Assembly (NCBI GenBank): GCA_023133415.1
Contig: JAGLWM010000001.1
Location: 13,207 to 77,206 of the forward strand
Length of the DNA: 64,000 nt
Direction of reading: 5' to 3'
Origin: Candidatus Pacearchaeota archaeon
GTDB lineage: Archaea > Nanobdellota > Nanobdellia > Pacearchaeales > GW2011-AR1
Below are positions 1 to 64,000 of this stretch, in pieces. The position numbers and the translations under genes were made by a program. The notes below the pieces were generated by a model, which had not been told where the DNA came from, ran no database searches, and saw only the letters and a program-made list of their open reading frames with translations. How positions within the stretch are numbered: the first letter of the stretch is position 1; every line of letters begins with the position of its first letter.

Positions 1-137
1 AAAAGTCGGCAGTGGGTAGTGGGTTGTCGGTAGTGGGGAAAGGGGAACTAAAAACCAAAGACCAAAAACTAAAAACTAAGAGGGGGAAGACTACTAACTA
101 CCAGCGAAGCGAACTACCGACTACCGACTTGAGCGAT
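1..137. repeat. Heptamer-repeat low-complexity tract with inverted arms, in frame inside the flippase gene
   Basis: AGTSGGT-type heptamers occur at 4-38 and their C-rich complement at 90-129. Positions 4-20 and 113-129 are inverted copies (15/17). An A-rich spacer lies between them. The tract is translated as KGELKTKDQKLKTKRGKTTNYQRSELPTTD. Confidence 0.7.
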
Positions 138-518
138 TTGGTTGTTAGGGCGGTTAAGATTATTAGTTTGATTATGATTCCTGCTATAATTGTTATTGTT
201 TTGTTTGGGGATTGGATTTTGTTGGCTTTTGGTGAGGAGTATTCGAGGGAGGGGTTTAGGTTTTTGCAGATAATTGCTTTGAGTGGGGTTTTTGTTGGGG
301 TGAATACTGTATATAGTGGAGTGTTTAGAGTTAAGAAGAAGGTTAAGGAACTTATTTTTGTTACTTTTATTAGTGCAGTTTTAATTTTAGGATTGAGTTA
401 TTTTATGATAGATAAAGGGTTGATGGGGATTGGCTTTGCGTGGGTTGTGGGACAAGGAATTGTTAGTTTAGTTTATTTGGGATTGAGTTTTAGGCAAGGA
501 AGTTTTAAAAAGAATTAG
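1..518 (+). CDS. Polysaccharide/oligosaccharide flippase (MOP/Wzx-like), C-terminal part; 5' end outside the window
   Basis: The frame of ORF 12..518 stays open to the window edge. Hydrophobic helices (IISLIMIPAIIVIVLFG, IIALSGVFVGV, FISAVLILGLSYF, IGFAWVVGQGIVSLVYLG) resemble flippase C-termini. It heads a glycosyltransferase cluster. Family call is by pattern only. Confidence 0.45.
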   Translation, partial: KSAVGSGLSVVGKGELKTKDQKLKTKRGKTTNYQRSELPTTDLSDLVVRAVKIISLIMIPAIIVIVLFGDWILLAFGEEYSREGFRFLQIIALSGVFVGVNTVYSGVFRVKKKVKELIFVTFISAVLILGLSYFMIDKGLMGIGFAWVVGQGIVSLVYLGLSFRQGSFKKN

Positions 519-533
519 CCGTATAACAATATT

Positions 534-1379
534 ATGGATGTTAAAAAACTTTTTTCTGTGATTAAAAAATTCGGGAGAAAATCTAATTCGGAAAAAGAAA
601 GAAAGAAGTTTTGTTATTTGCTTGGAATTATTATGTTAATCATGTCATTAACCATAATCTATATGTTGATTAAAGATTTATTAAAAAATGCGGGAGTATC
701 TTTTAACATTGCTCATGTTACTTTTATTTTTATGACTTTAATCGCTTTGCTTGCTTCTTTAATCTTAATAAGAGAGAGTTTTGAAAAAATAAATGGTTAT
801 TTTATTTTTGGATGCATTTTATCTCTTTCAGTATTATTTGTAGGATTGTATGGTTTTCAGATGCTTTATTTTATAGATAGCACATCATTTCATCCTTATT
901 CTAGCAATATTAAAGATTTTGAAAAACTAAAAGAAGCCGATTTAATGAAAAACTTGATTGTACCGTCATGTTCTAATTTAATGAATAGTAAATATTTCAC
1001 GGAATATGATATTCTCAGCTGTAATTTTAGTCTTGATTTTAAGAGTGAATTTTTACAAATTATAAATATAGACAAAGAATTATCTAATGGAAGTCGTATC
1101 TCTTCAAGTTGGGATTGTGAGGATAATTTTTGCGAATTTCATTTGCATTTAGAAGATGATATAAAAAGGTTCTATATATATCCAATATACACATACGAAA
1201 ATGAAACGCTTTCTCCTATTATGTATATTTTTGAAATTGATTTTCTATATAGCGAGAGAGATTTGAGAGAAATGGCGATTGATAAGTTTACATTATTAAT
1301 TACAATAATCACCATATCTTTTATTAGTGTCTGGGCTGGTGTTTATTATGCAAAAAGGATTTTAGAGGAAAAAACATAA
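534..1379 (+). CDS. Hypothetical multi-pass membrane protein
   Basis: 281-aa ORF with several hydrophobic segments at the N-terminus and one at the C-terminus. No recognisable motif. Confidence 0.4.
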   Translation: MDVKKLFSVIKKFGRKSNSEKERKKFCYLLGIIMLIMSLTIIYMLIKDLLKNAGVSFNIAHVTFIFMTLIALLASLILIRESFEKINGYFIFGCILSLSVLFVGLYGFQMLYFIDSTSFHPYSSNIKDFEKLKEADLMKNLIVPSCSNLMNSKYFTEYDILSCNFSLDFKSEFLQIINIDKELSNGSRISSSWDCEDNFCEFHLHLEDDIKRFYIYPIYTYENETLSPIMYIFEIDFLYSERDLREMAIDKFTLLITIITISFISVWAGVYYAKRILEEKT

Positions 1380-1563
1380 AGATTTTATTGTTATTATATT
1401 TGAAGAAAGTTAATGGGTATTAGGTTGGAATGGTGTTGAGAAAGTAAGAAATTGAGAGGAAAATATAAAATTGTCTGCAAACGCAGGATTGATAAAACTA
1501 TTAATGTAAAAAGTGAAATCTTTTATAGTGGGGGTAATTGTTTGTTATAAATTATTTAATTTT

Positions 1564-1620
1564 GTATGTTGGAGTTGTGAGACCATTTTGGTTTATTTGG
1601 GGTTGAGTTGGAGGAAATAG
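1564..1620 (+). pseudogene. Remnant of a second flippase 3' end
   Basis: It translates as VCWSCETILVYLGLSWRK*, which parallels the end of the flippase ORF (AWVVGQGIVSLVYLGLSFRQG, 436-500). The DNA stretch gtttatttggg(g/a)ttgagtt is shared. Confidence 0.35.
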
Positions 1621-1722
1621 GATTATGCCTTACAAATATTTTTATAGCTTGAAGTTTCTTTGGATGTTGTACTTATGTGAGATAGTTTGAGGAAGAAGTT
1701 GTAAGACTCGGTTTGGACAGAA

Positions 1723-2619
1723 CTAATCGCTAAAGGGATTAAACATTTGCCCTTCTTGGATTGATCTTTGTAATGAACCATCATTCATTCCATCAATTAT
1801 TTTATCCATTGCAGTTTCATATATCCCTACAACATTTCCTATTCCAACTTGAGAATTTAATGTCAATTGCTGAACCATAATCATTTGTATTCCAAGTAAG
1901 GCTTTTTCTCCCTCGGTAAAACTTGTATCATCTATATCTGGAATTAAAATTCCTTCGTTTTGTCTTGAACTTATTATTCCAATTATTTCTCCAGTATCAC
2001 TTAAAAATACAGGTCCTCCACTATTGCCTCTGTTGACAAATGAATTAATATTGTAGAAAAATGCCCCTTCTCCGACTTCCTTAACTGAGGATATGACTCC
2101 TTCATGAAGCATTGGGCTTACTTCATTTAAAGGAAATCCCACAAATCCAATTTTAGCCCCAACTAATGCTCTTTTTCTTTCAATAATTTTTAGAGGGGGA
2201 ACAGGAAGGTTCGCTTTAAACATCATAAAATCTATCCCATTCAAAGATACTGCTTCTGTGATGATGTTGTCATATTCATTACCATTCCAAACAAGCTTTA
2301 TATTTTTTCCATTAAGATTTTCTAAAACATGGGATGCAGTTAAAAACATTCCATCTCCAACAGAAAAAGCAGTTCCCTTGCTCCAAATGTTTCCCTTCTC
2401 ATCAACATAAATTAAACCACTAGTTTTATCATTTATGTTTGCTGTATCGGTCTCTACCAATATTAAGACTGTGGAATTTGTCACTAAAGCGGAATTTTTT
2501 GAAAATGCTTTGTTATTTTCTAAATTATTTATTTTTGAATTAAGACTTGAATAAGCAAAAACTCCTGTAACAAGAAAAAGAAAAACAATACCTATAAAAA
2601 ATACAGCCTTTTTATCCAT
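1723..2619 (-). CDS. Secreted/membrane-anchored trypsin-like serine protease (S1/Trypsin_2-like)
   Basis: N-terminal signal anchor (AVFFIGIVFLFLVTGVFAY). His motif TASHV, Asp region DFMMFK, and Ser motif GNSGGPVF. Confidence 0.75.
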   Translation of the reverse strand: MDKKAVFFIGIVFLFLVTGVFAYSSLNSKINNLENNKAFSKNSALVTNSTVLILVETDTANINDKTSGLIYVDEKGNIWSKGTAFSVGDGMFLTASHVLENLNGKNIKLVWNGNEYDNIITEAVSLNGIDFMMFKANLPVPPLKIIERKRALVGAKIGFVGFPLNEVSPMLHEGVISSVKEVGEGAFFYNINSFVNRGNSGGPVFLSDTGEIIGIISSRQNEGILIPDIDDTSFTEGEKALLGIQMIMVQQLTLNSQVGIGNVVGIYETAMDKIIDGMNDGSLQRSIQEGQMFNPFSD

Positions 2620-2698
2620 ATAAATAACTAGAATTTTATCCTATTTAAATTTTTCTCTCATCCCTCCCCTTTGACAATCTCTCTAAAATTTTTAAATA

Positions 2699-3326
2699 TT
2701 ATCTCTTCTCCAAAACAAAAAACACATGGTATTTATTTTCATAAGGACTAAAAACTTTTTTTATTTTGAAATATTTTAACATGGTCTTTTTTATTTTTTT
2801 AAGAGAATATTTTCTCATTCCAATTTCCCAATAATGTTCTCCATCAAATTTTGCTTTTTTATAAAATCTTGGCAATGTTAATGAAAAATTAGTTTGCTTA
2901 TTTAATGGAACACCAATTTTTAATGAATTACCAATTTGGACACCACAATAGGGTAAGCTTATCAAAACATTTTTTTTTAGAAACCCTTGCAATTTCTTTT
3001 AATGATTTTTCAAAAAAATTAAAGGGTAAATGTTCCAACACTTGGAAACAACAAACTAAATCAAAAGAATTATTTTTCAATGGAATATTATCAACGCCCC
3101 CTAAAACATCTGGATTTAAATCTTTAGCAATATCCATTACTTTATAAGTTATTTCTTTTGAAAGTTGTTTTTTTAAGAAATTGTTTCCTGCTCCAATTTC
3201 TAAAACTGAAGATGGTTTTAATTCATAGACATGTTTTAATTGATAATAATAAGACATCCATCTCTGCTTATCTATATATTTTTTAAAATCATAATGTTCT
3301 TTAGTTACTTGTTTTATGGGTTTCAT
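2699..3326 (-). pseudogene. Class I SAM-dependent methyltransferase interrupted by a frameshift in an A9 run
   Basis: ORF 2928..3326 carries SAM motif I (VLEIGAGNN) and the FDLVCCFQVLEHL motif. The reading continues in ORF 2699..2992 (..KKNVLISLPY..) after a 1-nt shift at the homopolymer 2970-2978 (T9 on plus, A9 on the coding strand). Confidence 0.6.
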
Positions 3327-3343
3327 TTAAATATTTCAAAACC

Positions 3344-4480
3344 TTATTTCGTATGAGTTTTATTTATTTTTAATCCGAAATTAATCGCATTGTTAAAAGT
3401 TTTCGCAGAAGTTTTAATATCAACAATTTTTTTTGGAGGAATTTTTTTTATATTTTTTTTCATGTCTAATAATAGTTTCGGATCATTTAATAACTTTTTT
3501 ATGGCTAAATGTATCTCTTTTTTACTTTCAGGATTTATCGTTAATCCCGTTTTGTTTTCGTTAATTAATTCGCATCCTGCGGCAGCATTTGTAGTTATAA
3601 TAGGAACATTATAATAAAGCGATTCATTAATAACAAACCCCCAAGCATCATCCAATGTTGGAAAAACAAAAAAATCAGCCATAGAGTAAAAATTTGCTTT
3701 TTCTATTCCTTCTGCATAATCAAAGAATTTTATGTTATTATTTTCTTTTGCTAATTTTCTCAATTCATTTTTATATTCTCCGTCCCCAACTATTAAAAGT
3801 AAGACATCTTTTTGATTTAATCTATTAAAAGCCTGAATTAAATATTGAATTCCCTTGTCTTTTCTTAAATATCCTAAATGTAAAATAATTTTTTTATTTT
3901 TCCATTTTACAGGTTTCAGAATTTTTTTTAATTCAGGCAATAAGCATTTCGGCATAATTTGAGTACCAACAAAGATAGTTTTTTTATTATTTAAACTTTT
4001 CATAAATTCTTTAGATTTTAAAGAATAACATAAAAATCCTGTTGAAATATTTAGCAATAGTCTTAAATAAATTTTCTTAAGGGATTTTATTACTTTCCCC
4101 ATTTTATTTCTTGATTTATAATTTTCTTCTTTTTCACCTGTCCAAATAAAAATTGGTTTTCTTTTTAATTTTGCAAAAAAACAGCAAGTTAATAATGAAA
4201 GAAAAGATTCCGAGCTTTTTGCAAGAATATAACAATCAAAATTTTGTTTGACTAAATATTTTATAAGACCAAAATTGATAACAAAACCTTTTAAAGAAAT
4301 GTTTTTTAGTATTTTATGTTTAAAAGTATATTTATCTAATGAAGTTGTCCATAATCTATCTTTTGAATTTTCTTTGCAGAAAATAACTTCTAAATTATAT
4401 TTTTTAGAAATTTCTTCAAATAGTGGAAGGCGATAGGGAGCAAGAATATTGTGTAATATTAAAACTTTTTTATTTTTCAT
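3344..4480 (-). CDS. Glycosyltransferase, GT-B fold (GT4-like)
   Basis: 378 aa. The C-terminal half (FVFPTLDDAWGFVINESLYYNVPIITTN) resembles the GT4 EX7E region. Located in the glycosylation cluster. Confidence 0.7.
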   Translation of the reverse strand: MKNKKVLILHNILAPYRLPLFEEISKKYNLEVIFCKENSKDRLWTTSLDKYTFKHKILKNISLKGFVINFGLIKYLVKQNFDCYILAKSSESFLSLLTCCFFAKLKRKPIFIWTGEKEENYKSRNKMGKVIKSLKKIYLRLLLNISTGFLCYSLKSKEFMKSLNNKKTIFVGTQIMPKCLLPELKKILKPVKWKNKKIILHLGYLRKDKGIQYLIQAFNRLNQKDVLLLIVGDGEYKNELRKLAKENNNIKFFDYAEGIEKANFYSMADFFVFPTLDDAWGFVINESLYYNVPIITTNAAAGCELINENKTGLTINPESKKEIHLAIKKLLNDPKLLLDMKKNIKKIPPKKIVDIKTSAKTFNNAINFGLKINKTHTK

Positions 4481-5507
4481 TTAATACCCCTAAATAATTT
4501 TTAGCAATTTTATCCCAAGAATATTTTAATACTTTTTGTCTTGCGTTTTTCTCAATGAGTTTTCTTTTTTTTTTATTTGTCATTAAATCTACAATCGCAT
4601 TTTTTAATGCTTTTTCATCTTTTGCAGGGATTATAATTCCATCTTTTTTATTTTCAATATATTCTGAAAATCCGAGAGGTGTTGCAATTACAGCTTTTCC
4701 ACAAGACATGGCTTCAAAACCACATAAAGGAAAACCTTCCCTATATGAAGGAAAAATACAAATTGTTGTCCTATTATATAATATAACTAAATCCTCTGTT
4801 TTTTGAAAACCCAAATTTTTTGTATTTGGCAAATTAATTAGATTTGATAATTCTCCCTGTCCTGCAAACCAAAATTCATATTGAGGTAGTTGTTTTGCAA
4901 CTGCAAGAATTTCTTTGATTCCTTTTAATTCAATAAATCTTCCTGTAAATAAGACTATATTCTTTTTTCGTTTGATATTCTTTAATAGTTTGAAAGCTTT
5001 TGTATCAACACCATTTGGAATTACGATTATTTTTTGTTTATATTTTTGAGGGAGTTGTTGGGTTAATCCCTTTGAAATTGAAATTATCTTAGTTGCTTTA
5101 TTGAAAGCTTTTTTAACAATTAGATTTTGAAAAAGCTTTTTCTTTAATTTTAAATTATTTGTTTCTTCTCCATGCAAAGATGGAATCATGATGCTTTTAG
5201 ATTTCAAAAATAAAGTTAGTAAAAATGAATATTCTAAAACTGGATTAATAACACTAATTTTTTCTTTTAATATTATTTTATCAACATTTTTTGCAATTTT
5301 TTTAATTTTGATTAATCTTTTAAGAATATTTTTATTAAAAACATTTCCTAAATTATAAGTTTTTATCCCTAAATTTTCGTAAATTGAATAAATTTCATTG
5401 TTCACAAAAAGAACATAATTTTCTCCTTTAGAATGTTCTAGTAATTCTTTTACAACTCTTTCTGCTCCTGAAAATCCATCTGAAATTAATAATATTCCAA
5501 TTCTCAT
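4470..5507 (-). CDS. Glycosyltransferase family 4
   Basis: SYREGFPLCGFEAMSCGKAVIAT motif (E-G-F-P...E-A-M..G.P) typical of GT4. Its start overlaps the previous gene. Confidence 0.8.
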   Translation of the reverse strand: MRIGILLISDGFSGAERVVKELLEHSKGENYVLFVNNEIYSIYENLGIKTYNLGNVFNKNILKRLIKIKKIAKNVDKIILKEKISVINPVLEYSFLLTLFLKSKSIMIPSLHGEETNNLKLKKKLFQNLIVKKAFNKATKIISISKGLTQQLPQKYKQKIIVIPNGVDTKAFKLLKNIKRKKNIVLFTGRFIELKGIKEILAVAKQLPQYEFWFAGQGELSNLINLPNTKNLGFQKTEDLVILYNRTTICIFPSYREGFPLCGFEAMSCGKAVIATPLGFSEYIENKKDGIIIPAKDEKALKNAIVDLMTNKKKRKLIEKNARQKVLKYSWDKIAKNYLGVLNEK

Positions 5508-7855
5508 TTAAATATTTCAGACCCCCCATTATTATAAACTTTGTTTTTGTTTTTATTAAGGAACTCTGTTGGGAAATTAAGATAAAGAGCTATATTGTTA
5601 AAAGATTTTGTATATACCCCAAAATTTTTATTATTATAACTTGAATAAATATAAGATTTCAAAACTAACCCCGAATAAATATCTGAAGATATTCGATTAC
5701 TAGAACAATTTTCTGAAAGAAGCATTTTCCCATAAGAATGCGAACCAACATAAATTTTATTTTTGTTATTATTTAAAAAAAACCAATTTGTTGAAATAAT
5801 ATCTGGTTTGTGAGTATAAAACTTGCTATAACTTAAACCAATATTATTCAATACTAAAGAAACATCTGGGCCTCCAATTAATTGTGCATAAAATCCAGAA
5901 AAAATTAGAAAATAAAAAATAAAAAACAAAAGAACAAGTTTCAGTTTTTTATTAAAAAAGAGAAAAATACATAAAAATCCAGATACCGAATAAAAAGAAG
6001 TTAAGAAAAGAGATTGCTGAAATATTCTTGAAGTATCATAGTTAACTGAGATAAAAGGTAATAAAATAATAAAACCGACCAAAGTATAGAAGGTAAATGC
6101 TAATACTTTTTCTTTTTTATTTTCCCCATCTTTCTTAAAACAATAAATTAGATAAAAAAAACCGATTATGAACAAAACTTTTCCCAAAATTTCAAATATC
6201 TTTTTTGAATCATGTAAAAATTTAAATTGCCCAAGAGGGGTCAAGAGTATTCCTTGAGGGATTTTTATTCTTGGTTTATAAGAATTTTGAAACAAAAAAC
6301 CGCCTGATTCAGTAGATTCCTCACTTATTTCTAATAAATATTCATCAAGAAGATTACTCATACTTTTTTTAGAGGAGATGCTAAATTGTTCTAATATTGA
6401 ATGTCCTGGGGCTTGAAGATCTTCATTAAACAAATCTCCTAAATTTGAAAAACTATTCTTTAGAAAATAATTAATCCCATTAGATGTAGAGGTAGCTTGT
6501 GAATACCATAAAAACCCAAATATAAACAATAATAAAATTAATCCAAATGTTAAAAAATATACATTTGTTTTTTTATGTTTTAATTTATCTTTCTTTTTCT
6601 TAATTTTTTCATACTTTTGATAAATTAAAGAAAAAACATACACTAATAAAAAAATAGCAAGGGCAATATAAGTTGTGGAATAATGAGAAACAGCCATTGA
6701 AAATCCAAAGATGATAAAAAAGAGTTTTCTTGCATTTGTATTAATATTCTCCCTAAATATTATTAAAAGCATTAATCCAAAAAATAAAAATGCAATCTGT
6801 TGCCTAATTGGAATTGAATACCAGCTAATAAACATTGGTTGTGACATAAAAAAGAATGCGGCAAAAAAAGATAATATTTTTGATTTTTCTTTGAACAATA
6901 AATAAACTATAATTGGGGTTAAGGCATAAATAAAAACCTCTGCAAATTTTAAAATAAAATGCGGATTGATTGAGGTAATACTATAAAATATTGAAGGCAA
7001 AATTGTTAAAGCCAACATCGAGCCATAAGCCCCTCTGAAAATTTCCGGACTCCAAAATTGTATCTTTATTATAGAATTTAAAATGCTAAGTTCAGAATTA
7101 GTATCAACCCCACTAACAAACCAACTTCTTAGAGAAGTCATTAATAAAATCGCAATTGCTATAAACAAAATTCCCCAAGGGAAAACATTCTCATTTAATC
7201 TTTTCCTGAAAATTGTAAGTAATAAAACATAAACCGCAATCCCTCCTAACATAATCATAGTTAAAATATTTGTGCCATGATTGTTCAATAAAAAAGCTCC
7301 GAGAATTGAAAGAACAGGAAACAACATTGGCACAATAAAAAAGATTCTGTTTGTTAAATCTAATTTTGGAGATTTTATTTCTAATGATAATTTTTTATTT
7401 CTAATATATGCAATTATCCAAAATACTATTAAAAAAATATTAAAACAAATCAATATAGGCCATAATGAAAGAGGTTCGTCAGTTATATTCAACAAAGGCA
7501 AAATCCAATTTACAGCCAACCCCCCAAACATAATAAAGCTAACAGAAAGCCCAATAACATAAACCAAATATTCCCAAAATCCAATTTCTCTAATTTTCAA
7601 CATTAACATAATTAATAATCCAGGAATTGTTATTAAGAAAATAAATGAGAGTATTGCTCGAATATAAAACTGGTTTATATCAAGACCCACTAAAATATTT
7701 ATCAATAGCAAAAATGCCAATATCCCAAAAAACAATTTATTCTTAGTTAAATTAAAAAGATTTACTTTTCCAAATTTAGGAGAGGGTTCTTCTTCTAAAT
7801 CTTCTTTAGGAATTGTGAAAAAAGATTTTAGTTTATTTTTTAGATTTAATTTCAT
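5504..7855 (-). CDS. Large polytopic membrane protein, putative glycan polymerase/GT-C-like enzyme
   Basis: 783 aa with more than 15 hydrophobic helices, embedded between glycosyltransferases with overlapping starts and stops. No WWDYG motif, so it is not called AglB. Confidence 0.45.
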   Translation of the reverse strand: MKLNLKNKLKSFFTIPKEDLEEEPSPKFGKVNLFNLTKNKLFFGILAFLLLINILVGLDINQFYIRAILSFIFLITIPGLLIMLMLKIREIGFWEYLVYVIGLSVSFIMFGGLAVNWILPLLNITDEPLSLWPILICFNIFLIVFWIIAYIRNKKLSLEIKSPKLDLTNRIFFIVPMLFPVLSILGAFLLNNHGTNILTMIMLGGIAVYVLLLTIFRKRLNENVFPWGILFIAIAILLMTSLRSWFVSGVDTNSELSILNSIIKIQFWSPEIFRGAYGSMLALTILPSIFYSITSINPHFILKFAEVFIYALTPIIVYLLFKEKSKILSFFAAFFFMSQPMFISWYSIPIRQQIAFLFFGLMLLIIFRENINTNARKLFFIIFGFSMAVSHYSTTYIALAIFLLVYVFSLIYQKYEKIKKKKDKLKHKKTNVYFLTFGLILLLFIFGFLWYSQATSTSNGINYFLKNSFSNLGDLFNEDLQAPGHSILEQFSISSKKSMSNLLDEYLLEISEESTESGGFLFQNSYKPRIKIPQGILLTPLGQFKFLHDSKKIFEILGKVLFIIGFFYLIYCFKKDGENKKEKVLAFTFYTLVGFIILLPFISVNYDTSRIFQQSLFLTSFYSVSGFLCIFLFFNKKLKLVLLFFIFYFLIFSGFYAQLIGGPDVSLVLNNIGLSYSKFYTHKPDIISTNWFFLNNNKNKIYVGSHSYGKMLLSENCSSNRISSDIYSGLVLKSYIYSSYNNKNFGVYTKSFNNIALYLNFPTEFLNKNKNKVYNNGGSEIFK

Positions 7856-8975
7856 TTTGTTTTAAAACTTTTCCATAAACATTTAAAAGTTTTTTTGCAT
7901 TTTTTTTCCAACTAAATTTATTTATTGCTTCTTCACGAGAATATTTTTTCATTTTAGCAATTTTAGTTTTATCTCCTAATAATTTTTTGATTGAATATTT
8001 AATATTTGTTGGCGTAGGATTAATTATATGGATATTATTTACATCTAAATGTCTTTTATAAATTGGAAGATTACTTACTATAATTGGTAAACCTGATGCC
8101 ATTGCTTCTAGAACTGTTAAAGGAAATCCCTCGCTTTTTGATGGAAGAATAAAAACATCACTTAATTGATAAATTTCTTTTAATTCCTTTTGGGGCAATG
8201 TGCCCATAAAAATTGCGTTCTTGTCATTTTGCATATGTTCTGGAGTTTCCCCATCCCCTACAAAAATAATTGTGTAATCTTTATCTCTTGCCTCAAATAA
8301 TTTATCAAATCCCTTTACTTCAACTAATCTTCCAACAAAAATAATTATCGGTTTATTTGTCGGCAAATTGTATTTTTTTCTTAATTTGTTTTTATTTTGA
8401 TTAGTTGCTGGTTTAAATAAATTAATATCTACAGAATTTTCTATAAAAATAGTTTTTTCCTGCTCCCCCAACCAATCTTTTACCTGCTCATTGCACACAA
8501 TAATCTTTTTTGCAGAATTAATAATAAACCTTCCATAAGTTTTATGAACCAACCATTGAATAAAATTAACAATCCATTTGCTATGTTTTATAGTTTCAAC
8601 ATGTTGCATCATTACAAAAGGTTTTTTTCTTATTTTTGAGACTAAAGCTCCAACAAAAGAAGGCAGATAAAAAAAATCATGAACATGAACAATATCAACT
8701 TCTTTTATTTCTTTATTCAAAACCTTAATCAACTTCAAAGAAAAAACAGGGTAAGGAATCCCCCATTTTCTTTCAAAAAAATTCCAAGCTTTTACTCTTC
8801 TTATTTTTATTCCATCCATAATCTCTTCTTCTGGTTCATCGCCAACTTTAGAGCTAACTATTGTTACATCATGACCTTGCTTAACCAATTCTTTAGCCTG
8901 ATTATATGCAACAAATTCAATCCCTCCTTTATGTGGCAAAAAATAATGAGTTGCGATTAAGATTTTCATTCCCAA
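7833..8975 (-). CDS. Glycosyltransferase family 4
   Basis: N-terminal THYFLPHKGGIEF and C-terminal SKSEGFPLTVLEAMASGLPIIVS motifs. Confidence 0.8.
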   Translation of the reverse strand: MGMKILIATHYFLPHKGGIEFVAYNQAKELVKQGHDVTIVSSKVGDEPEEEIMDGIKIRRVKAWNFFERKWGIPYPVFSLKLIKVLNKEIKEVDIVHVHDFFYLPSFVGALVSKIRKKPFVMMQHVETIKHSKWIVNFIQWLVHKTYGRFIINSAKKIIVCNEQVKDWLGEQEKTIFIENSVDINLFKPATNQNKNKLRKKYNLPTNKPIIIFVGRLVEVKGFDKLFEARDKDYTIIFVGDGETPEHMQNDKNAIFMGTLPQKELKEIYQLSDVFILPSKSEGFPLTVLEAMASGLPIIVSNLPIYKRHLDVNNIHIINPTPTNIKYSIKKLLGDKTKIAKMKKYSREEAINKFSWKKNAKKLLNVYGKVLKQNEIKSKK

Positions 8976-9680
8976 TCAAAACCCCATCAACCCAAGCCTC
9001 TTAACAAAAAGATGAACTGTATTCTTCACAGCATCTTTCCAGCCATCAAGTTTAACTTCACCAACTCTCACTCTATAATCAATAGGAACCTCCTTGCACT
9101 TAAACCCCTTCTGAAAAGCCTCAATTTTCAACGCCTGAGAAAAAGGCATCCCGGAAGCCTTAACATTTAATTTAGACCAAATCTTTTTCTTAAAAATCCA
9201 CATCCCCGATTGAGAATCATGAAACGGAAATCCCCTCCAAAGACACCTGCAAATCGTCGCCAAAAACCAATTCCCAAACTGATGTGTCCAATGCATAACC
9301 CCAGGCCTCAAATTAGTTAGCCTATCCGTACTAATAAAATCAATATTCTCCTTCTCTATAATTTTCAGGAATTTTGGAATGTCCTCGAAAGGATAAGTGC
9401 AATCTGCATCCCCTGTAATGATTATATCTCCATGACTATTCGCAAAACCAGCCTTGTAAGCGTTCCCATAACCCCTCACGGGCTGAACAAAAACCGTCGC
9501 ACCATTTTTCTTTGCAATATGCCCAGTCTTATCCGTTGAGCCATTATCGACAATCATAATTTCCACATCATAACCCATCGCCTTAATTTTAGAAATCGGA
9601 ACCTCTTTGATAACACTCGCAACAGCCTCCTCCTCATTCAACGCCGGTATAACAACTGTTATTTTTTTCTTTTTGGCCAT
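8976..9680 (-). CDS. Glycosyltransferase family 2 (dolichyl-phosphate hexose synthase-like)
   Basis: VVIPALNEEE, VDNGSTD and GDADCTYP (DXD-type) motifs. 234 aa. Confidence 0.8.
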   Translation of the reverse strand: MAKKKKITVVIPALNEEEAVASVIKEVPISKIKAMGYDVEIMIVDNGSTDKTGHIAKKNGATVFVQPVRGYGNAYKAGFANSHGDIIITGDADCTYPFEDIPKFLKIIEKENIDFISTDRLTNLRPGVMHWTHQFGNWFLATICRCLWRGFPFHDSQSGMWIFKKKIWSKLNVKASGMPFSQALKIEAFQKGFKCKEVPIDYRVRVGEVKLDGWKDAVKNTVHLFVKRLGLMGF

Positions 9681-9749
9681 ATAATTTTTGCGGTTCTTTG
9701 TTTATAAAGTTAATTACAAAGTTGTTCCTCTGGAGTGGGATAGTAGTTA

Positions 9750-10268
9750 GTGGGAATTTTTAAAAAGGCGCAGCACGGTTTGTATTTTATGAAAAAGGTC
9801 TTAATTGCCGGAATAATTATTTTGATTGGTTTTATAGTTGTTCTACAGTTTATTCCTCTGGGAATTGAGCCGTTGACAGAGTTGTATTTTGAGAATCACA
9901 CGAAGCTGCCTAAGTATATTTTTCCGGGTAGAGAGTATAATTTTAGTTTTACGATTCATAATTTGGAGTATCAGAATATGGGTTATGATTATAGCGTAGA
10001 TGCTTATAAGGGGAATGAGTTTTGGTATAATCTTGATTCTGGCAGGGTTTTTATTGGGGATAATGAGTCTGCGACTTTAGGTGGAGAGTTTGTTTTGAAT
10101 AAGGGGTTTGATAGGGCTAGGATTCAGATAAATATTGAGAAAGATCATTTGGATATTGTTCCGGATTTTAAGAAGAAACTTTGGTGGCCGGATCCGAATT
10201 ATCCTGATAGTGTGGATATTCATTTTTGGGTAGAGGAGATTGTTGGAGCTACGATAATAAAGAGTTAG
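9750..10268 (+). CDS. Hypothetical membrane-anchored protein
   Basis: One N-terminal TM helix (VLIAGIIILIGFIVVLQFI) followed by a soluble domain. No recognised motif. Confidence 0.4.
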   Translation: MGIFKKAQHGLYFMKKVLIAGIIILIGFIVVLQFIPLGIEPLTELYFENHTKLPKYIFPGREYNFSFTIHNLEYQNMGYDYSVDAYKGNEFWYNLDSGRVFIGDNESATLGGEFVLNKGFDRARIQINIEKDHLDIVPDFKKKLWWPDPNYPDSVDIHFWVEEIVGATIIKS

Positions 10269-10275
10269 TCATTAA

Positions 10276-18120: not shown

Positions 18121-19539
18121 TTATATATTTTTTCGAATATAAGCCTTTAGGTCATTTTCATTAATTGAAATTTCATAAAAGTTGTTTGAGCTAATGCTTT
18201 TTTCAATTCCAATAAATCTTTTTTCTCTTTCGGGTATAAAACTTAATGCTTCTTTTATTGTATCTTCAAATTTTACTGGTAGGGCAGTTTCCATACATAC
18301 CATTGGAATTCCGTCGTTAGTTTTATATTTTTTTGCAATTGTTAGTGCATCTGCACTGTGGGGATCTATTATTTTTCCGGTTTCTTTATATAACTGTTTT
18401 ATCGTGTTTATTCTGTCTTGGTGGGTTGAACTATCGCTATAAAATCCGTTTTGTTTAAATGTATCTAAACTGATTCCGAAATCTTTGAAATCTACTTTTC
18501 CATCCTTCCTGAATTTTTCCACATATTTTATTACAGTTTCTGTGTTTCTATCTACAAGGTCAAATAATAATCTTTCGTAGTTTGATGCTTTTGATATATC
18601 CATTGAGGGACTTGATGTAATTTGCGAGGGCGTTATTTTATAAATTCCTGTTTTGATTAGTTTGTCGAGGACATTATTCTCGTTTGTTGCTATAATTAGT
18701 TTTCTTATTGGCAATCCCATTTTTTTTGCAATATATCCTGAGAGGACGTTCCCAAAGTTTCCTGTAGGGACTACAAAATCAATCTCGTCCCCGACATTTT
18801 TTATAACTTGTAAATATCCTGAAAAGAAGTAGGGGATTTGTGAAGATATTCGTCCCCAGTTGATTGAGTTTACTGCACCCAATTTTGAAAACTCAGGATC
18901 TTTTTTTAATCCCTTTACTAAATCTTGGCAATCATCGAATCTTCCATTGACGCTAATGTTAAAAATATTTTCACCTGACAGCGAACCCATTTGGGCTTTT
19001 TGAAAGTTGCTCATTCCGATTTTTGGGCTTAGCATAAATAAAGTAATATTTTTTAGTCCTTTAACTGCAGCTTCGGCAGATGACCCTGTATCTCCAGAGG
19101 TTGCCCCGAGAATTATTAATTTTTCATTTCGTTTATTTAATTCATAATTCATTTCTTGTCCCAGCTCCTGTAATGCCATATCTTTAAACGCCGCCGTTGG
19201 ACCAAGAGAAAGATTTTGCATAAAAAGGTCTTTTTCAATTTTCTTAACTGGAACCGTGTTCGAATTTTGTGAATTAAATTTTGGTTCGGCATAGGCATTT
19301 TTTAAAAGAGTTTTTAAATCGTTATTAGGAATTGTATTCCCCACTAATTTCTTTTTTATTTCAAAAGCTAATTCTGGATAAGACATCTTTTTCATTCCTT
19401 CTAATTCTTGTATAGAAATTTGTGGATATTCTGTTGGAACATATAGTCCTCCATCCGGAGCAAGGCCTTCAAGTAAGGCATCTGTGTAAGAAATTTCTTT
19501 TTTGTTCTTATCTCTGGTGCTGATTAATTTTCCTTCCAT
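18121..19539 (-). CDS. thrC: Threonine synthase (long form)
   Basis: PLP-lysine motif TAAFKDMALQ, GATSGDTGSSA and PTGNFGN motifs. 472 aa. Confidence 0.85.
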   Translation of the reverse strand: MEGKLISTRDKNKKEISYTDALLEGLAPDGGLYVPTEYPQISIQELEGMKKMSYPELAFEIKKKLVGNTIPNNDLKTLLKNAYAEPKFNSQNSNTVPVKKIEKDLFMQNLSLGPTAAFKDMALQELGQEMNYELNKRNEKLIILGATSGDTGSSAEAAVKGLKNITLFMLSPKIGMSNFQKAQMGSLSGENIFNISVNGRFDDCQDLVKGLKKDPEFSKLGAVNSINWGRISSQIPYFFSGYLQVIKNVGDEIDFVVPTGNFGNVLSGYIAKKMGLPIRKLIIATNENNVLDKLIKTGIYKITPSQITSSPSMDISKASNYERLLFDLVDRNTETVIKYVEKFRKDGKVDFKDFGISLDTFKQNGFYSDSSTHQDRINTIKQLYKETGKIIDPHSADALTIAKKYKTNDGIPMVCMETALPVKFEDTIKEALSFIPEREKRFIGIEKSISSNNFYEISINENDLKAYIRKNI

Positions 19540-19622
19540 GTCATATTATCAAAAAGGGTATTTTTATATTTAACTTATATTCTTCATTATATATTCTAAT
19601 ATGATATATTTAAATAGATATT

Positions 19623-20171
19623 TCAAAATTTAATTTTCGGTACGGCTTTTGCTGCTTCTGGGATTTTTAGGTATTCTTTTGGTTTGAAGCCGTAGATAGA
19701 GGCGAACCATAGGCCAGGAATTTTGTGTGTCATTACATTGTATGACATAATTCCGTCGTTGTAGTATTGTCGTGCATATGCCACTTTGTCTTCGATTGCT
19801 GAAAGCTCTTGTTGTAGTTGTAGGAAATTTTGATTTGCTTTTAGATCTGGATAACCTTCTGCGATTGCGAAGATTGATTTTAGCGCTGATTGTAATTTGT
19901 TTCCGGCTTTCATCTTCTTCTCTACGCCTTTTGCAGACATGAGAGCTTTTCTTGCGTTTGTCACTTCTGTGATTATTTTTTTCTCGTGTTTCATGTAGCC
20001 CTTGACTGAAGCTAATAGACTTGGGATGAGGTCGGAACGTTTTTTTAGTTGGACGGAGATTTGCGCGAGGGAATTGTCGATTTGGTGTGATAGTGCTACG
20101 AAGCGGTTGTAGTAGATTAGGAATGTTGCGGCGACGATTATTACTGCTACGATTAGAATCCAAGTTATCAT
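19623..20171 (-). CDS. lemA: LemA family protein
   Basis: N-terminal TM helix followed by YNRFVALSHQIDNSLAQISVQLKKRSDLIPSLL and YYNDGIMSYN, typical of LemA. Confidence 0.85.
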   Translation of the reverse strand: MITWILIVAVIIVAATFLIYYNRFVALSHQIDNSLAQISVQLKKRSDLIPSLLASVKGYMKHEKKIITEVTNARKALMSAKGVEKKMKAGNKLQSALKSIFAIAEGYPDLKANQNFLQLQQELSAIEDKVAYARQYYNDGIMSYNVMTHKIPGLWFASIYGFKPKEYLKIPEAAKAVPKIKF

Positions 20172-20221
20172 AGATGTGTTAATTCAATTAAATTTATAAA
20201 TGTTGTTATCTTTCGTTTAGG

Positions 20222-20431
20222 ATGAATAGGAGTTTGATGATCGGGATTGGAATTTTGGTTCTTATTTGTTTGGGATTTTTGATTGTTTCGAGTATGACTG
20301 GGAGTGTAATTACCGGGTCTATTATGAATGAGAAAATTATTGAGGATGAGTATTTTAAGATAAGTGATTTTGGGAATGAATTAAATGAGGAGGTGAATGA
20401 TGGTACACAAGATAGTAGTGGATCAGGATAG
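20222..20431 (+). CDS. Small membrane protein (uncertain)
   Basis: One TM helix (MIGIGILVLICLGFLIVSS) and an acidic tail. It overlaps the ferredoxin start. Confidence 0.3.
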   Translation: MNRSLMIGIGILVLICLGFLIVSSMTGSVITGSIMNEKIIEDEYFKISDFGNELNEEVNDGTQDSSGSG

Positions 20432-20585
20432 TTGTATTGGATGTGGCGCTTGTGCCGTGACTTGTCCTAAGGCTTTTGAGATGAAAAATGGAAAGGCTCA
20501 TGCTGTGAAAAGTGAAGTCGAGAAGTTGAATTGTGAAACAGCGGCGGCAAGTGGGTGTCCGGTCGGGGCGATTAGTGTTAGTTAA
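20397..20585 (+). CDS. Small 4Fe-4S ferredoxin
   Basis: CIGCGACAVTCP plus distal C...GCPVGAI. GGAGGTGA Shine-Dalgarno-like sequence at 20388-20395. Confidence 0.7.
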   Translation: MMVHKIVVDQDSCIGCGACAVTCPKAFEMKNGKAHAVKSEVEKLNCETAAASGCPVGAISVS

Positions 20586-20604
20586 ATGAGTAAAAATATT
20601 GATT

Positions 20605-21324
20605 TTAGCTTTTTTTAGCTACTTTCCATAAAATTTTAAAATAATTTCTATAACTTTTTGCTAACTTTTTGCTTTCTATCAAAATTATTATAACTGGATT
20701 CTCATGAATGAATATTGCCACCTTATTTCCATAGACAAAAGTGGAAGCAGGAGATTGATATTCCTTTGAAATAAATTTGACCCGATTCATCTTCCATATC
20801 GGAGCCCGTGAACCCTCAGTAATGATTATTTTTGCCCTTATATTCTTTTTAGTTCGCCAGTTTGCCCATTGTTCGGTATAGGCTGGCAAATCCTCGCTAA
20901 ATTTTCCTTCTGCTCCAAATAAAATAAAATCTCTATTCTCTTCTATCATATTATTCATAACTGTTTTCTGGCCTTTAATACCAACAAAAATTTGTGCGAT
21001 AAATTTTGTCTGTGCTTCTTCCTTAATGGACTTAATTTTTTTGAAAACCTCTTTGGCCAACTTTTGTTTTTTTTCCGCTTGCTGTTTTTCTTCCAGAGCA
21101 ATGTCCACAAATTTTGAAGGGCTTACTGCAGAATAACATTTTATTTTATTTTGAATTACATAACTTGCAAAACCTTTTCCGATCAATCTTTCCAAAACAT
21201 CATAAACCGTTGTTCTGTGCAACTGAGTTTTCTTAATTATCTCAGAAGCAGATGATGAGCCAATGCTAAGAAGAGCCAAATAAATTTTTTCTTCTGTGTC
21301 AGTTAATCCAAATTCCTTAAGCAT
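20605..21324 (-). CDS. TrmB family transcriptional regulator
   Basis: N-terminal wHTH FGLTDTEEKIYLALLSIGSSSASEIIKKTQLHRTTVYDVLERLIGKGF and a TrmB-like C-terminal domain. Confidence 0.75.
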   Translation of the reverse strand: MLKEFGLTDTEEKIYLALLSIGSSSASEIIKKTQLHRTTVYDVLERLIGKGFASYVIQNKIKCYSAVSPSKFVDIALEEKQQAEKKQKLAKEVFKKIKSIKEEAQTKFIAQIFVGIKGQKTVMNNMIEENRDFILFGAEGKFSEDLPAYTEQWANWRTKKNIRAKIIITEGSRAPIWKMNRVKFISKEYQSPASTFVYGNKVAIFIHENPVIIILIESKKLAKSYRNYFKILWKVAKKS

Positions 21325-21383
21325 TGTGTCGTCATGTTACATAACTACTACTGTTTAAATATCTTTGTCACTACAAAAATAGT

Positions 21384-21545
21384 ATGGCAGAAAAAGGATA
21401 TCGAGCCAGAGAGCAAACCAAAAAACCCTACGAAAAACCATCCTACAATATAGAAACTACTATGACATTTATGTTCGACGCCATAAAAAACCGAGATACT
21501 AAATATACCTGCAGACAATGTTCTAGTTGTCATGGATGCAGATGA
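21384..21545 (+). CDS. Untracked 53-aa ORF ending in CxxCxxCxxC
   Basis: MAEKGYRAREQTKKPYEKPSYNIETTMTFMFDAIKNRDTKYTCRQCSSCHGCR*. TTTAAATAT box at 21354-21362, about 26 nt upstream of the ATG. The stop overlaps the next ATG as ATGA (21542-21545). Confidence 0.4.
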   Translation: MAEKGYRAREQTKKPYEKPSYNIETTMTFMFDAIKNRDTKYTCRQCSSCHGCR

Positions 21546-21922
21546 AACCCAAATTATTATACGTCGAAGATTTCCGAAAATGTTTTGAAATTACTCAGGG
21601 AGTTTTTGGAGAAAGTTATACCATAGATTGGAGAAAAGATTTTATAGAGGGTGCTATGGCAATGAATAACTTGGAGCAATATTGTGCAGGCGTATTTGAT
21701 ATTAATTTAAATTATGATTCTTCGAAAGCAGATGATGAGCAGACAAAAGAGGGATTTGATTTAATTGAAGTCGTCAGAGAAAGGAGAAGCGGTCTCCCAA
21801 TAATCTGTGCCAGCAAGGACAATTATAGAGATGAAGCATTAGAAAGAGGTGCCGACTTATTTATGTTTAAAAAAGAATTTTGGGAAAGGGGACAAGAAGT
21901 ATTAGAAAAACTAATTAAGTAA
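21542..21922 (+). CDS. Stand-alone receiver (REC/CheY-like) domain protein
   Basis: MKPKLLYVEDF..., VFDINL and GLPIICAS follow the REC pattern. The start is placed at Met6 of tracked ORF 21527..21922 because of the ATGA coupling. Confidence 0.5.
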   Translation: MKPKLLYVEDFRKCFEITQGVFGESYTIDWRKDFIEGAMAMNNLEQYCAGVFDINLNYDSSKADDEQTKEGFDLIEVVRERRSGLPIICASKDNYRDEALERGADLFMFKKEFWERGQEVLEKLIK

Positions 21923-21935
21923 AAAGAGACAGATA

Positions 21936-22355
21936 ATGGAAGACAGAAAAGATATGTCTGAACGACAAAGATATTTTAAAGAGTTACGTCAGCAACAATA
22001 TAATCGTAAAGATTTTTATGCTCAACAAATTTTAGAAATTAAACAATTATTAGAATCCAATGAAAAAGAAATTCGATATAATGAGGGATGGATAGAATTT
22101 CACGAAAAATCAATTGAGGGACATAGGCAACAGATTGAAGAAATTTCGCATTTTGATGAAAAAAAAGAGCAGAAACATAAATTAAAATTTCATATTGAGC
22201 AAATAGAATCCCATCATAAGAAAAATATAGCGTATCATAATAAGGAAACCAGCGCATTAAAAAAAGAGATTCAATTATTTGAGGAAGGAATTGTTAGGTG
22301 TGAAGAGCAAATAAATTATTTACAAAATAAGGCAACGGAAAACACTAGAAATTAA
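21936..22355 (+). CDS. Coiled-coil, His-rich hypothetical protein
   Basis: 139-aa ORF rich in E/K/Q/H heptad-like sequence. Immediately downstream of the REC gene. Confidence 0.4.
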   Translation: MEDRKDMSERQRYFKELRQQQYNRKDFYAQQILEIKQLLESNEKEIRYNEGWIEFHEKSIEGHRQQIEEISHFDEKKEQKHKLKFHIEQIESHHKKNIAYHNKETSALKKEIQLFEEGIVRCEEQINYLQNKATENTRN

Positions 22356-22393
22356 ATCTAACCTAATTTCTAAATAAAAAATTCTTCAAAAGA

Positions 22394-22422
22394 TTTATAA
22401 AAGAAAGTTAACTATTGTTAAC
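22394..22422 (+). promoter_or_regulatory. TATA-like box plus GTTAAC-N4-GTTAAC repeat in front of the HTH regulator gene
   Basis: TTTATAAAAG at 22394-22403, about 25 nt upstream of ATG 22423. GTTAACTATTGTTAAC at 22407-22422 covers the expected transcription start. Confidence 0.4.
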
Positions 22423-22788
22423 ATGTATTTGTTACCGCAGGAGATTGAAGTTTGGTATATTATTCCGGCTGTTCGGAAGGAGTTGGCTGGGCTGTTGACT
22501 AGGGAATATGGTTTTAGTTATGAGAAGGCTGGGTTGGCGCTTGGGATTAGTAAGGCGGCGATTAGTCAATATTTGTCGAATAAGAGGGCGAATAAGGTTA
22601 AATTGAATTTTGATACTAAAAGGGAGGTTGCCCGGTCGGCGAAAGTAATTGTTAAAAACCCGAAGTTGGCAGTAAGTGAAATCCAGCGAATTTTGAAATT
22701 TATGAAGGATAATAAATGTTCGTGTAATGTTTGCAGGAAATATAATAAGGAGGTTCTTGGCTATTGTAATTGTGAGCCGAGATATTAA
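22423..22788 (+). CDS. HTH transcriptional regulator with a C-terminal Cys cluster
   Basis: HTH segment SYEKAGLALGISKAAISQYLSNKRA. C-terminal CSCNVCRKYNKEVLGYCNCE. First gene of the nifS/iscU cluster. Confidence 0.6.
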   Translation: MYLLPQEIEVWYIIPAVRKELAGLLTREYGFSYEKAGLALGISKAAISQYLSNKRANKVKLNFDTKREVARSAKVIVKNPKLAVSEIQRILKFMKDNKCSCNVCRKYNKEVLGYCNCEPRY

Positions 22789-24065
22789 TGAAAATTTATT
22801 TAGATAATGCTGCGACGACGAGGGTTGATGATGATGTGGCTGAGAGTGTTAGGCGGGTTTTTTTGGAGAGTTATGGGAATGCGTCGAGTTTGCATGATGT
22901 TGGGCGTGAGGCGAAGGTTGAGTTGGATGAAGCTCGGAAAAAGATAGCGACTTATCTTGGTTGCGATGTGGACGAGATTGTTTTTACTTCGGGTGGGACG
23001 GAGTCTAATAATTTGGCGATTCGTGGTTTGGCGAAGGCTAATCCTAATAAGAAACATATTGTTACTTCGGTGATTGAACATTCTTGTGTCTTGGAGACGT
23101 GTCGTGATTTGGAGCGGGAGGGTTATGAGGTTGATTATTTGGGTGTTGATTCGGATGGGTTGGTGAATGTTGATGATGTTCGGGAAAAGATTCGGGAGGA
23201 TACTCTTTTGGTTTCTGTGATGCATGTTAATAATGAGGTTGGGACGGTTCAGCCGATTGAGGAGATTGGTCGAGTTTGTAGGAAAGCTGGAATTTATTTT
23301 CACACCGATGCTGTTCAGGGATTTTTGAAGGTTAATTTGGATTTGAAAAATGTTGATTTGATGTCGGTTTCTGGGCATAAGGTTTGTGCGCCGAAGGGTG
23401 TTGGGTTTTTGTATATCAGGAAGGATGTAAATATTTCTTCGATTATAACTGGTGGCGGACAGGAGGGTGGTTTGAGGAGTGGGACTGAGAATGTGCCTGG
23501 GGTTGTCGGGTTGGCGGCTGCTTTGGATGTTGATTTTGGGATTGAGGATGTTCGGGAAAGTCGGGATAAGATTGTTGATGGGTTGAAGAAGATTAAGCGC
23601 GTAAAGATTAATGGGTCAATGGGGGATCGGGTTTACAATAATATTAGTGTGTCGTTTTATGGGATTGATGGGGAGAGTTTGATGTTGATGTTGAATGAGG
23701 ACGGGATTTGTGTTTCGACGGGTTCGGCTTGTGCTGCGGCGAAGTTGAGGGGGAGTCATGTTTTGAAGGCGATGGGCGTGGATGAAATGTATATTAATGG
23801 GAGTTTGAGGTTATCACTTGGAGTTGACGCGATTGGGAAGGAGGAGCATATTGTGGAGAGAATTGGGAAGCATGTGGCGAAGTTGCGGGAGATTAGTCCG
23901 TTTAAATTTTCTGACGAAAATTTGGGTGGTTCTTCGACTGAGTCGAAGGGTGGTTCACATCCTTCAAATGTGGATGGTTCAGAATCAAAGATTCTGGGTG
24001 GTTCAGCTTCGCTGGGGGCTGGTTCAGCTGAGTTAAATGTTGATAAGAGTGAAGAGGAGGATTAA
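22788..24065 (+). CDS. iscS: Cysteine desulfurase (NifS/IscS-like) with a repetitive C-terminal tail
   Basis: YLDNAATT, SGGTESNN, SVSGHK (PLP lysine) and STGSACA (active-site Cys) motifs. The last ~45 aa are a tandem-repeat tail. Confidence 0.85.
   Translation: MKIYLDNAATTRVDDDVAESVRRVFLESYGNASSLHDVGREAKVELDEARKKIATYLGCDVDEIVFTSGGTESNNLAIRGLAKANPNKKHIVTSVIEHSCVLETCRDLEREGYEVDYLGVDSDGLVNVDDVREKIREDTLLVSVMHVNNEVGTVQPIEEIGRVCRKAGIYFHTDAVQGFLKVNLDLKNVDLMSVSGHKVCAPKGVGFLYIRKDVNISSIITGGGQEGGLRSGTENVPGVVGLAAALDVDFGIEDVRESRDKIVDGLKKIKRVKINGSMGDRVYNNISVSFYGIDGESLMLMLNEDGICVSTGSACAAAKLRGSHVLKAMGVDEMYINGSLRLSLGVDAIGKEEHIVERIGKHVAKLREISPFKFSDENLGGSSTESKGGSHPSNVDGSESKILGGSASLGAGSAELNVDKSEEED
23924..24034 (+). 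repeat. About five tandem ~24-nt repeats (GGGTGGTTC-anchored) encoding the NifS tail
   Basis: GGGTGGTTC or its variants occur at 23924, 23948, 23972, 23996 and 24017. A diverged ~50-nt copy lies at 24287-24335. Confidence 0.8.
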
Positions 24066-24286
24066 TGATGGCGAAAAAGATAACTAAGGATATGACGTTT
24101 GCGGAGATTATGAAGCTGGACAAGAAGGCGGGCGAGAAGTTGGCAGAGCGGGGTTTGTTTTGTGGTGGATGTCCGATGGCGCAGTTTGAGACGTTGGAGA
24201 ATGGGGCGAAGGCACATGGGGTCAGCGTTGAGAAACTATTGGAAGAACTCAACGCGAATGGCTCGAACGAGAATCGTTCGGAATAG
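24065..24286 (+). CDS. DUF1858-like small redox-associated protein
   Basis: MTFAEIMKLDKKAGEKLAERGLFCGGCPMAQFETLENGAKAHGV matches the remembered DUF1858 pattern (C-G-G-C-P). ATGATG start overlaps the nifS stop. Confidence 0.6.
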   Translation: MMAKKITKDMTFAEIMKLDKKAGEKLAERGLFCGGCPMAQFETLENGAKAHGVSVEKLLEELNANGSNENRSE

Positions 24287-24449
24287 TTCTTCAACTTCCT
24301 TGAAGGATGGCTCAGCTTTGCTGGGGGTTTGGTTTAGCAAAAGAAATGTAAATATGGAAATAAAAAATACTAGTGAGAATGAGAAAGATAATATTATTTC
24401 TAGAGTTAAATTTAGGTTGCCTAATTTGGCTGAAATTGCTAGGGGTTGA

Positions 24450-24833
24450 ATGATGAATAATATAAATTACAACAGGAATGTCTTGGATCATTTTCGGAAT
24501 CCGCGGAATATGGGAGAGTTGGGAGATGCTGATGCGGAGGCGACGGTTGGTAATCCCAGTTGTGGTGATGTGATGAAGGTCATGATTAAGATTCGGGATA
24601 ATCGGATTGAGGATGTTAAGTTTCAGACGATGGGTTGTGCGGCGGCGATTGCTACGAGTTCGATGTTGACGGAGTTGGTGAAGGGGAAGAGTTTGGACGA
24701 GGCGGGGAAGATTTCGAATGAGGATGTCGTTGTTGCTTTGGGTGGATTGCCTCCGATAAAAATACATTGTTCTAATTTAGCTGCGGATGCGCTAAAATTA
24801 GCAATAGCTAATTTTAGAGGCAATAGGAAATAG
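24450..24833 (+). CDS. iscU: Fe-S cluster assembly scaffold IscU/NifU-N
   Basis: GNPSCGDVM, MGCAAAIATSS and IHCSNLAADAL give the three conserved Cys. Confidence 0.85.
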   Translation: MMNNINYNRNVLDHFRNPRNMGELGDADAEATVGNPSCGDVMKVMIKIRDNRIEDVKFQTMGCAAAIATSSMLTELVKGKSLDEAGKISNEDVVVALGGLPPIKIHCSNLAADALKLAIANFRGNRK

Positions 24834-24857
24834 GTAATGGGTGATAGGTTGAATGTT

Positions 24858-24880
24858 GCGCTCTCTTTTCGCGCTTGTGG
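24858..24880. repeat. GCGC-hairpin element copy (GCGCTCTCTTTTCGCGCTTGTGG)
   Basis: 20/23 identical to 14039-14061. Preceded by a GT-rich tract (GGTAATGGGTGATAGGTTGAATG). Confidence 0.75.
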
Positions 24881-24994
24881 ATTATATAAGTAATAAAAAT
24901 AAGTTTTATGAAAAAATAATGAATCCCCCAAGCTCCCTAACAAGGAAGATTCATTGAATGTGATTTAATTAAAATAATAATAATATTCGAAGAT

Positions 24995-25189
24995 TTACTT
25001 CTTCTTTTTAGCCACTTTTTTCTTTACGACTTTCTTAGCGACTTTTTTCTTTACGACTTTCTTAGCGACTTTTTTCTTCTTCTTTCCGCCTCGAGCCATT
25101 TTAGCTTCGCAAACGTTACCCTTTCCATCTACATAATATAGAAAACCAGATTTTCGTTCAACGACATTTTTAGCGATAATTTTTCCCAT
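24995..25189 (-). CDS. Small Lys-rich basic protein with a (VAKKVVKKK)n tail
   Basis: MGKIIAKNVVERKSGFLYYVDGKGNVCEAKMARGG followed by a K/V/A repeat. The tail is encoded by 27-bp tandem repeats at 25008-25085. Confidence 0.55.
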   Translation of the reverse strand: MGKIIAKNVVERKSGFLYYVDGKGNVCEAKMARGGKKKKKVAKKVVKKKVAKKVVKKKVAKKKK

Positions 25190-25275
25190 TTTTTAACCTC
25201 CTTTTTACCTCTTCTGTAAACTTAATTTCTTTAGAGTTGATTTTCTATTTAAATGTTTCTATTGCTAACAACGAG

Positions 25276-25394
25276 TTTTGTCGACGGGATGAGAAGCCAG
25301 GCTTTGGGGTATTTAGTATTGTTGCGCACTTTTTGTGCGCGACTTGTGTGGCTCTTGTGTGCGACTTGTGTGACTTTTGTTATTTTGTCGACGG
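25276..25394. repeat. 12-bp direct repeat pair (TTTTGTCGACGG) flanking a 95-bp GT-rich/GCGC-hairpin segment
   Basis: Copies at 25276-25287 and 25383-25394. The perfect hairpin GCGCAC-TTTTT-GTGCGC lies at 25324-25340, and GCGACTTGTGTG occurs twice between the repeats. Confidence 0.7.
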
Positions 25395-25694
25395 AAGTGG
25401 TATTTCTAGGAGATATTTTCCTTTGCCTGAAATATTGAGTTTCCAGGTTTTGACATCGATGACTTTTGTTGCGTGGAATTTATCGTCGAGAAAGAGCGCG
25501 CGAAAGGGTTTGCAAAAGAGAGAGTGAATTGAAAGTGTTTTATTTTTATTGAAGACAAAGAGAAGTGGCGGAGAATTTTTTTGGAACATTAATCCTATGA
25601 ATTTTTTTGTTGGGGTGTCGCATATTTTTGCTTTGATTGTTCTCTTTTTGCCGTCGATATAATAGACCACATCGGTTGTCGGTGGCACCCTCAT
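25380..25694 (-). CDS. DUF192-like protein
   Basis: IGLMFQKNSPPLLFVFNK...RALFLDDKFHATKVIDV follows the DUF192 pattern (GLM.r...g.lF.f). The start is placed at Met41 (25694) of the tracked ORF to avoid overlap with the upstream gene and a repeat element. Confidence 0.5.
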   Translation of the reverse strand: MRVPPTTDVVYYIDGKKRTIKAKICDTPTKKFIGLMFQKNSPPLLFVFNKNKTLSIHSLFCKPFRALFLDDKFHATKVIDVKTWKLNISGKGKYLLEIPLPSTK

Positions 25695-25748
25695 AAATTT
25701 AGAACAAAAATCGGTTGAGGCGGACCCTCGGTGGTTGGTGGTTGGTTC

Positions 25749-25765
25749 TGCACTCTTTTTGCGCG
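25749..25765. repeat. Degenerate GCGC-hairpin element copy preceded by GGTGGTT heptamers
   Basis: CGGTGGTTGGTGGTTGGTTC TGCACTCTTTTTGCGCG, immediately 3' of the stop of 25772..26230. Confidence 0.55.
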
Positions 25766-25771
25766 TTGATT

Positions 25772-26230
25772 TTAGTGCCATTCGATTTGATGTTCTTCTT
25801 TTTTTAGTTGACAATATTTCTTGTAGACTGCTCCGACGGATTTGTCATGAACTTTGTCGTGATGAATAAAACCGCCGCCAAATGATTTTGGGATATGCAT
25901 GAGTTCGTGAATTATGACTTTAAGCTGTTCTTCGATTGAGAATTTATCAAATTTTTCGGAGATGACTTCAATTAGGTAAAATCCCCTTTTTCTGCCCATT
26001 CCGATTTGCATGGCTTTTCCGAGGGCGTGGCATCTGGCGACTGTGTAACGAGCTTTGGATCCGGTGCTTCTGAGAAAAGCGACATGCTCAAGAAGGACAT
26101 GGTTCCAACTTAGTTTTTTAACTATTTCTTCAGCAATTTGCTGAATATCTGGAGCTTGGTGGTAGCGAATTACCATTTCGCTGGTATTCGGTATTTGGTT
26201 GTTTGGTGATGTGTTGTCTGGTTTATCCAC
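25772..26230 (-). CDS. Putative zinc metallopeptidase (HExxH)
   Basis: IIHELMHIPKSFGGGFIHHD motif. 152 aa. The family is not resolved. Confidence 0.5.
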   Translation of the reverse strand: MDKPDNTSPNNQIPNTSEMVIRYHQAPDIQQIAEEIVKKLSWNHVLLEHVAFLRSTGSKARYTVARCHALGKAMQIGMGRKRGFYLIEVISEKFDKFSIEEQLKVIIHELMHIPKSFGGGFIHHDKVHDKSVGAVYKKYCQLKKEEHQIEWH

Positions 26231-26258
26231 ATTGCTCGTTCAATTGATTCATTTTTTT

Positions 26259-26474
26259 TCATCTTGTTACCTCGATTGTTTTTGTCTTGGAGGTGTGTCC
26301 TTTTATGATTTTTACTTTTGCCTTAAAATACTTTGATAAAAGTTTTTCTAGTTCGATGTTGGCTTTATTTTCTTTGGCTGGTTTTTTGAGGAAAACTTTT
26401 TGAATTTTGCCGTTGATGTCAGTTTGGATTTCTTGACGGGATGAGTTTGGGCAGACCTTGATGTTTAACCTCAT
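26259..26474 (-). CDS. DUF167 (YggU-like) protein
   Basis: MRLNIKVCPNSSRQEI...KANIELEKLLSKYF...VKIIKGHTSKTKTIEV follows the DUF167 pattern. Confidence 0.7.
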   Translation of the reverse strand: MRLNIKVCPNSSRQEIQTDINGKIQKVFLKKPAKENKANIELEKLLSKYFKAKVKIIKGHTSKTKTIEVTR

Positions 26475-26506
26475 GTGTGTGGAAATTTATTTAAGATTAT
26501 AAATAT

Positions 26507-27421
26507 TTAGTTAGTGGGAATAAGTTGTTCAAGAAGAGCCATTCTTATATAGAGACCATTCTCGGCCTGGCGAAAGTAGGCAACTCGTGGATCGTTTTGT
26601 TCTTTATAGAGGGATATGTCAATTTCTTCGACGTGCGGCAGTGGATGCATTATTCTGGCATCTTTCGGAATTAACTCAAGATTTGTATCATTTATGATAA
26701 ATTTACCCTTGGCTTTTTCGTAATCTTTTGGACTGATTCTTTCTTTTTGGATTCGGGTCATGTATACTATGTCGATGGTTGGCAATATTTTTTCGAGGTT
26801 GTCTTCTTCGGTGAATTTTATATTGTGTCGCTCGAGATAATCTTTGATATTTTGATTTATCTTTAGATTTTCTGGGGATATAAATATGATTTGGACTCCC
26901 GAGAATTTTCCGAAAAGGTAGCATAAGGATTGAACTGTTCTGCCTGAGGTGAGGTCGCCGACCATTGCGATTTTTATGTTATCGAGCCTACCAATTTCTT
27001 TATGGATTGTATATACATCTAAGAGAGCTTGAGTTGGATGTTGACCTTTGCCGTCGCCGCCGTTTATAATTGGAACGTTACTTACTTGTGATGCTTTTTC
27101 CGCAGAGCCTTCTTCGTTGTGTCTCATGACGATAGCGTCGGAGTATGATGCAATAACTCTAATTGTATCTGCCAAAGATTCTCCTTTTGAAACGGATGAG
27201 AACTCTCTGGCATTTTCGGTACCCATAATTTGCCCGCCCATCTTTAACATTGCTGATTCAAAGCTTAGTCGTGTTCGTGTGCTCGGCTCATAAAATAAAG
27301 TTGTTAGAACTTTTCCTTTTAGTGAATCACTCGGAGATATTCGAAGTTCCTCGGCTCGTTTAAAAAGTTTGAATAAAAGTTCTTTAGTAAATTGCTGTGA
27401 TTCAATTAGGTGCTTTGCCAT
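26507..27421 (-). CDS. pyrB: Aspartate carbamoyltransferase catalytic subunit
   Basis: STRTRLSFE, HPTQALLD and HPLP motifs. 304 aa. Confidence 0.9.
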   Translation of the reverse strand: MAKHLIESQQFTKELLFKLFKRAEELRISPSDSLKGKVLTTLFYEPSTRTRLSFESAMLKMGGQIMGTENAREFSSVSKGESLADTIRVIASYSDAIVMRHNEEGSAEKASQVSNVPIINGGDGKGQHPTQALLDVYTIHKEIGRLDNIKIAMVGDLTSGRTVQSLCYLFGKFSGVQIIFISPENLKINQNIKDYLERHNIKFTEEDNLEKILPTIDIVYMTRIQKERISPKDYEKAKGKFIINDTNLELIPKDARIMHPLPHVEEIDISLYKEQNDPRVAYFRQAENGLYIRMALLEQLIPTN

Positions 27422-27687
27422 TTCGATATTGAATAATTTTGGGTTTATAAATAATATGGGAATTGTGAATAAGTGATGAAGAACGATGGATATAAAGGCT
27501 TGATTGCTTGTTAATTTGTGTTTTTCAGCTTGTCATAATTTCAATCTACTCGCACTTCACTCTCGCTCAAGATAGTTTTATATTTATTAGTCGCAAGAGC
27601 AAAGGTGCTCTATTCGTTCTGAGCAATTCGTTGGGGTATTTATTTGTCAAACAGCTCAAAGTTTTACTCGCACTTCCTCGATGGAAT

Positions 27688-28869
27688 TTAACTTGTCATT
27701 ATCTCTATTCCATTTCGGTGCTTCAGGGGATGGTTTTTGCCTACGGGCTGTTTTGTTCTAACATCAATTGCTTTTACGAATTTGTCTCCGATGTCTGTGT
27801 GAAGCGAGTAGGCAAAATCGAGTGCAGTTGAGCCTTCTGGGAGCAGAAAGCAATCTGGTAAAATGTTACCTTTGCTGTCTGATAATTTTGAACCTGCTGG
27901 AAAAACCGCGATATATTTTAAAACATCAAATACGGCTTTGTCAAGGATTTCTTGAACTCCCGTTGAACCGAATTCGTCGAAGACATTTTTTTTAATTAAA
28001 TTTAGTGCTGTTTTTTGTCTTTCATTTACTTTACCCTCGTTGATTGTAAAAGATGAGTTACCTTGGACGTATTCGATCATTCCTGCATTTGCGGCTTGTC
28101 GCAGTGATAGTTCGGCGTCGGCGGAACATGCAATTATTTGCATGTTTGGAAATTCTGATTTTAATTTTTTGAGATTTTCTTTTGCACCTGATTTATCGAT
28201 TTTGTTCGCGACGATTAACATTGGTTTCGTTGAGTGCCTTAGCGTTTCTGTAAAATTTGATAAATCCTGTTCAGACCATGACGTTGGATTCTCCGGATTT
28301 AATTTTAACTTTATCAGGACTGACCTTACGTTTTCTTCGGTAACTCGTAAGCCTGAAAATTGTTTTGCGACCGCGGCCGCGAAGTTTTGTTTTGTTGTTT
28401 GGATTGTTCTGGATAGTTTGTCCCAGACTTTTTCGAATATCGCCCGGTACCATTTGTTTAGTTCGTTCTCTAGCATCCGGACGTCGGCTAGTGGATCGCC
28501 TATGCCTTCTTTGCCTTCGGTGTCTGTCGTTCCGGATGCGTCGACAATTTGGATGAACATGTCCGCTTGTCTTAATGAATCTAAAAATTTGTTTCCTAAT
28601 CCTTTGCCTTCGGAAGCACCTTCCACTAGTCCCGCGACATCCATTAGCTCGACTGGGACAAATCGTGTTTCTCCTGTGCAGAATCCTGTTCGCGGGTTAC
28701 ATCTTACACCGAGTTCTTTGCAGAGTGCGTCGACTCGAACGTAACCGATTCCGTGGTTTGGCTCGATTGTTGCGAAGGGATAGGATGCGATAAGGACGTC
28801 TGATAGCGTGGCTGCCTTGAAGAATGTTGATTTTCCGCATGATGGTTTACCGACCAGTCCTAATAGCAT
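27688..28869 (-). CDS. ychF: YchF/Obg-like GTPase with a C-terminal TGS domain
   Basis: GLVGKPSCGKSTFF (P-loop), YPFATIEPNHG, DVAGLV, NKID and a TGS-like C-terminus. Confidence 0.8.
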   Translation of the reverse strand: MLLGLVGKPSCGKSTFFKAATLSDVLIASYPFATIEPNHGIGYVRVDALCKELGVRCNPRTGFCTGETRFVPVELMDVAGLVEGASEGKGLGNKFLDSLRQADMFIQIVDASGTTDTEGKEGIGDPLADVRMLENELNKWYRAIFEKVWDKLSRTIQTTKQNFAAAVAKQFSGLRVTEENVRSVLIKLKLNPENPTSWSEQDLSNFTETLRHSTKPMLIVANKIDKSGAKENLKKLKSEFPNMQIIACSADAELSLRQAANAGMIEYVQGNSSFTINEGKVNERQKTALNLIKKNVFDEFGSTGVQEILDKAVFDVLKYIAVFPAGSKLSDSKGNILPDCFLLPEGSTALDFAYSLHTDIGDKFVKAIDVRTKQPVGKNHPLKHRNGIEIMTS

Positions 28870-28921
28870 GAAGTTAAAGTGATAAGAAGGTTTTTATATC
28901 TTTTTTTGTGACTAGTTTTGT

Positions 28922-29038
28922 GAGCCTGTAGCTCAGCCTGGTCAGAGCGCTAGTCTTATAAGTCTGCAGTCCTTCGGGGTTGTAATTGCTTTCGTCTAAG
29001 AAAGCTAGAGGTCCGGGGTTCAAATCCCCGCAGGCTCA
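28922..29038 (+). tRNA. tRNA-Ile(UAU) with a 42-nt intron after position 37
   Basis: Acceptor GAGCCTG/CAGGCTC. D arm GCTC-AGCCTGGTCA-GAGC. Anticodon stem CTAGT/GCTAG with loop CTTATAA (TAT at 28957-28959). Intron 28961-29002. T arm CGGGG-TTCAAAT-CCCCG. Discriminator A. Confidence 0.75.
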
Positions 29039-29225
29039 TGATTGCTGGGATTGAACCCTCGGGGTTTACTATAAGTATGACTCTATCTTGTGAGCCTCAA
29101 ATCCCCGCAGGCTCATATTTGCTGGGATTGAACCCTCGGGGTTTACTATAAGTATGACTCTATCTTGTGAGCCTCAAATCCCCGCAGGCTCATATTTGCT
29201 GGGATTGAATCCTCGGGGTTTAATA
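29039..29225 (+). repeat. 2.4 tandem 76-77-bp repeats, each ending with a copy of the tRNA-Ile 3' end
   Basis: CAAATCCCCGCAGGCTCAT occurs at 29021-29039 (in the tRNA), 29098-29116 and 29174-29192. Each extra copy is preceded by TTGTGAGCCT, which equals the tRNA 5' leader plus acceptor strand. Confidence 0.9.
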
Positions 29226-29299
29226 ATTTCATATGATTAATTTGTAGATATGCGTTCAAAAAAATAAAAATTTATTCTAACATGCAAGAAAATTTAGGA

Positions 29300-30256
29300 T
29301 TATTTTTTACAAATAACTAGGGTATAAGATCCGTCTTCAGATATCTTCATATCTACTTCATTAAAATACATATTTAAAATTTCAACAAGATCTTTCTTTT
29401 TATACTTGTATGATAATAATACTAAAAACTTATCTCCTGTTTTGAATTCTATTTTTTTCCCATATAATTCGATGGTTTTATCGATTTTGAGATTGTAATA
29501 AATCTCGATTCTGGATTCTTTTAGTTTAATATCCATCTCGAGTTCTTCTTCTTTGAAACCGAGACCTTTGGGGATGTTTATTAGTAATTGTTCTAATGTT
29601 GCTGATTTTTTGTATAGTTCGAGTATTTTCTGTGGCTTTTTGGTCAAAATGTTATTTCCCAAAATCAATAAATCTCCTTCTTTCATGGATCTTCGAATAT
29701 TATATAAAATTTCATGGATTTCTAAATTTTCTATTGTGCTTCCGAGAAGTAAGAATATATTTTTTTGATATTCTTTGTAGCGGACAGATTTTGAAATATT
29801 TTCAATGTTATCAAAATCGGAGATAATCCACTGCATTTTAATAACTTCTTTTGGGTTTTCTTTTCTAACTGTGTCTATGGCCGCTTCTATTAGATTACTG
29901 TTAATATCGACGGGACAGTATCTAATATTAAAATTTTTTAATTTTTGGATGATTTTTGCAGCTTTTTTTCCACTGCCGCATCCAAGATCGACAATATTTA
30001 TGGACTTGTCTTTAATTTTATTTTTGATGTTCTTGATATTGTTATTGATAATATTCATTTCCTGAGAATCTATTTCTTTTTGATATTTGGACTTTCCTTC
30101 AAAATCAAAAAATGCTTGTGGCTGTTCTTCTGAACAAAAAAGAAGTTTGGAATCCGCAAGATTCCATATTTTAGAACCCTTTTTTTCGGAGTGTCCTTTC
30201 CTGATTAGTTCTTTAAAAATTAGATCATTGATTTTCTGGCTTTCGTTCTTTACCAT
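29300..30256 (-). CDS. SAM-dependent methyltransferase, EgtD-like (Methyltransf_33-like) architecture
   Basis: IVDLGCGSGKKAAKI, YCPVDIN, ISDFDN and FLLLGSTIENL follow the order of motifs remembered for histidine-specific MTase-like proteins. Confidence 0.5.
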   Translation of the reverse strand: MVKNESQKINDLIFKELIRKGHSEKKGSKIWNLADSKLLFCSEEQPQAFFDFEGKSKYQKEIDSQEMNIINNNIKNIKNKIKDKSINIVDLGCGSGKKAAKIIQKLKNFNIRYCPVDINSNLIEAAIDTVRKENPKEVIKMQWIISDFDNIENISKSVRYKEYQKNIFLLLGSTIENLEIHEILYNIRRSMKEGDLLILGNNILTKKPQKILELYKKSATLEQLLINIPKGLGFKEEELEMDIKLKESRIEIYYNLKIDKTIELYGKKIEFKTGDKFLVLLSYKYKKKDLVEILNMYFNEVDMKISEDGSYTLVICKK

Positions 30257-30440
30257 AATATTTATGGTTATTTTTGGTTTTTATGTGTTTGTATTTATTG
30301 TCGGGAGGTAACAGGGGTAAATAGAGGATGGGATAACTATTTAAGTAAACGGGGATTTTTAGTGAGAATATCAAGGGGCTTATTTTGACGAATATTGTCT
30401 TTCTCTGATATTGATATTAGATGAAAGGAGTAATAATAAG

Positions 30441-30632
30441 ATGAACGAAAGAAGATTTGACAATAGAGGAAGCAATTTCAGTAGAGGAAGCAAATTTGAT
30501 AGGGGGCCTATGAAAATGCACAAGGCAATATGTTCTAAGTGCGGGAAGGAATGTGAAGTGCCGTTTAAGCCTACTGAAGGGAGAGATGTTTTTTGTAAAG
30601 AATGTTTTGCCAGCAATAGACCTAGAAGATAG
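30441..30632 (+). CDS. Small CxxC-x17-CxxC zinc-ribbon protein with an RG-rich N-terminus
   Basis: CSKCGKECEVPFKPTEGRDVFCKECF. AAGGAG lies 11 nt upstream of ATG 30441. The tracked ORF starts earlier, at a TTG. Confidence 0.6.
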   Translation: MNERRFDNRGSNFSRGSKFDRGPMKMHKAICSKCGKECEVPFKPTEGRDVFCKECFASNRPRR

Positions 30633-30878
30633 TTTTTAGGTTGTTGGTGGGGTTTTTGTTTTTTATTTTTTATTTTTTTATTTATTTCCTTTGGGATATT
30701 CTTTAAGTATTAATATTCCATGTTTTCCATCAAATGTTGCTATTTGGTATTATTTATAAAACTTTTATCTATTTTTAATACTGAATAGCATAATTTAGTC
30801 AAGTTTTGTCTAGATAGATTTTGGTCTTATTAAAAATAGGTTGCGAAAACTTAATAACTTGATTGTGGATTTTATTAG

Positions 30879-31490
30879 ATGATGATATATGAAACGGTGG
30901 TTTCTTTTTTGGTGGATTCGATTGGGGCGCTTGGATATGTGGGGATTTTTGTTCTTATGTTTCTTGAGAGTTCGTTTTTTCCGTTTCCTAGTGAGATTAT
31001 TATGATTCCTGCGGGTTATCTTGCGTATCAGGGGAAAATGAATTTAGTGTTGATAATTGGGATTGGGATTTTGGGTTCCGTCGCTGGGGCGTGGTTGAAT
31101 TATTTTTTGGCGGATAGATTTGGAAGGAAGTTGCTTTTGAAATTTTTGAAGGAGCATCATCTGAAAATGGTTGAGGATTTTTTTGAAAAGCATGGTCATA
31201 TTTCTACTTTTAATGGTAGGCTTATTCCTGTTATAAGGCAGTATATTTCTTTTCCTGCGGGTCTTGCTAAGATGAATCCTTTGAAATTTACATTGTATAC
31301 TGGACTTGGCGCGGGTATATGGATAACGATACTTGCATTTTTGGGTTATTTTCTTGGACAGAATGAGGCGTTGATTTATGAATATTTGAAAGAGGTAACT
31401 ATTTTTGTTTTAGTTTTTGTGTTGATTTTGACTATTGGTTATATTTATTTTAAAAAATATCTTTGTGGAAGTAGGGTTGGGAAAAATTGA
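30879..31490 (+). CDS. dedA: DedA family membrane protein
   Basis: [20 protein letters not shown] and [16 protein letters not shown] motifs. Confidence 0.8.
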
Positions 31491-31552
31491 GGTAGGATTA
31501 ATTATATAAGCTTCTGTTTCTAGTTATTTTAGAGGTGATTAAATATTATAAA

Positions 31553-32671
31553 ATGAAATATCCAACATTAAAACGAACCGTTCAAAGCATTCTTGATGGG
31601 GCGGAAATAAATATTAATGGGGATAAACCTCAGGATATTAGGGTTTATGACGATATATTTTATCAGAGAGTTTTAGCGGAGGGTTCATTAGGACTTGGAG
31701 AATCTTATATGGATGGGTGGTGGGATTGTGAAAGGCTTGATGATTTTTTTTGTGAAGTTTTAAGAGAAGATTTGGGGAAGAAGGTTAAGGGGAGAGGAAT
31801 CATTTGGGATGTTTTGAAGGCTAAAATAATTAATAGGCAAAGTAAGTTGAGGGCTTTTGAAATAGGCGAGAGGCATTATGATATCGGGAATGAACTTTTT
31901 CAGGGTATGCTGGATAAACGAATGGTTTATACTTGTGGATATTGGAAAGATGCAAAAAATTTAGACGAGGCACAAGAGTCAAAGTTGGAGTTGGTTTGCA
32001 AGAAAATGGGATTAAAATCGGGTATGAAAATTTTAGATATTGGCTGTGGTTGGGGAAGTTTCACAAAATATGCTGCAGAAAAATATGATGTTGAAGCTGT
32101 CGGAATTACAATCTCGAAAGAGCAGGCGGATCTTGGAACAGAATTATGCAAGGGGCTTCCTGTTGAGATAAGACTTAAGGATTATAGAGATGTGGATGAG
32201 AAATTTGATGCGGTTGTTTCGCTTGGAATGTTTGAGCATGTAGGTCCGAAAAATTATAAGACCTATATAAAAAAAGTTTCTGATTGTTTAAAAGATAATG
32301 GACTATTTTTGTTGCATACTATAGGTGCGAATAATTCAAAAAAGATTAATGATAAATGGATTGATAAATATATTTTCCCGGGATCGGTTTTGCCTTCTGC
32401 GAGTCAGATAGCGGATGCAAGCGAAGGATTGTTTGTTCTTGAGGATTGGCACAGTTTTGGAGTGGATTATGATAGGACGCTGATGGCATGGCATAATAAT
32501 TTTGATAAGAATTGGGATAGTTTGAAAGGGAATTATGATGAAAGGTTCAAGAGGATGTGGGATTATTATCTTTTGAGTTGTGCCGGAAGTTTTCGAGCTA
32601 GAAAAAATCAGTTGTGGCAGATTGTTTTTTCTAAGAATGGTGTTGAGGGTGGATATGAGCCGGTGAGGTGA
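31553..32671 (+). CDS. cfa: Cyclopropane-fatty-acyl-phospholipid synthase, bacterial type
   Basis: Long stretches match remembered E. coli Cfa: EGSLGLGESYMDGWW, ILDIGCGWG, VSLGMFEHVGPKNY, FLLHTIG, KYIFPGS.LPS and FRAR..QLWQ.VFS. ATG 31553 is preceded by AGAGGTGA. Confidence 0.9.
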   Translation: MKYPTLKRTVQSILDGAEININGDKPQDIRVYDDIFYQRVLAEGSLGLGESYMDGWWDCERLDDFFCEVLREDLGKKVKGRGIIWDVLKAKIINRQSKLRAFEIGERHYDIGNELFQGMLDKRMVYTCGYWKDAKNLDEAQESKLELVCKKMGLKSGMKILDIGCGWGSFTKYAAEKYDVEAVGITISKEQADLGTELCKGLPVEIRLKDYRDVDEKFDAVVSLGMFEHVGPKNYKTYIKKVSDCLKDNGLFLLHTIGANNSKKINDKWIDKYIFPGSVLPSASQIADASEGLFVLEDWHSFGVDYDRTLMAWHNNFDKNWDSLKGNYDERFKRMWDYYLLSCAGSFRARKNQLWQIVFSKNGVEGGYEPVR

Positions 32672-32702
32672 GGGGGTGTTGGACAGCCAAAACAATTAAT
32701 TT

Positions 32703-32714
32703 ACGCTCCCACCG
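32703..32714. repeat. attL-like 12-mer ACGCTCCCACCG
   Basis: Identical to 40915-40926, the 3' end of tRNA-Glu. Confidence 0.7.
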
Positions 32715-32759
32715 ACAGAGTTTACAAAATGGTATAATCGGTGTATGTTGTTTGGTTCT

Positions 32760-33554
32760 TTAGTTAATAGCGAATACGATAATAAGAATAAGAATGGCAA
32801 CAATTACAGCAATGGTACTTACGAATAAGACTTTAAGAAAATTTTTAACTGTATGCTTGTCCCATAATGCGACTGCAAGAGTAATAATAGCTACAATAAA
32901 CATTAGCCATGAAGCCCACATCATACTTTTAGTTGCTTTATCTAAATCAATATTTAGCTCGAGTAGTTTTTCGTTTGCTTCTAGTGATTTTTTACTTGCT
33001 TTTAAGGACTCTTCTGCAGAATTAAATTCTTTTTCAAATAAGTCGTATTGCCATTTTGGCATACAATCAAAATATTTTTCATATACTAAGGGATATTGAT
33101 TAAACAAATTTTGAACCGAATAGCCTTTATTTAAAGTATAATTTTTAATAAAAATAATATCATTCGAGGTTATATTTATTTTATAATCTCCTACAGAATC
33201 GAACTTTATTATTTCTATCAATCCGTTGGTCTGATTTGGTATTAATTCTATGCTTTTGTTTACAAGAAGCTCTATTTGAGTATAATTTCTACAGCGTAAT
33301 TCAATTGGGGTATTAATACAAACATTAAAATCTTTAATTAATTTTTTTTCTCCAAGATTCGTTAAGTTTATTTTGTATGTAAAAGCGTCTCCTACAACAT
33401 TATAATCTAATGAGCTTGGTCCTCGTGGTTCTATCTGAATTTCAATATTTATATTGTCATAGGCTGAGACAATTGACACAGAAGGCAATAGTAAAAATAT
33501 TGCGACTACTATGTATATAATGTTTTTATCCATGGAAAATAAAAAACCTTCCAA
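32760..33554 (-). CDS. Element ORF: secreted protein with a C-terminal double TM anchor
   Basis: Signal-like N-terminus (IIYIVVAIFLLLPSVSIVSA), a beta-rich middle and two C-terminal TM helices. Confidence 0.45.
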   Translation of the reverse strand: MEGFLFSMDKNIIYIVVAIFLLLPSVSIVSAYDNINIEIQIEPRGPSSLDYNVVGDAFTYKINLTNLGEKKLIKDFNVCINTPIELRCRNYTQIELLVNKSIELIPNQTNGLIEIIKFDSVGDYKINITSNDIIFIKNYTLNKGYSVQNLFNQYPLVYEKYFDCMPKWQYDLFEKEFNSAEESLKASKKSLEANEKLLELNIDLDKATKSMMWASWLMFIVAIITLAVALWDKHTVKNFLKVLFVSTIAVIVAILILIIVFAIN

Positions 33555-33570
33555 TTTTTAGATTTAACTA

Positions 33571-34188
33571 TTAAACGCTTTCAAAAAACTTAACAGCAAA
33601 ATTACAAAAATCTATAATAGTTTCTTTATCCAAATCAAATTCTTTTCTTTTCCCTAAGTAGTTTTGAGTTTTTGGAGTCACTTCTTTCCCGTCCATTAAT
33701 TCCTGATATGTTATACATTTAATGTGCTTTTTCGAGACGACAATAAAATAAGCATTTTCAAAAGGATAGGTCTTTGGCAAGTCTTTTTTAGAGAATGTTT
33801 CGTTTGCCCTAAATTTTACTTCTACAAAATAAACATCTTTTCTTTCTGGATGTTGAACCACAAAATCTGGCATCCTTCTTATATTGTCTGCCACGTCACT
33901 GCGGACACCCTTTAGTAAATTCATTATGCCTGGGACTGTATTCTCCATTCCATATCTAAAAACATTATATCCTAAAGATAAAAATAATTCTTCGATTAAA
34001 GTTTCTGCGATTCTTCCCTTAATCATCCCTTCTCTGTATCTGCTTTCTTTATTGTTTAAACCTTTTTTCTCTTGAGGTTCGGAATTTTGTTGACAATCTC
34101 TACACAAAATCTTTCCAAATTCCTTTTTAGAATAATCATAGACCTTCTTTTCTATGTCTTTGTCACATTTTGAACAGTAGTAATCCAT
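33571..34188 (-). CDS. Element ORF: zinc-ribbon plus PD-(D/E)XK-like nuclease
   Basis: CSKCDK...CRDCQ at the N-terminus. E(IEELF)...MPDFVVQ...VYFVEVKF gives an E / PD / E-x-K arrangement. Confidence 0.5.
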   Translation of the reverse strand: MDYYCSKCDKDIEKKVYDYSKKEFGKILCRDCQQNSEPQEKKGLNNKESRYREGMIKGRIAETLIEELFLSLGYNVFRYGMENTVPGIMNLLKGVRSDVADNIRRMPDFVVQHPERKDVYFVEVKFRANETFSKKDLPKTYPFENAYFIVVSKKHIKCITYQELMDGKEVTPKTQNYLGKRKEFDLDKETIIDFCNFAVKFFESV

Positions 34189-34237
34189 GATTAATAGGTG
34201 ACTATATCATACTTAAATACTTCTGTCACAATCATAC

Positions 34238-34507
34238 TCAATCCAACTTTTTACTTTTATAAGAGTCTATTGCTTCTTGAGAAGATTTGAATGTTTTGGT
34301 GTTATCTAAATGCTTATTTTGCTCTATATGCATTTTCTCTCTTATTTCTAATTCGTTATTTTTAGACTTATCACTACTGTCTCTAATATAGCTATTTTTT
34401 TCTATGGTATCTTGGAGTTCCTCTAATTCATCATAAGGAATGTACCTTCTAGATGCCGGTTTAATAATTTTATCTGTTTCTCTGTGTCTTGTTTCAATAG
34501 TTACCAT
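34238..34507 (-). CDS. Element ORF: hypothetical acidic protein
   Basis: 89-aa ORF abutting the upstream ORF. Confidence 0.35.
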   Translation of the reverse strand: MVTIETRHRETDKIIKPASRRYIPYDELEELQDTIEKNSYIRDSSDKSKNNELEIREKMHIEQNKHLDNTKTFKSSQEAIDSYKSKKLD

Positions 34508-34768
34508 TTATTTATCATCTAGAAAGTCAGAATCGAGGTTCTTTTTCCATGCCAAAAATAATTCATTTTTGAATTTTACTATACGCCCCATGGCTTCATT
34601 TAACCTTTTCTCATTAGCTTCATTTTTATCATATTTTGCTAACTTTTGGATTGCCTTCATTTCTGTATCGCATTTATTCGAGAGTCTTTTTTTGAATGGC
34701 TCTAATCTATATCTAGATTGTTGATATTTTGAAAGAATCTCCTTATTCCCAATCTCCTTATTTGTCAT
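34508..34768 (-). CDS. Element ORF: hypothetical basic helical protein
   Basis: 86-aa ORF. Its stop is adjacent to the next start. Confidence 0.35.
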   Translation of the reverse strand: MTNKEIGNKEILSKYQQSRYRLEPFKKRLSNKCDTEMKAIQKLAKYDKNEANEKRLNEAMGRIVKFKNELFLAWKKNLDSDFLDDK

Positions 34769-34799
34769 GATTTAAAGACTCCTTAGAACTATAAAAATA

Positions 34800-35054
34800 T
34801 TATTGTGCTATTGTTTTCACTAGCCCCTCACCCTTCTTAGTTCTCCGATAAAGCCTATGTCTCTTCTCCTCTGGGTTTAAACATTCAATCAACTTCCTTT
34901 CCATTAAGGAGATAAGAATATTGCTGATATATCCTAAATTAAGCTCCACTTCTTTAGATATCTCCGTAGGCGTTTTAGGTTTTGATAACGCTAAAAATAC
35001 CTTTTTCCTATTTTCACTTCTTATAACAAAACTATAGTCGCCCCAGTTTTTCAT
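34800..35054 (-). CDS. Element ORF: winged-helix transcriptional regulator
   Basis: RKKVFLALSKPKTPTEISKEVELNLGYISNILISLMERKLIECL...RLYRRTKKG is a typical wHTH. A 7-bp inverted repeat AAGTATT-T-AATACTT lies in its upstream region (~35078-35092). Confidence 0.6.
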   Translation of the reverse strand: MKNWGDYSFVIRSENRKKVFLALSKPKTPTEISKEVELNLGYISNILISLMERKLIECLNPEEKRHRLYRRTKKGEGLVKTIAQ

Positions 35055-35113
35055 AAATAGAAGTGCTTATAAAGTATTTAATACTTAAACGAGTGATACA
35101 CGAGTAATCTAAA

Positions 35114-35530
35114 ATGGCTAAAGAAAAAGATAACAGTTGGATAAAATGGTTAATTGTAGCGGTGTTTCTTTTTGCTGTAATTATTGTTAGTTTAAATTTC
35201 GGAGATAATGAAAACGAATATATTTCCCATACTTCTAGAGAGGTTTATACTTATTCTGGGAATGTGACTAATGTAGCTAATACTAATGAAGAAACTTTAG
35301 AAAGAATAGTTTTTTCTGGCATGAATCAAAATTCAGAAGTTAGTAGTGCTAATCCTAGTTTAGTTGTGGTATCTGGGATGGACAATAATATTAAATTTAT
35401 AAAAAACTCTAATCCTAAAGAAATTACACTAGGTGGAATGAGAAATAAGATTATTCTTTGTAGAGATATTCATAGTCCTAAAATAGATAATTCTGGATTA
35501 AATAATGAAGTGGATTATGTTAATTGCTAA
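35114..35530 (+). CDS. Element ORF: membrane-anchored protein with SGM.N repeats
   Basis: N-terminal TM helix (WLIVAVFLFAVIIVSL). Repeated FSGMNQN / VSGMDNN / LGGMRNK / NSGLNNE motifs. Confidence 0.4.
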   Translation: MAKEKDNSWIKWLIVAVFLFAVIIVSLNFGDNENEYISHTSREVYTYSGNVTNVANTNEETLERIVFSGMNQNSEVSSANPSLVVVSGMDNNIKFIKNSNPKEITLGGMRNKIILCRDIHSPKIDNSGLNNEVDYVNC

Positions 35531-35871
35531 TCTGACTTTAGCCTAACTCCACATTTCTTATTGGGACAACATCCGTCTTCAAACTCATCAAACCAAGCCC
35601 CACACTTCTCACACTTCCACTTATACGACGCATCTGCCTCTTCTTCCGTTATTGTCGTTTTTCTCGCTTTTTCTACGGGATATACGACTTTTAGTGCTCT
35701 TAGTTCTTTTAGCTCTGCTTTTTCTTCTACTTTCTCTTTCCCATATTGTTTTCTTATAACATCGTGCTCCAAAATTGGAAACTTCTTATAGCAACAAGTA
35801 AAATTAACATAGTGATTATGTTTGATTTTCTTGACTTTCTCACATATAGGACACTTTACTACCCTTGCCAT
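35527..35871 (-). CDS. Element ORF: double zinc-ribbon protein
   Basis: CPICEK...CC at the N-terminus and CEKCGAWF...CCPNKKCG at the C-terminus. Confidence 0.45.
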   Translation of the reverse strand: MARVVKCPICEKVKKIKHNHYVNFTCCYKKFPILEHDVIRKQYGKEKVEEKAELKELRALKVVYPVEKARKTTITEEEADASYKWKCEKCGAWFDEFEDGCCPNKKCGVRLKSD

Positions 35872-35907
35872 TTGGTTACTTTGGTTATTTTAGTTATCAT
35901 AGTTATT

Positions 35908-36558
35908 TTAGTAATTTGGGTTATTTAGTAATAAATTTGTAAAATATAACGGACTATCAATATTTGTTAATCCGCAATTATGAATACTCTTAGTTAGTGA
36001 GGATGGAACAATTAAGCTCATAAAAACAAAATCTTTTCTGATGGTTCTAATTGGTTTTTTGGATTTTATATTATTTAGAAATACTCTTCTAAAATCTTCA
36101 TCTCTCCAAAACATTTCTTTATGTTTTTCATAATCCTTGAAGTCTTTAGATTCTAAGCTATATCTGTCAATCATTCCTTCCTTTTTGAAAACTTCTTTTG
36201 TCATTAATATTTTTTCAAACATTTCTTTAAACGAACCTACGACATCTTTGTGACTTTTGTCAATAAATCTTTCAAGAACAGCATTAATGAATCTGGTTTC
36301 TTCTCCATCAAAATTTCCGAGAGGGAATAAATCAGCTTTGTATAATTTTTTATTACAGGTTATTTTATTTGTGTGGGTTTGCCTAATCATTTTAGCATTC
36401 AATAATTCTAAAATCCATTTATGAATTGTTCCTCTCTGATTAGGATTGTTATAAATTAAAATTGCCAAGTCTGTCTCTGACATATCTTCACATAGAAGTA
36501 ATCCGTAAATCTTTCTAGGAATTTCTTTGTTTAGTAATTCAATTGTACTATTCGCCAT
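35908..36558 (-). CDS. Element ORF: protein with an N-terminal wHTH-like domain
   Basis: SETDLAILIYNNPNQRGTIHKWILELLNAKMIRQ. 216 aa. Confidence 0.4.
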   Translation of the reverse strand: MANSTIELLNKEIPRKIYGLLLCEDMSETDLAILIYNNPNQRGTIHKWILELLNAKMIRQTHTNKITCNKKLYKADLFPLGNFDGEETRFINAVLERFIDKSHKDVVGSFKEMFEKILMTKEVFKKEGMIDRYSLESKDFKDYEKHKEMFWRDEDFRRVFLNNIKSKKPIRTIRKDFVFMSLIVPSSLTKSIHNCGLTNIDSPLYFTNLLLNNPNY

Positions 36559-36585
36559 ATAACTGTACTGTCTAAGTACAGTTAT
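36559..36585. promoter_or_regulatory. Perfect 11-bp inverted repeat (ATAACTGTACT-N5-AGTACAGTTAT) in a divergent promoter region
   Basis: Read directly from the sequence. It starts 1 nt upstream of start codon 36556-36558 of the minus-strand gene and lies before the plus-strand RHH-like gene. Confidence 0.5.
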
Positions 36586-36697
36586 AAACTTTGTGTTTTT
36601 AGGTCGAATATGGAAGAAATAGAAAACAAACTAAATAAGCTTCAATCAAAGATGGACGCCTTAGAGTTGAGATTGATGAGGAAGCTAATGAACGGAA

Positions 36698-36901
36698 ATG
36701 AAAAAGAACTCCCAACTCCATGTAGTTATTGAAACTCATAAACTTAATCGATTAAAAGAGGAGGCGAAGGAGCAAAGAGTTTCCTTGTCGGAATTGTGTC
36801 GGCAAAAATTGAAACCTCGACCTCAAATGGATAGGATTGAAAATAAGCTGGATAAATTATTGAAGAATGGAAAAAATGGAGGCAATGCCTCCAAAAAATA
36901 A
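36698..36901 (+). CDS. Element ORF: ribbon-helix-helix-like small protein
   Basis: QLHVVIETHKLNRLKEEAKEQRVSLSELCRQKL follows a beta-strand/helix/helix pattern. Confidence 0.4.
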   Translation: MKKNSQLHVVIETHKLNRLKEEAKEQRVSLSELCRQKLKPRPQMDRIENKLDKLLKNGKNGGNASKK

Positions 36902-36925
36902 AAATAGCCTTAACCCATCATGAAA

Positions 36926-37435
36926 TTATTCGTAACGGGTCGCCGTCCTTTTCCAGGAAAATTTCGGCAAGTCTTTGAGATAATTATTGTCCCAACACCA
37001 CTCTATAACAATTTCTTGAGAGCGTCCGTCTGGATTATCCTCTTTAGTAGTTTTTGTTAACTTTTTTAGGCTTTTTTTAATTGCTTCAGGCATCTTAGAC
37101 GCTATCGTCTTTGCTGAGTCAATAATTTTCAAACAATTCCTTTTTAGGTCTTTGTTAAAGTCGTCAATATTTCCATATTTACCATCAGATTTTTCAGCAA
37201 CAGGGAAAGACCTAGACCTTCCACCTTTACTTCTTACTGAAAGCAAGCCATATGGTTTTATGTATTCTGTAACATATCTACCAACTTGATTTCGTGGCTT
37301 CTTAATTCCGCGAGCGATTTCGGTAATAGTAACCCCTTTCTCTGCTACCACTGGGCTATTTTTTACATAGTAAACAATTCTGCTTACTAAATCTAAATCA
37401 ATACGTGGGTGTTCAGTCACCAATTTTGTATTCAT
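36926..37435 (-). CDS. Element ORF: wHTH DNA-binding protein
   Basis: VSRIVYYVKNSPVVAEKGVTITEIARGIKKPRNQVGRYVTEYIKPYGLLSV. Confidence 0.45.
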   Translation of the reverse strand: MNTKLVTEHPRIDLDLVSRIVYYVKNSPVVAEKGVTITEIARGIKKPRNQVGRYVTEYIKPYGLLSVRSKGGRSRSFPVAEKSDGKYGNIDDFNKDLKRNCLKIIDSAKTIASKMPEAIKKSLKKLTKTTKEDNPDGRSQEIVIEWCWDNNYLKDLPKFSWKRTATRYE

Positions 37436-37717
37436 ATTAAGTAATAGGGCGAGTAAGTAAAAAGCGCATCACCCCCTCCTCCTTTCAAAACTGCTAAGAT
37501 TCCAAAGTCAATCAAAACACTTAAATACAATCTTTCGTACGTATATTTGTCTAGAATATTTGTAGAAAGATTGTTTTTCTTACTTGAATTTAGTTGGTTA
37601 ATATTATTTTTCATGATAAAATATCAAAATTAATTAGATTTATATACTTCCGAAGACTTAGACTATTGTAACGAGAGGCTAGTTTTGACGGAAGTGTTGA
37701 AGCTAGTTTCTTTATTT

Positions 37718-38140
37718 TTAACTTTGATGATGCCCCTTTAATTTATATTTAAACATACCATCTACTTTTTTTCTGTCGAGCTCTCCCCTTCTAGATAACA
37801 TTGTTAATGTGGGGTGTAAGCTACTATTCGGCATTGGAGTATTACTTGAAAATTCTATTTTTTCCCTTATTTCTTTTAGTGTTTTAAAATCTTCTAAAAA
37901 TCCATCCTGTATCAATTTTCTAATTTCTTTTATTGGACTTAGTTTCTTGTGATGGATATTTTCATTGTAATTGTTATAAATTTCTTCCTCAAAACGTCTA
38001 TGTCTAAATTCAAGGTCTCTTCTGAACATAAATTCTCTCTTTTGAATGTCTCGGATAACTGAAGATACTTCTGATGGACTTCCCTCTATGTTTATTTTTA
38101 ATCCAGTTGAGCTTCTTACTTCGGCATTCATTTTATCCAT
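37718..38140 (-). CDS. Element ORF: hypothetical protein with a C-terminal wHTH-like segment
   Basis: SSLHPTLTMLSRRGELDRKKVDGMFKYKL. Confidence 0.35.
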   Translation of the reverse strand: MDKMNAEVRSSTGLKINIEGSPSEVSSVIRDIQKREFMFRRDLEFRHRRFEEEIYNNYNENIHHKKLSPIKEIRKLIQDGFLEDFKTLKEIREKIEFSSNTPMPNSSLHPTLTMLSRRGELDRKKVDGMFKYKLKGHHQS

Positions 38141-38376
38141 GCATATTTATACAAATCACCCTTTATAAATGTTTGTATAAGTTAGTTGATATTTTGACTA
38201 TTTTCCAGGTAAAACACCATATTTATGCCATATTTCTATATAACTTCTATATAATTATATTATTTCTTAAAAATTCGTCTAAGTACAAATAACTCTCCCT
38301 TGCCCCACTCTGTCAAATCTTTCTTCTTTTCCAAATCCAAACTATCAAGATAACTTTCCAAAGTTCATCCAATAAC

Positions 38377-39570
38377 TTACCCTTGATTAATAATTGCCTG
38401 GGCTTGTGCATTTTCTAACCTCCCGAATACAATATCAACTCTGTCTATCGTCTCAATAAACGTATCTAGACGCCCCTCAATAGCCGTCAGTCGCTCTTCC
38501 ATCATCTCCTTGGACTTATCGACCTCTTGGAGTTTTTGCTCTATCTCGGTCTTCGTAGTGTCTAGAAACATATCGTCCTCTTGGATTGTATCTTTCATCC
38601 CGAGAAGTTCAGAATAATAATGAATTTTATCGGATTTCTTCCAGCCAAATCTATATTTCAAAGCTGATTCAGATTTATACCTTGGAAGCCAATAACAACA
38701 AGAGCAATGCCGAAAATCATACATTGTTAAGTTCTTATATTGTTTTCCTGCCTCACTCATCTCATTACCGAAAACTCTTTTTGCTAGACGCTTTAGGTAT
38801 TTGTTTGCCGAGAAAGGCTGGATAATAAAAAGATAGTCTTCTGGTTTTAGCTCTTTTTCTCTGACATAACTTTCTACTAATTCGGAAGAAAGCATAAGCT
38901 TTATTCTTCGTCCAAAAGTTTTACTTACTTCATCCCGAACATTAACTTCTTTGAAATTATTGTATAAGTCAGAAACCCTGATGTTCATTAATTCGCTTGG
39001 GGCTCTCATTCCTGTGTCAAATAAAAACATAATCATAACTTTGTATTCCCATTTTGTATTGTCGCATAATTTCTTGATTTGCTCTTCGGTTAGGTATACC
39101 CATTTTGGCTTTTCTCCTCTAACATCTAGGTCAAGGGTTATATCTAGAATTTCTACCCCATTTTTTCTATTAACTATTTGGTGCCAATGCCAGAAGGCTT
39201 TGAAGATTTTAACAAAGGTGGGAATTGATAGATAGGTTTTCCCATCTTGCCTAACAATTTCACCCTTTCTCATTCTTGAAAAAAATAACATTATTTGCTC
39301 TTCTCTGATTTTAGTTATATCATTTAGGCTATATATCTCATGAAATTTATTAGAGAAATAAACCATCTTTTCTGCTAAGGAATTTAATCTAATATAGCTT
39401 CGTCCACCCTTGACGCTCTTCGATGAGACGTTAAGTCCGTGTTCCATGTCGTGAAGATATTGTTTTATTATTTCGGAGTTCTTTTTGCTGATGCCTGGGA
39501 TTCCTTTTGCGGTTTTCTTTTCCCATCGCTCCCATCTTTCTTTATGTTTATACGGGTCTATCTTTTCCAT
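38377..39570 (-). CDS. Tyrosine recombinase/integrase
   Basis: DTGMRAPSEL (Arg I region), MYDFRHCSCCYWL (H-x-x-R region) and the C-terminal HYYSELLG (catalytic Tyr region). Adjacent to the tRNA att site. Confidence 0.75.
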   Translation of the reverse strand: MEKIDPYKHKERWERWEKKTAKGIPGISKKNSEIIKQYLHDMEHGLNVSSKSVKGGRSYIRLNSLAEKMVYFSNKFHEIYSLNDITKIREEQIMLFFSRMRKGEIVRQDGKTYLSIPTFVKIFKAFWHWHQIVNRKNGVEILDITLDLDVRGEKPKWVYLTEEQIKKLCDNTKWEYKVMIMFLFDTGMRAPSELMNIRVSDLYNNFKEVNVRDEVSKTFGRRIKLMLSSELVESYVREKELKPEDYLFIIQPFSANKYLKRLAKRVFGNEMSEAGKQYKNLTMYDFRHCSCCYWLPRYKSESALKYRFGWKKSDKIHYYSELLGMKDTIQEDDMFLDTTKTEIEQKLQEVDKSKEMMEERLTAIEGRLDTFIETIDRVDIVFGRLENAQAQAIINQG

Positions 39571-39665
39571 AAAAATCTTAGATAAAAATTCTTTATATAA
39601 AACTTGTAGAAGTGTTGTAGGCTTACAATAGTTGTAGGCGATTTTGGGAAAATAAGAATTAAATT

Positions 39666-40805
39666 TTACTTAGTTTCTTTATATTGAAAATCATAATTTC
39701 TAGTAGTTATGGTTTCAACTACTTTGACAACTTCTATAATTAATTGTTTTGCTCTCTTCTTGTCTGTATCCATTTTTACAATTGACCTTAATACTGGAAA
39801 CTTGTCCGAGGTCATGTAAGTGGGCTTTGGTTTATGTTCTCCCTTTAATGATACCATATAAGCAGGAACTACTATCTCTGGAAGAATCTTATGTAAATTT
39901 GAATGAATGTAATTATTTCTTATATGGTTTTTTATTTCCAAGAGATAGTTCTTTTCCTTTTCTATAATAATTTCTTCCTTTAAACAATCGGATAATAAAT
40001 TCTCTAAATCGTTTTCATAGTGTTCTTTTTTCTTATAATACCACATTTCTTTCAAAAATGATTCTATAAAGATTGAAAGCATACATATGGAGGCATTAAA
40101 GTTACCAAACCAAAAATTGCTAACTGCCTCATAGTACAAAGATTTATTTTCTATCTCTAAATGTATTTTATCATTAAGAATTGGTAACTCTCTAATCCTG
40201 TCAACGATTTCGTCTTTTTTATTCGAAAATGTTTCATATATCTTTTCTGCTTCATCTTTTTTTAGAAAATATTCTTCTTTCTTAATCTTTTTTTTATCTA
40301 ACTTCTTTTGTTTTAATATTAATTCGCTAAACTCTTTTATTGCTTTATTCAGATGTTTAATATGTTCTGAATCTTCTGAGAATCCTCTCTTTATCATTTT
40401 TTCTTTTTTATATAGGAATCTTTCCCTTTGGGCTAATAGATTTAACATAGATACAAACTCAGAAGGATTTTTTTGCGATTCAACATTAAAATTAATTTGT
40501 AGATTTTCAAAATATTCAGCTATTTTGTGTATATTATTATTTTCATCCTTAAAGGATTGAAATAATTTAGAGTCTCCCTTATGTTTTAAAAATTCCTCTT
40601 GACCGATTACCCCTTTATCAAATAAATAATCTATCAAGGTTTCTATATTGCACTCATTTTTAATCTCTCTTGCTATATAGTGGTATGTATCGTTTTTTGT
40701 TGCAACAAAATTTTTTAGAAACCCTTCCTCTATGTCTTTTTTCATAAGCTCAAATTCCTGTCTTAATTTTGCTATATCTTTTACTGGATTAGATTCTTTA
40801 GTCAT
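39666..40805 (-). CDS. Element ORF: coiled-coil protein with a C-terminal HEPN-like domain (RNxxxH)
   Basis: The C-terminal half reads YYEAVSNFWFGNFNASICMLSIFIESFLKE....LLEIKNHIRNNYIHSN. R-N-x-x-x-H is the HEPN signature (DNA ~39.90-39.93 kb). Confidence 0.45.
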   Translation of the reverse strand: MTKESNPVKDIAKLRQEFELMKKDIEEGFLKNFVATKNDTYHYIAREIKNECNIETLIDYLFDKGVIGQEEFLKHKGDSKLFQSFKDENNNIHKIAEYFENLQINFNVESQKNPSEFVSMLNLLAQRERFLYKKEKMIKRGFSEDSEHIKHLNKAIKEFSELILKQKKLDKKKIKKEEYFLKKDEAEKIYETFSNKKDEIVDRIRELPILNDKIHLEIENKSLYYEAVSNFWFGNFNASICMLSIFIESFLKEMWYYKKKEHYENDLENLLSDCLKEEIIIEKEKNYLLEIKNHIRNNYIHSNLHKILPEIVVPAYMVSLKGEHKPKPTYMTSDKFPVLRSIVKMDTDKKRAKQLIIEVVKVVETITTRNYDFQYKETK

Positions 40806-40914
40806 AGGAATTCAAATAACCTATTTTATTTAAGTCTTGACATCCCCTAAAAATCGACGGAGCGTGGGCACTTTTTGTCCATCGGAAATCCCTAGAATAT
40901 ACCGAAATGGGGAA

Positions 40915-40926
40915 ACGCTCCCACCG
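40915..40926. repeat. attR-like 12-mer ACGCTCCCACCG (tRNA-Glu 3' end)
   Basis: Identical to 32703-32714. Confidence 0.7.
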
Positions 40927-40988
40927 GGATTTGAACCCGGGTCACTGCCGTGAAAGGGCAGCATCCTTGGCCACTAGACTATAGGAGC
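40916..40988 (-). tRNA. tRNA-Glu(UUC)
   Basis: The reverse complement reads GCTCCTA TA GTCT AGTGGCCAA GGAT G CTGCC CTTTCAC GGCAG TGAC CCGGG TTCAAAT CCCGG TGGGAGC G. The cloverleaf is intact and no CCA is encoded. Confidence 0.9.
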
Positions 40989-41078
40989 ATATGTTTAATG
41001 GTTGATTTTAATTTTTAAAGGTTGTTGTTCATAGTTTTATTCGCAAAATTTTATATAGTTTATCGACGACTGTTTTTT

Positions 41079-42092
41079 ATGAGGTGCTATAGAATTAGGT
41101 TTTCTGATTTGGCCGTGTGTGAGGTTGAGGGGAAAAGTTGTCGGAAGTCTAGGGTAAAGTTTCCGGAGGCCTTGAGGGTTGCGAGGCTTTTTAGGAAGCA
41201 TGGGAATTTGGGGTTGATTCGGGATGGGAGATTTTTGATGGGTGAGTTCTGTGATAAGGGTAAAGTTATTGGGAAAAGGATTGATGTTTTGCCAGATGGG
41301 ACGAAGTTGAGCAGGGCTTTTTCGTTGTTCGCTCCGAGGTTGGCGGTTCATGATGAGAGATCGTGTGGGCATTGGGATGTTATTTTTGAAAATCCGAGTG
41401 GAAGTTTATGTTATGTTTATAGTTTGGATAAGGTTCGAATTTCGAGGGAGGAGAAGTTTAGGAGGGTTTATGATTTTGAGAGATGTTTGCCGAGGCTGAG
41501 GCGGAATTTGATGAGGGCGCTTGGGGAGGATGATTTGGCTTTGGCGATGTTGGTTTTGTTGAAGACGCGGATGAGGGTTGGAAGTGAGATTTATTATAAG
41601 AGGAATCGGCATAAGGGATTGACGACATTGAAGAAGAAGGATGTTAGGATTTCGGAGAAGAGGGTGAGATTTGATTTTATCGGAAAGGATGGGGTGCCGC
41701 AAAGGATTGAAGAGGATTTTCCTGAGAGCATTGTTGGTGAGTTGAAGCGAGTTTTGAGGAAGAGGAAGAGGGATGATTTTGTTTTTGTCGGGAAGAGTGG
41801 GCGGACTTTGAGGGATACGGATTTTGAGAGGGCATTTGAGAAGTATTGTGGCGTGAGATTTTATCCGCATATTGTTCGGTCGCATTTTGCTACGCGGGAA
41901 GTTGAGATGTTTTTGAGAAGAGGACAGGGGGATGTTAAGAAGTTTTGTTTGAGATTGGCTGGGAAGTTGGGGCATAAGAGATTTTCGAAGAAGAGTGGAC
42001 TTTGGGAGGATTCGTATGAGGTGACGTTGCATCATTATGTTAGGCCAGATTTGGTAGAACAGTTGAGTCGACGTTTTCGAGATATTAAATAA
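41079..42092 (+). CDS. DNA topoisomerase IB (poxvirus/bacterial-like small type)
   Basis: LLKTRMRVGSEIYYKRNRHKGLTTLKKKDV, VRFDFIGKDGVPQ, the RSHFAT region and the C-terminal TLHHYVRP (catalytic Tyr region). The start is moved to ATG 41079. Confidence 0.7.
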   Translation: MRCYRIRFSDLAVCEVEGKSCRKSRVKFPEALRVARLFRKHGNLGLIRDGRFLMGEFCDKGKVIGKRIDVLPDGTKLSRAFSLFAPRLAVHDERSCGHWDVIFENPSGSLCYVYSLDKVRISREEKFRRVYDFERCLPRLRRNLMRALGEDDLALAMLVLLKTRMRVGSEIYYKRNRHKGLTTLKKKDVRISEKRVRFDFIGKDGVPQRIEEDFPESIVGELKRVLRKRKRDDFVFVGKSGRTLRDTDFERAFEKYCGVRFYPHIVRSHFATREVEMFLRRGQGDVKKFCLRLAGKLGHKRFSKKSGLWEDSYEVTLHHYVRPDLVEQLSRRFRDIK

Positions 42093-42108
42093 GTGTTGTG
42101 TCTGTGAC

Positions 42109-42306
42109 TTAACCCTTGTGTTTGAAGAATTCTATTTGGCGGAAGCGTTTTAGGACTTTTTCGTAGGGGCCTTTTTCTACTAGGGTTTTGGTTTTGGTTT
42201 TATTTAGGAGTCGGAAGTCATATTGATTTGGGTCGCCTTCGATTTTGTCTTTGCCGGGATAGTCTTTCCAACGGGTTGATGATTTTGGTTTGTATTGGAG
42301 AACCAT
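42109..42306 (-). CDS. Hypothetical small basic protein
   Basis: 65-aa ORF. No motif. Confidence 0.35.
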   Translation of the reverse strand: MVLQYKPKSSTRWKDYPGKDKIEGDPNQYDFRLLNKTKTKTLVEKGPYEKVLKRFRQIEFFKHKG

Positions 42307-42385
42307 GATTTGTTGAGGAGATTGGAGTATATAATATTTTATTGTAACGGGCGGAGTACGACAATCTTTGAGTAGTACCTAAATA

Positions 42386-42393
42386 TTTATAAA
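42386..42393 (+). promoter_or_regulatory. TATA-like box (TTTATAAA) about 25 nt upstream of ATG 42415
   Basis: This spacing recurs before many genes in the window (for example 22394, 21354, 55550), consistent with archaeal leaderless transcripts. Confidence 0.45.
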
Positions 42394-42414
42394 GAATTTC
42401 TGGCTGTTGGATTT

Positions 42415-42777
42415 ATGGAAGAAAAAATAGTTACTCCTGAGGAATCTGCTTCGGTAGAATCGACGGAAGTTCCTGCAGAAGAGGCTCCTGAGGCTCCGGC
42501 TGAAGAGGTTTCTGAGGAAGTTGTCCCAGAGGTTGAAGAGGCTGTTGAAGCTGAGGAAGCACCTGTTGAGGAAGTTGTGGAAGCTCCCGTAGAAGAGACT
42601 AGTGAAGAAGCTGCTACGGAAGAAGAAGCTTCTCCTGAGGCTGAAGAAGCGCCTGTTGAAGAGGCTCCTGCTGAGGAAGCGCCTGTTGAAGAAACGGAAG
42701 CTCCTGATGAAGAAGAGAAGGTAGAAGCTGAATCTGGGGAAGAGGGCGAGGCTGAAACTTCTGAAGAGACGGCTTAA
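42415..42777 (+). CDS. Acidic low-complexity (E/A/P/V-rich) protein
   Basis: 120-aa ORF with a TATA box upstream and a hairpin terminator downstream. It is built from imperfect GAAGAGGCTCCTG-type repeats. Confidence 0.45.
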   Translation: MEEKIVTPEESASVESTEVPAEEAPEAPAEEVSEEVVPEVEEAVEAEEAPVEEVVEAPVEETSEEAATEEEASPEAEEAPVEEAPAEEAPVEETEAPDEEEKVEAESGEEGEAETSEETA

Positions 42778-42809
42778 TCCTTTGCATAAATTTTTTATTT
42801 TTAGAAGCT

Positions 42810-42840
42810 GTCGGGCGAGAAATCGCCGACGGGATTTTTT
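42810..42840 (+). terminator. Hairpin plus T-run
   Basis: GTCGGGCGA-GAAA-TCGCCGAC stem-loop followed by GGGATTTTTT. Confidence 0.5.
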
Positions 42841-42999
42841 GAATTCTTTGAGGAAAAATAATATGTGTAAAAAACTATTATTTATATGATTGCCTAGATT
42901 AATTTGACGAATTTACTTCGATAATAAACTTTTTATACCGAATTCTCGATTAAATATTATATCCTGCCAACGCGCTTAAAATTGGGTGGGGCATACAAT

Positions 43000-43071
43000 G
43001 ACGGTTGTAGTTCAATGGTAGAATGTACGGTTGTGGTCCGTGAGACGCGAGTTCGATTCTCGCCTTCCGTC
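43000..43071 (+). tRNA. tRNA-His(GUG) with encoded G-1
   Basis: G-1 (43000) pairs with discriminator C (43071). D arm GTTC-AATGGTA-GAAT. Anticodon loop TTGTGGT (GTG at 43033-43035). T arm GCGAG-TTCGATT-CTCGC. The acceptor stem ACGGTTG/CTTCCGT has two U-U oppositions. Confidence 0.75.
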
Positions 43072-43093
43072 TTAAAAGTGGAAAGTAAATAAA

Positions 43094-43639
43094 ATGGTAA
43101 ACTTGTATTTTATAACTGGTAATAGAAATAAATTTGTTGAAGCAAAAAGTGTTATTGCTAATGTTGAGCAGATTGATTTAGATTTGCCCGAAATTCAGGA
43201 AATTGATGCTCATAAAATTATTGAAGAAAAACTGAAAAAGGCTGTTGAGAATAATTCCGGGGAGTTTTTTTGTGAGGATACTTCCTTGTATATTAATTGT
43301 TTGAATGGTTTGCCGGGTCCTTTGATAAAATGGTTTCTTGAAGCGTTAGGTGTTGATGGAATATATAATCTGATTGAGAAGTATCCTGATAAAAGTGCTG
43401 TTGCAAAAACTATTATTGGCTATATTAATGGCAATAATATTGCATTTTTTGAAGGAGAGGTTAGAGGATCAATTGTTTCGCCTAGAGGAGAAAGTGATTT
43501 TGGGTGGGATAAAATTTTTCAACCGGAAGATTCTGAAAAAACTTTTGGTGAAATGGATTTGGAAGAAAAAAATAATTTTAGTATGAGAAAGAAAGCTTTA
43601 ATTAGATTGAAAAATTATTTAGACGAGGTAAAAAAATGA
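43094..43639 (+). CDS. Non-canonical purine NTP pyrophosphatase (HAM1/ITPase)
   Basis: FITGNRNKFVEAK, EDTSL, PGP and FGWD motifs. Confidence 0.8.
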   Translation: MVNLYFITGNRNKFVEAKSVIANVEQIDLDLPEIQEIDAHKIIEEKLKKAVENNSGEFFCEDTSLYINCLNGLPGPLIKWFLEALGVDGIYNLIEKYPDKSAVAKTIIGYINGNNIAFFEGEVRGSIVSPRGESDFGWDKIFQPEDSEKTFGEMDLEEKNNFSMRKKALIRLKNYLDEVKK

Positions 43640-44787
43640 AAACACAAACTGTTAAGGGTTTCCAGGATTTTGTTGGGGCTGAGGCAGCTAAGCGGATGAA
43701 GATTAGAAAAATTATTTTGAAGGATTTTGAGCTTTATGGATTTGAGCCGACAGAGAGTCCGACGATTGAATTTGAGGAGTTTGTAAAAAAGGGTGCTAGC
43801 GAGGATACCATTTCGGAGATTTTTAGGTTGGAGGATCGAGGGAAGCGGAAGTTGGCATTGAAGTATGAGTCGACGTTTCAGCTGAAGAGGTTGGCGCGGA
43901 ATCAGAGGCTGCCGTTTAAGAGGTTTGAGATTGCTCGGGTATTTCGGGATGAGCCTGTTTCTTCGAATCGGTTTAGGGAGTTTACTCATTGTGACGTGGA
44001 TGTTGTTGGGAGTTCTTTGAGGGATGAGGCTGAGGTTTTGAGTTTGGTTAAGAGTATTTTGGATGAGCTTGGGATTGAGAGTGTTGTTTATTTTAATAAT
44101 CGGAAGTTGTTGAATGAGATTATGGTTGGAGAGGATATTGAAGAGCGGAATAGGGAGCGGGTGATTCGTGAGTTGGATAAGTTGGATAAGTTGTCTAGGA
44201 GGGAGGTTGCGGATAATTTGAAGAAGATTGGGGCGGAGAGGATTTTGAAGGTTATTTCGGGAGATTTGACGAAGTATAATTTTTATGGTGAGGTTAAGGA
44301 GTTGATTAAGTTGTGTAAGGCTTATGGGATGAAGTTGAAGTTTTCTCCGACGTTGGCTCGGGGGTTGGCTTATTATAATGGGACTATTTTTGAGGTTAAG
44401 ACTGCGGGCATGAAGGAGACCGTTTGTGGAGGCGGGGCTTATTTGGTGAATGAGGTTCAGGCTTTTGGATTTGCATTTGGATTGGATAGACTTTGTGTTC
44501 TGTCGGGTGTCGAGGGAGATATTGCGAGGGTTTTGGTTTTGTCGTTGGGAGAGGATGATGTTGCGATTGGGTTGGCTTCTAAGTTGAGAGAGAATGGTGT
44601 TAGTGTGAATTTGTTGATGGATAAGGCGATTGGGAAGGGTTTGGAGTATGCGAATGCGAAGGGAATTGGGAAGGTGATTTTTGTTGGGAAGGAAGAAGTT
44701 GGGAAGAAGAAATTTAGGGTGAAGGATATGGCGAGTGGGGATGAGGAGTTGGTTTCGGAGAGGGGGATTTTAGGGAAGTTGAGATGA
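43636..44787 (+). CDS. hisS: Histidine--tRNA ligase (short form)
   Basis: KGFQDF, RLEDRGKRKLALKYESTFQ, FRDEPVSSNRFREFTHCDVDVVG (motif 2) and a C-terminal anticodon-binding-like domain. tRNA-His lies just upstream. Confidence 0.8.
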   Translation: MKTQTVKGFQDFVGAEAAKRMKIRKIILKDFELYGFEPTESPTIEFEEFVKKGASEDTISEIFRLEDRGKRKLALKYESTFQLKRLARNQRLPFKRFEIARVFRDEPVSSNRFREFTHCDVDVVGSSLRDEAEVLSLVKSILDELGIESVVYFNNRKLLNEIMVGEDIEERNRERVIRELDKLDKLSRREVADNLKKIGAERILKVISGDLTKYNFYGEVKELIKLCKAYGMKLKFSPTLARGLAYYNGTIFEVKTAGMKETVCGGGAYLVNEVQAFGFAFGLDRLCVLSGVEGDIARVLVLSLGEDDVAIGLASKLRENGVSVNLLMDKAIGKGLEYANAKGIGKVIFVGKEEVGKKKFRVKDMASGDEELVSERGILGKLR

Positions 44788-45785
44788 AAAGAGGTTTTGA
44801 TTCTGCGAGATATATTGAGGCGCAGACTGCGGAGATTTTGAAGCGAGTTCAAAAATTTGAGAGATTGTATCTTGAATTTGGAGGGAAGTTGACTTATGAT
44901 AATCATGCTTCGCGTGTTTTGCCTGGGTATAAGAAGACGACGAAGGTTGAACTTTTGAAAAAATTGGGGAGGTTGAAAATTATTTATTGTGTTAGTGCGC
45001 AAGATATTCAATCGGAAAAAGTTGTTGGGAGATCTGGGAGGAGTTATGAGGAACAGGTGTTGAAAGATTTGAAGGATATTAAGAAGTTTGGATTGAACGA
45101 TGATATTGTTGTTATAACAAGATTTGATGGCGAAAAAAAGGCTAGGGAGTTTTCTAAAAAATTGAGGTCGTTAGGGAAGAGGGTTTATTTTCATGATGAG
45201 ATTCGGGGCTATGGCGAGAATATTTCGAAAACTGTTGCCGGATATACGAACCAGAAATATATTCCAATCAGGGAAAATTTGATTATTATTACAGGGCCCG
45301 CTGGGGGTTCTGGGAAAATGGCTTTTGCACTTTCTCAGATTTATCATGAGAGGAAGAAAAAAATGTATGCGGCTTTTGCGAAATTTGAAACATTTCCGAT
45401 TTGGAATTTGCCATTAAAACATCCTGTTAATCTTGCTTATGAAGCTGCTACGGCGGATTTGTTGGATGAGAATGTGATTGATCCTTTTCATAAGAAAGCC
45501 TATGGGGTTAGGGCTGTGAACTATAATCGGGATGTTGAGAATTTTGAGATTTTGCAGGCGATTGTTAAGAGAATTACGAATAAGAGATTTCCTTATAGAT
45601 ATAGGTCTCCGACAGATATGGGTGTGAATATGGCGAAACTGGGAATTGTCGACGATGAGGTTTGTCGGGTGGCTGCGATTAGAGAAATAAAACGACGTGA
45701 TAGGGCTTATAAGAAGGAGTTCAAAAAAGGAAGGGAATCTGAAGCGACTGTTGAAAGAATGAAAGATATTTTGCGGAAAATCTAG
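44784..45785 (+). CDS. DUF1846/UPF0371 family protein (shorter than remembered homologues)
   Basis: FDSARYIEAQTAEILKRVQKFERLYLEFGGKLTYDNHASRVLPGY matches the family N-terminus. Confidence 0.6.
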   Translation: MKRGFDSARYIEAQTAEILKRVQKFERLYLEFGGKLTYDNHASRVLPGYKKTTKVELLKKLGRLKIIYCVSAQDIQSEKVVGRSGRSYEEQVLKDLKDIKKFGLNDDIVVITRFDGEKKAREFSKKLRSLGKRVYFHDEIRGYGENISKTVAGYTNQKYIPIRENLIIITGPAGGSGKMAFALSQIYHERKKKMYAAFAKFETFPIWNLPLKHPVNLAYEAATADLLDENVIDPFHKKAYGVRAVNYNRDVENFEILQAIVKRITNKRFPYRYRSPTDMGVNMAKLGIVDDEVCRVAAIREIKRRDRAYKKEFKKGRESEATVERMKDILRKI

Positions 45786-46576
45786 ACTGATTGTTCATCA
45801 TTTACTAATTCTAACTCTTGCTCTAATTCTTCTAATTCTTTCTTGTGAATTTTTAAAGTCATGTGAATGTCTTCGAAGTGTGCGGGTTGTCTTAGAAAAA
45901 TTTTGCCATTGTTTGATAAGTGTAATATTGGAATGAAGGACGCGAGTTTTTCTTCTTTGGCTGGTGCGAGGTGAGAGAATTTCACGTGGTCGTTTCCCTG
46001 GTTTAGGTGGTTGCTGACGACGCCGAAGATTGATTTGATTCGGACTTTTAGTGGGACGAAGTTGTTTTTTGGGAGAACGGTTAGTATATTTTTCCTAGCT
46101 TGTCTGCCTTTGATTTCTTTTCGGATTCGACGATTTTCGGTATTGATTGCGTGATCGAGTGCTTTGATTAGTTCTTGAAGTGTGACTTTTTTGTGACGCG
46201 CCATTGGGGTTCGAGGGCTTAAGATTGGGAGGTCGTTTTCATCGATTTCGATTCTTTCTATTTCGTAGCGTTTTTCGTCTTTTTTGCCGTAGAGTGCGTC
46301 GTTGAGATCTTGGATGTAGGAGTTGATGAGGATTTCGGATTTGAGTCGGAGGAGGAGAGAACAGGCGAGGAGGATTTTGGATGATATGAAGAAATCGGTT
46401 TCTTCGAGTTGTTGGATAGTTTGGACGTATTTGTCTGCTAGGGTTGCGAGGTCGATGTCCCAGGGATCGAGTTGTTCGGTTTTGATGAGATCGTAGATGA
46501 TGGATTGCCAGCCGAGTTCGTTGGATGAAATGAGGTCGAAGAATTGTGCCTGGTTGATTTTATCGCTGCTTTCCAT
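45782..46576 (-). CDS. scpA: Segregation and condensation protein A (kleisin)
   Basis: DPWDIDLATLADKYVQTIQQLEE..FFISSKILLACSLLLRLKSE. Confidence 0.75.
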   Translation of the reverse strand: MESSDKINQAQFFDLISSNELGWQSIIYDLIKTEQLDPWDIDLATLADKYVQTIQQLEETDFFISSKILLACSLLLRLKSEILINSYIQDLNDALYGKKDEKRYEIERIEIDENDLPILSPRTPMARHKKVTLQELIKALDHAINTENRRIRKEIKGRQARKNILTVLPKNNFVPLKVRIKSIFGVVSNHLNQGNDHVKFSHLAPAKEEKLASFIPILHLSNNGKIFLRQPAHFEDIHMTLKIHKKELEELEQELELVNDEQSV

Positions 46577-46663
46577 TGATTTCTTTCTTTTTTAGAAAAA
46601 AAAGAAATTTCTCGCAAGTAGAAAAAACTTCTTTTCCAAAACTATGTTTTGATTTAGTTTCAC
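46577..46663 (-). repeat. Copy B of the ~85-nt double-hairpin repeat, abutting the scpA start codon
   Basis: GATTTCTTTCTTTTTTAGAAAAAAAAGAAATTTCTCGCAAGTAGAAAAAACTTCTTTTCC... differs from copies A and C only in homopolymer lengths. Confidence 0.9.
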
Positions 46664-46782
46664 TGTGTTGTTTGGTTGCCTTGGTTAATAAGTTTTCTCT
46701 AAATTTTTATGTCACTAAAGAATTACAACATACCAAAAACTTTATATAGTATTACTTGTTAGTTATACTATCACCTCTTTTT

Positions 46783-46837
46783 CCCCAGGAGAGAGCGGTA
46801 AGGCAACTTTTTGATCGCTTTGCTGCATCTCCTAGGG
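46783..46837 (+). ncRNA. Candidate small structured RNA (speculative)
   Basis: CCCCAGGAGA pairs with TCTCCTAGGG (9/10) and there is an inner AGCG/CGCT stem. CTTTATATAG box ~35-45 nt upstream. T-rich tract downstream. It lies in a 425-bp gene-free gap. Confidence 0.2.
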
Positions 46838-47001
46838 TTTATAATTTTACAGAGTAAAATTCTAAACCTGATTCGAAGTTTCTTTGAAAATTCTCATCGG
46901 AAATTTCCTAAAGAAAATTTGGGGGTTGTCTTGCGCAGACGGCTGATGTGGTTGTTATTTTGACTTGGGATAAATTATTGAAGCTTAGGGCAAAATAAGG
47001 A

Positions 47002-47715
47002 TTAAATTGAGTTCCACATAAATTCAAAATAATTCTTATAACTTTCATGAAGTAATTTGTCTGTTATTACAAGAACATATATGTTTTCTTTTTGTAAAGA
47101 TTGAATAGCAACTTTGTCGTTGTATAAAATAGTTGTAACCTTTGCCGTATATTTTTGAGGAAGATATTTTATTTTTACTTTTTTCTTAGGAAGTGATTTA
47201 AGTAATTTTCTTGCATTCTCATTGGCTAAATATCTTGCAGTTATTCCTGCCTTTTCATACCTTTTTATAAAATGTGGAAATTCAAATCTTAAAATTTCAA
47301 AAGCCATCCCTGTTACTCCAAAAGCTAAAACTTCTGAAACATTATTCATAATGTCTTGGTAGAATGTTTTTATTCCTTCTTTTCCTTCGAAAACTTCTAT
47401 TTTAAATGGTTCAATAGATTGATGTAATTCTTTAAGTTTTGGCAGGATTGATTCAATTTTTGTTTTTTTTGAATTAAGAATTTCTATAAATTTTTTAGGG
47501 GAAGCAGATTGATAATATCGTTTTGAATTTTTTAATACATAACTTGCTAAACCCAATCTTATTAGATTCTCTAATTCTAAATATGTGGTCGTTCTATTTA
47601 TTTTAGTTAATTTTGCTAATTTCGAGGCAGTGCATGATTTTTCTTTAAGTAAGGCTAAATAAATTTTTGATTCTCTTGCATTAAGTCCAAATTCCTCAAG
47701 TATTTCTTGTTCCAT
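47002..47715 (-). CDS. TrmB family transcriptional regulator (paralogue of 20605..21324)
   Basis: FGLNARESKIYLALLKEKSCTASKLAKLTKINRTTTYLELENLIRLGL and the same domain layout. Confidence 0.75.
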   Translation of the reverse strand: MEQEILEEFGLNARESKIYLALLKEKSCTASKLAKLTKINRTTTYLELENLIRLGLASYVLKNSKRYYQSASPKKFIEILNSKKTKIESILPKLKELHQSIEPFKIEVFEGKEGIKTFYQDIMNNVSEVLAFGVTGMAFEILRFEFPHFIKRYEKAGITARYLANENARKLLKSLPKKKVKIKYLPQKYTAKVTTILYNDKVAIQSLQKENIYVLVITDKLLHESYKNYFEFMWNSI

Positions 47716-47797
47716 ATTCTAATAAATATTTTATCTATTTAAAAGTTGTTATTAAATGACAACATATATTTAATTATTTTTCTATTCTATTATTTTT

Positions 47798-48256
47798 ATG
47801 AGAATTATAGAGGATTGTCTTAATGAATTAAAATTAATTGGAGCTCCAAGACCGTATTATCTATTTGGAAAATCCAAGATTTATAATAAGAATGGAGAAG
47901 ACAAAGTAATCGCAAATGCAATGTTTCCTTCCTTTGAACCTTCAATCGGAGATAGATGGAATTCTCGTACACCTCATGTTAATCTATCAAATGCTTATTT
48001 TGCATTATGGAATACAGTCCATTTACTTGGGAATGAAATTGGGTTTTATGATCCTTTGAGTACAAAAGGAAATTATAAGCCAATTAAACTTCTGCCTGCT
48101 GATAAAAATATTCAACTTGAGATGATGATAAAAGATATACGACCTAGTCAAAAGATGGAAGGTTATGATTTAGAAGGAAAGTTTATGGGTAAATTTCTTA
48201 TTAATGATGAACTTTATCTTGTTCTCAGCGGAAAGGGTATCGGAAAAAGTAGATAG
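47798..48256 (+). CDS. Hypothetical protein
   Basis: 152-aa ORF. No motif recognised. Confidence 0.4.
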   Translation: MRIIEDCLNELKLIGAPRPYYLFGKSKIYNKNGEDKVIANAMFPSFEPSIGDRWNSRTPHVNLSNAYFALWNTVHLLGNEIGFYDPLSTKGNYKPIKLLPADKNIQLEMMIKDIRPSQKMEGYDLEGKFMGKFLINDELYLVLSGKGIGKSR

Positions 48257-48267
48257 TATACATATAA

Positions 48268-48504
48268 TTATTTTTTGGCTTCTAGTTTTGGTTCGACTTC
48301 TTTTTTCTCGAATTCTGTGAAGTGACATTTTCCACAATATGCTCTTCCTTGTCCAACGGACAAGAAAACTCCTGGTCCGCATCTTGGGCAGCTTCGAGCT
48401 TTCTTTGTGATTTTGTCGCCTTCAATTGTATATTTTTTGTATTTTACAGAAGTCGGCTTATTGACGTGTTTTTTCTTTCCTTTGATTTTGGATTTGATGG
48501 CCAT
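48268..48504 (-). CDS. rps27ae: Ribosomal protein eS31 (S27ae)
   Basis: Zinc ribbon CPRCGPGVFL...YCGKCH in a small basic protein. Confidence 0.8.
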   Translation of the reverse strand: MAIKSKIKGKKKHVNKPTSVKYKKYTIEGDKITKKARSCPRCGPGVFLSVGQGRAYCGKCHFTEFEKKEVEPKLEAKK

Positions 48505-48590
48505 GATTTCTTTCTTTTTAGAAAAAAGAAATTTCTCGCAAGTAGAAAAACTTCTTTTCCAGAGCTACGCTCTGATTTATTTCTATTCTG
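48505..48590 (-). repeat. Copy C of the ~85-nt double-hairpin repeat, filling the rps24e-rps27ae spacer
   Basis: It spans from the rps27ae ATG to the rps24e stop codon (48583-48585). Confidence 0.9.
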
Positions 48591-48972
48591 ATTTTACCTC
48601 TTCTTTAGTTTCTTCGGTTTTTTCTTCTGTGGCTTCGACAGCTGTCTTTGCGGCTTCAGCTTCTTCGGCGGCTTTTTTCTTTGTTTCTTCTTTGGCTGTT
48701 TTTTTCTCGGCTTCTAATTTTTTTCTCACTTTTTGTGGAATTGTTTCTATTTTTTCTCTTGCTTCTAGGCTATCATATACAACTACTTCTGTTAGGAATT
48801 TTTGTCGTCCGAAGTTTGTGTTGATTTTTTTTATTATTGTTAACGTCTCGTCCTTTCCTAATGCGGAGATTACTTCTGATGAGTTTGGAGTGGCTTCGGA
48901 AGAGATTTCAACGACTAATTCTTCTCTCTGTAAAAATGGGTTTTTTTCTTGTTTGATTATTTTTATTTTCAT
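48583..48972 (-). CDS. rps24e: Ribosomal protein eS24 with an E/K/A-rich C-terminal extension
   Basis: MKIKIIKQEKNPFLQREELVVEISSEATP... The start is set at ATG 48972, which overlaps the spt4 stop as ATGA. Confidence 0.75.
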   Translation of the reverse strand: MKIKIIKQEKNPFLQREELVVEISSEATPNSSEVISALGKDETLTIIKKINTNFGRQKFLTEVVVYDSLEAREKIETIPQKVRKKLEAEKKTAKEETKKKAAEEAEAAKTAVEATEEKTEETKEEVKSE

Positions 48973-49169
48973 TTTGACTTTATAGCGAATTCGCCTTCTG
49001 TATTTATTTTCATATTTTCTGCCAGTTCGGATTTTTCTGCGTTGAAGATATGGATTCGACCTTTGAAGGATTCGCTGGCTGGTGTTTCTCCACACTTAGG
49101 ACATTTGTCTCCAAAGTAGATTGCTTTACAATTTAAACATGATTTTTCTTTATTTGCTTTTGCTGCCAT
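48969..49169 (-). CDS. spt4: Transcription elongation factor Spt4 / RpoE''
   Basis: CLNCKAIYFGDKCPKCG zinc ribbon. 66 aa. Downstream of rpoE'. Confidence 0.75.
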   Translation of the reverse strand: MAAKANKEKSCLNCKAIYFGDKCPKCGETPASESFKGRIHIFNAEKSELAENMKINTEGEFAIKSK

Positions 49170-49256
49170 TATTTAGACTCTTTCTCTTTAGAAAAGAGAA
49201 ATTCCCTCGAAGTAGAGAAACTTAGATTCCAAGACTTCGTTTTGATTTAATTTCAT
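49170..49256 (-). repeat. Copy D (diverged) of the ~85-nt repeat, filling the rpoE'-spt4 spacer
   Basis: TTTCTCTTT-AG-AAAAGAGAAA forms a perfect 9-bp hairpin. About 75% similar to copies A-C. Its distal end overlaps the rpoE' stop codon. Confidence 0.8.
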
Positions 49257-49843
49257 TTTTTCACCTTCTTGGCTTCGATTGCTATAGTTTGTTTTGCTTC
49301 GGCTTCAGTTTTATCTTTTTCTGCCTTTACCCAATCTAGCTTTCCTAGACCTGGTTGTCTCATTGTTAGACCTATTTTTGGTTCTTCGCCTTTGTATGAG
49401 ATTGCTACGATTCGTGCTATGCATTTGTCCCCTTGCACTAAATTCTTCTTGCCGTCTTTTCCTGATAGGACGCCTGTGTCTGAAAATGATACGAAGTCGT
49501 CCATTGTTTGGGAAATGTGAATCATGCCTCGGATTGGACCCATTGATATAAAAGCTCCGAAGTTTGTGATTTCTTCAATTTGGCCGTAAACTAATTCTTG
49601 GAGTTCGGGTTTGAATATGACTAGTTTGAATGTTGATTCATAATATGCTGCTCCGTCGCCTGGGATTATGATTCCCTCTTTTACATCTTTGACGTTGAGA
49701 ACTGTGACTACTGTGCCAATATCTTTGTCTTGGAAACCTGAATAGGACTCTTCTAGTTGTGTTCGAACTGCTGCATCTGTATCCATCCCGAATTTGTTCG
49801 GTTCTACTCTTACATAGTCTGTTACTAAAACTTCGTAAAACAT
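49253..49843 (-). CDS. rpoE: DNA-directed RNA polymerase subunit E' (Rpo7)
   Basis: Rpb7-like N-terminal domain plus an S1 domain (GQIEEITNFGAFISMGPIRGMIHISQ). Confidence 0.8.
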   Translation of the reverse strand: MFYEVLVTDYVRVEPNKFGMDTDAAVRTQLEESYSGFQDKDIGTVVTVLNVKDVKEGIIIPGDGAAYYESTFKLVIFKPELQELVYGQIEEITNFGAFISMGPIRGMIHISQTMDDFVSFSDTGVLSGKDGKKNLVQGDKCIARIVAISYKGEEPKIGLTMRQPGLGKLDWVKAEKDKTEAEAKQTIAIEAKKVKK

Positions 49844-49879
49844 ATAGTTTTGAGAAAAATTTGATTTAAAAGTGTTTCG

Positions 49880-50263
49880 TTAGACTATCTGTAAATTTTT
49901 CTTTCCCCTTATGGTTAGAATTTTGTTTTTGACTCGGGATTTTAGATTTTTGTCTAGGGTTGCTAGGATAATTGGTTTGTCGATGATGTAATTTACGATT
50001 TTGATATCGATGTTTGGGTTCTTGCCTGGGAGTTGAATGATTTTTGGGTTAAGATTTTGAATGATTTCGAAGCTTAGTTTTGCGGCGTTTCTGTCTTTAA
50101 TTTTTATTCCTGTTCGGTCTTTTAGTACGCCGAGTTCGTTTAGGACATCTTGAGGAACGAGCCATTCTATTGGTTCGGTTGTTATTTGGTTTGTTATTTC
50201 TGGGAAGTCGATTTTTTGTTTGGTGCAAGTTAGGATGAAGTTTGTATCGAGTAGGATTTTCAT
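49880..50263 (-). CDS. PIN-domain protein (Fcf1/Utp24-like)
   Basis: MKILLDTNFIL and ILATLDKNL motifs. 127 aa. Confidence 0.6.
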   Translation of the reverse strand: MKILLDTNFILTCTKQKIDFPEITNQITTEPIEWLVPQDVLNELGVLKDRTGIKIKDRNAAKLSFEIIQNLNPKIIQLPGKNPNIDIKIVNYIIDKPIILATLDKNLKSRVKNKILTIRGKKNLQIV

Positions 50264-50313
50264 GATTGTGGAATGTTAAGAAGATTTATATAAGTTGGGA
50301 TATTTAATTTATT

Positions 50314-50874
50314 ATGAAAGAGGTTTCAAACATTCTTCGGATTTTGCGAGAGGCGAAACGGTTTGTCGAGGCAGATAGTCCGACTGATGTGAAGAATTTG
50401 TCGGATCAGACGATTCATGTAGCGACGATTTCTCAGGATGCGGATAATATTATTGTTGCTGTTTTGGTTTATTCTATTGGAAAGGTGATGGAGCGGGATC
50501 ATTATAGAGATATGAAGGGATGGAATGAGTTTTACGAGGCTGTTGTGAAGAATTTGGGGTTGGCGGTTAAGGCCTTGGAAAAGGAGAATGTGGATGGCGC
50601 GCGAGTTTATTTGGGGAGGATTAGGAATTCGCTGAATAGAATTGAGGGGGATATGGGACGATATATTAAGGATATTTTTCGGAAGGCGGAGATTAATAAA
50701 GCATTCAAGTTGTATGAGCATGGTTTATCGACTGAGAAGACGGCGGAGTTGTTGGGTGTGAGTTTGTGGGATTTGGCGAGTTATATTGGACAATCGCATA
50801 TTGGGGACGCGAAGATTGCGATTTCGATGCCGATTAAGAAAAGGGTCAAAATTGCGGAGGAGATTTTTGGATGA
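50314..50874 (+). CDS. Protein with a C-terminal UPF0175-like HTH (antitoxin-like) domain
   Basis: The C-terminus AFKLYEHGLSTEKTAELLGVSLWDLASYIGQSHI resembles UPF0175/COG2886. The N-terminal ~110 aa are unassigned. Confidence 0.45.
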   Translation: MKEVSNILRILREAKRFVEADSPTDVKNLSDQTIHVATISQDADNIIVAVLVYSIGKVMERDHYRDMKGWNEFYEAVVKNLGLAVKALEKENVDGARVYLGRIRNSLNRIEGDMGRYIKDIFRKAEINKAFKLYEHGLSTEKTAELLGVSLWDLASYIGQSHIGDAKIAISMPIKKRVKIAEEIFG

Positions 50875-51299
50875 GAATTAGGAAGGCTGCGAAAAAAGAT
50901 TTTAGGGAAATTGCAAAGATACTAATGGAGGAATCTTCTAAAAAACCTTACAATGAAAAATATTCGATGAAAATAGCTATAAAAGAAATAGTCGCATTAT
51001 CTCAAGATGAACTTTATGTTGCTGTAAATGAAAAAGAAATAATGGGTTTTATAGCTTCGAATATAACTCCTGATAATAAGAAAAAAGCTTACATTCGGGA
51101 ACTGTGGTTAAGACCCATTTATCAGGGTAAAGGAAGTGGGAAGGCTCTTGTTGAATTTATTGAAAAGATGTACAAAAAGAAAGGGGTTAATATTGTCCGA
51201 CTTGTAGCTAAAAAAAATGCTGGAGCGTTTAAGTTTTATAAGGAAATAAAATATAAAGAGTATCGAGAAATGGTATTTATGGAGAAGAGGTTAAAATGA
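50871..51299 (+). CDS. GNAT family N-acetyltransferase
   Basis: Motif A IYQGKGSGKALVEFIEK. 142 aa. ATGA overlaps on both sides. Confidence 0.75.
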   Translation: MRIRKAAKKDFREIAKILMEESSKKPYNEKYSMKIAIKEIVALSQDELYVAVNEKEIMGFIASNITPDNKKKAYIRELWLRPIYQGKGSGKALVEFIEKMYKKKGVNIVRLVAKKNAGAFKFYKEIKYKEYREMVFMEKRLK

Positions 51300-51970
51300 A
51301 ATACCTAATTTTTGATGCGGGACCGATTATTTCGTTGACGATGAATGGGATGTTGCCTGTGCTTGAGAGATTGAAGGAAGTTTTTGATGGCGAGTTTATT
51401 TTGACGCCGGCAGTGAAGCGTGAGGTTGTTGATAGGCCGATGAGAATTAAGAAATTTAAGCTGGAGGCTATGCAGATTCAGGGCTTGATTAGGAGAGGTT
51501 TGTTTAAGATGTCTGGTGATATTGTGTCGAATCAGAAGTTGGATAAGGAGGTTAAGCGGATTCTGAAGATTGCAAATGGGGTTTTGAGGACGACGGATAT
51601 GAAAGAAAAGATTAAGATTATTCATGGTGGGGAGGCTGCGTGTTTGGCTTTTGCGAATCTTTGTGGCTGCGAGAATGTGATTGTTATTGATGAGAGGACG
51701 ACCCGAATGTTGACGGAGGCGCCAGAGAAATTGGAGAAGATGATGGAGAGGAAATTGCATACACCACTTGATGCGGAGTTGAGTTTGTTGGATAGTTTGA
51801 AGAAATTTAAGTTTATTCGGTCGGCGGAGTTGTTGTATGTTGCGCATAGGAAGGGTTTGATTGGGATCAAAGGGGGAAAGGATTTGTTGGATGCATTGCT
51901 TTATGGGGTGAAGTTTAAGGGATGTGCGATTTCGTCTGTTGAGATTGAAGAGATGAAGCTGTTGGTGTAG
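51296..51970 (+). CDS. PIN-like (COG2405/DUF3368-like) nucleic-acid-binding protein
   Basis: YLIFDAGPIISL, LTPAVKREV and GGEAACLAFANLCGCENVIVIDERTTR follow the DUF3368 pattern. Confidence 0.5.
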   Translation: MKYLIFDAGPIISLTMNGMLPVLERLKEVFDGEFILTPAVKREVVDRPMRIKKFKLEAMQIQGLIRRGLFKMSGDIVSNQKLDKEVKRILKIANGVLRTTDMKEKIKIIHGGEAACLAFANLCGCENVIVIDERTTRMLTEAPEKLEKMMERKLHTPLDAELSLLDSLKKFKFIRSAELLYVAHRKGLIGIKGGKDLLDALLYGVKFKGCAISSVEIEEMKLLV

Positions 51971-52086
51971 TTAATCAAGATTGGATATTTTTTGAGATAT
52001 GATAAAAATTCTTTCGGATAGAAGGCTTTAAAAGAAATAAAAAAATATATTATTATGCGCTAATTGTCATCGGGATTACGCAGTAA

Positions 52087-52157
52087 GGGTTCATCGGATA
52101 ATGATAGTCTACTCGGCTCCAGCCCGAGGGGCGGGGGTTTGATTCCTCCTGAGCCCA
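52087..52157 (+). tRNA. tRNA-Trp(CCA), atypical D and T loops
   Basis: Acceptor GGGTTCA/TGAGCCC. D arm GGAT-AATGATA-GTCT, with no GG. Anticodon arm CTCGG-CTCCAGC-CCGAG. T arm GGGGG-TTTGATT-CCTCC. Discriminator A. Confidence 0.65.
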
Positions 52158-52235
52158 TTTTTTTAATTTTATACATTGATAATTTTTCTACAAATTCCTC
52201 AATACTTTTATAAATAAAGACTTCTTAATTTTGAT

Positions 52236-52688
52236 ATGGTGAAAGATATGGTGAAGAAGATGGCGATTGAAACTGTTGGTGGTCAGGATGAGTCAAAGGA
52301 GGTTGTTAAGAAAAGGCAAGTGTCTTCTGGGAAGAAAAAAATGACGGCGAGGGAGAGGGATGAGTTGTTGATTGAGAATTTTGTTGGGTTGCAACATGCG
52401 ATGACTAATATGTCGGTTAAGTTTGGGATGTTGTCTGATAATATTTCGAAGCTATTGCAGATTTTTGAGGAGAGCGCAAAGAATTTTATATCGGGAGATC
52501 GGAAAACTAGTGACGCTGAGATGTTGAAGAAGATTGATTCGTTGTTGAATCAGAATAAGACGATTGCGAAGGGTTTGGTTTTGATGGAGGGAAGCTTAAG
52601 GGGTAGAAGTGAGGAACCGCCAATGGCGACAGCTCCATATAGGGCTGAAAATTTACCCCCTAAGCCTAAGCCACTTCCAAGACCATGA
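52236..52688 (+). CDS. Hypothetical protein
   Basis: 150-aa ORF overlapping the next gene by 4 nt. Confidence 0.4.
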   Translation: MVKDMVKKMAIETVGGQDESKEVVKKRQVSSGKKKMTARERDELLIENFVGLQHAMTNMSVKFGMLSDNISKLLQIFEESAKNFISGDRKTSDAEMLKKIDSLLNQNKTIAKGLVLMEGSLRGRSEEPPMATAPYRAENLPPKPKPLPRP

Positions 52689-53401
52689 ATTCTAAAGAAA
52701 CTTCTTTGATTGTGACGCATCCTTTTATTCAGGGGTTTGTGTTTTCAATTATTCGGACTATTGGGGCTAGGAGTTTTGAATATAGGAATCGGGAGGTTGT
52801 ACATGCGGATTTAGTGCCGAAGGTTTCGGAAAATGTAATGAAAGCATCGCTGGGGAGGAGGATTGTTGAGGTTCCGAGAATTGGGAGGGTTGAAGTTAGG
52901 AGGAGGGATATGGGTGCGTTAGTTACTCCGATTGGTGTTGTCGATAGGCGAAAGATGGAAATGAGACGAGATGTTGTTGTTCCGCAGAAAATGGTTTCTC
53001 CCAGAGGGCCCGTCTTGCCTCCGACTCAGGATATTCCCGTAGCTGCTGTGCAGGATATTGGACTGCAAGTTCCTCAAGGTGAAGTTGTTGTTGGTCAGGA
53101 TTATGGGAAAATTATTCCTTTGTTGAGTGATCCTTCGGTTTCTAGTATTGAATGTTGTGGAATGGGAAAGCCTATTTCAATTATTAGGGCGGGGCAGAGA
53201 CAGATGACAAAAATTGTTTTGAATGGGAAGGAGATTGGAGACATTTTGGAGAAGATGGCGGATGCTGCTCATGTTCCGTTGGTTGAAGGAGTATTTCGGG
53301 TGATGGTTAATGGGCTTTCGGTCAATGCGGTGATTTCAGAAATAATTGGTTCGAGGTTTGTGATTAAGAAGGCAACAGCATATGGATTGTTGGAGAAATA
53401 A
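52685..53401 (+). CDS. FlaI/VirB11-type secretion ATPase N-terminal domain homologue lacking the ATPase domain
   Basis: DPSVSSIECCGMGKPISIIRAGQRQMTKIVLNGKEIGDILEKMADAAHVPLVEGVFRVMVNGLSVNAVISEIIGSRFVIKK parallels the N-domain (DP.v.DI...G...v.v...g....TN......E.l...v.kla...g..i....P.vda.lpdGsR.......FtIRK). The protein stops before any Walker A motif. Confidence 0.45.
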   Translation: MNSKETSLIVTHPFIQGFVFSIIRTIGARSFEYRNREVVHADLVPKVSENVMKASLGRRIVEVPRIGRVEVRRRDMGALVTPIGVVDRRKMEMRRDVVVPQKMVSPRGPVLPPTQDIPVAAVQDIGLQVPQGEVVVGQDYGKIIPLLSDPSVSSIECCGMGKPISIIRAGQRQMTKIVLNGKEIGDILEKMADAAHVPLVEGVFRVMVNGLSVNAVISEIIGSRFVIKKATAYGLLEK

Positions 53402-53446
53402 TTTTAAAATCGAAAGGTTTAAAGTCAGTGGATTAATTTTTTATGG

Positions 53447-53785
53447 ATGAAAAAAGGTTCGGATAATGAATTCATAAGAAAGAAATTAGAAACACGGAAA
53501 GCGATAAGGAAGACTGTAGAAAGTTTGTGTTTTTCGTCTGAAGAAATTGAAAGCCTGCGTAGCATTTATAAGAAAATTGCGAGTGTTGAAAGTTTGAACA
53601 AGGTTTATAATAGTATGCAAAATTTAAAAAATCTTGAATTATGGAAGAGGCTTCAAGAGAAAGCTATAAAAAATTATGATAATAATGTAAGTTATCAGGA
53701 ATTTACGGGCAGGGTTCTTGGTTTAAATGAGAACCGGTGGGAATATTTTTGGAGCTCGGGAAGAATAAGTGATATTCCTTGCTGA
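53447..53785 (+). CDS. Hypothetical protein
   Basis: 112-aa ORF. No motif. Confidence 0.35.
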   Translation: MKKGSDNEFIRKKLETRKAIRKTVESLCFSSEEIESLRSIYKKIASVESLNKVYNSMQNLKNLELWKRLQEKAIKNYDNNVSYQEFTGRVLGLNENRWEYFWSSGRISDIPC

Positions 53786-53829
53786 TTTGAAAAGGATAAT
53801 TTTAAATAATTATTAAATTCGGTTTTATT

Positions 53830-54111
53830 ATGGAGAATGAGATTTCGAGGGAGAAGTTGGATAGGTATTTTGACTTGACGAGTCGGGGATTGGTTGAGGT
53901 TAAGAAAAATGTGATTAAGGGGAAAGATAGTGAGGCTGGGGAGATTATTGAGATGGTTTCGAATTATTTGTCGGATGCGCGGCATTTTGAGAAGAAGGGG
54001 GATTGGGTGAGTGCGTTTGCGGCTTTGAATTATGCGCATGGATGGTTGGATTGTGGAGTAAGGATTGGGGTTTTTGATGTGAATGATAGGGAACTGTTTA
54101 CGGTTTGTTGA
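53830..54111 (+). CDS. DUF357 family protein
   Basis: YLSDARHFEKKGDWVSAFAALNYAHGWLDCGVRIG matches the remembered DUF357 core. Confidence 0.6.
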   Translation: MENEISREKLDRYFDLTSRGLVEVKKNVIKGKDSEAGEIIEMVSNYLSDARHFEKKGDWVSAFAALNYAHGWLDCGVRIGVFDVNDRELFTVC

Positions 54112-55352
54112 TTGTGTTTTTGGAGGGTATTTCTTACACAAAAGGTAATACTTATACAATAAAAATTATAGACTCAGAAGACCAGAAAGAAATTCCTGGA
54201 GAAAATATACTCTATGGCGGATTTGTTGATGGGATATCTACCGAATCTGATGTACTTATGTTTAGAGTTTATGAGCCACTGAGCGGAAGAGATGGGGGCG
54301 TTGAGGTGCCAAGGATATATTTCGTTTCTGGCGAGCTTAATGACTATATCCCAAGAACCAAAAAGGAAGCTTGTACGTTGCTTGATTTAGCTGGTGCTAA
54401 GCAAGGTTATAATTTGATATTTAAGATTGAAGAAGAACTGTTGGATCCCCTTGCTATAAAAATGGCGGAGAATCCCAATCAATTGACAAGGGGCTATACG
54501 CCGACGGATCCTATAAAATGGATTATTGGAACAAACTATTTTGGAATGATGAACGAGGCTTTTGATGCAATTCCGGATAATATGATTACTGATGCAGTTA
54601 CGGGAGCGAATATGGATACAAGGTATTTGGCAGGGTTTTTTGATTCGATGAATGAGCTCACAATTACAAGATTTAAGCCACCGGTTATAGATAAACAAGT
54701 TAGATATTGGTCTGTATGTGTGTATCAACCTTTGAATGCCCTACTTTATGGCTGGGCTTGCGCAAGATATAACGAACTTCAAGTGGATTCAGATGGATAT
54801 GTAACAATAATATATTCATCACCTAAACACAAACCTGAAGGAGTGTGTGATCCTGTAAATGGTGTAACCGGTAATTGTAAATATAATTGGATGCACTATG
54901 GAAGCAAGACTCCTCTTTCGTGGATTAGGCAACTTGTATCAAACGACAATTATAAAGAATCATTAGTTAATTATAAAGGGAATAATTATGATGCCGAAGC
55001 GCTAAAAGCACATATGGGGGAGTATTATCCCAAATCATGGTATTGTAGTAAGGCGGAGTTTAAACAGCGAGGATTGGATTGTGGGAAATTACCTGAAGAA
55101 TTAGTTACCGAAATCTTCCCCGATATTATAGCTAAATGCAGATTAACCTGCAAATCTGCTTACGTAACAGATTGGCATAAAGGAGAATGTCAAGAATGTC
55201 AAGAAGGGTACATATTAGTTGAATGTGAGAAAAAAGGAATGTTTTGGTGGAAAAAGTATAGAGAAGCTTGTGAGAAGATTTATGAAACTGAATGTTTAGA
55301 GAATCCAAAATGTGAATATAATGATGTGGAAATAAGAAGGGAAGAGTGTTGA
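54105..55352 (+). CDS. Hypothetical protein with a DUF1214-like middle region and a Cys-rich C-terminus
   Basis: RYWSVCVYQPLN...DSDGYVTIIYSSPKHKPEG recalls DUF1214. The C-terminal ~70 aa contain 10 Cys. TTG start is uncertain. Confidence 0.4.
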   Translation: MLIVFLEGISYTKGNTYTIKIIDSEDQKEIPGENILYGGFVDGISTESDVLMFRVYEPLSGRDGGVEVPRIYFVSGELNDYIPRTKKEACTLLDLAGAKQGYNLIFKIEEELLDPLAIKMAENPNQLTRGYTPTDPIKWIIGTNYFGMMNEAFDAIPDNMITDAVTGANMDTRYLAGFFDSMNELTITRFKPPVIDKQVRYWSVCVYQPLNALLYGWACARYNELQVDSDGYVTIIYSSPKHKPEGVCDPVNGVTGNCKYNWMHYGSKTPLSWIRQLVSNDNYKESLVNYKGNNYDAEALKAHMGEYYPKSWYCSKAEFKQRGLDCGKLPEELVTEIFPDIIAKCRLTCKSAYVTDWHKGECQECQEGYILVECEKKGMFWWKKYREACEKIYETECLENPKCEYNDVEIRREEC

Positions 55353-55584
55353 ATATTATGCAAAGCAATTTGCTCTTTTTTGTTTAGTGATTTTTTGTTT
55401 GTATTGTTGAAGTTTTTCCCTATAGTAAACATGTTGCTTTGATTTCAGTGGCATGTGATTTATCTCAAAGACTTTTTTAATTATTGACATATACTAAAGA
55501 CAGAAAACAAAATTTATAAAAGATATTTTAAAGAATTTCAACTCATTCCAAAATATATATAAATCAAAATTACTCTTTGGTTAC

Positions 55585-56265
55585 ATGAAAAATGTGTGGG
55601 TGATTAGTCTTGGTGGTTCGAGGATTGTGCCCGATGATGTGGATGATGAATTTTTGTTGAAGTTTAAGAAGTTGTTGGATTCGCATAGGTCGCAGAGATT
55701 TGTGGTTGTAACTGGTGGGGGTTCGACGGCTCGGAAATATATTGTGGCTTTAAGAAAGTTAGGAGAGGGGACATGGAATCAGTCGATGGAAGGAATTGCG
55801 GTTACTCGGTTGCATGCTGGTTTTATGACGAGATTTTTTGGGAAGGAGGCGAATGAAGAGATTCCGATGAATATGAAAAGGGTTCGGAATATGCTGGGAA
55901 AGAATAGAATTGTATTTTGTGGAGCGTTGAGGTATCGAGATAAGAATACGAGTGATGGGACTGCAGCGAAGATTGCTGGGTTTTTGGGATGTCCTTTCAT
56001 TAATTTGACTAATGTTCGGGGACTTTATTCTGCAGATCCGAGGAAAGATAAGAGGGCGAAGTTTATTTCGAAGATTTCGTGGAAGGATTTTTTGAAGGTT
56101 GCTAGGAAGGTTAAATATGAGGCGGGGCAACATTTTGTTTTGGATTTGGTGGCAGCGAGGGAAATTGCGAAGAAGAGAGTTGTGACTTATATTGTTGGGT
56201 CGTTGAAGGCGATGGATGGGATTTTGAAGGGGAAGAGGTTTATTGGGACGATGATTGAGGGGTAG
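55585..56265 (+). CDS. pyrH: UMP kinase, archaeal type
   Basis: VISLGGSRI, VVVTGGGSTARKYI and DGTAAKIA motifs. 226 aa. Confidence 0.8.
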   Translation: MKNVWVISLGGSRIVPDDVDDEFLLKFKKLLDSHRSQRFVVVTGGGSTARKYIVALRKLGEGTWNQSMEGIAVTRLHAGFMTRFFGKEANEEIPMNMKRVRNMLGKNRIVFCGALRYRDKNTSDGTAAKIAGFLGCPFINLTNVRGLYSADPRKDKRAKFISKISWKDFLKVARKVKYEAGQHFVLDLVAAREIAKKRVVTYIVGSLKAMDGILKGKRFIGTMIEG

Positions 56266-56368
56266 ATATTATCAGTGATGTCTATAATCGCTATTTTCTC
56301 TATTTGCATTTTAATAATTGTCTTTCTGAAGTGATAACATTTAAATAATCTGATTGTTTTGGATTTTT

Positions 56369-58123
56369 ATGGCAATTCGAGATGAGATATTGAACTATCC
56401 TGATTTGATTAATTCAGCAGTAAGTGTGTCAAATTTTGGGCGTAGGTTGGATGTTTCTGGGAAGTGTGCTATTCAGAAGCCTGAGTCTATGGGGTTAACA
56501 AAGATTATTGATGAGGTGTTTAGGAGTTATGAGGATTGGACTGGGTATGATAGATCTGGAGTTGTAAAATCTTATGCGTTGAAGTCATTTTTAGATTTTA
56601 GTTCTGATAGCGAGAGGATTCGTGATAAGCAAGATACTCATAAATATTTTTATGGTAATGATGAATTGCGGGAGCACATAAGAGAAGGGGATGTTCCAAA
56701 AGAGATGGGTTTTTATTTTAATCCAAATAAGCCGCATGAATATTTACATAAAGTTTTTACGAATAAGAGACTTTATGTCGAATATATGAAAAAGTTAAAT
56801 AGACTTGTGCGAGATCCGACGTCTCTGACATTGAATAAATTAAAGTCTTTTCTCGATAAAGTGGAGGTAAATGAGGTTGCTGATATTGATGAACAAGATA
56901 GGGATGTTAGGGATTATGATGTTTATTTGAGCGTATCGCGAAGTTTTGGTGATAGTTTGAGTTATGGTTTTAATGCGAAGAATTCTAAAGGAGAGGTACT
57001 TGATTTGAATACAGATAGAATTAAGAGCTTTGGAGAGAAACATGTTGCTTCGGTAATGTCTGATTTTTCTCATGCTGTTTCTAAGAAATACAAAGAAAAA
57101 TTTGATTCGCTTGAGGTTAGTTTGAGTGGTTTGGAAGATTTGACTATTGAAGGTGTTAAGAATAAGTTTATTGGGTCCAAGAAAATTGTTATTGATAAAT
57201 TAGGTAAATATGTTATCGATGAATTGAAGAATATCCTTGTCGGGAATGTTGTCCTTGGTTGGGAGAAAGATAAGGGTGAAAAAGAGGTGCAAAAATATTC
57301 TGCTGTGACATCTGACTTTTCAAGATTTTGGCAGAATTTGAGATATTTTACACATATGGGTGATTATTTTCATAAGTTGGAGGGTGAGGGGTATAAGCTT
57401 TGCATGCCTGAGATTGTTGACATGGAGGAGAATGTGATGGAAGTGAAATGCGGATCTAGTTTTAATTTGATGAGGAATATGTCTAGAGAGGAAATTGTTA
57501 CGAATGATATTAAGATTGGGAAAGATAGGAAGCATGTATATGTTATCACTGGTCCGAATAAAAATGGGAAGACGACATTTGTGAATATGTTTACAGGGTT
57601 TCAGACGGCGTTTCAGGATGGGTGGTATCTTCCTTGTGAGTCTGCGAGGGTTTCTTCTAAGTGTGGAATAAAGTCGTTTTTTCCTGAGGTTGTTTCCGAG
57701 GATGATGCTGAGTCTCGGTTTTCTTATGAGGGAGTTAGAATGAGGGAGATTTTTGAGAATGTTGAGGATTATTGTATTGTGCCTATTGATGAGCCGTTTA
57801 CTTCTGCGCCGAATATTAAGACGGGCGATTATTTACGGAAGATTGTTGGGAATGTTATGCCACATACTCCGAATGTAACTTATATTATTACTTCGCATGA
57901 ACATAGTTTGATAGATGTTGTAGATGGCCTTCATGGAGGACAGAATCTTAAGGCGGATTCCAGGGGCGAGGGAAAGAATATTGAGTTGTTGAAGAAGATT
58001 ATGCCCGGGTCTTCTACTGTCATGAATTCGGATGGTTTGCTTGAAGATATTGGGGCTGATCCTGATAGTCTTTTGGGATATGTTAAGAATAAAGCTAAAG
58101 GGGGAAAATTAACTTTTAAGTAA
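56369..58123 (+). CDS. MutS domain V-like ATPase with a novel ~380-aa N-terminal region
   Basis: VYVITGPNKNGKTTFVNMF (MutS-type Walker A), IVPIDEPFTSAPNIKTGD (Walker B region) and ITSHEHSL. No mismatch-binding or clamp motifs were recognised. The start is moved to ATG 56369. Confidence 0.55.
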   Translation: MAIRDEILNYPDLINSAVSVSNFGRRLDVSGKCAIQKPESMGLTKIIDEVFRSYEDWTGYDRSGVVKSYALKSFLDFSSDSERIRDKQDTHKYFYGNDELREHIREGDVPKEMGFYFNPNKPHEYLHKVFTNKRLYVEYMKKLNRLVRDPTSLTLNKLKSFLDKVEVNEVADIDEQDRDVRDYDVYLSVSRSFGDSLSYGFNAKNSKGEVLDLNTDRIKSFGEKHVASVMSDFSHAVSKKYKEKFDSLEVSLSGLEDLTIEGVKNKFIGSKKIVIDKLGKYVIDELKNILVGNVVLGWEKDKGEKEVQKYSAVTSDFSRFWQNLRYFTHMGDYFHKLEGEGYKLCMPEIVDMEENVMEVKCGSSFNLMRNMSREEIVTNDIKIGKDRKHVYVITGPNKNGKTTFVNMFTGFQTAFQDGWYLPCESARVSSKCGIKSFFPEVVSEDDAESRFSYEGVRMREIFENVEDYCIVPIDEPFTSAPNIKTGDYLRKIVGNVMPHTPNVTYIITSHEHSLIDVVDGLHGGQNLKADSRGEGKNIELLKKIMPGSSTVMNSDGLLEDIGADPDSLLGYVKNKAKGGKLTFK

Positions 58124-58124
58124 T

Positions 58125-58382
58125 ATGATAGATGTTGGTTGTAGATATGAGGAGACTAAACGGATGTTAATTGAAAAATTAAATGATCCTTATAATATTG
58201 AGGTTTTGGTTTCTGGGGATGTTGCTGATAACCATGTATGTTATTTTTGTGAGGGGAAAATTCCTGAGGGAGGTGATATGTTTAAAGTAATATATCGTCA
58301 TCTTAATGTTAGGGGTGGCGTTGATGAGGCGACGTATTTTGTTGATGAGGATTGTATGAAATCAATAAGGGCGAAGAAATAA
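58125..58382 (+). CDS. Small hypothetical protein, starts 2 nt after the MutS-like gene
   Basis: 85 aa. One CYFC motif plus scattered Cys. Confidence 0.4.
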   Translation: MIDVGCRYEETKRMLIEKLNDPYNIEVLVSGDVADNHVCYFCEGKIPEGGDMFKVIYRHLNVRGGVDEATYFVDEDCMKSIRAKK

Positions 58383-58406
58383 AAACTCTTTTTTGTTTGT
58401 AATAAT

Positions 58407-58967
58407 ATGAAAGATATAAATTTATTCAAAACAAAAGATTCAATCTATTTGAAGAAAATCAAATCTAAGGCAGAGCTCTCTAAAGATGAAAAGGTTGATG
58501 GATTTTTGATTGAATCGTCGGAAAAAGAAGCAAGGCGGATTATTGACAGCTTAAAAGACAGCGGAAAGAAAATTGCAATTGTTGGCGGAGATGATGTATT
58601 TAATCGTCGGGCAGTTGAAACTTTGAAGATTAATTATTTGGTTTCGCCCGAACGTGGAAGTAAAAAAGATACCTTGAAGCAAAGAGATTCTGGAATTAAT
58701 CATGTCGTTGCGAAGGAAGCAGCGAAGAGAGACATTGTGATTATTATTGATTTTAATGAGATTCGAAAATTAAAGAATAAAGAAAGGGCGTTGAGATTGG
58801 GGCGCCTGATTCAGAATGTGAAGATTTGTCGAAAAGCTGGGTGCACTATTAAAATTGCGAGCTTGGCGACAGACAAGAAAAGTAGTATTGATGAGCGTGG
58901 GCGAAAGTCGTTTGGTGTGAGTCTGGAAATGTCGAGTATACAGACAAGTAAATCTGTGCAATTCTGA
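58407..58967 (+). CDS. rnp3: RNase P protein component 3 (Rpp30-like)
   Basis: IAIVGGDDVFNRRAVETLKINYLVSPE, DSGINHVVAKEAAKRDIVIIIDFNEI and ICRKAG..IKIASLA follow the p30 TIM-barrel pattern. Confidence 0.6.
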   Translation: MKDINLFKTKDSIYLKKIKSKAELSKDEKVDGFLIESSEKEARRIIDSLKDSGKKIAIVGGDDVFNRRAVETLKINYLVSPERGSKKDTLKQRDSGINHVVAKEAAKRDIVIIIDFNEIRKLKNKERALRLGRLIQNVKICRKAGCTIKIASLATDKKSSIDERGRKSFGVSLEMSSIQTSKSVQF

Positions 58968-58984
58968 AAAAGTTTATAAATAAT

Positions 58985-59593
58985 TTATTTTATTAATTCA
59001 TTATAATATTTTTCCCAACTCAAATGATAATCTAAACCCTTTAATTGATCATTCTCGATAAATCCCCCTCTACTTTGAAAGTATTTAGCAAGAAAATCCA
59101 ACTGTGAACCATTTAAACATCCTTCATAAAAATTGCCTTCGCGATTTAAAATCAGACCTAATCCATTTGGATTAAGTATTTGTGTATAAGGTTCCTCTCC
59201 ATAAGTAATTATGTGTGTTTTTGCTCTTGTAATTATGTCTGTGAATGCTTTTTCTTTCATAAACATGTCAATTATGTTTGGAACTCTGCAACTTTGTTCA
59301 GAAGTAATATATTTTTCTATTTTATCACCGTGGGTAAAAATACGTGGCTCAAGACTCAAATACAACAAACTTTCTTTTTTTGCAATCTTTATTCCATCCC
59401 AATCTTCAACCTCCGTTTCATTATCTATATAAGAATCCATTGTTTGTGCAAAACATAAATCAAAGTTGTGGAAATCGGGATTTAATGTTGTATTCCCTGT
59501 AACAATTGGTTTTATCTTTTCAGAATATGCAAAAGGAAGTTCGTCGCTAATCTTATTTTGTGCGATTGGTTCTTTAAGATATTTTAGTTCCAT
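58985..59593 (-). CDS. Hypothetical protein
   Basis: 202-aa ORF. No motif. Confidence 0.4.
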   Translation of the reverse strand: MELKYLKEPIAQNKISDELPFAYSEKIKPIVTGNTTLNPDFHNFDLCFAQTMDSYIDNETEVEDWDGIKIAKKESLLYLSLEPRIFTHGDKIEKYITSEQSCRVPNIIDMFMKEKAFTDIITRAKTHIITYGEEPYTQILNPNGLGLILNREGNFYEGCLNGSQLDFLAKYFQSRGGFIENDQLKGLDYHLSWEKYYNELIK

Positions 59594-59704
59594 AAAAAAG
59601 AATGTAAATTCATTTTATAAACTTTTCTTTTTATAGTGGTAACGTTAGCCAATTATTATTTTGATTCTGAAAATGTTTATAAAAGAAGTTTGTTATTTGA
59701 TTGA

Positions 59705-61453
59705 ATGATTGAGTTGACTGGGAGAGTTGTTGAAGCGGTGAATGGTGTTGCACATCATATTGGGGCATTGCCGCCGAGCGAGGCGATTATTTTTGATATT
59801 GCTGTGATTTTGATTTTGTCGGCGATGTTTGCTTTTGTGGCGCGGACGCTTCGCCAGCCTTTAATTCCAGCGTATGTTTTGACGGGTTTGGTTTTGGGTC
59901 CGTTGGTTTTTGGTGTTGTGAAGAATTTGGATCTGATTGGCGCATTTAGTGAAATTGGGATTGCGTTTCTGTTGTTTACTGCTGGATTGGAGATTTCGCT
60001 TAGGAAGATTCGTGAGGCGAATTTGAAGAAGATTGCGTTGATTGGTGTTTTGCAGGTTGGGGTGATTTTTGGGGTCGCTTTATTGTTGGCAAATTTTTTG
60101 GGGTTGGGTTCTTTGCAGGCGGCCTATATTGGAATTATTTTGGCGTTTGGTTCGACGATGGTTGATATTAAATTATTGTCTGATCGGAATGAGTTGGTAA
60201 CGCTTCATGGTCGGTTGGTTTTGGGGATTTTGTTGTTGCAGGATTTGGTGGCGATTGTTGCAATTGTTGTTTTTACTGGTGGTGGTTTTGCCATTTTGCC
60301 TTTGACTGTTGCTTTTATAAAGTTAGGTTTGATTTTGTTGGCTGCCATTTTGTTACAGAGGTTTGTTTTGAATCGATTGTTTAGGTTTGCGGCGCAGTCG
60401 AATGAGTTTTTGTTTTTGTGTTCGTTAGCTGTTTTATTTTTCTTTATTATTTTGGCTTATGTTTTTGAGTTATCTATTGTGATTGGTGCTTTTATTGCTG
60501 GGGTTAGTTTAGCGAATTCTCCGTTTAAGTTCGAGCTTGAGTCGAGGATTTCTCCATTGAGGGATTTTTTCGCGATTTTGTTTTTTGTGGCTCTTGGGAT
60601 GCAACTTGTTTTTGTGGGGATTGGAGACCGGTTGATTTTGCTTGGGGCTTTGTTGATTGGAGCATTTTTGGTTAAGCCTATTGTGACGTTTGTATTGCTT
60701 CGGACTACTGGGTATCAGCCGCGAACTGGTTTTTTGACGGCGATTTCTTTGGCACAGCTTTCTGAGTTTTCGTTGATTATTGGAATGATAGGTGTGACTG
60801 CTGGTGTTTTGGACAGTTCGATTTTTTCGACGGTGATTTTGGCTACGATTATTACGATGTCGGTTACTCCTTATTTGATTGAGTATAAGGGCGAAATGTA
60901 TCGGTTTTTCCGTTATCCAATTAGGTCGTTGAAATTTTTGCCTGTTCGGGAGGTTTTGTGCTATGAGGATAAGAAGGATAAAGAAGTTTTGTTAGTTGGG
61001 TCTCATCGGATGGGTGGGGCGTTGATGGAGGAATTATTGGACAAGAAGGATAAATTGTTGGTTGTTGATTATAATCCGGAGGTGATTGGAGCTTTAATGA
61101 AGAAGAAAATTTCTTGTGTTTATGGAGATATTTGTAGTCCGGGTATGATTGATAAGCTTAATTTGAAAAAGTTAAAGTTGGTTGTTTCGACGATTCCTGA
61201 TTATGAGCATACTCGGTATTTGTTGAAGAAGTTCAGGAAGATTGCGCCTAAGGCCAAAATTATTGTGACGGGAAGTCGGATTAGTGAAACGATGAAATTG
61301 TATCGGGCTGGGGTGGATTATGTTGTGACACCGAAGATTTTGGCTGGACAAGAATTGGCTAATATTGTTCATAACAGGAAGGTTGGAGATTTGAAGAAAG
61401 CTAGGAAGAAGCACCTTACTCACTTGCGTGAGATTCATAGATTATTATATTAG
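59705..61453 (+). CDS. Cation:proton antiporter (CPA2/Kef-type) with a C-terminal RCK/TrkA-N domain
   Basis: About 12 TM helices with LIPAYVLTGLVLGP and EIGIAFLLFTAGLE. C-terminal Rossmann motif VLLVGSHRMGGAL. Confidence 0.8.
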   Translation: MIELTGRVVEAVNGVAHHIGALPPSEAIIFDIAVILILSAMFAFVARTLRQPLIPAYVLTGLVLGPLVFGVVKNLDLIGAFSEIGIAFLLFTAGLEISLRKIREANLKKIALIGVLQVGVIFGVALLLANFLGLGSLQAAYIGIILAFGSTMVDIKLLSDRNELVTLHGRLVLGILLLQDLVAIVAIVVFTGGGFAILPLTVAFIKLGLILLAAILLQRFVLNRLFRFAAQSNEFLFLCSLAVLFFFIILAYVFELSIVIGAFIAGVSLANSPFKFELESRISPLRDFFAILFFVALGMQLVFVGIGDRLILLGALLIGAFLVKPIVTFVLLRTTGYQPRTGFLTAISLAQLSEFSLIIGMIGVTAGVLDSSIFSTVILATIITMSVTPYLIEYKGEMYRFFRYPIRSLKFLPVREVLCYEDKKDKEVLLVGSHRMGGALMEELLDKKDKLLVVDYNPEVIGALMKKKISCVYGDICSPGMIDKLNLKKLKLVVSTIPDYEHTRYLLKKFRKIAPKAKIIVTGSRISETMKLYRAGVDYVVTPKILAGQELANIVHNRKVGDLKKARKKHLTHLREIHRLLY

Positions 61454-61547
61454 TAATTTGTGAAAGGTTGACGTTGGAAGTCTTGGTGATGTGCGACTTG
61501 AAAATATGGTACGAAGAACTTAAAAAGTTATAATATATTGAAGTATA

Positions 61548-63092
61548 ATGGATGAAAAATTAATTGTTGAATCGTTATCTCCTATGGAAAAGGGAGTCCT
61601 TCCAGAACTGATAAAGGATTTTTTGGATATTGAGAGTGTTTCGAAGAAGAGTAGATTAGATAAAACGACGGTTTTGAGGGCGGTTGGGTTGCTCGAAAAG
61701 AAAGGTTTGGTTGAGGTTGAAAGTTCGGAAGTGAAGAGAGTTGATTTGGGAATTTTGGGAATTAACTATTTGAAGAAGGAGTTGCCAGAACGGACATTGC
61801 TGAATAGGTTGAATGAGAAGAAGGTGGTTCCGATTGGGGAGATTAGGAATGTTTGTGGGTTGAATGAGAATGAGGCGAAGGTTGCTTTGGGTGTTTTGAA
61901 GAAGAAGGCTTTGATCGAGATTGATAGTGGAAAAGTGAAGTTGGCGGCAAAGGGAGATGAGGTTAGCAATAAAATGATTGAGGAGATTTTCATGGAGAAG
62001 TTGCCTTTGGCTTTGGATGAGATTGTGGATTTGGATGCTTTGGCTTTTGAGAATTTGAGGAAGAGGAAGGATGTTATTGAAGTTATTGAGGGAAAGATTG
62101 CGATGGTTCGGTTGACGGATTTGGGAGTGAAGATTTCTGATATAGACTTGAATGTTGATATGCTGGAGGCGTTGACGCCGAAGATGTTGAAGGGAACAGG
62201 CTGGAAAGGGAAGAAGTTTAGGCGGTATGATTTGGGTTCGCCAATTTCGAGGATTTATGGAGGGAAGAGGCATTTTGTGAATCAAGCGACGGATTATGCG
62301 AAATCAATTTGGCTGGAGATGGGGTTTAAGGAGATGACGGGAAATATGGCTGAGACAGGTTTTTGGGTTTTTGATAGTTTGTTTACGGCGCAGGACCATC
62401 CGGTTCGTGAGATGCAGGATACTTTTTATTTGGAGGGAATGGTTGGAAAATTGCCTACTCGGTGCAAAAATAAAAAAGATTGTATGTTGTCTAATATTCA
62501 AAAGGCACACGAGGGTGGTATTAATGGAAGTAAGGGTTGGCAGTATAAGTGGGACGAAGAGGATGCGAAAAAGATTTTGTTGAGGACGCACACAACTTGT
62601 CTTTCTATAAAGAAGCTTTGGGAAATAGGGAAAACGAAAGAGTTTCCGGCGAAATATTTTGCTCTTGGGAAGTGTTTTAGGAATGAGACTGTGGATTGGT
62701 CGCATGGTTTTGAATTTAATCAAACTGAAGGAATTGTGGTTGATGAAAATGCGAATTTTAGACAGTTGCTTGGATATTTGAAGCAGTTTTTTGGGAAAAT
62801 GGGTTATGAGAAAATTCGAATTCGACCGGCGTATTTTGCGTATACCGAACCGTCGTTAGAGATTGATGTTTGGCATCCTGTGCATGAGAAATGGTTGGAG
62901 CTTGGGGGAGCAGGGATGTTTCGTCCCGAGGTTACGATTCCAATGTTTGGTCGACATATTCCCGTGTTAGCTTGGGGTCCTGGATTTGACAGGATGATTA
63001 TGGAGTTTTTTGGAATTAATGACTTGAGAGAAATGTATAAGAATGATTTAAATAAATTGAGGGAGATGAAATTTTGGTTACGCCAGAATTAG
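61548..63092 (+). CDS. pheS: Phenylalanine--tRNA ligase alpha subunit (archaeal/eukaryotic type)
   Basis: HPVREMQDTFY, LRTHTT, CFRNETVDWSHGFEFNQTEG, and GAGMFRPEV with WGPGFDRM. Confidence 0.9.
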   Translation: MDEKLIVESLSPMEKGVLPELIKDFLDIESVSKKSRLDKTTVLRAVGLLEKKGLVEVESSEVKRVDLGILGINYLKKELPERTLLNRLNEKKVVPIGEIRNVCGLNENEAKVALGVLKKKALIEIDSGKVKLAAKGDEVSNKMIEEIFMEKLPLALDEIVDLDALAFENLRKRKDVIEVIEGKIAMVRLTDLGVKISDIDLNVDMLEALTPKMLKGTGWKGKKFRRYDLGSPISRIYGGKRHFVNQATDYAKSIWLEMGFKEMTGNMAETGFWVFDSLFTAQDHPVREMQDTFYLEGMVGKLPTRCKNKKDCMLSNIQKAHEGGINGSKGWQYKWDEEDAKKILLRTHTTCLSIKKLWEIGKTKEFPAKYFALGKCFRNETVDWSHGFEFNQTEGIVVDENANFRQLLGYLKQFFGKMGYEKIRIRPAYFAYTEPSLEIDVWHPVHEKWLELGGAGMFRPEVTIPMFGRHIPVLAWGPGFDRMIMEFFGINDLREMYKNDLNKLREMKFWLRQN

Positions 63093-63172
63093 ACATTGGG
63101 GTTAGGGTGATAAAGAGATTTGTTGGATGATAATGGAAAAAGAAAATAAGGAACAACGGATTGGGAGAGAAG

Positions 63173-63628
63173 ATGGAGATTAGTGAAGTATCTCCAATTT
63201 GGGAAAAGTTTAATGAGAAAGATAATTTAATTAAGGAGTATACTTATTGGAAACTTCTCGTGAGGAAAAATCATGTTTATCTAGGTAGTTGTGTTGTGGT
63301 TACGAAAAAGTATTTGGAAAATTTTTCTGATATGAGCGAGGAGGAAATTGTAGAGTATCTTCAGATTGTTAGGGATGTTGAGTTTGCTTTGAAGAAGTTG
63401 TGGAATTATGATGTAATCCATCATATTATGTTAATGTTTAAAGATAAGCATACGCATTTTCATATTCTTCCAAGATATCGGGAACCGAGAAACTTTGCAG
63501 GAATTGAGTGGATAGATGAATTTATGTCTAACCCGTTGGGGAAAAAGCGAGAGATTTCTCAAGAAGTTCTTAATCAGATTAGAGATGAAATTAAAAAAAC
63601 TATTGAGGTGAAAAAGAATGGAGATTAG
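63173..63628 (+). CDS. HIT family hydrolase
   Basis: HTHFHILPRY histidine triad. Confidence 0.7.
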   Translation: MEISEVSPIWEKFNEKDNLIKEYTYWKLLVRKNHVYLGSCVVVTKKYLENFSDMSEEEIVEYLQIVRDVEFALKKLWNYDVIHHIMLMFKDKHTHFHILPRYREPRNFAGIEWIDEFMSNPLGKKREISQEVLNQIRDEIKKTIEVKKNGD

Positions 63629-63935
63629 TGAGGCACAGGAAAAGGCGAAGAAATTGATTTTGCATTATGGAGATTATTGGGAACCGTTGTCTCAGTTGGC
63701 TAGATTAACCGAAGAGGTTGGAGAGTTGGCGCGGGCTATGAATATTAAGCATGGTGGAAAGAAGAGTAAGGGAGAAATGGATAATCGGAAGATTGAGAAT
63801 GAGTTAGCCGATGTTCTTTTTACGACGTTAGCTATAGCAAGTGCGCAGGGGATTGATTTGGGGAGTGTTTATGAAAAGAAGGTTAAGGCGGATTATAAGA
63901 AAATGAAGGGGGTTTATTTTAAGGATGAAGATTAA
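63618..63935 (+). CDS. MazG-like nucleotide pyrophosphohydrolase
   Basis: LTEEVGELARAM and ELADVLFTTLAIA motifs (EExxE / ExxD). Confidence 0.75.
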   Translation: MEISEAQEKAKKLILHYGDYWEPLSQLARLTEEVGELARAMNIKHGGKKSKGEMDNRKIENELADVLFTTLAIASAQGIDLGSVYEKKVKADYKKMKGVYFKDED

Positions 63936-64000
63936 ATTGACGGATATTCTTTTTTGGATTTTGATTTTCAGTTTGGTGGTTGTTGGAATATATGGGGTAT

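What the first reader, a model, noticed from the sequence alone, without database searches (positions are those of the whole stretch)
29021..29225. Tandem 76-77-bp repeats that each rebuild a tRNA-Ile acceptor mini-helix
Directly after tRNA-Ile, the 19-mer CAAATCCCCGCAGGCTCAT (T-loop/3' acceptor strand, discriminator and one base) recurs at 29098-29116 and 29174-29192. Each extra copy is fused to TTGTGAGCCT, the 10 nt that span the tRNA 5' leader and 5' acceptor strand. So every unit contains a GAGCCT-loop-AGGCTC-A mini-helix. The rest of the unit carries shuffled echoes of the tRNA intron region (CCCTCGGGGTT vs CCTTCGGGGTT; CTATAAGT vs CTTATAAGT). A third unit is truncated at ~29225. Possible origins are serial integration and excision scars at a tRNA att site, or replication-slippage copies. 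The units could also be functional tRNA-like mini-helices, for example decoys or substrates for RNase P or the CCA-adding enzyme, or att sites kept for an integrase.
Basis: seen in the sequence. Interest (0 to 1): 0.6.

Follow-up and report, generated by a model that had tools for sequence, protein, structure and literature searches.

The report
RtT-like repeats behind archaeal tRNA-Ile
The three 77-base repeats after this archaeal tRNA-Ile gene are partial copies of the tRNA's own tail, each split in the T-loop by a small dispersed hairpin element; this layout is common at tRNA genes in these tiny archaea and matches the classic RtT repeats behind the E. coli tyrosine tRNA genes.

Summary
An intron-containing tRNA-Ile(UAU) at 28922-29038 is followed by 2.6 copies of a 77-bp unit, each ending in the tRNA's last 19 nt.

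The interpretation needs changing:
- **Unit anatomy.** Each unit holds an inverted copy of the T-arm, a direct copy of the T-stem 5' strand plus TT, a 31-nt hairpin module, and then the T-loop-to-discriminator copy. It is a pseudo 3' third of the tRNA, split between T55 and C56.
- **GTGAGCCT box.** The box that looks like the tRNA 5' acceptor belongs to the module. It ends related modules at tRNA-Cys, tRNA-Lys and another tRNA. Among 37 comparable downstream copies, only these two rebuild an acceptor helix.
- **How common it is.** In this genome 12 of 34 tRNAs carry a downstream copy of their 3' end; upstream controls give 0. In relatives the count is 19 of 80.
- **Closest analogue.** The 178-bp tyrT/RtT repeats of E. 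coli, re-examined here, have the same architecture.

Most likely origin: template switching at the T-stem inverted repeat, capture of a dispersed hairpin module, then unequal recombination between 47-bp repeats.

The parts
28886..28921 (+). tRNA-Ile promoter region (TTTTTATATC box) and leader ending in TTTTGT before the acceptor stem
   Evidence: Read from the sequence. The same upstream block is conserved in relatives' tRNA-Ile loci. Promoter function is inferred.
28922..29038 (+). tRNA-Ile(UAU) with a 42-nt intron at the canonical position (intron 28961-29002); discriminator A at 29038
   Evidence: Rfam RF00005 scores 59.5 bits. ARAGORN with introns confirms the call.
29021..29039 (+). Reference copy of the 19-mer: T-loop C56 to the discriminator, plus one T
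   Evidence: Exact matches located.
29040..29116 (+). Unit 1. Spacer 29040-29046; inverted T-arm copy GGGATTGAACCC 29047-29058; direct T-stem 5' strand plus TT (CGGGGTT) 29060-29066; family-B module 29067-29097; 3'-end copy 29098-29116
29117..29193 (+). Unit 2, same anatomy shifted by 77 nt: inverted T-arm 29124-29135; CGGGGTT 29137-29143; module 29144-29174; 3'-end copy 29175-29193
   Evidence: 75 of 77 positions are identical to unit 1.
29194..29222 (+). Truncated unit 3: spacer, inverted T-arm copy (one C>T at 29210) and CGGGGTT(T). It stops exactly where a module would begin
   Evidence: The same terminal half-unit is seen after tRNA-Cys (C17) and tRNA-Arg(UCG).
29067..29097 (+). Family-B hairpin module: TAC-TATAA-GTA hairpin, ATGAC, a degenerate CTC..GAG hairpin, and the CCT end (the GTGAGCCT box)
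   Evidence: nhmmer finds homologues only at tRNA-Cys C17:2428-2495 and tRNA-Ser(GGA) C13:5703-5770 in this genome. The pattern ATGACYCT-N(3-25)-GRGCCTC gives 31 hits against 3 control hits in 301 genomes of the order. Contexts are shown.
32703..40926 (-). For contrast, not part of the array: an 8.2-kb integrated element in tRNA-Glu, bounded by the 12-bp direct repeat ACGCTCCCACCG. It carries a 397-aa tyrosine integrase at 38377-39570
Evidence: Repeat confirmed. Integrase matches Pfam PF00589.

Best explanation
The array is a local tandem amplification of a 'pseudo 3' third' of tRNA-Ile that carries a small dispersed hairpin module in its T-loop.

**Shown.**
- Each unit is: spacer, then an inverted copy of the T-arm, then a direct copy of the T-stem 5' strand plus T54-T55, then a 31-nt family-B module, then a direct copy from C56 to the discriminator.
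- The host-derived pieces track the host tRNA at every locus (Ile, Cys, Ser).
- The module, including its GTGAGCCT(C) end, is shared between unrelated tRNAs and genomes.
- The layout is a lineage-wide feature of tRNA genes in these Pacearchaeota/Woesearchaeota-type archaea.
- It is the same layout as the E. coli tyrT/RtT 178-bp repeats.

**Inferred.**
1. The direct-inverted-direct triplication of the T-arm arose by replication template switching at the T-stem inverted repeat, with the small AACCC-TC-GGGTT hairpin as the turn-around point.
2. The module was copied into the non-essential T-loop from another locus. The enzyme or pathway is unknown.
3. Unequal recombination or slippage between the 47-bp direct repeats that flank a module raised the count from the 1.5 units seen at tRNA-Cys to 2.5 units here.
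4. The array is co-transcribed as the tRNA-Ile trailer and removed during 3' processing. The acceptor-like mini-helix is a by-product: the module's end box happens to match the GAGCCT acceptor of tRNA-Ile.
For: **Anatomy and coordinates.**

**Homologous units at other tRNAs.** Units with host-specific T-stem copies (CTGGG for Cys, CAGG for Ser) and the same module box sit at tRNA-Cys and tRNA-Ser(GGA). The same box joins directly to the T-loop remainder of other tRNAs in relatives: GAGCCTC|AAATCC at a tRNA-Lys (L111) and GAGCCTC|GATTCC (L127). L111 carries three tandem 25-nt sub-modules.

**Generality.**
- A downstream copy of the last 9 nt occurs at 12 of 34 own tRNAs and 19 of 80 relatives' tRNAs, against 0 upstream controls. 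Identity blocks are 9-22 nt, so they start in the T-loop or T-stem.
- An inverted T-loop 11-mer lies just downstream at 18 of 113 tRNAs, against 0 upstream.

**Turnover at the orthologous site.** Relatives of the same genus have no insert, or different modules, behind tRNA-Ile(UAU). G004 shares the inverted T-arm and turn-around hairpin but carries another module.

**Spread of modules between loci.** Copies of the second, more abundant module type in this genome (the ~64-nt hairpin called family A in the full report) are up to 94% identical at unrelated tRNAs.

**The mini-helix is local.** Only 2 of 37 copies have it.

**E. coli analogue, tested here.** There are 3.1 copies of a 178-bp unit. 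Each ends in the 19-nt tRNA-Tyr 3' end and contains an inverted T-arm copy (19 of 22 nt), then a direct variable-arm/T-stem/T-loop copy, then a ~64-nt insert. These are the Rfam RtT units.

**No terminator in the array.** The first run of 4 or more T on the sense strand lies 264 nt past the discriminator.
Against: - No direct evidence for any step of the proposed origin. Template switching and module capture are inferred from the end product only.
- The 10-mer TTGTGAGCCT shared with the tRNA leader is somewhat unlikely by chance (p about 0.004-0.016 against shuffles). The family box accounts for only 8-9 of those bases, so a historical origin of the box from a tRNA-Ile 5' end is not excluded.
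- Family-A hairpins are strand-specific: the sense strand is more stable in 15 of 15 copies, with 2-5 G.U pairs each. Module helices also covary (CTC/GAG against CCC/GGG). Both point to selection on a single-stranded form (RNA or ssDNA), which a purely neutral by-product would not need.
- The E. coli analogue yields a stable processed RNA.
- Copy number and expression could not be checked against reads.
Confidence: 0.55

Rival explanations
1. The units are functional RtT-like small RNAs. The tRNA-Ile transcript reads through the array. tRNA-end enzymes (tRNase Z, possibly RNase P and the CCA-adding enzyme) recognise the pseudo 3' ends, helped here by the GAGCCT/AGGCTC mini-helix. They release 77-nt or roughly 26-30-nt RNAs that act as regulators or enzyme decoys.
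For: - The tested E. coli analogue has the same architecture and is annotated as a processed small RNA (rttR) whose 3' end coincides with the pseudo-CCA end.
- The array has no oligo-T terminator.
- Module helices covary, and family-A hairpins are strand-specific with G.U pairs.
- A consensus four-way-junction fold with an 8-nt 3' tail can be drawn for the Ile, Cys and Ser units.
Against: - The mini-helix is unique to this locus (2 of 37) and is not used in the minimum-free-energy fold. The unit's folding energy is ordinary (z = -1.5; Cys -0.2, Ser -0.7).
- Orthologous tRNA-Ile loci in the same genus have different modules or none, so no conserved product is tied to this tRNA.
- No Rfam family matches.
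- The covariation in the outer stem is expected anyway, because one strand is an inverted copy of the other.
- No expression data are available.
Confidence: 0.17
2. The repeats are att-site scars or retained att sites of tRNA-targeting tyrosine integrases. Elements integrated repeatedly into the T-loop of tRNA-Ile, and deletions left only element ends between duplicated att cores.
For: - An identity block running from the T-loop to the tRNA 3' end is the classical footprint of T-loop-class integrases (established knowledge).
- The genome has six tyrosine-recombinase matches.
- tRNA-Ile(UAU) is an integration hot spot. In the closest related locus, synteny breaks inside this tRNA next to a 370-aa integrase.
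- A real integrated element sits in tRNA-Glu 3.5 kb away.
Against: - Only 58 nt lie between att-like copies.
- The host-like T-stem copy lies upstream of the module rather than next to the identity block, as an attP core would.
- The same module sits behind many different tRNAs, each with perfectly host-specific flanks. One site-specific integrase cannot produce that.
- Module sequences have no exact match in IMG/VR.
- The inverted T-arm copy is not explained.
Confidence: 0.12
3. The module is a miniature non-autonomous transposon, comparable to REP/RAYT elements, IS200/IS605-derived PATEs or the palindromic elements of Rickettsia. It is moved in trans by a hairpin-recognising single-strand DNA enzyme that targets T-loop-like TT|C sites. 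The tRNA-end duplication is part of how insertions survive.
For: - Precise junctions at TT|C of the T-loop at the Ile, Cys, Ser, L111 and L127 loci.
- Short copies of the motif lie outside tRNA contexts, some in frame inside ORFs, often followed by CAAA or CGAA.
- Hairpins are strand-specific with G.T/G.U pairs.
- Y1 transposases occur in some relatives.
Against: - No Y1 transposase in this genome, and only 5 of 26 relatives have one.
- No terminal inverted repeats and no fixed-length target duplication.
- Near-identical family-A copies join their hosts at different positions.
- No autonomous copy was found.
Confidence: 0.13
4. Assembly artefact: one unit was inflated to 2.6 by the assembler.
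For: The genome is a short-read metagenome bin. Related repeats sit at several contig ends, so they do disturb assembly.
Against: The three copies are individually tagged: GA against AT at 29040-41, and C>T at 29210. The same 1.5-unit layout is assembled independently at tRNA-Cys and tRNA-Arg. Comparable arrays occur in many independent assemblies.
Confidence: 0.03

Closest known systems
E. coli tyrT/tyrV 178-bp repeats (RtT RNA, Rfam RF00391; rttR/tpr locus)
   Same: Re-examined here on NC_000913.3.
- Tandem units (3.1 copies) lie directly behind a tRNA gene.
- Each unit ends with the tRNA's last 19 nt, starting in the T-loop.
- Each unit contains an inverted copy of the T-arm (19 of 22 nt), followed by a direct copy of the variable-arm end, T-stem and first T-loop bases, and then an insert.
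- The unit is therefore a pseudo 3' third of the tRNA split in the T-loop, as it is here.
   Different: - No sequence or covariance-model similarity: RtT does not hit the window at E<=1.
- The unit is 178 bp rather than 77 bp, with a GC-rich ~64-nt insert.
- The E. coli copy includes the encoded CCA.
- The E. coli unit encodes a processed RNA and a small ORF (tpr). Expression of the archaeal units is unknown.
- The E. coli repeats belong to one locus. The archaeal layout occurs at about a third of tRNA genes, with interchangeable modules.
att-site duplications made by tRNA-targeting tyrosine integrases of archaeal and bacterial integrative elements
   Same: A direct repeat of a tRNA 3' segment whose left edge lies in the T-loop or T-stem. 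The tRNA gene stays intact. tRNA-Ile(UAU) and tRNA-Glu of this lineage are real integration sites.
   Different: No element body or integrase lies between the repeats (58 nt). There is an inverted T-arm copy. The module sits inside the pseudo T-loop. The same module serves many different tRNAs with host-specific flanks.
Small dispersed palindromic repeats (REP/BIME and REPINs, Rickettsia palindromic elements, MITE-like repeats)
   Same: A short hairpin-forming module is present at many loci and in many genomes. Its stems covary, it occurs in tandem copies, and it is sometimes in frame inside ORFs.
   Different: - Strong association with the T-loop of partial tRNA copies.
- No terminal inverted repeats.
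- No RAYT/Y1 transposase in this genome.
Non-canonical archaeal tRNA introns, and split or permuted tRNA genes
   Same: Extra sequence interrupts tRNA-derived sequence at the T-loop. The lineage has intron-containing tRNAs.
   Different: - The interrupted copy is only a 3' third, and it lies downstream of a complete gene.
- No bulge-helix-bulge motif can be drawn at the junctions.
- In family A the TTC of the T-loop is missing, so splicing could not restore a tRNA.
- The real introns of this genome are unrelated in sequence.

Membership tests
RtT / tyrT-type tRNA-trailer repeats | Tandem units directly downstream of a tRNA gene, each ending with the tRNA's 3'-terminal ~19 nt | tested here: met
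   77 bp x 2.6 with 19-mers at 29021, 29098 and 29175. The E. coli control has 178 bp x 3.1 with a 19-mer in each unit.
RtT / tyrT-type tRNA-trailer repeats | The unit contains an inverted T-arm copy, then a direct T-stem/T-loop copy, then an insert before the 3'-end copy | tested here: met
   In the window: GGGATTGAACCC, CGGGGTT, 31-nt module, CAAAT.... In E. coli: a 19 of 22 nt inverted match, a direct match and a ~64-nt insert.
RtT / tyrT-type tRNA-trailer repeats | Homology to the Rfam RtT covariance model (RF00391) | tested here: not met
   No RtT hit in window 27000-31000 at E<=1, nor in 17 related loci. The model finds 4 units in the E. coli control. The relation is analogy of architecture, not family membership.
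RtT / tyrT-type tRNA-trailer repeats | A discrete RNA processed out of the tRNA transcript | not testable with these tools
The only supporting fact is that the array has no oligo-T terminator.
Integrase att-site scar / integrated element | Direct repeat of a tRNA 3' segment bounding the inserted DNA | tested here: met
   19-nt repeats.
Integrase att-site scar / integrated element | Element body with an integrase between the repeats, or unique DNA matching the end of a known element | tested here: not met
   58 nt lie between the repeats with no ORF. Exact module patterns are absent from IMG/VR. The bona fide tRNA-Glu element in the same window serves as the contrast.
tRNA intron (bulge-helix-bulge) or split tRNA | Splicing of the insert restores a complete tRNA; bulge-helix-bulge motif at the junctions | tested here: not met
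   The interrupted copy lacks tRNA positions 1-48. The junction sequences are not complementary. Family-A copies lack TTC of the T-loop.
MITE / REP-like mobile repeat | Many dispersed copies with a conserved structure | tested here: met
   31 pattern hits against 3 control hits in 301 genomes. 15 family-A copies in this genome, up to 94% identical at unrelated tRNAs.
MITE / REP-like mobile repeat | Terminal inverted repeats with a fixed target duplication, or a cognate transposase (for example Y1/RAYT) | tested here: not met
   No terminal inverted repeats. Duplicated host segments range from 9 to 47 nt. PF01797 is absent from this genome and present in 5 of 26 relatives.
   This holds only for the two units in this window. 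The other 35 copies have 1-4 nt of identity.

The most novel reading that the evidence does not exclude
Pacearchaeota-type archaea use the trailers of about a third of their tRNA genes as expression platforms. Pseudo T-arm scaffolds present interchangeable hairpin modules. tRNA-end enzymes cut them into stable small RNAs with tRNA-like 3' ends, an archaeal and much expanded counterpart of E. coli RtT. The tRNA-Ile units, which uniquely also rebuild an acceptor mini-helix, would be CCA-tagged mini-helix RNAs.
Probability: 0.12. Interest if true: 0.7.

Novelty: new variant of a known kind. Interest (0 to 1): 0.45.

Why it matters
- **Re-reading of an attractive motif.** What looked like a designed tRNA mini-helix array is one instance of a genome-wide, lineage-wide habit. 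Partial tRNA tails are copied in a direct-inverted-direct pattern behind the gene, and their T-loops host small dispersed hairpin modules.
- **Practical consequences.** These structures break assemblies: several contigs of this bin end in them. They mimic integrase att sites, and they can mislead tRNA and mobile-element annotation in DPANN genomes.
- **A shared mechanism?** The architecture matches the long-known but mechanistically unexplained E. coli tyrT/RtT repeats. That suggests a common, enzyme-independent mutational route at the T-stem inverted repeat in both bacteria and archaea, and it gives RtT its first structural counterpart outside enterobacteria.
- **If transcribed and processed.** The modules would be a new class of tRNA-linked archaeal small RNAs.

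Tried and rejected
- **Known RNA families.** None matches the units or modules at E<=1.
- **K-turn, C/D-box, H/ACA and hammerhead readings.** Checked by eye on the module sequences and rejected. The required GA/AG registers or boxes are absent.
- **T-loop intron or split-tRNA reading.** Rejected. There is no bulge-helix-bulge motif, the interrupted copy is only a 3' third, and the real introns are unrelated.
- **Unit as an internally deleted tandem tRNA-Ile gene with its promoter.** The local alignment does not extend beyond the 10-mer. Eight to nine of those bases are the family box seen at other tRNAs.
- **Array as the boundary of the neighbouring low-GC island.** Rejected. The integrated element ends at 32703 and belongs to tRNA-Glu.
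- **Viral or plasmid origin of the modules.** No exact matches in IMG/VR.
- **Dedicated enzymes.** No Y1 transposase in this genome. One reverse transcriptase here and in only 8 of 26 relatives. Six tyrosine recombinases are present, but none is linked to the array.
- **The integrase of the nearest relative's tRNA-Ile locus.** It has no close homologue here.
- **Literature.** Four full-text searches found no description of this arrangement in DPANN archaea. The library does not hold the classical tyrT papers.
Full report
**Observation**

The window comes from an 836-kb, 21-contig DPANN genome. Its relatives are labelled Pacearchaeota, Woesearchaeota or Nanoarchaeota.

At 28922-29038 lies a tRNA-Ile with anticodon UAU and a 42-nt intron at the canonical position. 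Rfam scores it at 59.5 bits, and ARAGORN with introns agrees. Default ARAGORN missed it.

Tandem Repeats Finder reports 2.6 copies of a 77-bp unit at 29020-29222 with 97% matches. TTGTGAGCCT occurs at 28918, 29088 and 29165. Units 1 and 2 differ at 29040-41. Unit 3 carries a C>T at 29210 and ends at 29222. The copies are therefore individually tagged, which argues against assembler inflation.

**Anatomy of a unit**

Compared with the tRNA's own 3' third, each unit reads as follows:
- a 7-nt spacer;
- GGGATTGAACCC, an inverted copy of the T-arm GGGGTTCAAATCCCC with small deletions;
- a 2-nt turn;
- CGGGGTT, a direct copy of the T-stem 5' strand plus T54-T55;
- a 31-nt module, TACTATAAGTATGACTCTATCTTGTGAGCCT;
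- CAAATCCCCGCAGGCTCA(T), a direct copy from C56 to the discriminator.

The unit is thus a pseudo 3' third of tRNA-Ile, preceded by an inverted T-arm and split between T55 and C56 by an insert.

**The locus is not unique**

- A search of the whole genome with the region found a 70%-identical stretch on contig 17. There, tRNA-Cys is followed by a homologous unit, a 12-nt copy of the tRNA-Cys 3' end, and the same terminal half-unit.
- A profile built from these sequences finds a third copy behind tRNA-Ser(GGA) on contig 13 and nothing else in the genome.
- In all three loci the host-derived pieces follow the host. The direct T-stem copy is CGGGG for Ile, CTGGG for Cys and CAGG for Ser, and the inverted arms match. 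The module keeps its own features: a short hairpin, ATGAC, a second hairpin CYC...GRG, and CCT(C).
- The pattern ATGACYCT-N(3-25)-GRGCCTC occurs 31 times in 301 genomes of the order, against 3 hits for the reversed control.
- Among the hits, a tRNA-Lys (L111) carries three tandem 25-nt sub-modules ending GAGCCTC|AAATCCCCCCGGGGCCA. Another tRNA (L127) ends GAGCCTC|GATTCC....

The GAGCCT that seemed to copy the tRNA-Ile 5' acceptor strand is therefore the module's own end box. It stands in front of 3' ends that it cannot pair with.

**Testing the mini-helix idea directly**

Among 37 downstream 3'-end copies in this genome and in 80 related loci, only the two units of this window have 5 or more nt of 5'-acceptor identity immediately upstream. 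All the others have 1-4 nt.

The 10-mer shared with the tRNA leader is moderately unlikely against shuffles (p about 0.004-0.016). However, 8-9 of its bases are the family box. The minimum-free-energy fold of a unit does not use the mini-helix, and the folding energy is ordinary (z = -1.5).

**A lineage-wide habit**

- In this genome, 12 of 34 analysable tRNAs have a copy of their last 9 nt (at most one mismatch) within 300 nt downstream. None has one upstream.
- In the flanks of 80 related GTPase loci, the count is 19 of 80 against 0.
- Identity blocks are 9-22 nt long, so their left edge lies in the T-stem or T-loop.
- An inverted copy of the T-loop 11-mer lies within about 0-40 nt after 18 of 113 tRNAs, against 0 upstream.

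Most loci in this genome carry a different, more abundant module, called family A here. It is a ~64-nt hairpin, CAATTTGCTCGAATTTT...AAAATTTTAGAGTGAATTGTGAG, which folds far better than shuffles (z = -4.7).
- It is always more stable on its sense strand (15 of 15 copies, mean 5 kcal/mol), with 2-5 G.U pairs.
- Copies at unrelated tRNAs are up to 94% identical, for example Lys-UUU against Ser-UGA.
- Several contigs end inside these modules.

Behind the orthologous tRNA-Ile(UAU), members of the same genus have no insert, a family-A module, or other modules. One relative (G004) shares the inverted arm and turn-around hairpin with this window but has a different module at the same TT|C junction. 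So the scaffold can be older than the module, and modules turn over quickly. I reached the same picture independently here and add family B.

**What it is not**

- No Rfam family matches.
- It is not a spliceable T-loop intron or a split tRNA. The interrupted copy lacks positions 1-48, no bulge-helix-bulge motif can be drawn, family-A copies have lost TTC of the T-loop, and the genome's real introns are unrelated.
- It is not a plain integrase scar. A genuine one lies in the same window: an 8.2-kb element with a 397-aa tyrosine integrase, bounded by the 12-bp repeat ACGCTCCCACCG at 32703 and 40915 in tRNA-Glu. The array has 58 nt between its repeats, no exact match in IMG/VR, and a module shared by many tRNAs with host-specific flanks.

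tRNA-Ile(UAU) is nevertheless an integration and rearrangement hot spot:
- In most relatives the Obg-like GTPase gene follows the tRNA on the same strand. Here it is divergent.
- In the closest locus, synteny stops at tRNA position 15, and a 370-aa integrase follows.

Candidate dedicated enzymes are not consistently present. There is no Y1 transposase here, and only 5 of 26 relatives have one. There is one reverse transcriptase here, and 8 of 26 relatives have one.

**Closest known case**

From memory, the E. coli tyrT locus carries 178-bp repeats that each contain the tRNA-Tyr 3' end and give rise to rtT RNA. I tested this on NC_000913.3.
- Behind tyrV there are 3.1 copies of a 178-bp unit, each ending in AATCCTTCCCCCACCACCA.
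- Each unit contains an inverted copy of the T-arm region (19 of 22 nt). This is followed immediately by a direct copy of the variable-arm end, T-stem and TTCGA, then a ~64-nt insert, then the 19-mer.
- These are the Rfam RtT units (four hits).
- The annotated rttR RNA ends at the pseudo-CCA end.
- A preprint summarises rtT as a product involved in tyrT transcript processing and possibly the stringent response (10.1101/2024.07.17.603846).

The architecture is the same as in the archaeal units. The sequences and covariance model are not related.

**Mechanism (inferred)**

1. The direct-inverted-direct arrangement of the T-arm, with a tiny turn-around hairpin at a natural palindrome (CCGG in tRNA-Ile), is what two replication template switches at the T-stem inverted repeat would give. 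This would be a miniature of the duplication/inverted-triplication/duplication rearrangements known from human genomics (from memory).
2. It creates a dispensable pseudo T-arm followed by a second 3' end.
3. Hairpin modules then appear in that T-loop. They may be copied from other loci through the conserved T-loop bases, or inserted by an unidentified hairpin-specific enzyme. The data do not decide between these. Near-identical family-A copies join their hosts at different positions, which fits neither model perfectly.
4. The module is flanked by 47-bp direct repeats (C56 to CGGGGTT). Unequal recombination or slippage between them converts the 1.5-unit state seen at tRNA-Cys and tRNA-Arg(UCG) into the 2.5 units seen here.
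5. The sense strand has no run of 4 or more T until 264 nt past the discriminator. The array is therefore probably transcribed as the tRNA-Ile trailer and cut off by 3' processing.

**Function**

The strand-specific, covarying hairpins and the RtT precedent keep a processed-RNA function open. The rapid turnover at orthologous sites, the ordinary folding energy of the Ile unit, and the local nature of the mini-helix speak against a conserved role for this array. I put about 0.55 on the by-product/amplified-module reading and about 0.17 on a functional RtT-like RNA. The rest is split between integrase scars, a true miniature transposon and an assembly artefact.

**Verdict**

The mini-helix design idea is not supported. 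The array is a new archaeal variant of the RtT-type tRNA-trailer repeat, and one member of an apparently undescribed, widespread class of T-loop-split partial tRNA copies in DPANN archaea.

Noticed in passing
window 28922-29038: AUA is apparently read by a genomically encoded tRNA-Ile(UAU) with a 42-nt intron. The genome also has three CAU tRNAs. Default (bacterial) ARAGORN missed the gene.
   Followed up: partly
window 32703-40926: An 8.2-kb integrated element in tRNA-Glu, bounded by the 12-bp direct repeat ACGCTCCCACCG. It carries a 397-aa tyrosine integrase (38377-39570) and mostly unrecognisable small ORFs. It served as the contrast case for a true att duplication.
   Followed up: partly
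L025 (JAUWIJ010000002.1), upstream of the GTPase gene: In the closest related locus, tRNA-Ile(UAU) is reduced to its promoter plus positions 1-15 and anticodon-loop fragments in direct and inverted orientation. A 370-aa integrase gene follows, so a different element sits inside the same tRNA.
   Followed up: partly
G000 contigs C3 (end), C4 (start), C5 (start), C11 (start), C8 (start): Several contigs of the bin begin or end inside family-A hairpin modules next to tRNA 3' ends. C4 starts with two tandem modules that end in the tRNA-Ser(GCU) tail found at the start of C8. These repeats fragment the assembly.
   Followed up: no
G000:C10:2546-2722 (upstream of tRNA-Phe): A pseudo-copy of tRNA-Phe positions 1 to about 40 is followed by a family-A module in reverse orientation and then a degenerate variable-loop/T-arm copy. 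The module here interrupts a partial tRNA copy in the anticodon stem rather than the T-loop.
   Followed up: no
L128, L105, L113, L120, L106, L131 (relatives): Short family-B motifs (CCC..GGG-ATGACYCT-NNN-GRGCCTC) also occur away from tRNAs. Some appear to lie in frame inside coding regions: reading as ..GDDSGEP.. in what looks like a P-type ATPase, and as ..EAQQSHPLGK.. on the other strand near two apparent protein N-termini. The protein readings come from my own translation of the flanks. I did not check whether orthologues lack the segment.
   Followed up: no
G000:C2:32695, C4:22346, C15:28845, C3:35201, C18:40091: A further module type begins ...GTGAATAAAACGCTTTGAG. It is a full long hairpin on C2 and C4, and only the 5' half is present at the ends of the tRNA-Arg, tRNA-Lys and tRNA-Ile(GAU) trailers. 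It follows a direct T-stem copy in each case.
   Followed up: no
L151 (E. coli NC_000913.3 1286000-1288300): Each RtT/tyrT 178-bp unit contains a 19 of 22 nt inverted copy of the tRNA-Tyr T-arm region next to a direct copy. I have not seen this inverted-triplication layout pointed out for this classic locus.
   Followed up: partly
G000:C12:5237-5824: The genome's single reverse-transcriptase match, in a 371-aa ORF. Its type (for example diversity-generating retroelement or group II intron) was not examined.
   Followed up: no
window 25772-26230 (-): A 152-aa ORF matches the 'putative phage metallopeptidase' family (PF18894, E = 9e-20). It sits next to aspartate carbamoyltransferase in an otherwise housekeeping stretch.
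   Followed up: no

What the first reader, a model, noticed from the sequence alone, without database searches (positions are those of the whole stretch)
32703..40926. 8.2-kb integrated element in tRNA-Glu bounded by a 12-bp direct repeat, with unrecognisable cargo
ACGCTCCCACCG occurs at 40915-40926, where it is the 3' end of the minus-strand tRNA-Glu(UUC) gene plus one flanking base. It occurs again at 32703-32714, about 30 nt after the cfa stop. The 8.2 kb between the copies is visibly more AT-rich than the flanks. A tyrosine recombinase gene (38377-39570) lies close to the tRNA end. About 14 ORFs are dominated by wHTH, RHH and zinc-ribbon proteins, plus one PD-(D/E)XK-like nuclease, one HEPN-like protein and two membrane or secreted proteins. 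I recognise no capsid, terminase, packaging ATPase, replication initiator or relaxase. The attL/attR layout is classic for archaeal integrative viruses and plasmids, but the gene content matches nothing I can name. It may be a new DPANN mobile-element family.
Basis: partly seen in the sequence, partly recalled or inferred. Interest (0 to 1): 0.7.

Follow-up and report, generated by a model that had tools for sequence, protein, structure and literature searches.

The report
Integrated mobile element at archaeal tRNA-Glu
An 8.2-kb piece of foreign DNA has inserted itself, using its own recombinase, into the end of a tRNA gene of a tiny DPANN archaeon. It belongs to a large family of mobile elements, absent from the virus and plasmid collections I searched, that move between species and carry variable cargo, often anti-virus defence genes in its relatives.

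Summary
ACGCTCCCACCG occurs exactly twice in the window, at the 3' end of tRNA-Glu(UUC) and 8.2 kb away just past cfa. Between the copies lie an intact tyrosine integrase and about 15 ORFs with no capsid, terminase, replicase, relaxase or secretion genes.

The decisive evidence is comparative.
- A different Woesearchaeota/Pacearchaeota species (TopoIB 69%, HisRS 60% identical) carries a sister element at the same tRNA-Glu. It is bounded by the same 12-mer, with a 96% identical integrase, and homology starts exactly at the repeat.
- Close relatives sit at tRNA-Asp, with 15-bp repeats or tandem core copies.
- An unrelated Orc1-bearing element occupies the same tRNA-Glu register in a third genome.

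The conserved core is regulatory: a ribbon-helix-helix gene and a winged-helix gene diverge from a palindromic operator, next to a zinc-ribbon gene. The flanking slots are variable. In relatives they hold a retron reverse transcriptase, Kiwa, restriction-modification and PIN/ImmA genes.

The same core genes also occur in a Cas1+PolB casposon-like contig. The ribbon-helix-helix gene alone also occurs beside type IV secretion/pilin clusters and rolling-circle Rep genes.

Verdict: a real, apparently recently mobile "cryptic integrated element". It is a new family of a known kind. How it transfers and what its cargo does remain inferred.

The parts
32703..32714 (.). Distal attachment-site core (attL or attR copy): a 12-bp duplicate of the tRNA-Glu 3' end
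   Evidence: It is an exact repeat, with 2 copies in the window and 0 expected. DNA homology to the sister element L003 begins exactly here (window 32703-32752 = L003 1583-1632, 86%).
32715..32752 (.). Conserved element arm next to the distal core (part of attP)
   Evidence: 86% identical to L003 1595-1632, while the sequence outside the repeat is unrelated: cfa in the window, Nudix genes in L003.
32760..33554 (-). e264: predicted membrane or secreted protein, unique to this element
   Evidence: N- and C-terminal hydrophobic segments are visible in the translation. No family hit above threshold. No homologue in any fetched relative.
33571..34188 (-). e205: zinc-ribbon plus PD-(D/E)XK-like nuclease candidate
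   Evidence: CxxC pairs lie at the N-terminus and a PD...EVK motif is visible. VRR_NUC E=0.009, below cutoff. phrog_13782 1.2e-7 on the N-terminus. A 75% identical homologue sits in the chromosome backbone of L006 between HisRS and DUF1846.
34238..34768 (-). e89 and e86: two small ORFs with no homologues
   Evidence: ORFs at 34238-34507 and 34508-34768. Only sub-threshold hits. Singletons among the fetched loci.
34800..35054 (-). e84: small winged-helix DNA-binding protein
   Evidence: PF14947 HTH_45 5.4e-6, 26.8 bits against a cutoff of 25.5. 80-91% identical copies occur in the related elements L025 and L054.
35114..35530 (+). e138: membrane-anchored small protein, divergent from e84
   Evidence: An N-terminal TM segment is visible. 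DUF3060 2e-4, below cutoff. Homologues occur in L054 and in the casposon-like L019. An unrelated TM protein occupies the same position in L003 and L018.
35527..35871 (-). e114: double zinc-ribbon protein (conserved core)
   Evidence: CxxC motifs are visible. 61% identical in L003 and 43% in L019.
35908..36558 (-). e216: two-domain winged-helix protein (conserved core), a probable regulator
   Evidence: 92% identical in L003. The family has only 17 members among 1.84 billion representative proteins. The AlphaFold model has pLDDT 88.8. Foldseek finds only an ArsR/PadR-type wHTH N-domain, with no significant match for the C-domain.
36559..36585 (.). Palindromic operator candidate ATAACTGTACT-GTCTA-AGTACAGTTAT overlapping a TATA-like box, between the divergent e216 and e67 genes
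   Evidence: Read directly from the sequence. The same inverted repeat occurs in L003. A GTAC-containing inverted repeat sits in the same position in L026, and paired GTAC motifs there in L018 and L025.
36610..36732 (+). 40-aa coiled-coil ORF overlapping the start of e67
   Evidence: Translation. It was called as a gene in the source record. An equivalent upstream ORF is readable in many relatives, and L019 carries a comparable N-terminal extension in frame with the RHH domain.
36698..36901 (+). e67: ribbon-helix-helix protein, the most widely shared marker of the wider element network
   Evidence: Weak NikA-like and DUF6364 hits. 33 related metagenome loci were found. It lies divergent from e216 in 5 elements, immediately upstream of a Rep_1 gene in L036 and L041 (the Rep family recurs with e67 in 5 loci), and next to type IV secretion clusters in several.
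36926..38140 (-). e169, e60 and e140: variable cargo between the switch and the integrase
   Evidence: ORFs at 36926-37435, 37432-37614 and 37718-38140. No family hits. This slot holds PIN (DUF4411) plus ImmA/IrrE in L003, and KwaA with an adjacent unannotated 314-aa gene in L018.
38377..39570 (-). Tyrosine integrase, intact (397 aa)
   Evidence: PF00589 5e-13 and phrog_1 6e-19. R189, K217, R287/H288 and W310 are invariant across 11 relatives, with Tyr at 318/319. 96% identical in L003 and 82% in L054.
39666..40805 (-). e379: coiled-coil protein with a HEPN-like C-terminal region, in the variable slot between the integrase and the tRNA
   Evidence: DUF4145 E=0.0015, below cutoff. A single Rx4H motif (RNNYIH, residues 296-301) is conserved in the 88% identical L054 homologue. 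The slot holds unrelated genes in L003 (MauJ-like, with RGRLHH) and in L018 (EVE-HNH).
40806..40914 (.). Conserved element arm next to the tRNA-proximal core (part of attP)
   Evidence: It aligns with L003, L054 and L057/L058, even though the last three sit at tRNA-Asp cores. It contains an inverted partial copy of the core (GGAGCGT).
40915..40989 (-). tRNA-Glu(UUC) target gene. Its last 11 nt plus one flanking base (40915-40926) form the proximal att core
   Evidence: ARAGORN, Rfam 63.9 bits at 40916-40988 and the 12-mer.

Best explanation
This is an integrated mobile genetic element of the 'cryptic integrated element' type in a Pacearchaeota-like DPANN archaeon.

**Shown**
- Its own tyrosine recombinase family repeatedly recombines a short core, identical to the 3' end of a tRNA gene, with the chromosomal tRNA.
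- Integration rebuilds an intact tRNA-Glu and leaves a 12-bp duplicate at the far end.
- Near-identical copies sit at the same site in a distantly related species, so the element has moved horizontally and recently.
- The element is modular. A conserved core (integrase, a divergent ribbon-helix-helix/winged-helix gene pair around a palindromic operator, and a zinc-ribbon protein) is flanked by slots whose genes are swapped between relatives.

**Inferred**
- The RHH/wHTH pair is a transcriptional switch controlling excision or maintenance.
- The element has no replicase of its own, so it is copied passively in the chromosome.
- The unrecognisable cargo (HEPN-like e379, nuclease-like e205, membrane proteins) is probably defence or addiction genes, because the same slots in relatives carry a retron reverse transcriptase, Kiwa, restriction-modification, Mrr and PIN/ImmA genes.
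- Transfer between cells is by hitch-hiking. The most concrete candidate is the type IV secretion/pilin-bearing elements, which share the same integrase family and RHH gene.
For: **The att sites**
- The 12-mer occurs twice with 0 expected, and the tRNA is confirmed.
- L003 (a Woesearchaeota MAG; TopoIB 69%, HisRS 60% identical) has the identical 12-mer pair around an 8.27-kb element at the same tRNA-Glu.
- That element has integrase 96.5%, e216 92% and e67 93% identical. DNA homology starts exactly at the repeat.
- In the integrase relatives the repeat tracks the local tRNA sequence. It is a 15-bp repeat at tRNA-Asp in L018, and four copies of CGGTTGGGGCG in L058.
- L054 (integrase 82%, e379 88%) has the same arm but a tRNA-Asp core.
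- An unrelated element with a different integrase and Orc1 uses the same register of tRNA-Glu in L006, with the repeat ACGCTCCGTCCG.

**The integrase**
- It has the catalytic residues, and the family has 2291 members.

**The regulatory core**
- e216 models as a wHTH plus a helical domain.
- A perfect 11-nt inverted repeat overlaps a TATA-like box between e216 and e67, identical in L003, with GTAC motifs at the same position in L018, L025 and L026.

**The cargo in relatives**
- Retron-type RT 6e-91; DUF4411 and M78; KwaA and AAA_15; KwaB, type III restriction-modification and Rep_1; Mrr.

**No viral or plasmid hallmark genes**
-. No hits in IMG/VR, phage or plasmid collections.

**The possible transfer route**
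- A VirB4/TraG-like ATPase (4e-24) and a TrbC/VirB2 pilin (8e-15) are encoded next to e67 homologues. In L037 they share a contig with a 59% identical integrase.
Against: - No empty tRNA-Glu site and no circular attP junction was recovered. Every sister genome examined has the site occupied or rearranged.
- None of the fetched contigs is circular.
- A 12-bp core is short.
- The cargo functions in the window itself are unproven. PADLOC finds nothing in the six largest or most suggestive cargo and core ORFs that I scanned, and the HEPN and nuclease calls are sub-threshold.
- No relaxase or oriT is identified. The NikA-like hit of e67 is E=0.033, so mobilisation by a secretion apparatus is only guilt by association.
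- Some type IV secretion contigs could come from Patescibacteria rather than archaea (PMC12102498). Only L030 shows archaeal flanking synteny.
- All data come from metagenome assemblies.
Confidence: 0.8

Rival explanations
1. It is a provirus of an undescribed small enveloped or pleomorphic DPANN virus. The membrane proteins e264 and e138 would be virion proteins, and the element would leave the cell as a particle.
For: - The size (8.2 kb) and the presence of two membrane or secreted proteins are compatible with small membrane-vesicle-like archaeal viruses (my own knowledge of pleolipoviruses).
- e138 homologues recur in L054 and L019, and a membrane-anchored protein occupies the same position in L003 and L018.
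- Rapid interspecies spread is shown.
Against: - There are no PHROG or Pfam virion, ATPase or packaging hits.
- e264 is absent from all relatives.
- IMG/VR holds no relative of the integrase, e216 or e67, and the phage collection holds no relative of the integrase or of the element DNA.
- The variable slots in relatives are filled with defence genes rather than structural genes.
Confidence: 0.1
2. It is an integrative mobilizable element in the strict sense. The RHH protein e67 would be a relaxosome or oriT accessory factor, and the element would be transferred through the pilus or VirB4 apparatus of co-resident conjugative elements.
For: - e67 homologues (44-65% identical) sit beside VirB4/TraG-like ATPase and TrbC/VirB2 pilin clusters in 7 loci, and immediately upstream of a Rep_1 rolling-circle/HUH gene in L036 and L041, a Rep family that recurs with e67 in 5 loci.
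- L037 combines that cluster with an integrase of the same family.
- L030 has Pacearchaeota-like flanking genes.
- e67 has a weak NikA-like hit.
Against: - No relaxase or HUH protein is encoded in the window element.
- Archaeal conjugative elements have no recognised relaxase at all (PMC9905601), so the analogy cannot be checked by sequence.
- An RHH gene upstream of Rep is equally typical of a CopG-type repressor (my own knowledge of pMV158).
- The association is with e67 only, not with e216 or e114.
Confidence: 0.25
3. It is a decaying, immobile remnant (a fixed genomic island) whose repeats are relics.
For: - No replicase or transfer genes are found.
- No excised form or empty site was recovered.
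Against: - The integrase is full length with conserved catalytic residues.
- Both 12-bp cores are perfect in two species.
- Element proteins are 92-96% identical across hosts whose housekeeping proteins are 60-69% identical.
- No ORF in the block is visibly disrupted.
- The Logan assembly of run SRR13892600 breaks with an exact k-1 overlap at the att/tRNA node.
Confidence: 0.05
4. It is a chance repeat flanking ordinary AT-rich host genes.
For: - AT-rich host islands exist in the same window (1-10 kb, 26% GC, glycosyltransferases).
- The repeat is only 12 bp long.
Against: - 0 of 100 shuffles contain even one extra copy.
- The identical configuration is reproduced in L003. Analogous tRNA-derived repeats bound relatives in L006, L018 and L058.
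- Homology to L003 stops exactly at the repeats.
Confidence: 0.01

Closest known systems
Cryptic integrated elements (CIE) of Thaumarchaeota (Krupovic et al. 2019, PMC6563490)
   Same: - A tyrosine integrase and flanking att direct repeats.
- Small size. Those CIEs range from 2.6 to 98 kb, and most are under 20 kb.
- wHTH and RHH genes, no virus, plasmid, casposon or conjugation hallmark, and often no identifiable replication protein.
- Gene sharing with casposons and ICEs of the same hosts.
   Different: - A different host superphylum (DPANN).
- No sequence relationship was tested or found.
- Here a defined conserved core exists (integrase, e67, e216 and e114), whereas the thaumarchaeal CIEs have no signature gene besides the integrase.
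Non-partitioning ('pNOB8-type') archaeal integrase elements, as opposed to SSV-type (my own knowledge; the SSV-type split integrase is mentioned in PMC6563490)
   Same: The integrase gene stays intact after integration. The att core lies outside the integrase gene, in a tRNA 3' end.
   Different: - The integrase is very divergent. The best NCBIfam hit is XerA at 47 bits against a cutoff of 220.
- The first His of the HxxR box is replaced by Tyr in the whole family.
- No plasmid replication or conjugation genes are present.
Casposons (Cas1 casposase + PolB + terminal inverted repeats)
   Same: A casposon-like 10.4-kb contig (L019) shares five genes with this element family: e114, e216, e67, e138 and the small wHTH of L003. 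L019 has Cas1 at 8e-61, PolB and 43-nt terminal inverted repeats.
   Different: The window element has no Cas1, no PolB and no terminal inverted repeats. It integrates by tyrosine recombination at a tRNA.
Bacterial integrative mobilizable elements and the tandem accretion seen with cis-mobilizable elements (e.g. streptococcal IMEs, PMC5357655; the accretion concept is from my own knowledge)
   Same: - Integrase plus att at a tRNA 3' end, with no mating-pore genes.
- Relatives with type IV secretion genes share the integrase and RHH families.
- Tandem arrays of att cores enclose integrase-less segments (L058).
   Different: No relaxase or oriT is recognisable. The archaeal transfer mechanism is unknown.
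Phage satellites and islands with defence hotspots (P4-like, PICI; my own knowledge)
   Same: Works alike: a small integrase-bearing element with a conserved regulatory core and hotspots that swap defence systems between relatives.
   Different: There are no primase/replicase, capsid-redirecting or packaging genes, and no helper virus is known. No sequence similarity was found.

Membership tests
Tyrosine-recombinase integrative element at a tRNA (cryptic integrated element sensu PMC6563490) | Encodes a tyrosine recombinase with the catalytic residues | tested here: met
   PF00589 5e-13, above cutoff. R189, K217, R287, H288 and W310 are invariant, with Tyr at 318/319.
Tyrosine-recombinase integrative element at a tRNA (cryptic integrated element sensu PMC6563490) | Flanked by direct repeats (attL/attR), one of them being the 3' end of an intact tRNA gene | tested here: met
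   Reproduced in L003, L018, L006 and L058.
Tyrosine-recombinase integrative element at a tRNA (cryptic integrated element sensu PMC6563490) | Presence or absence polymorphism, or foreign origin relative to the host backbone | tested here: met
   Element proteins are 92-96% identical against host proteins 60-69% identical between the window and L003. Flanks outside the distal repeat are unrelated. No strictly empty site was seen.
Tyrosine-recombinase integrative element at a tRNA (cryptic integrated element sensu PMC6563490) | No virus, plasmid, casposon or conjugation hallmark genes | tested here: met
   Pfam, PHROGs and NCBIfam on the element ORFs (14, 14 and 10 of them) and PADLOC on six.
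Tyrosine-recombinase integrative element at a tRNA (cryptic integrated element sensu PMC6563490) | Excision to a circular form | not testable with these tools
   No reads are available. Only an assembly-graph break at the att node in SRR13892600 was seen, and it is ambiguous.
SSV-type (partitioning-integrase) elements | The integrase gene is split by integration because attP lies inside it | tested here: not met
   The integrase ORF is intact and aligns end to end with relatives. The core lies 1.3 kb away, inside the tRNA.
Casposon | Cas1 casposase, usually PolB, terminal inverted repeats and target-site duplication | tested here: not met
   No Cas1 or PolB hit. No terminal inverted repeats. 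The relative L019 does meet these features.
Integrative conjugative element (ICE) | VirB4-type ATPase and mating-pore or pilin genes | tested here: not met
   None in the element or elsewhere in the window. They are present in the e67-bearing relatives L030, L037-L039, L043, L044 and L048.
Integrative mobilizable element (IME) | Own integrase plus a relaxase and/or oriT recognised by a helper apparatus | tested here: inconclusive
   The integrase feature is met. No relaxase is found. The RHH e67 has only a weak NikA-like hit (E=0.033) and is associated by position with type IV secretion and Rep_1 genes.
Provirus (tailed, double-jelly-roll, pleolipo- or spindle-type) | Capsid or spike protein and a packaging or morphogenesis ATPase | tested here: not met
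   PHROGs and Pfam are negative. Only one sub-threshold 'virion structural' hit, at E=0.0077. IMG/VR and phage-collection searches are negative. Fold-level tests of the cargo were not possible.
Defence island or satellite-like defence carrier | Recognised anti-virus systems in the variable slots | tested here: inconclusive
   Met in relatives: retron RT, Kiwa, type III restriction-modification, Mrr, PIN/ImmA and AAA_15. In the window itself PADLOC finds nothing in the six ORFs scanned. The only signs are a HEPN-like Rx4H motif in e379 and a weak nuclease hit in e205.

The most novel reading that the evidence does not exclude
The window element would be one face of a modular DPANN mobilome. One regulatory gene, the RHH e67, would be plugged into four different mobility or replication engines: a tRNA-targeting tyrosine integrase, a Cas1 casposase plus PolB, a rolling-circle Rep, and a type IV secretion/pilus apparatus. 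The rest of the core (the e216 wHTH and the zinc-ribbon protein) is so far seen only with the integrase and the Cas1+PolB engines.

The 8.2-kb form would then be a replication-less, integrative 'defence cassette carrier'. It would be moved between episymbiotic archaeal cells by an archaeal conjugation-like machine, and its unrecognisable cargo (e379, e205, e264, e169, e140) would be new archaeal defence or addiction systems.
Probability: 0.2. Interest if true: 0.75.

Novelty: new member of a known kind. Interest (0 to 1): 0.5.

Why it matters
Mobile elements of DPANN archaea are barely charted, and how genes move between these tiny, host-attached cells is an open question. This locus gives four things.
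- A cleanly delimited, apparently recently transferred element, with exact att sites that can be used to mine thousands of relatives. The integrase family has more than 2000 members.
- A small conserved regulatory core and operator that could seed genetic tools for organisms that have none.
- Two variable slots that in relatives collect known defence systems, so the unknown genes here are good candidates for new archaeal defence genes.
- A concrete link between integrase elements, a casposon-like element and type IV secretion-bearing elements in the same lineage.

It does not change the concept of how such elements work.

Tried and rejected
- **AlphaFold on e216 with a 2-sequence alignment** gave pLDDT 39.5 and was discarded. 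The 15-sequence alignment gave a good model, but Foldseek against PDB and BFVD found only a generic wHTH. A replicase or capsid fold for e216 is therefore not supported.
- **IMG/VR scans** with e216, the integrase and the e67 alignment found nothing.
- **The e216 family alignment** was too divergent for pattern scans, so the e67 alignment was used instead.
- **Phage and plasmid collections** gave no match by DNA or by integrase protein.
- **PDB sequence searches** of e205 and e379 found nothing meaningful.
- **NCBIfam (10 ORFs) and PADLOC (6 ORFs) on the window cargo** found nothing above threshold.
- **Search for an empty site.** L003 and L006 have tRNA-Glu occupied, L004 has only a 5' tRNA half next to another integrase, and L005 has no tRNA-Glu nearby.
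- **Search for circular or excised forms.** No fetched contig has terminal direct overlaps. Exact-protein look-ups returned only the integrated context plus two short Logan contigs.
- **Composition as evidence** was rejected as decisive, because a host glycosyltransferase island is even more AT-rich.
- **Rfam** found no RNA family in the element other than the tRNA.
- **The Wu et al. 2024 Nature Microbiology survey** of DPANN viruses and mobile elements could not be read. Prior description of this family there cannot be excluded.

Full report
**1. The observation**

The 12-mer ACGCTCCCACCG occurs exactly twice in the 64-kb window, at 32703-32714 and 40915-40926. None of 100 dinucleotide-preserving shuffles contains even one extra copy.

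ARAGORN finds tRNA-Glu(UUC) at 40915-40989 on the minus strand. Rfam places it at 40916-40988 with 63.9 bits. Reading the sequence, the repeat covers one flanking base, the discriminator, the seven 3' acceptor-stem bases and three T-stem bases. The distal copy lies 32 nt after the stop of a cyclopropane-fatty-acid-synthase-like gene (31535-32671; PF02353 1.6e-91).

The block between the copies is 31.0% GC against 37.6-37.9% in the flanks. A glycosyltransferase island at 1-10 kb is even lower at 26%, so composition is only supportive.

**2. Gene content**

The block holds about 15 ORFs.
- **Integrase.** 38377-39570(-) is a tyrosine recombinase: PF00589 5e-13 above threshold, and phrog_1 'integrase' 6e-19. 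In an alignment of 11 relatives, R189, K217, R287/H288 and W310 are invariant and a Tyr sits at 318/319. The first His of the HxxR box is Tyr in the whole family.
- **e84.** 34800-35054 is a winged-helix protein just above the Pfam threshold.
- **Everything else** has no hit above threshold in the libraries each ORF was run against (Pfam and PHROGs for all, NCBIfam for most, PADLOC for six). There is no capsid, terminase, packaging ATPase, replication initiator, relaxase, Cas1, PolB or secretion gene.

- e205 has a sub-threshold VRR-NUC hit and a PD...EVK motif.
- e379 has a sub-threshold DUF4145 hit that covers a single Rx4H motif (RNNYIH, residues 296-301).
- e264 and e138 have obvious hydrophobic anchors.

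**3. Source and host**

The window is part of a 155-kb metagenome scaffold (ENA ERZ23498665, ZHAN22-2 scaffold_19). NCBI names its proteins 'Candidatus Pacearchaeota archaeon'. The closest TopoIB loci among GTDB species representatives are Woese-, Pace- and Nanoarchaeota MAGs at 70% identity or less. The host is therefore a DPANN archaeon.

**4. Decisive comparative evidence**

L003 is CAZROF010000011.1, a Woesearchaeota MAG. Its TopoIB is 69% and its HisRS 60% identical to the window's. It has tRNA-Glu in the same place next to TopoIB.
- The same 12-mer occurs there exactly twice, at the tRNA 3' end and 8.27 kb away.
- Between the copies lie an integrase 96.5% identical to the window's, an e216 homologue (92%), e67 (93%) and e114 (61%).
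- At DNA level, homology between the two genomes starts exactly at the distal repeat (window 32703-32752 = L003 1583-1632).
- Homology is 87-90% in two internal modules and absent in the rest of the element. It drops to about 72% in the host TopoIB region.
- Outside the distal repeat the hosts differ: cfa in the window, Nudix genes in L003.

This is the signature of a horizontally transferred, mosaic element with precise ends.

**5. The recombination system is used repeatedly**

- **L018** (Pacearchaeota GCA_023228245.1) carries a 9.19-kb relative with a 62% identical integrase, next to tRNA-Asp. It is bounded by a 15-bp repeat of that tRNA's 3' end.
- **L054** has an 82% identical integrase, an 88% identical e379 and a 91% identical e84, and the same element arm next to the tRNA. 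Its core is tRNA-Asp (CGGTTGGGGCGT) instead of tRNA-Glu (CGGTGGGAGCGT).
- **L058** has four copies of the tRNA-Asp core. They delimit integrase-less segments (Fic, radical SAM) in tandem with an integrase element.
- **L006** has its tRNA-Glu occupied by an unrelated 4.7-kb element. That element's integrase is 26% identical over the catalytic domain only, and it carries Orc1/Cdc6. It is bounded by ACGCTCCGTCCG, the same register, with the repeat matching that genome's own tRNA sequence.

The integrase family has 2291 members at E<=1e-20. More than 100 are at least 60% identical. All named ones but one come from Pace- or Nanoarchaeota or 'uncultured archaeon'; the exception is labelled 'Bacteroidota bacterium' on a 2-kb contig.

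**6. Architecture**

Comparing the window with L003, L018, L025, L026 and L054 shows a conserved core. It has three parts:
- the integrase;
- a divergently transcribed pair, e216 and e67;
- nearby, a double zinc-ribbon protein (e114), a small wHTH and a small membrane-anchored protein.

The e216 family is tiny: 17 hits among 1.84 billion representative proteins. With 15 sequences AlphaFold gives pLDDT 88.8. Foldseek finds only an ArsR/PadR-type winged helix in the N-domain, weak two-domain PadR/Phr-like similarity, and nothing significant for the helical C-domain. That points to a DNA-binding regulator, not an enzyme.

The 51-bp gap between the e216 start codon and the next ORF holds a perfect 11-nt inverted repeat (36559-36585) overlapping a TATA-like box. 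The same repeat occurs in L003; a GTAC-containing inverted repeat sits at the same position in L026, and paired GTAC motifs there in L018 and L025.

A conserved 40-aa coiled-coil ORF overlaps the e67 start. In L019 a comparable N-terminal extension is in frame with the RHH domain. I infer a transcriptional switch.

**7. Variable slots**

Two regions differ between close relatives: between the tRNA and the integrase, and between the integrase and the switch or beyond it.
- L003 holds a retron-type reverse transcriptase (PADLOC 6e-91), a DUF4411 PIN protein with an ImmA/IrrE protease, and a MauJ-like protein with an Rx4H motif.
- L018 holds KwaA, an AAA_15 ATPase and EVE-HNH.
- L036 holds KwaA+KwaB, a type III restriction-modification pair and a Rep_1 gene.
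- L057 holds Mrr.

By position, the window's unrecognised cargo is most plausibly defence or addiction genes. This is inference only: PADLOC finds nothing in the six window ORFs that were scanned.

**8. Links to other mobility engines**

L019 is a 10.4-kb contig with 43-nt terminal inverted repeats, Cas1 (8e-61) and PolB. It carries homologues of e114, e216, e67, e138 and the small wHTH of L003. The same core is therefore also found in a casposon-like element.

A scan with the e67 alignment found 33 metagenome loci.
- In seven of them e67 lies beside a conserved block encoding a roughly 1000-aa VirB4/TraG-like ATPase (4e-24), a TrbC/VirB2-type pilin (8e-15) and DNA methylases.
- L037 combines that block with an integrase 59% identical to the window's.
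- L030 keeps Pacearchaeota-like flanking genes.
- In L036 and L041 e67 immediately precedes a Rep_1 rolling-circle gene; that Rep family recurs in three more e67 loci.

These links suggest a transfer route for the small integrase elements, but they do not show it. Archaeal conjugative elements have no recognisable relaxase (PMC9905601). Patescibacteria also carry archaeal-type VirB4 (PMC12102498), so some of these contigs may not be archaeal.

**9. What could not be shown**

No empty tRNA-Glu site and no circular junction were recovered.

There is one hint of heterogeneity. In the Logan assembly of run SRR13892600, the contig with the identical TopoIB starts at window 40917, inside the core. 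The contig with the identical e379 ends at window 40946. The two overlap by exactly 30 nt, which is k-1 if that assembly used k = 31 as I recall, so the assembly graph appears to branch at the att/tRNA node. What the other branch is cannot be told without reads.

**10. Classification**

The element meets every testable feature of a tyrosine-integrase 'cryptic integrated element' as defined for Thaumarchaeota (PMC6563490). It fails the defining features of SSV-type elements, casposons, ICEs and known proviruses; see the membership table.

No relative was found in the IMG/VR, GenBank phage or PLSDB plasmid collections. The 2024 survey of DPANN viruses and mobile elements could not be read, so prior description cannot be excluded.

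**11. Verdict**

This is a real, precisely bounded and apparently recently mobile integrative element. It is a new family of a known kind. Interest is moderate, and comes from four points:
- the size of the family in a poorly known superphylum;
- the exact att sites;
- the defence-collecting slots;
- the core genes shared with a casposon-like element, and the RHH gene shared with type IV secretion-bearing and Rep-bearing elements.

Noticed in passing
L019 1-10428 (Logan SRR22936148_17681): A casposon-like 10.4-kb contig with Cas1 (8e-61), an 876-aa PolB and 43-nt terminal inverted repeats at 25-67 and 10359-10401. It shares five genes with the integrase elements. This may be a DPANN casposon family.
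   Followed up: partly
L037 2629-8248; also L030, L038, L039, L043, L044, L048: A conserved block encodes a roughly 1000-aa VirB4/TraG-like ATPase (with PrgI-like N-terminal and CoiA-nuclease-like C-terminal regions), two unknown membrane proteins, a TrbC/VirB2-type pilin and DNA methylases, next to e67 homologues. These are candidate conjugative elements of DPANN archaea. The host assignment is secure only for L030.
   Followed up: partly
L003 1848-3287 (-): A 479-aa retron-type reverse transcriptase (PADLOC RT_XIII 6e-91, RVT_1 2e-22) lies inside the sister element of a Woesearchaeota MAG. No msr/msd RNA was looked for.
   Followed up: no
L006 5170-9842: A different 4.7-kb element (379-aa integrase with a C-terminal zinc ribbon, and an Orc1/Cdc6 homologue) occupies the same tRNA-Glu, bounded by ACGCTCCGTCCG. 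tRNA-Glu is an integration hotspot in this lineage.
   Followed up: partly
L058 63, 1279, 1434, 4375 (and L057 45, 2898): There are four copies of the tRNA-Asp core CGGTTGGGGCG. Two of the intervals hold integrase-less segments (Fic; Fic plus radical SAM plus a nucleoside deoxyribosyltransferase-like gene), arranged in tandem with an integrase element. This resembles accretion of cis-mobilizable cassettes.
   Followed up: partly
L004 3587-3625 and 2274-3506: Only the 5' half of tRNA-Glu (up to the anticodon loop) is present, directly next to a 410-aa integrase that is 33% identical to the window's. No 3' half was found within 21 kb. It could be a split or intron-containing tRNA, or integration at a different point in the tRNA.
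   Followed up: partly
window 36610-36732 (+): A 40-aa coiled-coil ORF overlaps the e67 start in another frame. An equivalent upstream ORF is readable in many relatives, and L019 carries a comparable N-terminal extension in frame with the RHH domain. It could reflect translational coupling or frameshifting.
   Followed up: partly
window 40917-40946; L060 1-30; L062 1-30: Two Logan contigs of run SRR13892600 overlap by exactly 30 nt at the att/tRNA node, and L062 also ends at the integrase start codon. This points to assembly-graph branches at module boundaries, suggesting population heterogeneity.
   Followed up: partly
window 1-10300: A very AT-rich (26% GC) island holds four glycosyltransferases, a DUF2206 membrane protein and a trypsin-like peptidase. 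It is probably a surface-glycan gene island and is the most compositionally deviant part of the window.
   Followed up: partly
window 41079-42092 (+): A eukaryotic-type topoisomerase IB (PF01028 7e-14) lies next to the tRNA-Glu. Relatives occur in DPANN MAGs and, at 38-41% identity, in SAR324 and other bacterial contigs.
   Followed up: no
L006 12211-12248, 12332-12370, 12405-12481: One full tRNA-His is accompanied by two extra 39-nt partial copies nearby, which may be scars of integrations at tRNA-His.
   Followed up: no
L006 19303-19938: A 75% identical homologue of the cargo gene e205 sits in the chromosome backbone between HisRS and DUF1846. This suggests gene exchange between host chromosome and element.
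   Followed up: partly
window about 25772-26230 (L002 4238-4696): A 152-aa protein with a PhageMetallopep domain (PF18894, precomputed annotation) lies in the host region upstream of the element.
   Followed up: no

What the first reader, a model, noticed from the sequence alone, without database searches (positions are those of the whole stretch)
46577..49256. Conserved ~85-nt double-hairpin element exactly filling the space upstream of three start codons (scpA, rps27ae, spt4)
Copies at 46577-46663, 48505-48590 and 49170-49256 all begin on the base next to a minus-strand ATG. All three are in the same orientation. In the rpoE'-spt4-rps24e-rps27ae cluster, the copies reach exactly to the stop codon of the upstream gene.

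In gene orientation the core reads AAGTTTTTCTACTTGCGAGAAATTTCTTTTTTCTAAAAAGAAAGAAATC-ATG. It folds into two hairpins. One is UUUCU-ACUUGCG-AGAAA. The other is an ~8-11-bp A/U stem (AUUUCUUU.../...AAAGAAAU) that ends 1 nt before the AUG.

The diverged copy D keeps the second hairpin, with a change that makes it a perfect 9-bp stem (TTTCTCTTT/AAAGAGAAA), which argues for selection on structure. Most other genes here look leaderless, so a shared structured leader on these genes is unexpected. It could be a translational operator, an RNA-processing site or a MITE-like element.
Basis: seen in the sequence. Interest (0 to 1): 0.7.

Follow-up and report, generated by a model that had tools for sequence, protein, structure and literature searches.

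The report
Mobile triple-helix leader of DPANN genes
An ~85-base repeat sitting exactly in front of several housekeeping-gene start codons in a tiny symbiotic archaeon belongs to a widespread, extremely conserved and apparently mobile family whose RNA seems to fold into hairpins plus a three-stranded helix, a kind of gene leader not described before.

Summary
Four copies, not three, of an ~85-nt element lie on the minus strand. B, C and D end 1, 0 and 5 nt before the scpA, rps27ae and spt4 start codons. A is an in-frame 90-nt insertion in Elp3.

The family is widespread in DPANN archaea (101 non-redundant copies). 73 of these end within 6 nt of an ORF start (67 at 0-1 nt), mostly ahead of transcription/translation genes.

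Covariation supports three features:
- a 5' hairpin;
- a 9-bp A/U hairpin closed by 2-3 covarying pairs that include the element's last bases;
- unexpectedly, a parallel pyrimidine third strand (UUUYUCU) that matches the purine arm in all 101 copies, implying a U.A-U/C+.G-C triple helix.

The genome is otherwise leaderless. A promoter or an upstream stop codon abuts a start codon at the element's 5' edge. That codon opens a ~22-codon ORF ending in the hairpin loop or over the real AUG.

Orthologous copies are 99% identical where synonymous sites are ~50% identical. Empty and filled sites show the element moves.

Best reading: a mobile, structured 5'-leader cassette that hands ribosomes over to the real start codon. 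Processing-site and operator roles remain open. There is no Rfam or literature match.

The parts
48505..48585 (-). Copy C. It fills the whole space from the rps24e stop codon (TAG 48585-48583; the aligned 5' codon is ATA) to the base before the rps27ae ATG (48504).
   Evidence: Sequence read; CM 107.7 bits; 82/83 identical to the orthologous copy in L060 and near-identical in L113.
48560..48574 (-). Copy C, hairpin P1: CAGAGC-GUA-GCUCUG. It carries two compensatory changes relative to the family consensus CAAAAC/GUUUUG.
   Evidence: All 6 P1 pairs show double-sided changes across 95 distinct copies.
48544..48550 (-). Copy C, S1: pyrimidine strand UUUUUCU, the proposed Hoogsteen third strand lying parallel to S4.
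   Evidence: Parallel register compatible in 101/101 copies; shuffles give 67.8 +/- 3.3; 22 double-sided changes, reached by 0/500 shuffles.
48535..48537 (-). Copy C, P2a 5' strand (GAG). It pairs with the element's terminal AUC at 48507-48505.
   Evidence: 61-96 paired in 100/101 copies (GC 72, AU 16, UA 8, GU 4); 62-95 paired in 97/101 (AU 58, GC 38).
48511..48531 (-). Copy C, hairpin P2b: S3 UUUCUUUUU (48531-48523), loop UCU (48522-48520), S4 AAAAAGAAA (48519-48511). The UAA that ends the short ORF spans the loop/S4 junction.
   Evidence: 9 bp, 100% paired across copies; pair 72/85 is UA in 73 and CG in 22 distinct copies.
48505..48507 (-). Copy C, P2a 3' strand (AUC): the last three bases of the element, immediately 5' of the rps27ae AUG.
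49170..49256 (-). Copy D. First codon ATG 49256-49254 overlaps the rpoE' stop TGA (ATGA). P1 49244-49230; S1 UUUCUCU 49220-49214; P2a AGG 49207-49205 with UCU 49177-49175; S3 49201-49193; loop 49192-49190; S4 49189-49181; spacer AAAUA 49174-49170 before the spt4 AUG at 49169.
   Evidence: CM 102 bits; C-variant triple (C,C,G); 82/83 identical to L060.
46577..46663 (-). Copy B. First codon GTG 46663-46661, with a TATA-like TTATTAA about 28 nt upstream. P1 46651-46637; S1 UUUUUUCU 46627-46620 (+1 U); P2a GAG 46613-46611 with AUC 46580-46578; S3 46607-46598 (+1 U); S4 46593-46584 (+1 A); one A (46577) before the scpA AUG at 46576.
   Evidence: CM 94 bits; the +1 length variant is present in all three strands.
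12973..13062 (-). Copy A: a 90-nt in-frame insertion in Elp3, translated ESSYMRSFHGSPKQVFLLARNFFFLKRKKS. Type-2 5' hairpin with a UUCCAC loop at 13048-13029; S1 13019-13013; S3 13000-12992; S4 12988-12980; tail AUC 12976-12974.
   Evidence: Elp3 residues 325-368 align to only 14 residues of the solved archaeal Elp3. The site is empty in the syntenic relative and in most homologues, and filled in several others. CM 70.6 bits.
12520..14076 (-). Elp3 gene (radical SAM + GNAT), host of copy A.
   Evidence: Pfam; PDB Elp3 matches at E 1e-119.
48268..48504 (-). rps27ae, the gene served by copy C.
   Evidence: Pfam Ribosomal_S27.
48969..49169 (-). spt4, the gene served by copy D. Its stop overlaps the rps24e start (ATGA) with no element. 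That site is filled in relative L113.
   Evidence: Pfam Spt4.
45782..46576 (-). scpA, the gene served by copy B.
   Evidence: Pfam SMC_ScpA.

Best explanation
Copies A-D belong to a previously undescribed family of ~85-nt structured copy-and-paste elements found across DPANN archaea (Woese-/Pace-/Nanoarchaeota MAGs).

SHOWN: structure. The sense strand carries conserved, covarying structure:
- a 6-bp hairpin, P1;
- a 9-bp A/U hairpin, P2b;
- a closing helix, P2a, of 2-3 covarying base pairs across an NAA/GAN internal loop; its 3' strand is the element's last bases;
- an upstream pyrimidine run, UUUYUCU, that matches the purine arm of P2b base for base in parallel orientation.

The parallel match is what a pyrimidine-motif major-groove triple helix (U.A-U, C+.G-C; about 7 triples) requires.

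SHOWN: context.
- The host genome is leaderless.
- In the main (type-1) form the element begins at a start codon that sits either where the promoter fires or over the upstream gene's stop codon.
- It ends 0-1 nt before a second AUG that opens the real gene.
- Orthologous copies are almost invariant while synonymous sites are saturated.
- Sites are filled or empty among close relatives.

INFERRED: mechanism.
1. The element was inserted at the start codons of leaderless genes and is transcribed as the mRNA leader.
2. Ribosomes can engage only a 5'-terminal AUG, or arrive by termination-reinitiation from the upstream gene.
3. They therefore start at the element's first codon and translate a ~22-codon relay ORF through the triplex.
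4. They terminate in the P2b loop (13 nt before the real AUG) or directly over it (UAAUG/AUGA) and reinitiate there.
5. The folded triplex hairpin that abuts the AUG otherwise keeps it closed and probably stabilises the RNA.
6. Translation of a set of mainly transcription/translation genes thus becomes dependent on, and tunable through, this cassette.
7. Once a gene depends on the cassette, every part of it is under purifying selection.

In coding regions (Elp3, copy A) the same element survives only where it is in frame and simply read through.
For: Family and distribution:
- 66 genome loci, about 50 of them from DPANN MAGs.
- 106 metagenome stretches, with 48 CM hits among the 80 searched.
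- 101 non-redundant copies in all.

Start adjacency:
- 37/61 copies, then 73/101 in the larger set, have an ORF start within -1..+6 nt (0 nt in 35 copies, 1 nt in 32). Random positions give 6.2%.

Structure:
- 98.4% of cells paired against 89.9 +/- 0.3 in shuffles; 131 compensatory cells against 29; 5-16 when partners are slid.
- 61-96 and 62-95 are paired in 100/101 and 97/101 copies, using four and two pair types.
- Triple strand: columns 51/72/85 read (T,T,A) in 80 copies and (C,C,G) in 21, with no intermediates.
- The parallel register is compatible in 101/101 copies against 67.8 +/- 3.3 in shuffles.
- S1 and S4 lengths are equal in 82/99 copies against 61.9 +/- 3.1, with -1, 0 and +1 variants co-occurring in S1, S3 and S4.
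- Sense-strand bias: G.U 20 against A.C 7, plus 30 G.U against 0 A.C at 63-94.

Leaderless context and 5' codon:
- TATA hexamers peak at -30..-27 of ordinary ATGs.
- 63/76 type-1 copies have ATG/GTG/TTG at one fixed 5' position, against about 20% in controls.
- 19 of these overlap an upstream ORF stop. 27 of the other 44 have a TATA-like box at -38..-18.
- The relay ORF is 22-23 codons in 31 copies and 28-29 codons in 17 copies; in copies examined individually the longer form ends at or over the main ATG.

Selection:
- Copies C and D are each 82/83 identical between the window and L060. CDS identity is 63-77% and third codon positions 46-57%.
- Copies within the window are only 78-87% alike. 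Identity of 98% or more occurs in 0.4% of non-orthologous pairs.
- In 39 orthologous pairs, synonymous identity averages 0.545 and element identity 0.879.

Gene set: S27ae, Spt5, L11, S3Ae, Spt4, RpoP, DRG, aEF1B, FttA, S24e, aIF2alpha, SRP54, TruD and others.

Mobility:
- The Elp3 site is empty in the syntenic relative and filled in others.
- The rps24e start is empty in the window and L060 but filled in L113 by a copy identical to its neighbour.

Precedent for leaderless upstream ORFs coupled to downstream genes: mycobacteria (PMC4633059, PMC11260477; titles and abstracts seen).
Against: - No transcript, 5'-end or ribosome data exist. Transcription from the first codon and translation of the relay ORF are inferred from geometry only.
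- Copy C in this very window, with its orthologues in L060 and L113, has ATA/TAG instead of a 5' start codon. It is nonetheless the best-conserved copy. Ribosomes ending rps24e would have to reinitiate about 80 nt downstream.
- Some copies have an in-frame TAG at codon 12 (seen in the copy sequences), so relay-ORF length is not strictly kept.
- The triple-helix signal rests on one substitution type plus two length variants. All three strands lie within about 45 nt, so block copying between family members inflates the copy counts.
- The complementary strand could in principle form a purine-motif triplex.
- Type-2 and type-3 relatives occur in other contexts and in antisense orientation: next to 16S rRNA genes and abutting opposite-strand stop codons. 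The leader role therefore cannot hold for the whole family.
- MFE folding alone is unimpressive (z -1.3 to -2.6) and predicts competing helices.
Confidence: 0.5

Rival explanations
1. RNA punctuation/processing element. An endonuclease cuts at the 3' edge of the folded element, releasing a leaderless mRNA that begins at the real AUG. The triple helix caps and protects the 3' end of the upstream RNA fragment. This resembles tRNA punctuation of leaderless mitochondrial mRNAs and the triple-helix-capped 3' end of MALAT1.
For: - The element ends 0-1 nt before the AUG in 67 of 101 copies. That is exactly the leader length tolerated by leaderless translation in a genome that is otherwise leaderless.
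- It explains copy C, which lacks a 5' start codon and spans stop codon to start codon.
- In L113, three consecutive small genes are each preceded by a copy.
- The A-rich strand of the triplex lies near the element's 3' end.
Against: - No conserved cleavage motif beyond P2a.
- No known archaeal nuclease with this specificity.
- It does not explain why a start codon is kept at the 5' edge in 83% of type-1 copies, nor why the short ORF stops next to the main AUG.
- In-frame, stop-free Elp3 copies imply read-through rather than cleavage.
- No BHB motif can be drawn, because the 5' and 3' junction sequences are not complementary (sequence inspection).
Confidence: 0.2
2. Operator of a regulon. The conserved fold is the binding site of a trans-acting protein or small ligand, or a pH/Mg/polyamine-sensitive triplex switch. 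It co-regulates transcription/translation-machinery genes. This is functionally like r-protein leaders, 5'TOP mRNAs, or the triplex-containing SAM-II/preQ1-II riboswitches that sit on start sites.
For: - The downstream genes are mostly ribosomal proteins, RNAP subunits, Spt4/5 and translation factors, and the same genes recur across MAGs.
- Family-wide identity of 83.5% even between non-orthologous copies suggests contact with a conserved partner along most of the element's length.
- An alternative pairing of S1 with 62-66 is possible in most copies, giving switch potential.
- C+.G-C triples are intrinsically pH-sensitive (established chemistry).
Against: - The gene set also includes scpA, signal-peptide peptidase, agmatinase-like and others.
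- There is no Rfam riboswitch match even at E <= 10.
- The alternative helix shows no covariation.
- Insertion polymorphism and the in-frame CDS copies are not expected of a dedicated operator.
- This rival is compatible with, rather than exclusive of, the best explanation.
Confidence: 0.15
3. Purely selfish DNA repeat. On this view the element is a MITE/RPE-like or IS200/IS605-PATE/REP-like element. Its hairpins, and the pairing between bases 5' of the hairpin and the element's terminal bases, would serve a single-strand DNA transposase (guide/cleavage-site pairing). Its position in front of start codons would reflect target preference plus survival, with no RNA function.
For: - Filled and empty sites exist.
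- One MAG has many copies at contig ends and in tandem.
- Both orientations occur in the type-2/3 subfamilies.
- In-frame insertions in a protein, as in Rickettsia RPEs.
- Pairs 61-63/94-96 resemble the G_R/C_R geometry of IS608 right ends (from knowledge of that family).
- Elp3 insertions sit 2-5 nt upstream of an internal out-of-frame ATG.
Against: - Copy-specific 99% conservation at orthologous sites, against saturated synonymous sites, is not expected of decaying selfish DNA.
- Every start-adjacent copy is in the sense orientation; that is implied by the definition. What is informative is that 73/101 copies have an ORF start adjacent, against 6.2% at random positions.
- No terminal inverted repeats and no consistent target-site duplication beyond the ATG (93 against 83 +/- 6 matches, p about 0.07).
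- No Y1 transposase in 1.24 Mb of flanking DNA, and no transposase among the top families near high-copy loci.
- None on viral contigs.
Confidence: 0.12
4. Plain dispersed repeat or chance similarity of A/T-rich intergenic DNA, with no structure or positional meaning.
For: Low-complexity A/T-rich sequence; modest MFE z-scores.
Against: - 4 matches against 0.3 expected.
- CM scores of 70-108 bits against 16 for the background.
- Covariation controls.
- Positional enrichment of 72% against 6%.
Confidence: 0.01

Closest known systems
ENE-type triple-helix RNA stability elements (KSHV PAN ENE, MALAT1/MEN-beta 3' ends, double ENEs of plant/fungal transposon RNAs)
   Same: Two U-rich strands clamp one A-rich strand in a run of U.A-U major-groove triples interrupted by C+.G-C. 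The Hoogsteen strand is parallel to the purine strand. The elements are associated with mobile-element RNAs. The A-rich strand lies near the 3' end of the module. (Classes as listed in the 2026 review PMC13541005.)
   Different: - Here the Watson-Crick pair of strands is a simple hairpin and the third strand comes from the 5' side. In an ENE, a U-rich internal loop captures a 3' poly(A) or A-rich tail.
- The element sits at the 5' end of mRNAs against a start codon, not at a 3' end.
- The host is archaeal.
- There is no sequence or Rfam relationship.
Rickettsia palindromic elements (RPE) and bacterial MITE-like repeats (Correia, ERIC, BOX, RUP)
   Same: Structured repeats of about 100 nt, present in several to many copies per genome, polymorphic between relatives, found in intergenic DNA and inserted in frame into conserved proteins (Elp3 here). 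Some of these repeats influence expression of neighbouring genes.
   Different: - No terminal inverted repeats or regular target duplication found.
- The main subfamily is strictly sense-oriented and ends 0-1 nt before start codons.
- Copy-specific purifying selection.
- Triple-strand covariation.
IS200/IS605-derived PATEs and REP/REPIN elements mobilised by Y1 (HUH) transposases
   Same: Subterminal hairpins. A short sequence 5' of the hairpin foot covaries with, and pairs to, the element's last bases, like guide/cleavage-site pairing. Both show strand specificity and long-term vertical persistence with conservation (REPINs).
   Different: - No Y1 transposase or RAYT seen near copies.
- No fixed 4-5-nt target at the left flank other than the ATG.
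- Position relative to translation signals.
- The third-strand signal has no counterpart.
SAM-II / SAM-V / preQ1-II riboswitches
   Same: Short 5'-leader folds in which a pyrimidine strand lies in the major groove of a helix (U.A-U triples), placed directly on the translation start region.
   Different: - No Rfam hit.
- Not an H-type pseudoknot as drawn.
- No metabolic gene association.
- Multi-copy and mobile.
Leaderless upstream ORFs coupled to downstream genes in mycobacteria; termination-reinitiation at UAAUG/AUGA overlaps
   Same: A 5'-terminal start codon opens a short ORF whose termination next to the main AUG would pass ribosomes on (PMC4633059 and PMC11260477, seen).
   Different: Those uORFs are gene-specific. 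They are not a repeated, structured, mobile cassette. Archaeal examples of this design are not known to me.
tRNA punctuation of mitochondrial polycistronic transcripts
   Same: A structured RNA exactly fills the gap between genes whose mRNAs are translated without leaders. This is an analogy for the processing rival.
   Different: No tRNA-like fold (no tRNA or Rfam call on the element). Cleavage is not shown.

Membership tests
MITE (miniature inverted-repeat transposable element) | Terminal inverted repeats | tested here: not met
   No terminal inverted repeats were reported by the repeat finder or seen in alignments. The only inverted repeats are internal hairpins.
MITE (miniature inverted-repeat transposable element) | Target-site duplication of fixed length | tested here: inconclusive
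   ATG flanks both ends of most type-1 copies. Similarity beyond the ATG is weak: 93 against 83 +/- 6 matches, p about 0.07. Intragenic copies L069 and L002 have imperfect 18-26-nt duplications.
MITE (miniature inverted-repeat transposable element) | Multiple copies with presence/absence polymorphism between related genomes | tested here: met
   4 copies in 64 kb. At least 14 copies in MAG CAYOTW, many at contig ends. Empty against filled Elp3 and rps24e sites.
MITE (miniature inverted-repeat transposable element) | Cognate autonomous element/transposase sharing the ends | tested here: not met
   None found in 1.24 Mb of held DNA or near high-copy loci. Whole genomes were not searched.
IS200/IS605 PATE or REP/RAYT-type single-strand element | Y1 (HUH) transposase/RAYT in the same genomes | tested here: not met
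   tblastn with an IS200 TnpA sequence recalled from memory gave a best E of 0.54. Coverage was limited to flanks and the window.
IS200/IS605 PATE or REP/RAYT-type single-strand element | Guide bases 5' of the hairpin pairing with the cleavage site at the element end | tested here: met
   61-63 pair with 94-96, the last bases of the element, with four pair types. This is equally expected of an RNA closing helix.
IS200/IS605 PATE or REP/RAYT-type single-strand element | Insertion 3' of a fixed tetra/pentanucleotide target | tested here: inconclusive
   The left flank is NTG (a start codon) in 83% of type-1 copies, with nothing conserved upstream of it.
Pyrimidine-motif major-groove RNA triple helix (ENE/MALAT1-like) | Third pyrimidine strand parallel to the purine strand, with T(U) opposite A-U and C opposite G-C at every layer | tested here: met
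   101/101 copies are compatible over 5 layers next to the C.G anchor. Three-way substitution and +/-1 length covariation are present. Antiparallel registers fail.
Pyrimidine-motif major-groove RNA triple helix (ENE/MALAT1-like) | Physical formation of the triplex (pH/Mg-dependent melting, protection of Hoogsteen faces) | not testable with these tools
   Needs UV melting, DMS/SHAPE, NMR or crystallography.
Pyrimidine-motif major-groove RNA triple helix (ENE/MALAT1-like) | ENE architecture: U-rich internal loop of a stem capturing a 3' A-tract | tested here: not met
   The Watson-Crick strands form a plain hairpin and the third strand is 5' of it.
Any curated RNA family (Rfam 15), including SAM-II/V, preQ1-II and r-protein leaders | Covariance-model match | tested here: not met
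   Only four tRNAs reach gathering score in the window. Nothing meaningful at E <= 10 over 48450-49300.
Archaeal bulge-helix-bulge intron | BHB motif bringing the two junctions together | tested here: not met
   The 5' junction (AUGGAAUUAAAU) and the 3' junction (GAAAUCAUG) are not complementary. The conserved structure leaves the 5' junction unpaired.
cis-acting structured mRNA leader | Sense orientation, fixed position relative to start codon, conserved covarying structure, recurrent gene set | tested here: met
   for the type-1 subfamily. Transcription itself is not testable here.

The most novel reading that the evidence does not exclude
A new class of archaeal RNA element: a mobile 'start-codon cassette' that inserts at the start codons of leaderless genes. 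It carries its own relay ORF and a long U.A-U/C+.G-C triple helix abutting the real AUG. It has been retained for long periods as the shared leader of a transcription/translation-machinery regulon across DPANN archaea. This would be the first natural long pyrimidine-motif triplex in archaeal mRNAs, and the first repeated translation-control module in a leaderless genome.
Probability: 0.4. Interest if true: 0.88.

Novelty: new variant of a known kind. Interest (0 to 1): 0.8.

Why it matters
If the reading holds, it touches three open questions.

1. **Translation in leaderless genomes.** How do organisms that translate almost only leaderless mRNAs express genes that do have a leader, or that lie inside operons? 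Here a portable module appears to solve that problem. Alternatively it exploits the situation.

2. **RNA triple helices.** Long major-groove triple helices are known from a handful of eukaryotic, viral and riboswitch RNAs. A seven-layer triplex with three-way covariation in more than 100 natural archaeal sequences would be an unusually clean comparative proof. It would also provide a new scaffold for structural work.

3. **Selfish or domesticated?** The element blurs the line between selfish repeat and regulatory element. It moves, it lands in frame inside proteins, yet individual copies are held at 99% identity while neighbouring synonymous sites are saturated. That makes DPANN genomes a test case for addictive or domesticated mobile RNA modules.

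Practically, gene callers and annotators of DPANN MAGs should know that these genes have a short upstream ORF and an ~85-nt leader.

Tried and rejected
- **Rfam.** The gathering-threshold scan of the whole window found only tRNAs. The permissive scan of the locus found nothing meaningful.
It can form in most copies but shows zero covariation and is broken in all 22 C-variant sequences. An antiparallel S1:S4 helix fails in the same way.
- **Target-site duplication beyond the ATG.** Not significant. The base after the 5' ATG and the base after the 3' ATG match in 10 of 19 copies, which is chance level (by eye).
- **BHB intron.** The junctions are not complementary.
- **Internal promoter.** The A/T-rich hairpin is about 16 nt from the AUG, whereas this genome's TATA boxes lie at -30..-27.
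- **Independent small-RNA gene ending at the T-run of S3.** Incompatible with S3-S4 covariation.
- **Conserved peptide.** The short-ORF frame differs between the standard and +1 variants, and the ORF can stop at codon 12, so the peptide itself is not the product (and inspection).
- **Y1 transposase partner.** No hit. No transposase among the top Pfam families around copies in the high-copy MAG, though only 25 of 64 families are visible.
- **Viral carriage.** 4 pattern hits on IMG/VR contigs, none matching the model.
- **Transcript ends from public assemblies.** Only one metagenomic contig carries the exact S27ae.
- **MFE folding.** Competing helices and weak z-scores, so not used as evidence.
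- **Literature.** Nothing on such an element in DPANN or archaeal triple helices.

Full report

Yes. The repeat finder reports the family at four places on the same strand. A degenerate core that fits all copies occurs 4 times against 0.30 expected. A covariance model built later scores the four copies at 108, 102, 94 and 71 bits, with the next window hit at 16.5 bits.

- Copy C runs from the rps24e stop codon to the base before the rps27ae ATG.
- Copy D starts with an ATG that overlaps the rpoE' stop (ATGA). It ends 5 nt before the spt4 ATG.
- Copy B ends 1 nt before the scpA ATG.
- Copy A is different. It lies inside the Elp3 gene, in frame. Elp3 residues 325-368 align to only 14 residues of the solved archaeal enzyme, so it is a 90-nt / 30-aa insertion.

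**2. Distribution**

An exact-pattern scan of one genome per species returned 66 loci. About 50 come from Woesearchaeota, Pacearchaeota or 'Nanoarchaeota' MAGs. The bacterial hits do not resemble the element outside the pattern.

A second scan, of metagenomes, used a pattern that left the putative interacting strands free. It gave 106 stretches of DNA, of which the 80 listed loci were searched with the model; 48 matches were found. Pooled and de-replicated, this makes 101 copies.

Rfam has no matching family, even at E <= 10. Full-text searches found no description of such an element.

**3. Position**

Of the 101 copies, 73 have an ORF of at least 40 codons starting within -1..+6 nt of the element's last paired base. 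The distance is 0 nt in 35 copies and 1 nt in 32. Random positions in the same DNA give 6.2%. Several of the remaining 28 are followed by an ATG of a tandem copy or of a truncated ORF.

The 72 distinct downstream proteins are dominated by transcription/translation machinery: S27ae, Spt5, L11, S3Ae, Spt4, RpoP-like, DRG GTPase, aEF-1beta, FttA/aCPSF1, S24e, aIF2alpha, SRP54, TruD, GatE and ThrRS. A minority are other genes. The same genes carry the element in different MAGs.

**4. The 5' edge**

The window's genome is almost entirely leaderless. TATA-like hexamers start at -30..-27 of the ATG of ordinary ORFs, with 54 hits against 0-6 in every other 4-nt bin.

In element-bearing genes this geometry applies to the element's first codon, not to the real ATG.

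- 63 of 76 type-1 copies have ATG (53), GTG (4) or TTG (6) at one fixed column. A control scan gives about 20%.
- 19 of them overlap the stop codon of an upstream ORF (ATGA, TAATG, GTGA).
- 27 of the other 44 have a TATA-like box at -38..-18.
- From that codon a short ORF runs 22-23 codons in 31 copies, to the UAA formed by the hairpin loop. In 17 copies it runs 28-29 codons. In the longer ORFs examined individually the stop lies at or over the main ATG.

Copy C and its orthologues are exceptions: ATA aligns with the ATG, and the rps24e TAG overlaps it.

**5. Structure**

RNAalifold and the pair-counting tool support three helices on the sense strand.

- **P1:** 6 bp, with every pair showing double-sided changes. 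Copy C's CAGAGC/GCUCUG is an example.
- **P2b:** One pair switches between U-A (73) and C-G (22).
- **P2a:** this joins bases 61-62(63), just 5' of P2b, to the element's last bases 94(95)-96. It is paired in 100/101 and 97/101 copies, using GC, AU, UA and GU.

Overall, 98.4% of cells are paired against 89.9% in shuffles. There are 131 compensatory cells against 29, and 5-16 when partners are slid.

Between P2a and P2b lies a 3x3 NAA/GAN loop. Its outer positions covary like with like: A.A in 63 copies and G.G in 29.

G.U outnumbers A.C by 20 to 7, and by 30 to 0 at position 63-94. This favours folding of the strand that is sense to the downstream gene.

**6. The third strand**

The pyrimidine run 5' of the ACUU loop (S1, UUUYUCU) is a mirror repeat of the 5' arm of P2b (UUUCUYUUU), not a direct repeat. 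Read 5' to 3', it matches the purine arm (AAARAGAAA) in parallel, with U opposite A and C opposite G.

- Columns 51/72/85 read (T,T,A) in 80 copies and (C,C,G) in 21. There are no intermediates, across at least 8 guide/tail backgrounds.
- All 101 copies are fully compatible with the parallel register. Shuffling gives 67.8 +/- 3.3, and 0 of 2000 shuffles reach the observed value.
- The lengths of S1, S3 and S4 change together (-1, 0, +1). They are equal in 82 of 99 copies against 61.9 +/- 3.1.
- The dedicated tool gives 22 double-sided changes, reached by 0 of 500 shuffles.
Both are broken in exactly the 22 C-variant sequences.

By established triplex chemistry, a pyrimidine third strand binds parallel to the purine strand through U.A-U and C+.G-C. 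This is therefore the signature of a major-groove triple helix of about 7 layers.

Caveats:
- The three strands are closely linked, and family members copy each other. The number of independent events is therefore small: one substitution type and two length variants.
- The complementary strand could formally form a purine-motif triplex.

**7. Selection**

L060 is a syntenic relative belonging to a different species. Between the window and L060, copies C and D are each 82/83 identical. The flanking CDSs are 63-77% identical, and their third codon positions 46-57%. Copy C is again almost unchanged in a third relative, L113.

Copies within the window are only 78-87% alike. Identity of 98% or more occurs in 0.4% of non-orthologous pairs. 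The conservation is therefore copy-specific and not the result of homogenisation.

Family-wide, non-orthologous copies still average 83.5% identity. In 39 orthologous pairs the elements average 0.88 identity where synonymous sites average 0.545.

**8. Mobility**

- The Elp3 site is empty in the syntenic relative and in most homologues. Several other Elp3 genes carry the same translated element at or near the same spot. Some have extra partial copies, and some have an ~18-nt duplicated flank.
- The spt4/rps24e junction is a simple ATGA overlap in the window and in L060. In L113 it holds a copy identical to the neighbouring spt4 copy. The L113 copy at the D position is of a different subtype from the window's D.
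- One MAG has many copies at contig ends and in tandem.
- Small extra hairpins are inserted into loops of some copies.
- Type-2 and type-3 relatives occur next to 16S rRNA genes, antisense to the rRNA, and abutting opposite-strand stop codons.
- No terminal inverted repeats, regular target duplication, transposase or viral carriage was found.

**9. Interpretation**

Shown:
- a DPANN-wide family;
- start-codon adjacency;
- a leaderless genomic background;
- covarying helices and a three-strand signal;
- copy-specific purifying selection;
- insertion polymorphism.

Inferred:
- the element is the transcribed leader;
- ribosomes enter at its first codon, or arrive from the upstream gene;
- they read a relay ORF through the triplex and reinitiate at the adjacent real AUG;
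- the triplex hairpin gates or stabilises the RNA.

The main rival is cleavage at the element's 3' edge, which would produce leaderless mRNAs. That rival explains copy C better. It explains the 5' start codon and the in-frame Elp3 copies worse. An operator/riboswitch-like role is compatible with either model. A purely selfish DNA repeat is hard to reconcile with the conservation pattern.

**10. Novelty**

Each ingredient has precedents: MITE/RPE-like repeats, leaderless upstream ORFs, triple-helix RNAs. The combination has not, to my knowledge, been described, and it is absent from the searched literature and from Rfam. That combination is a repeated, mobile, triple-helix-containing leader placed nucleotide-exactly on the start codons of machinery genes in archaea.

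Noticed in passing
window 6-37, 12707-12738, 13994-14025, 16378-16465, 16871-16902: A second repeat family (G/T-rich, GGGTCGGGAGTCG-like on the + strand). Two copies lie inside the Elp3 coding sequence and encode low-complexity inserts (LPIPDSRLTTPS; ITPTPDSQLTTHDL). Elp3 homologues carry analogous inserts at the same sites and at a third site after CPSF(N/G). This looks like another kind of in-frame intragenic repeat insertion.
   Followed up: partly
window 28922-29250: Three tandem 77-nt units (29020-29250) begin inside the 3' part of a 117-nt tRNA called by Rfam (28922-29038, presumably intron-containing). ARAGORN calls nothing there. These may be repeated tRNA 3' halves, as left by integrating elements.
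   Followed up: partly
L057 1-1600, L042 498-1375, L031 4233-5187, L023 1-516: In four MAGs, copies of the element lie 10-370 nt upstream of the 16S rRNA gene in divergent (antisense) orientation. They are preceded by a conserved TTTTTTAAGAC box.
   Followed up: partly
L069 ~4050-4250 (Elp3); L002 3860-3990: Intragenic copies are flanked by imperfect 18-26-nt duplications of the target: D(I/V)EEKIR in Elp3, and a gene's last ~9 codons in L002. This differs from the start-adjacent copies.
   Followed up: partly
L005 6731-6857; L057 1192-1313; L048 5215-5400: A shared ~30-nt mini-module (GCCTCAaCAGAGGTAcaCCAcATGGGtGCG) and other small hairpins are inserted into different loops of some element copies. 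They look like expansion segments or nested insertions.
   Followed up: no
window 47002-48256: A TrmB-family regulator (minus strand) and a 152-aa ORF with no Pfam match (plus strand) lie between copies B and C. Downstream of rps27ae the relative L060 has unrelated sequence.
   Followed up: no
window, all ORFs >= 100 aa: The genome is almost uniformly leaderless: TATA-like hexamers start at -30..-27 of the ATG, 54 hits in one 4-nt bin.
   Followed up: yes
L113 8930-9810: In this relative, three consecutive small genes (spt4, rps24e, rps27ae) are each preceded by a copy. Two of the copies are identical from ATTAAATC onwards.
   Followed up: yes
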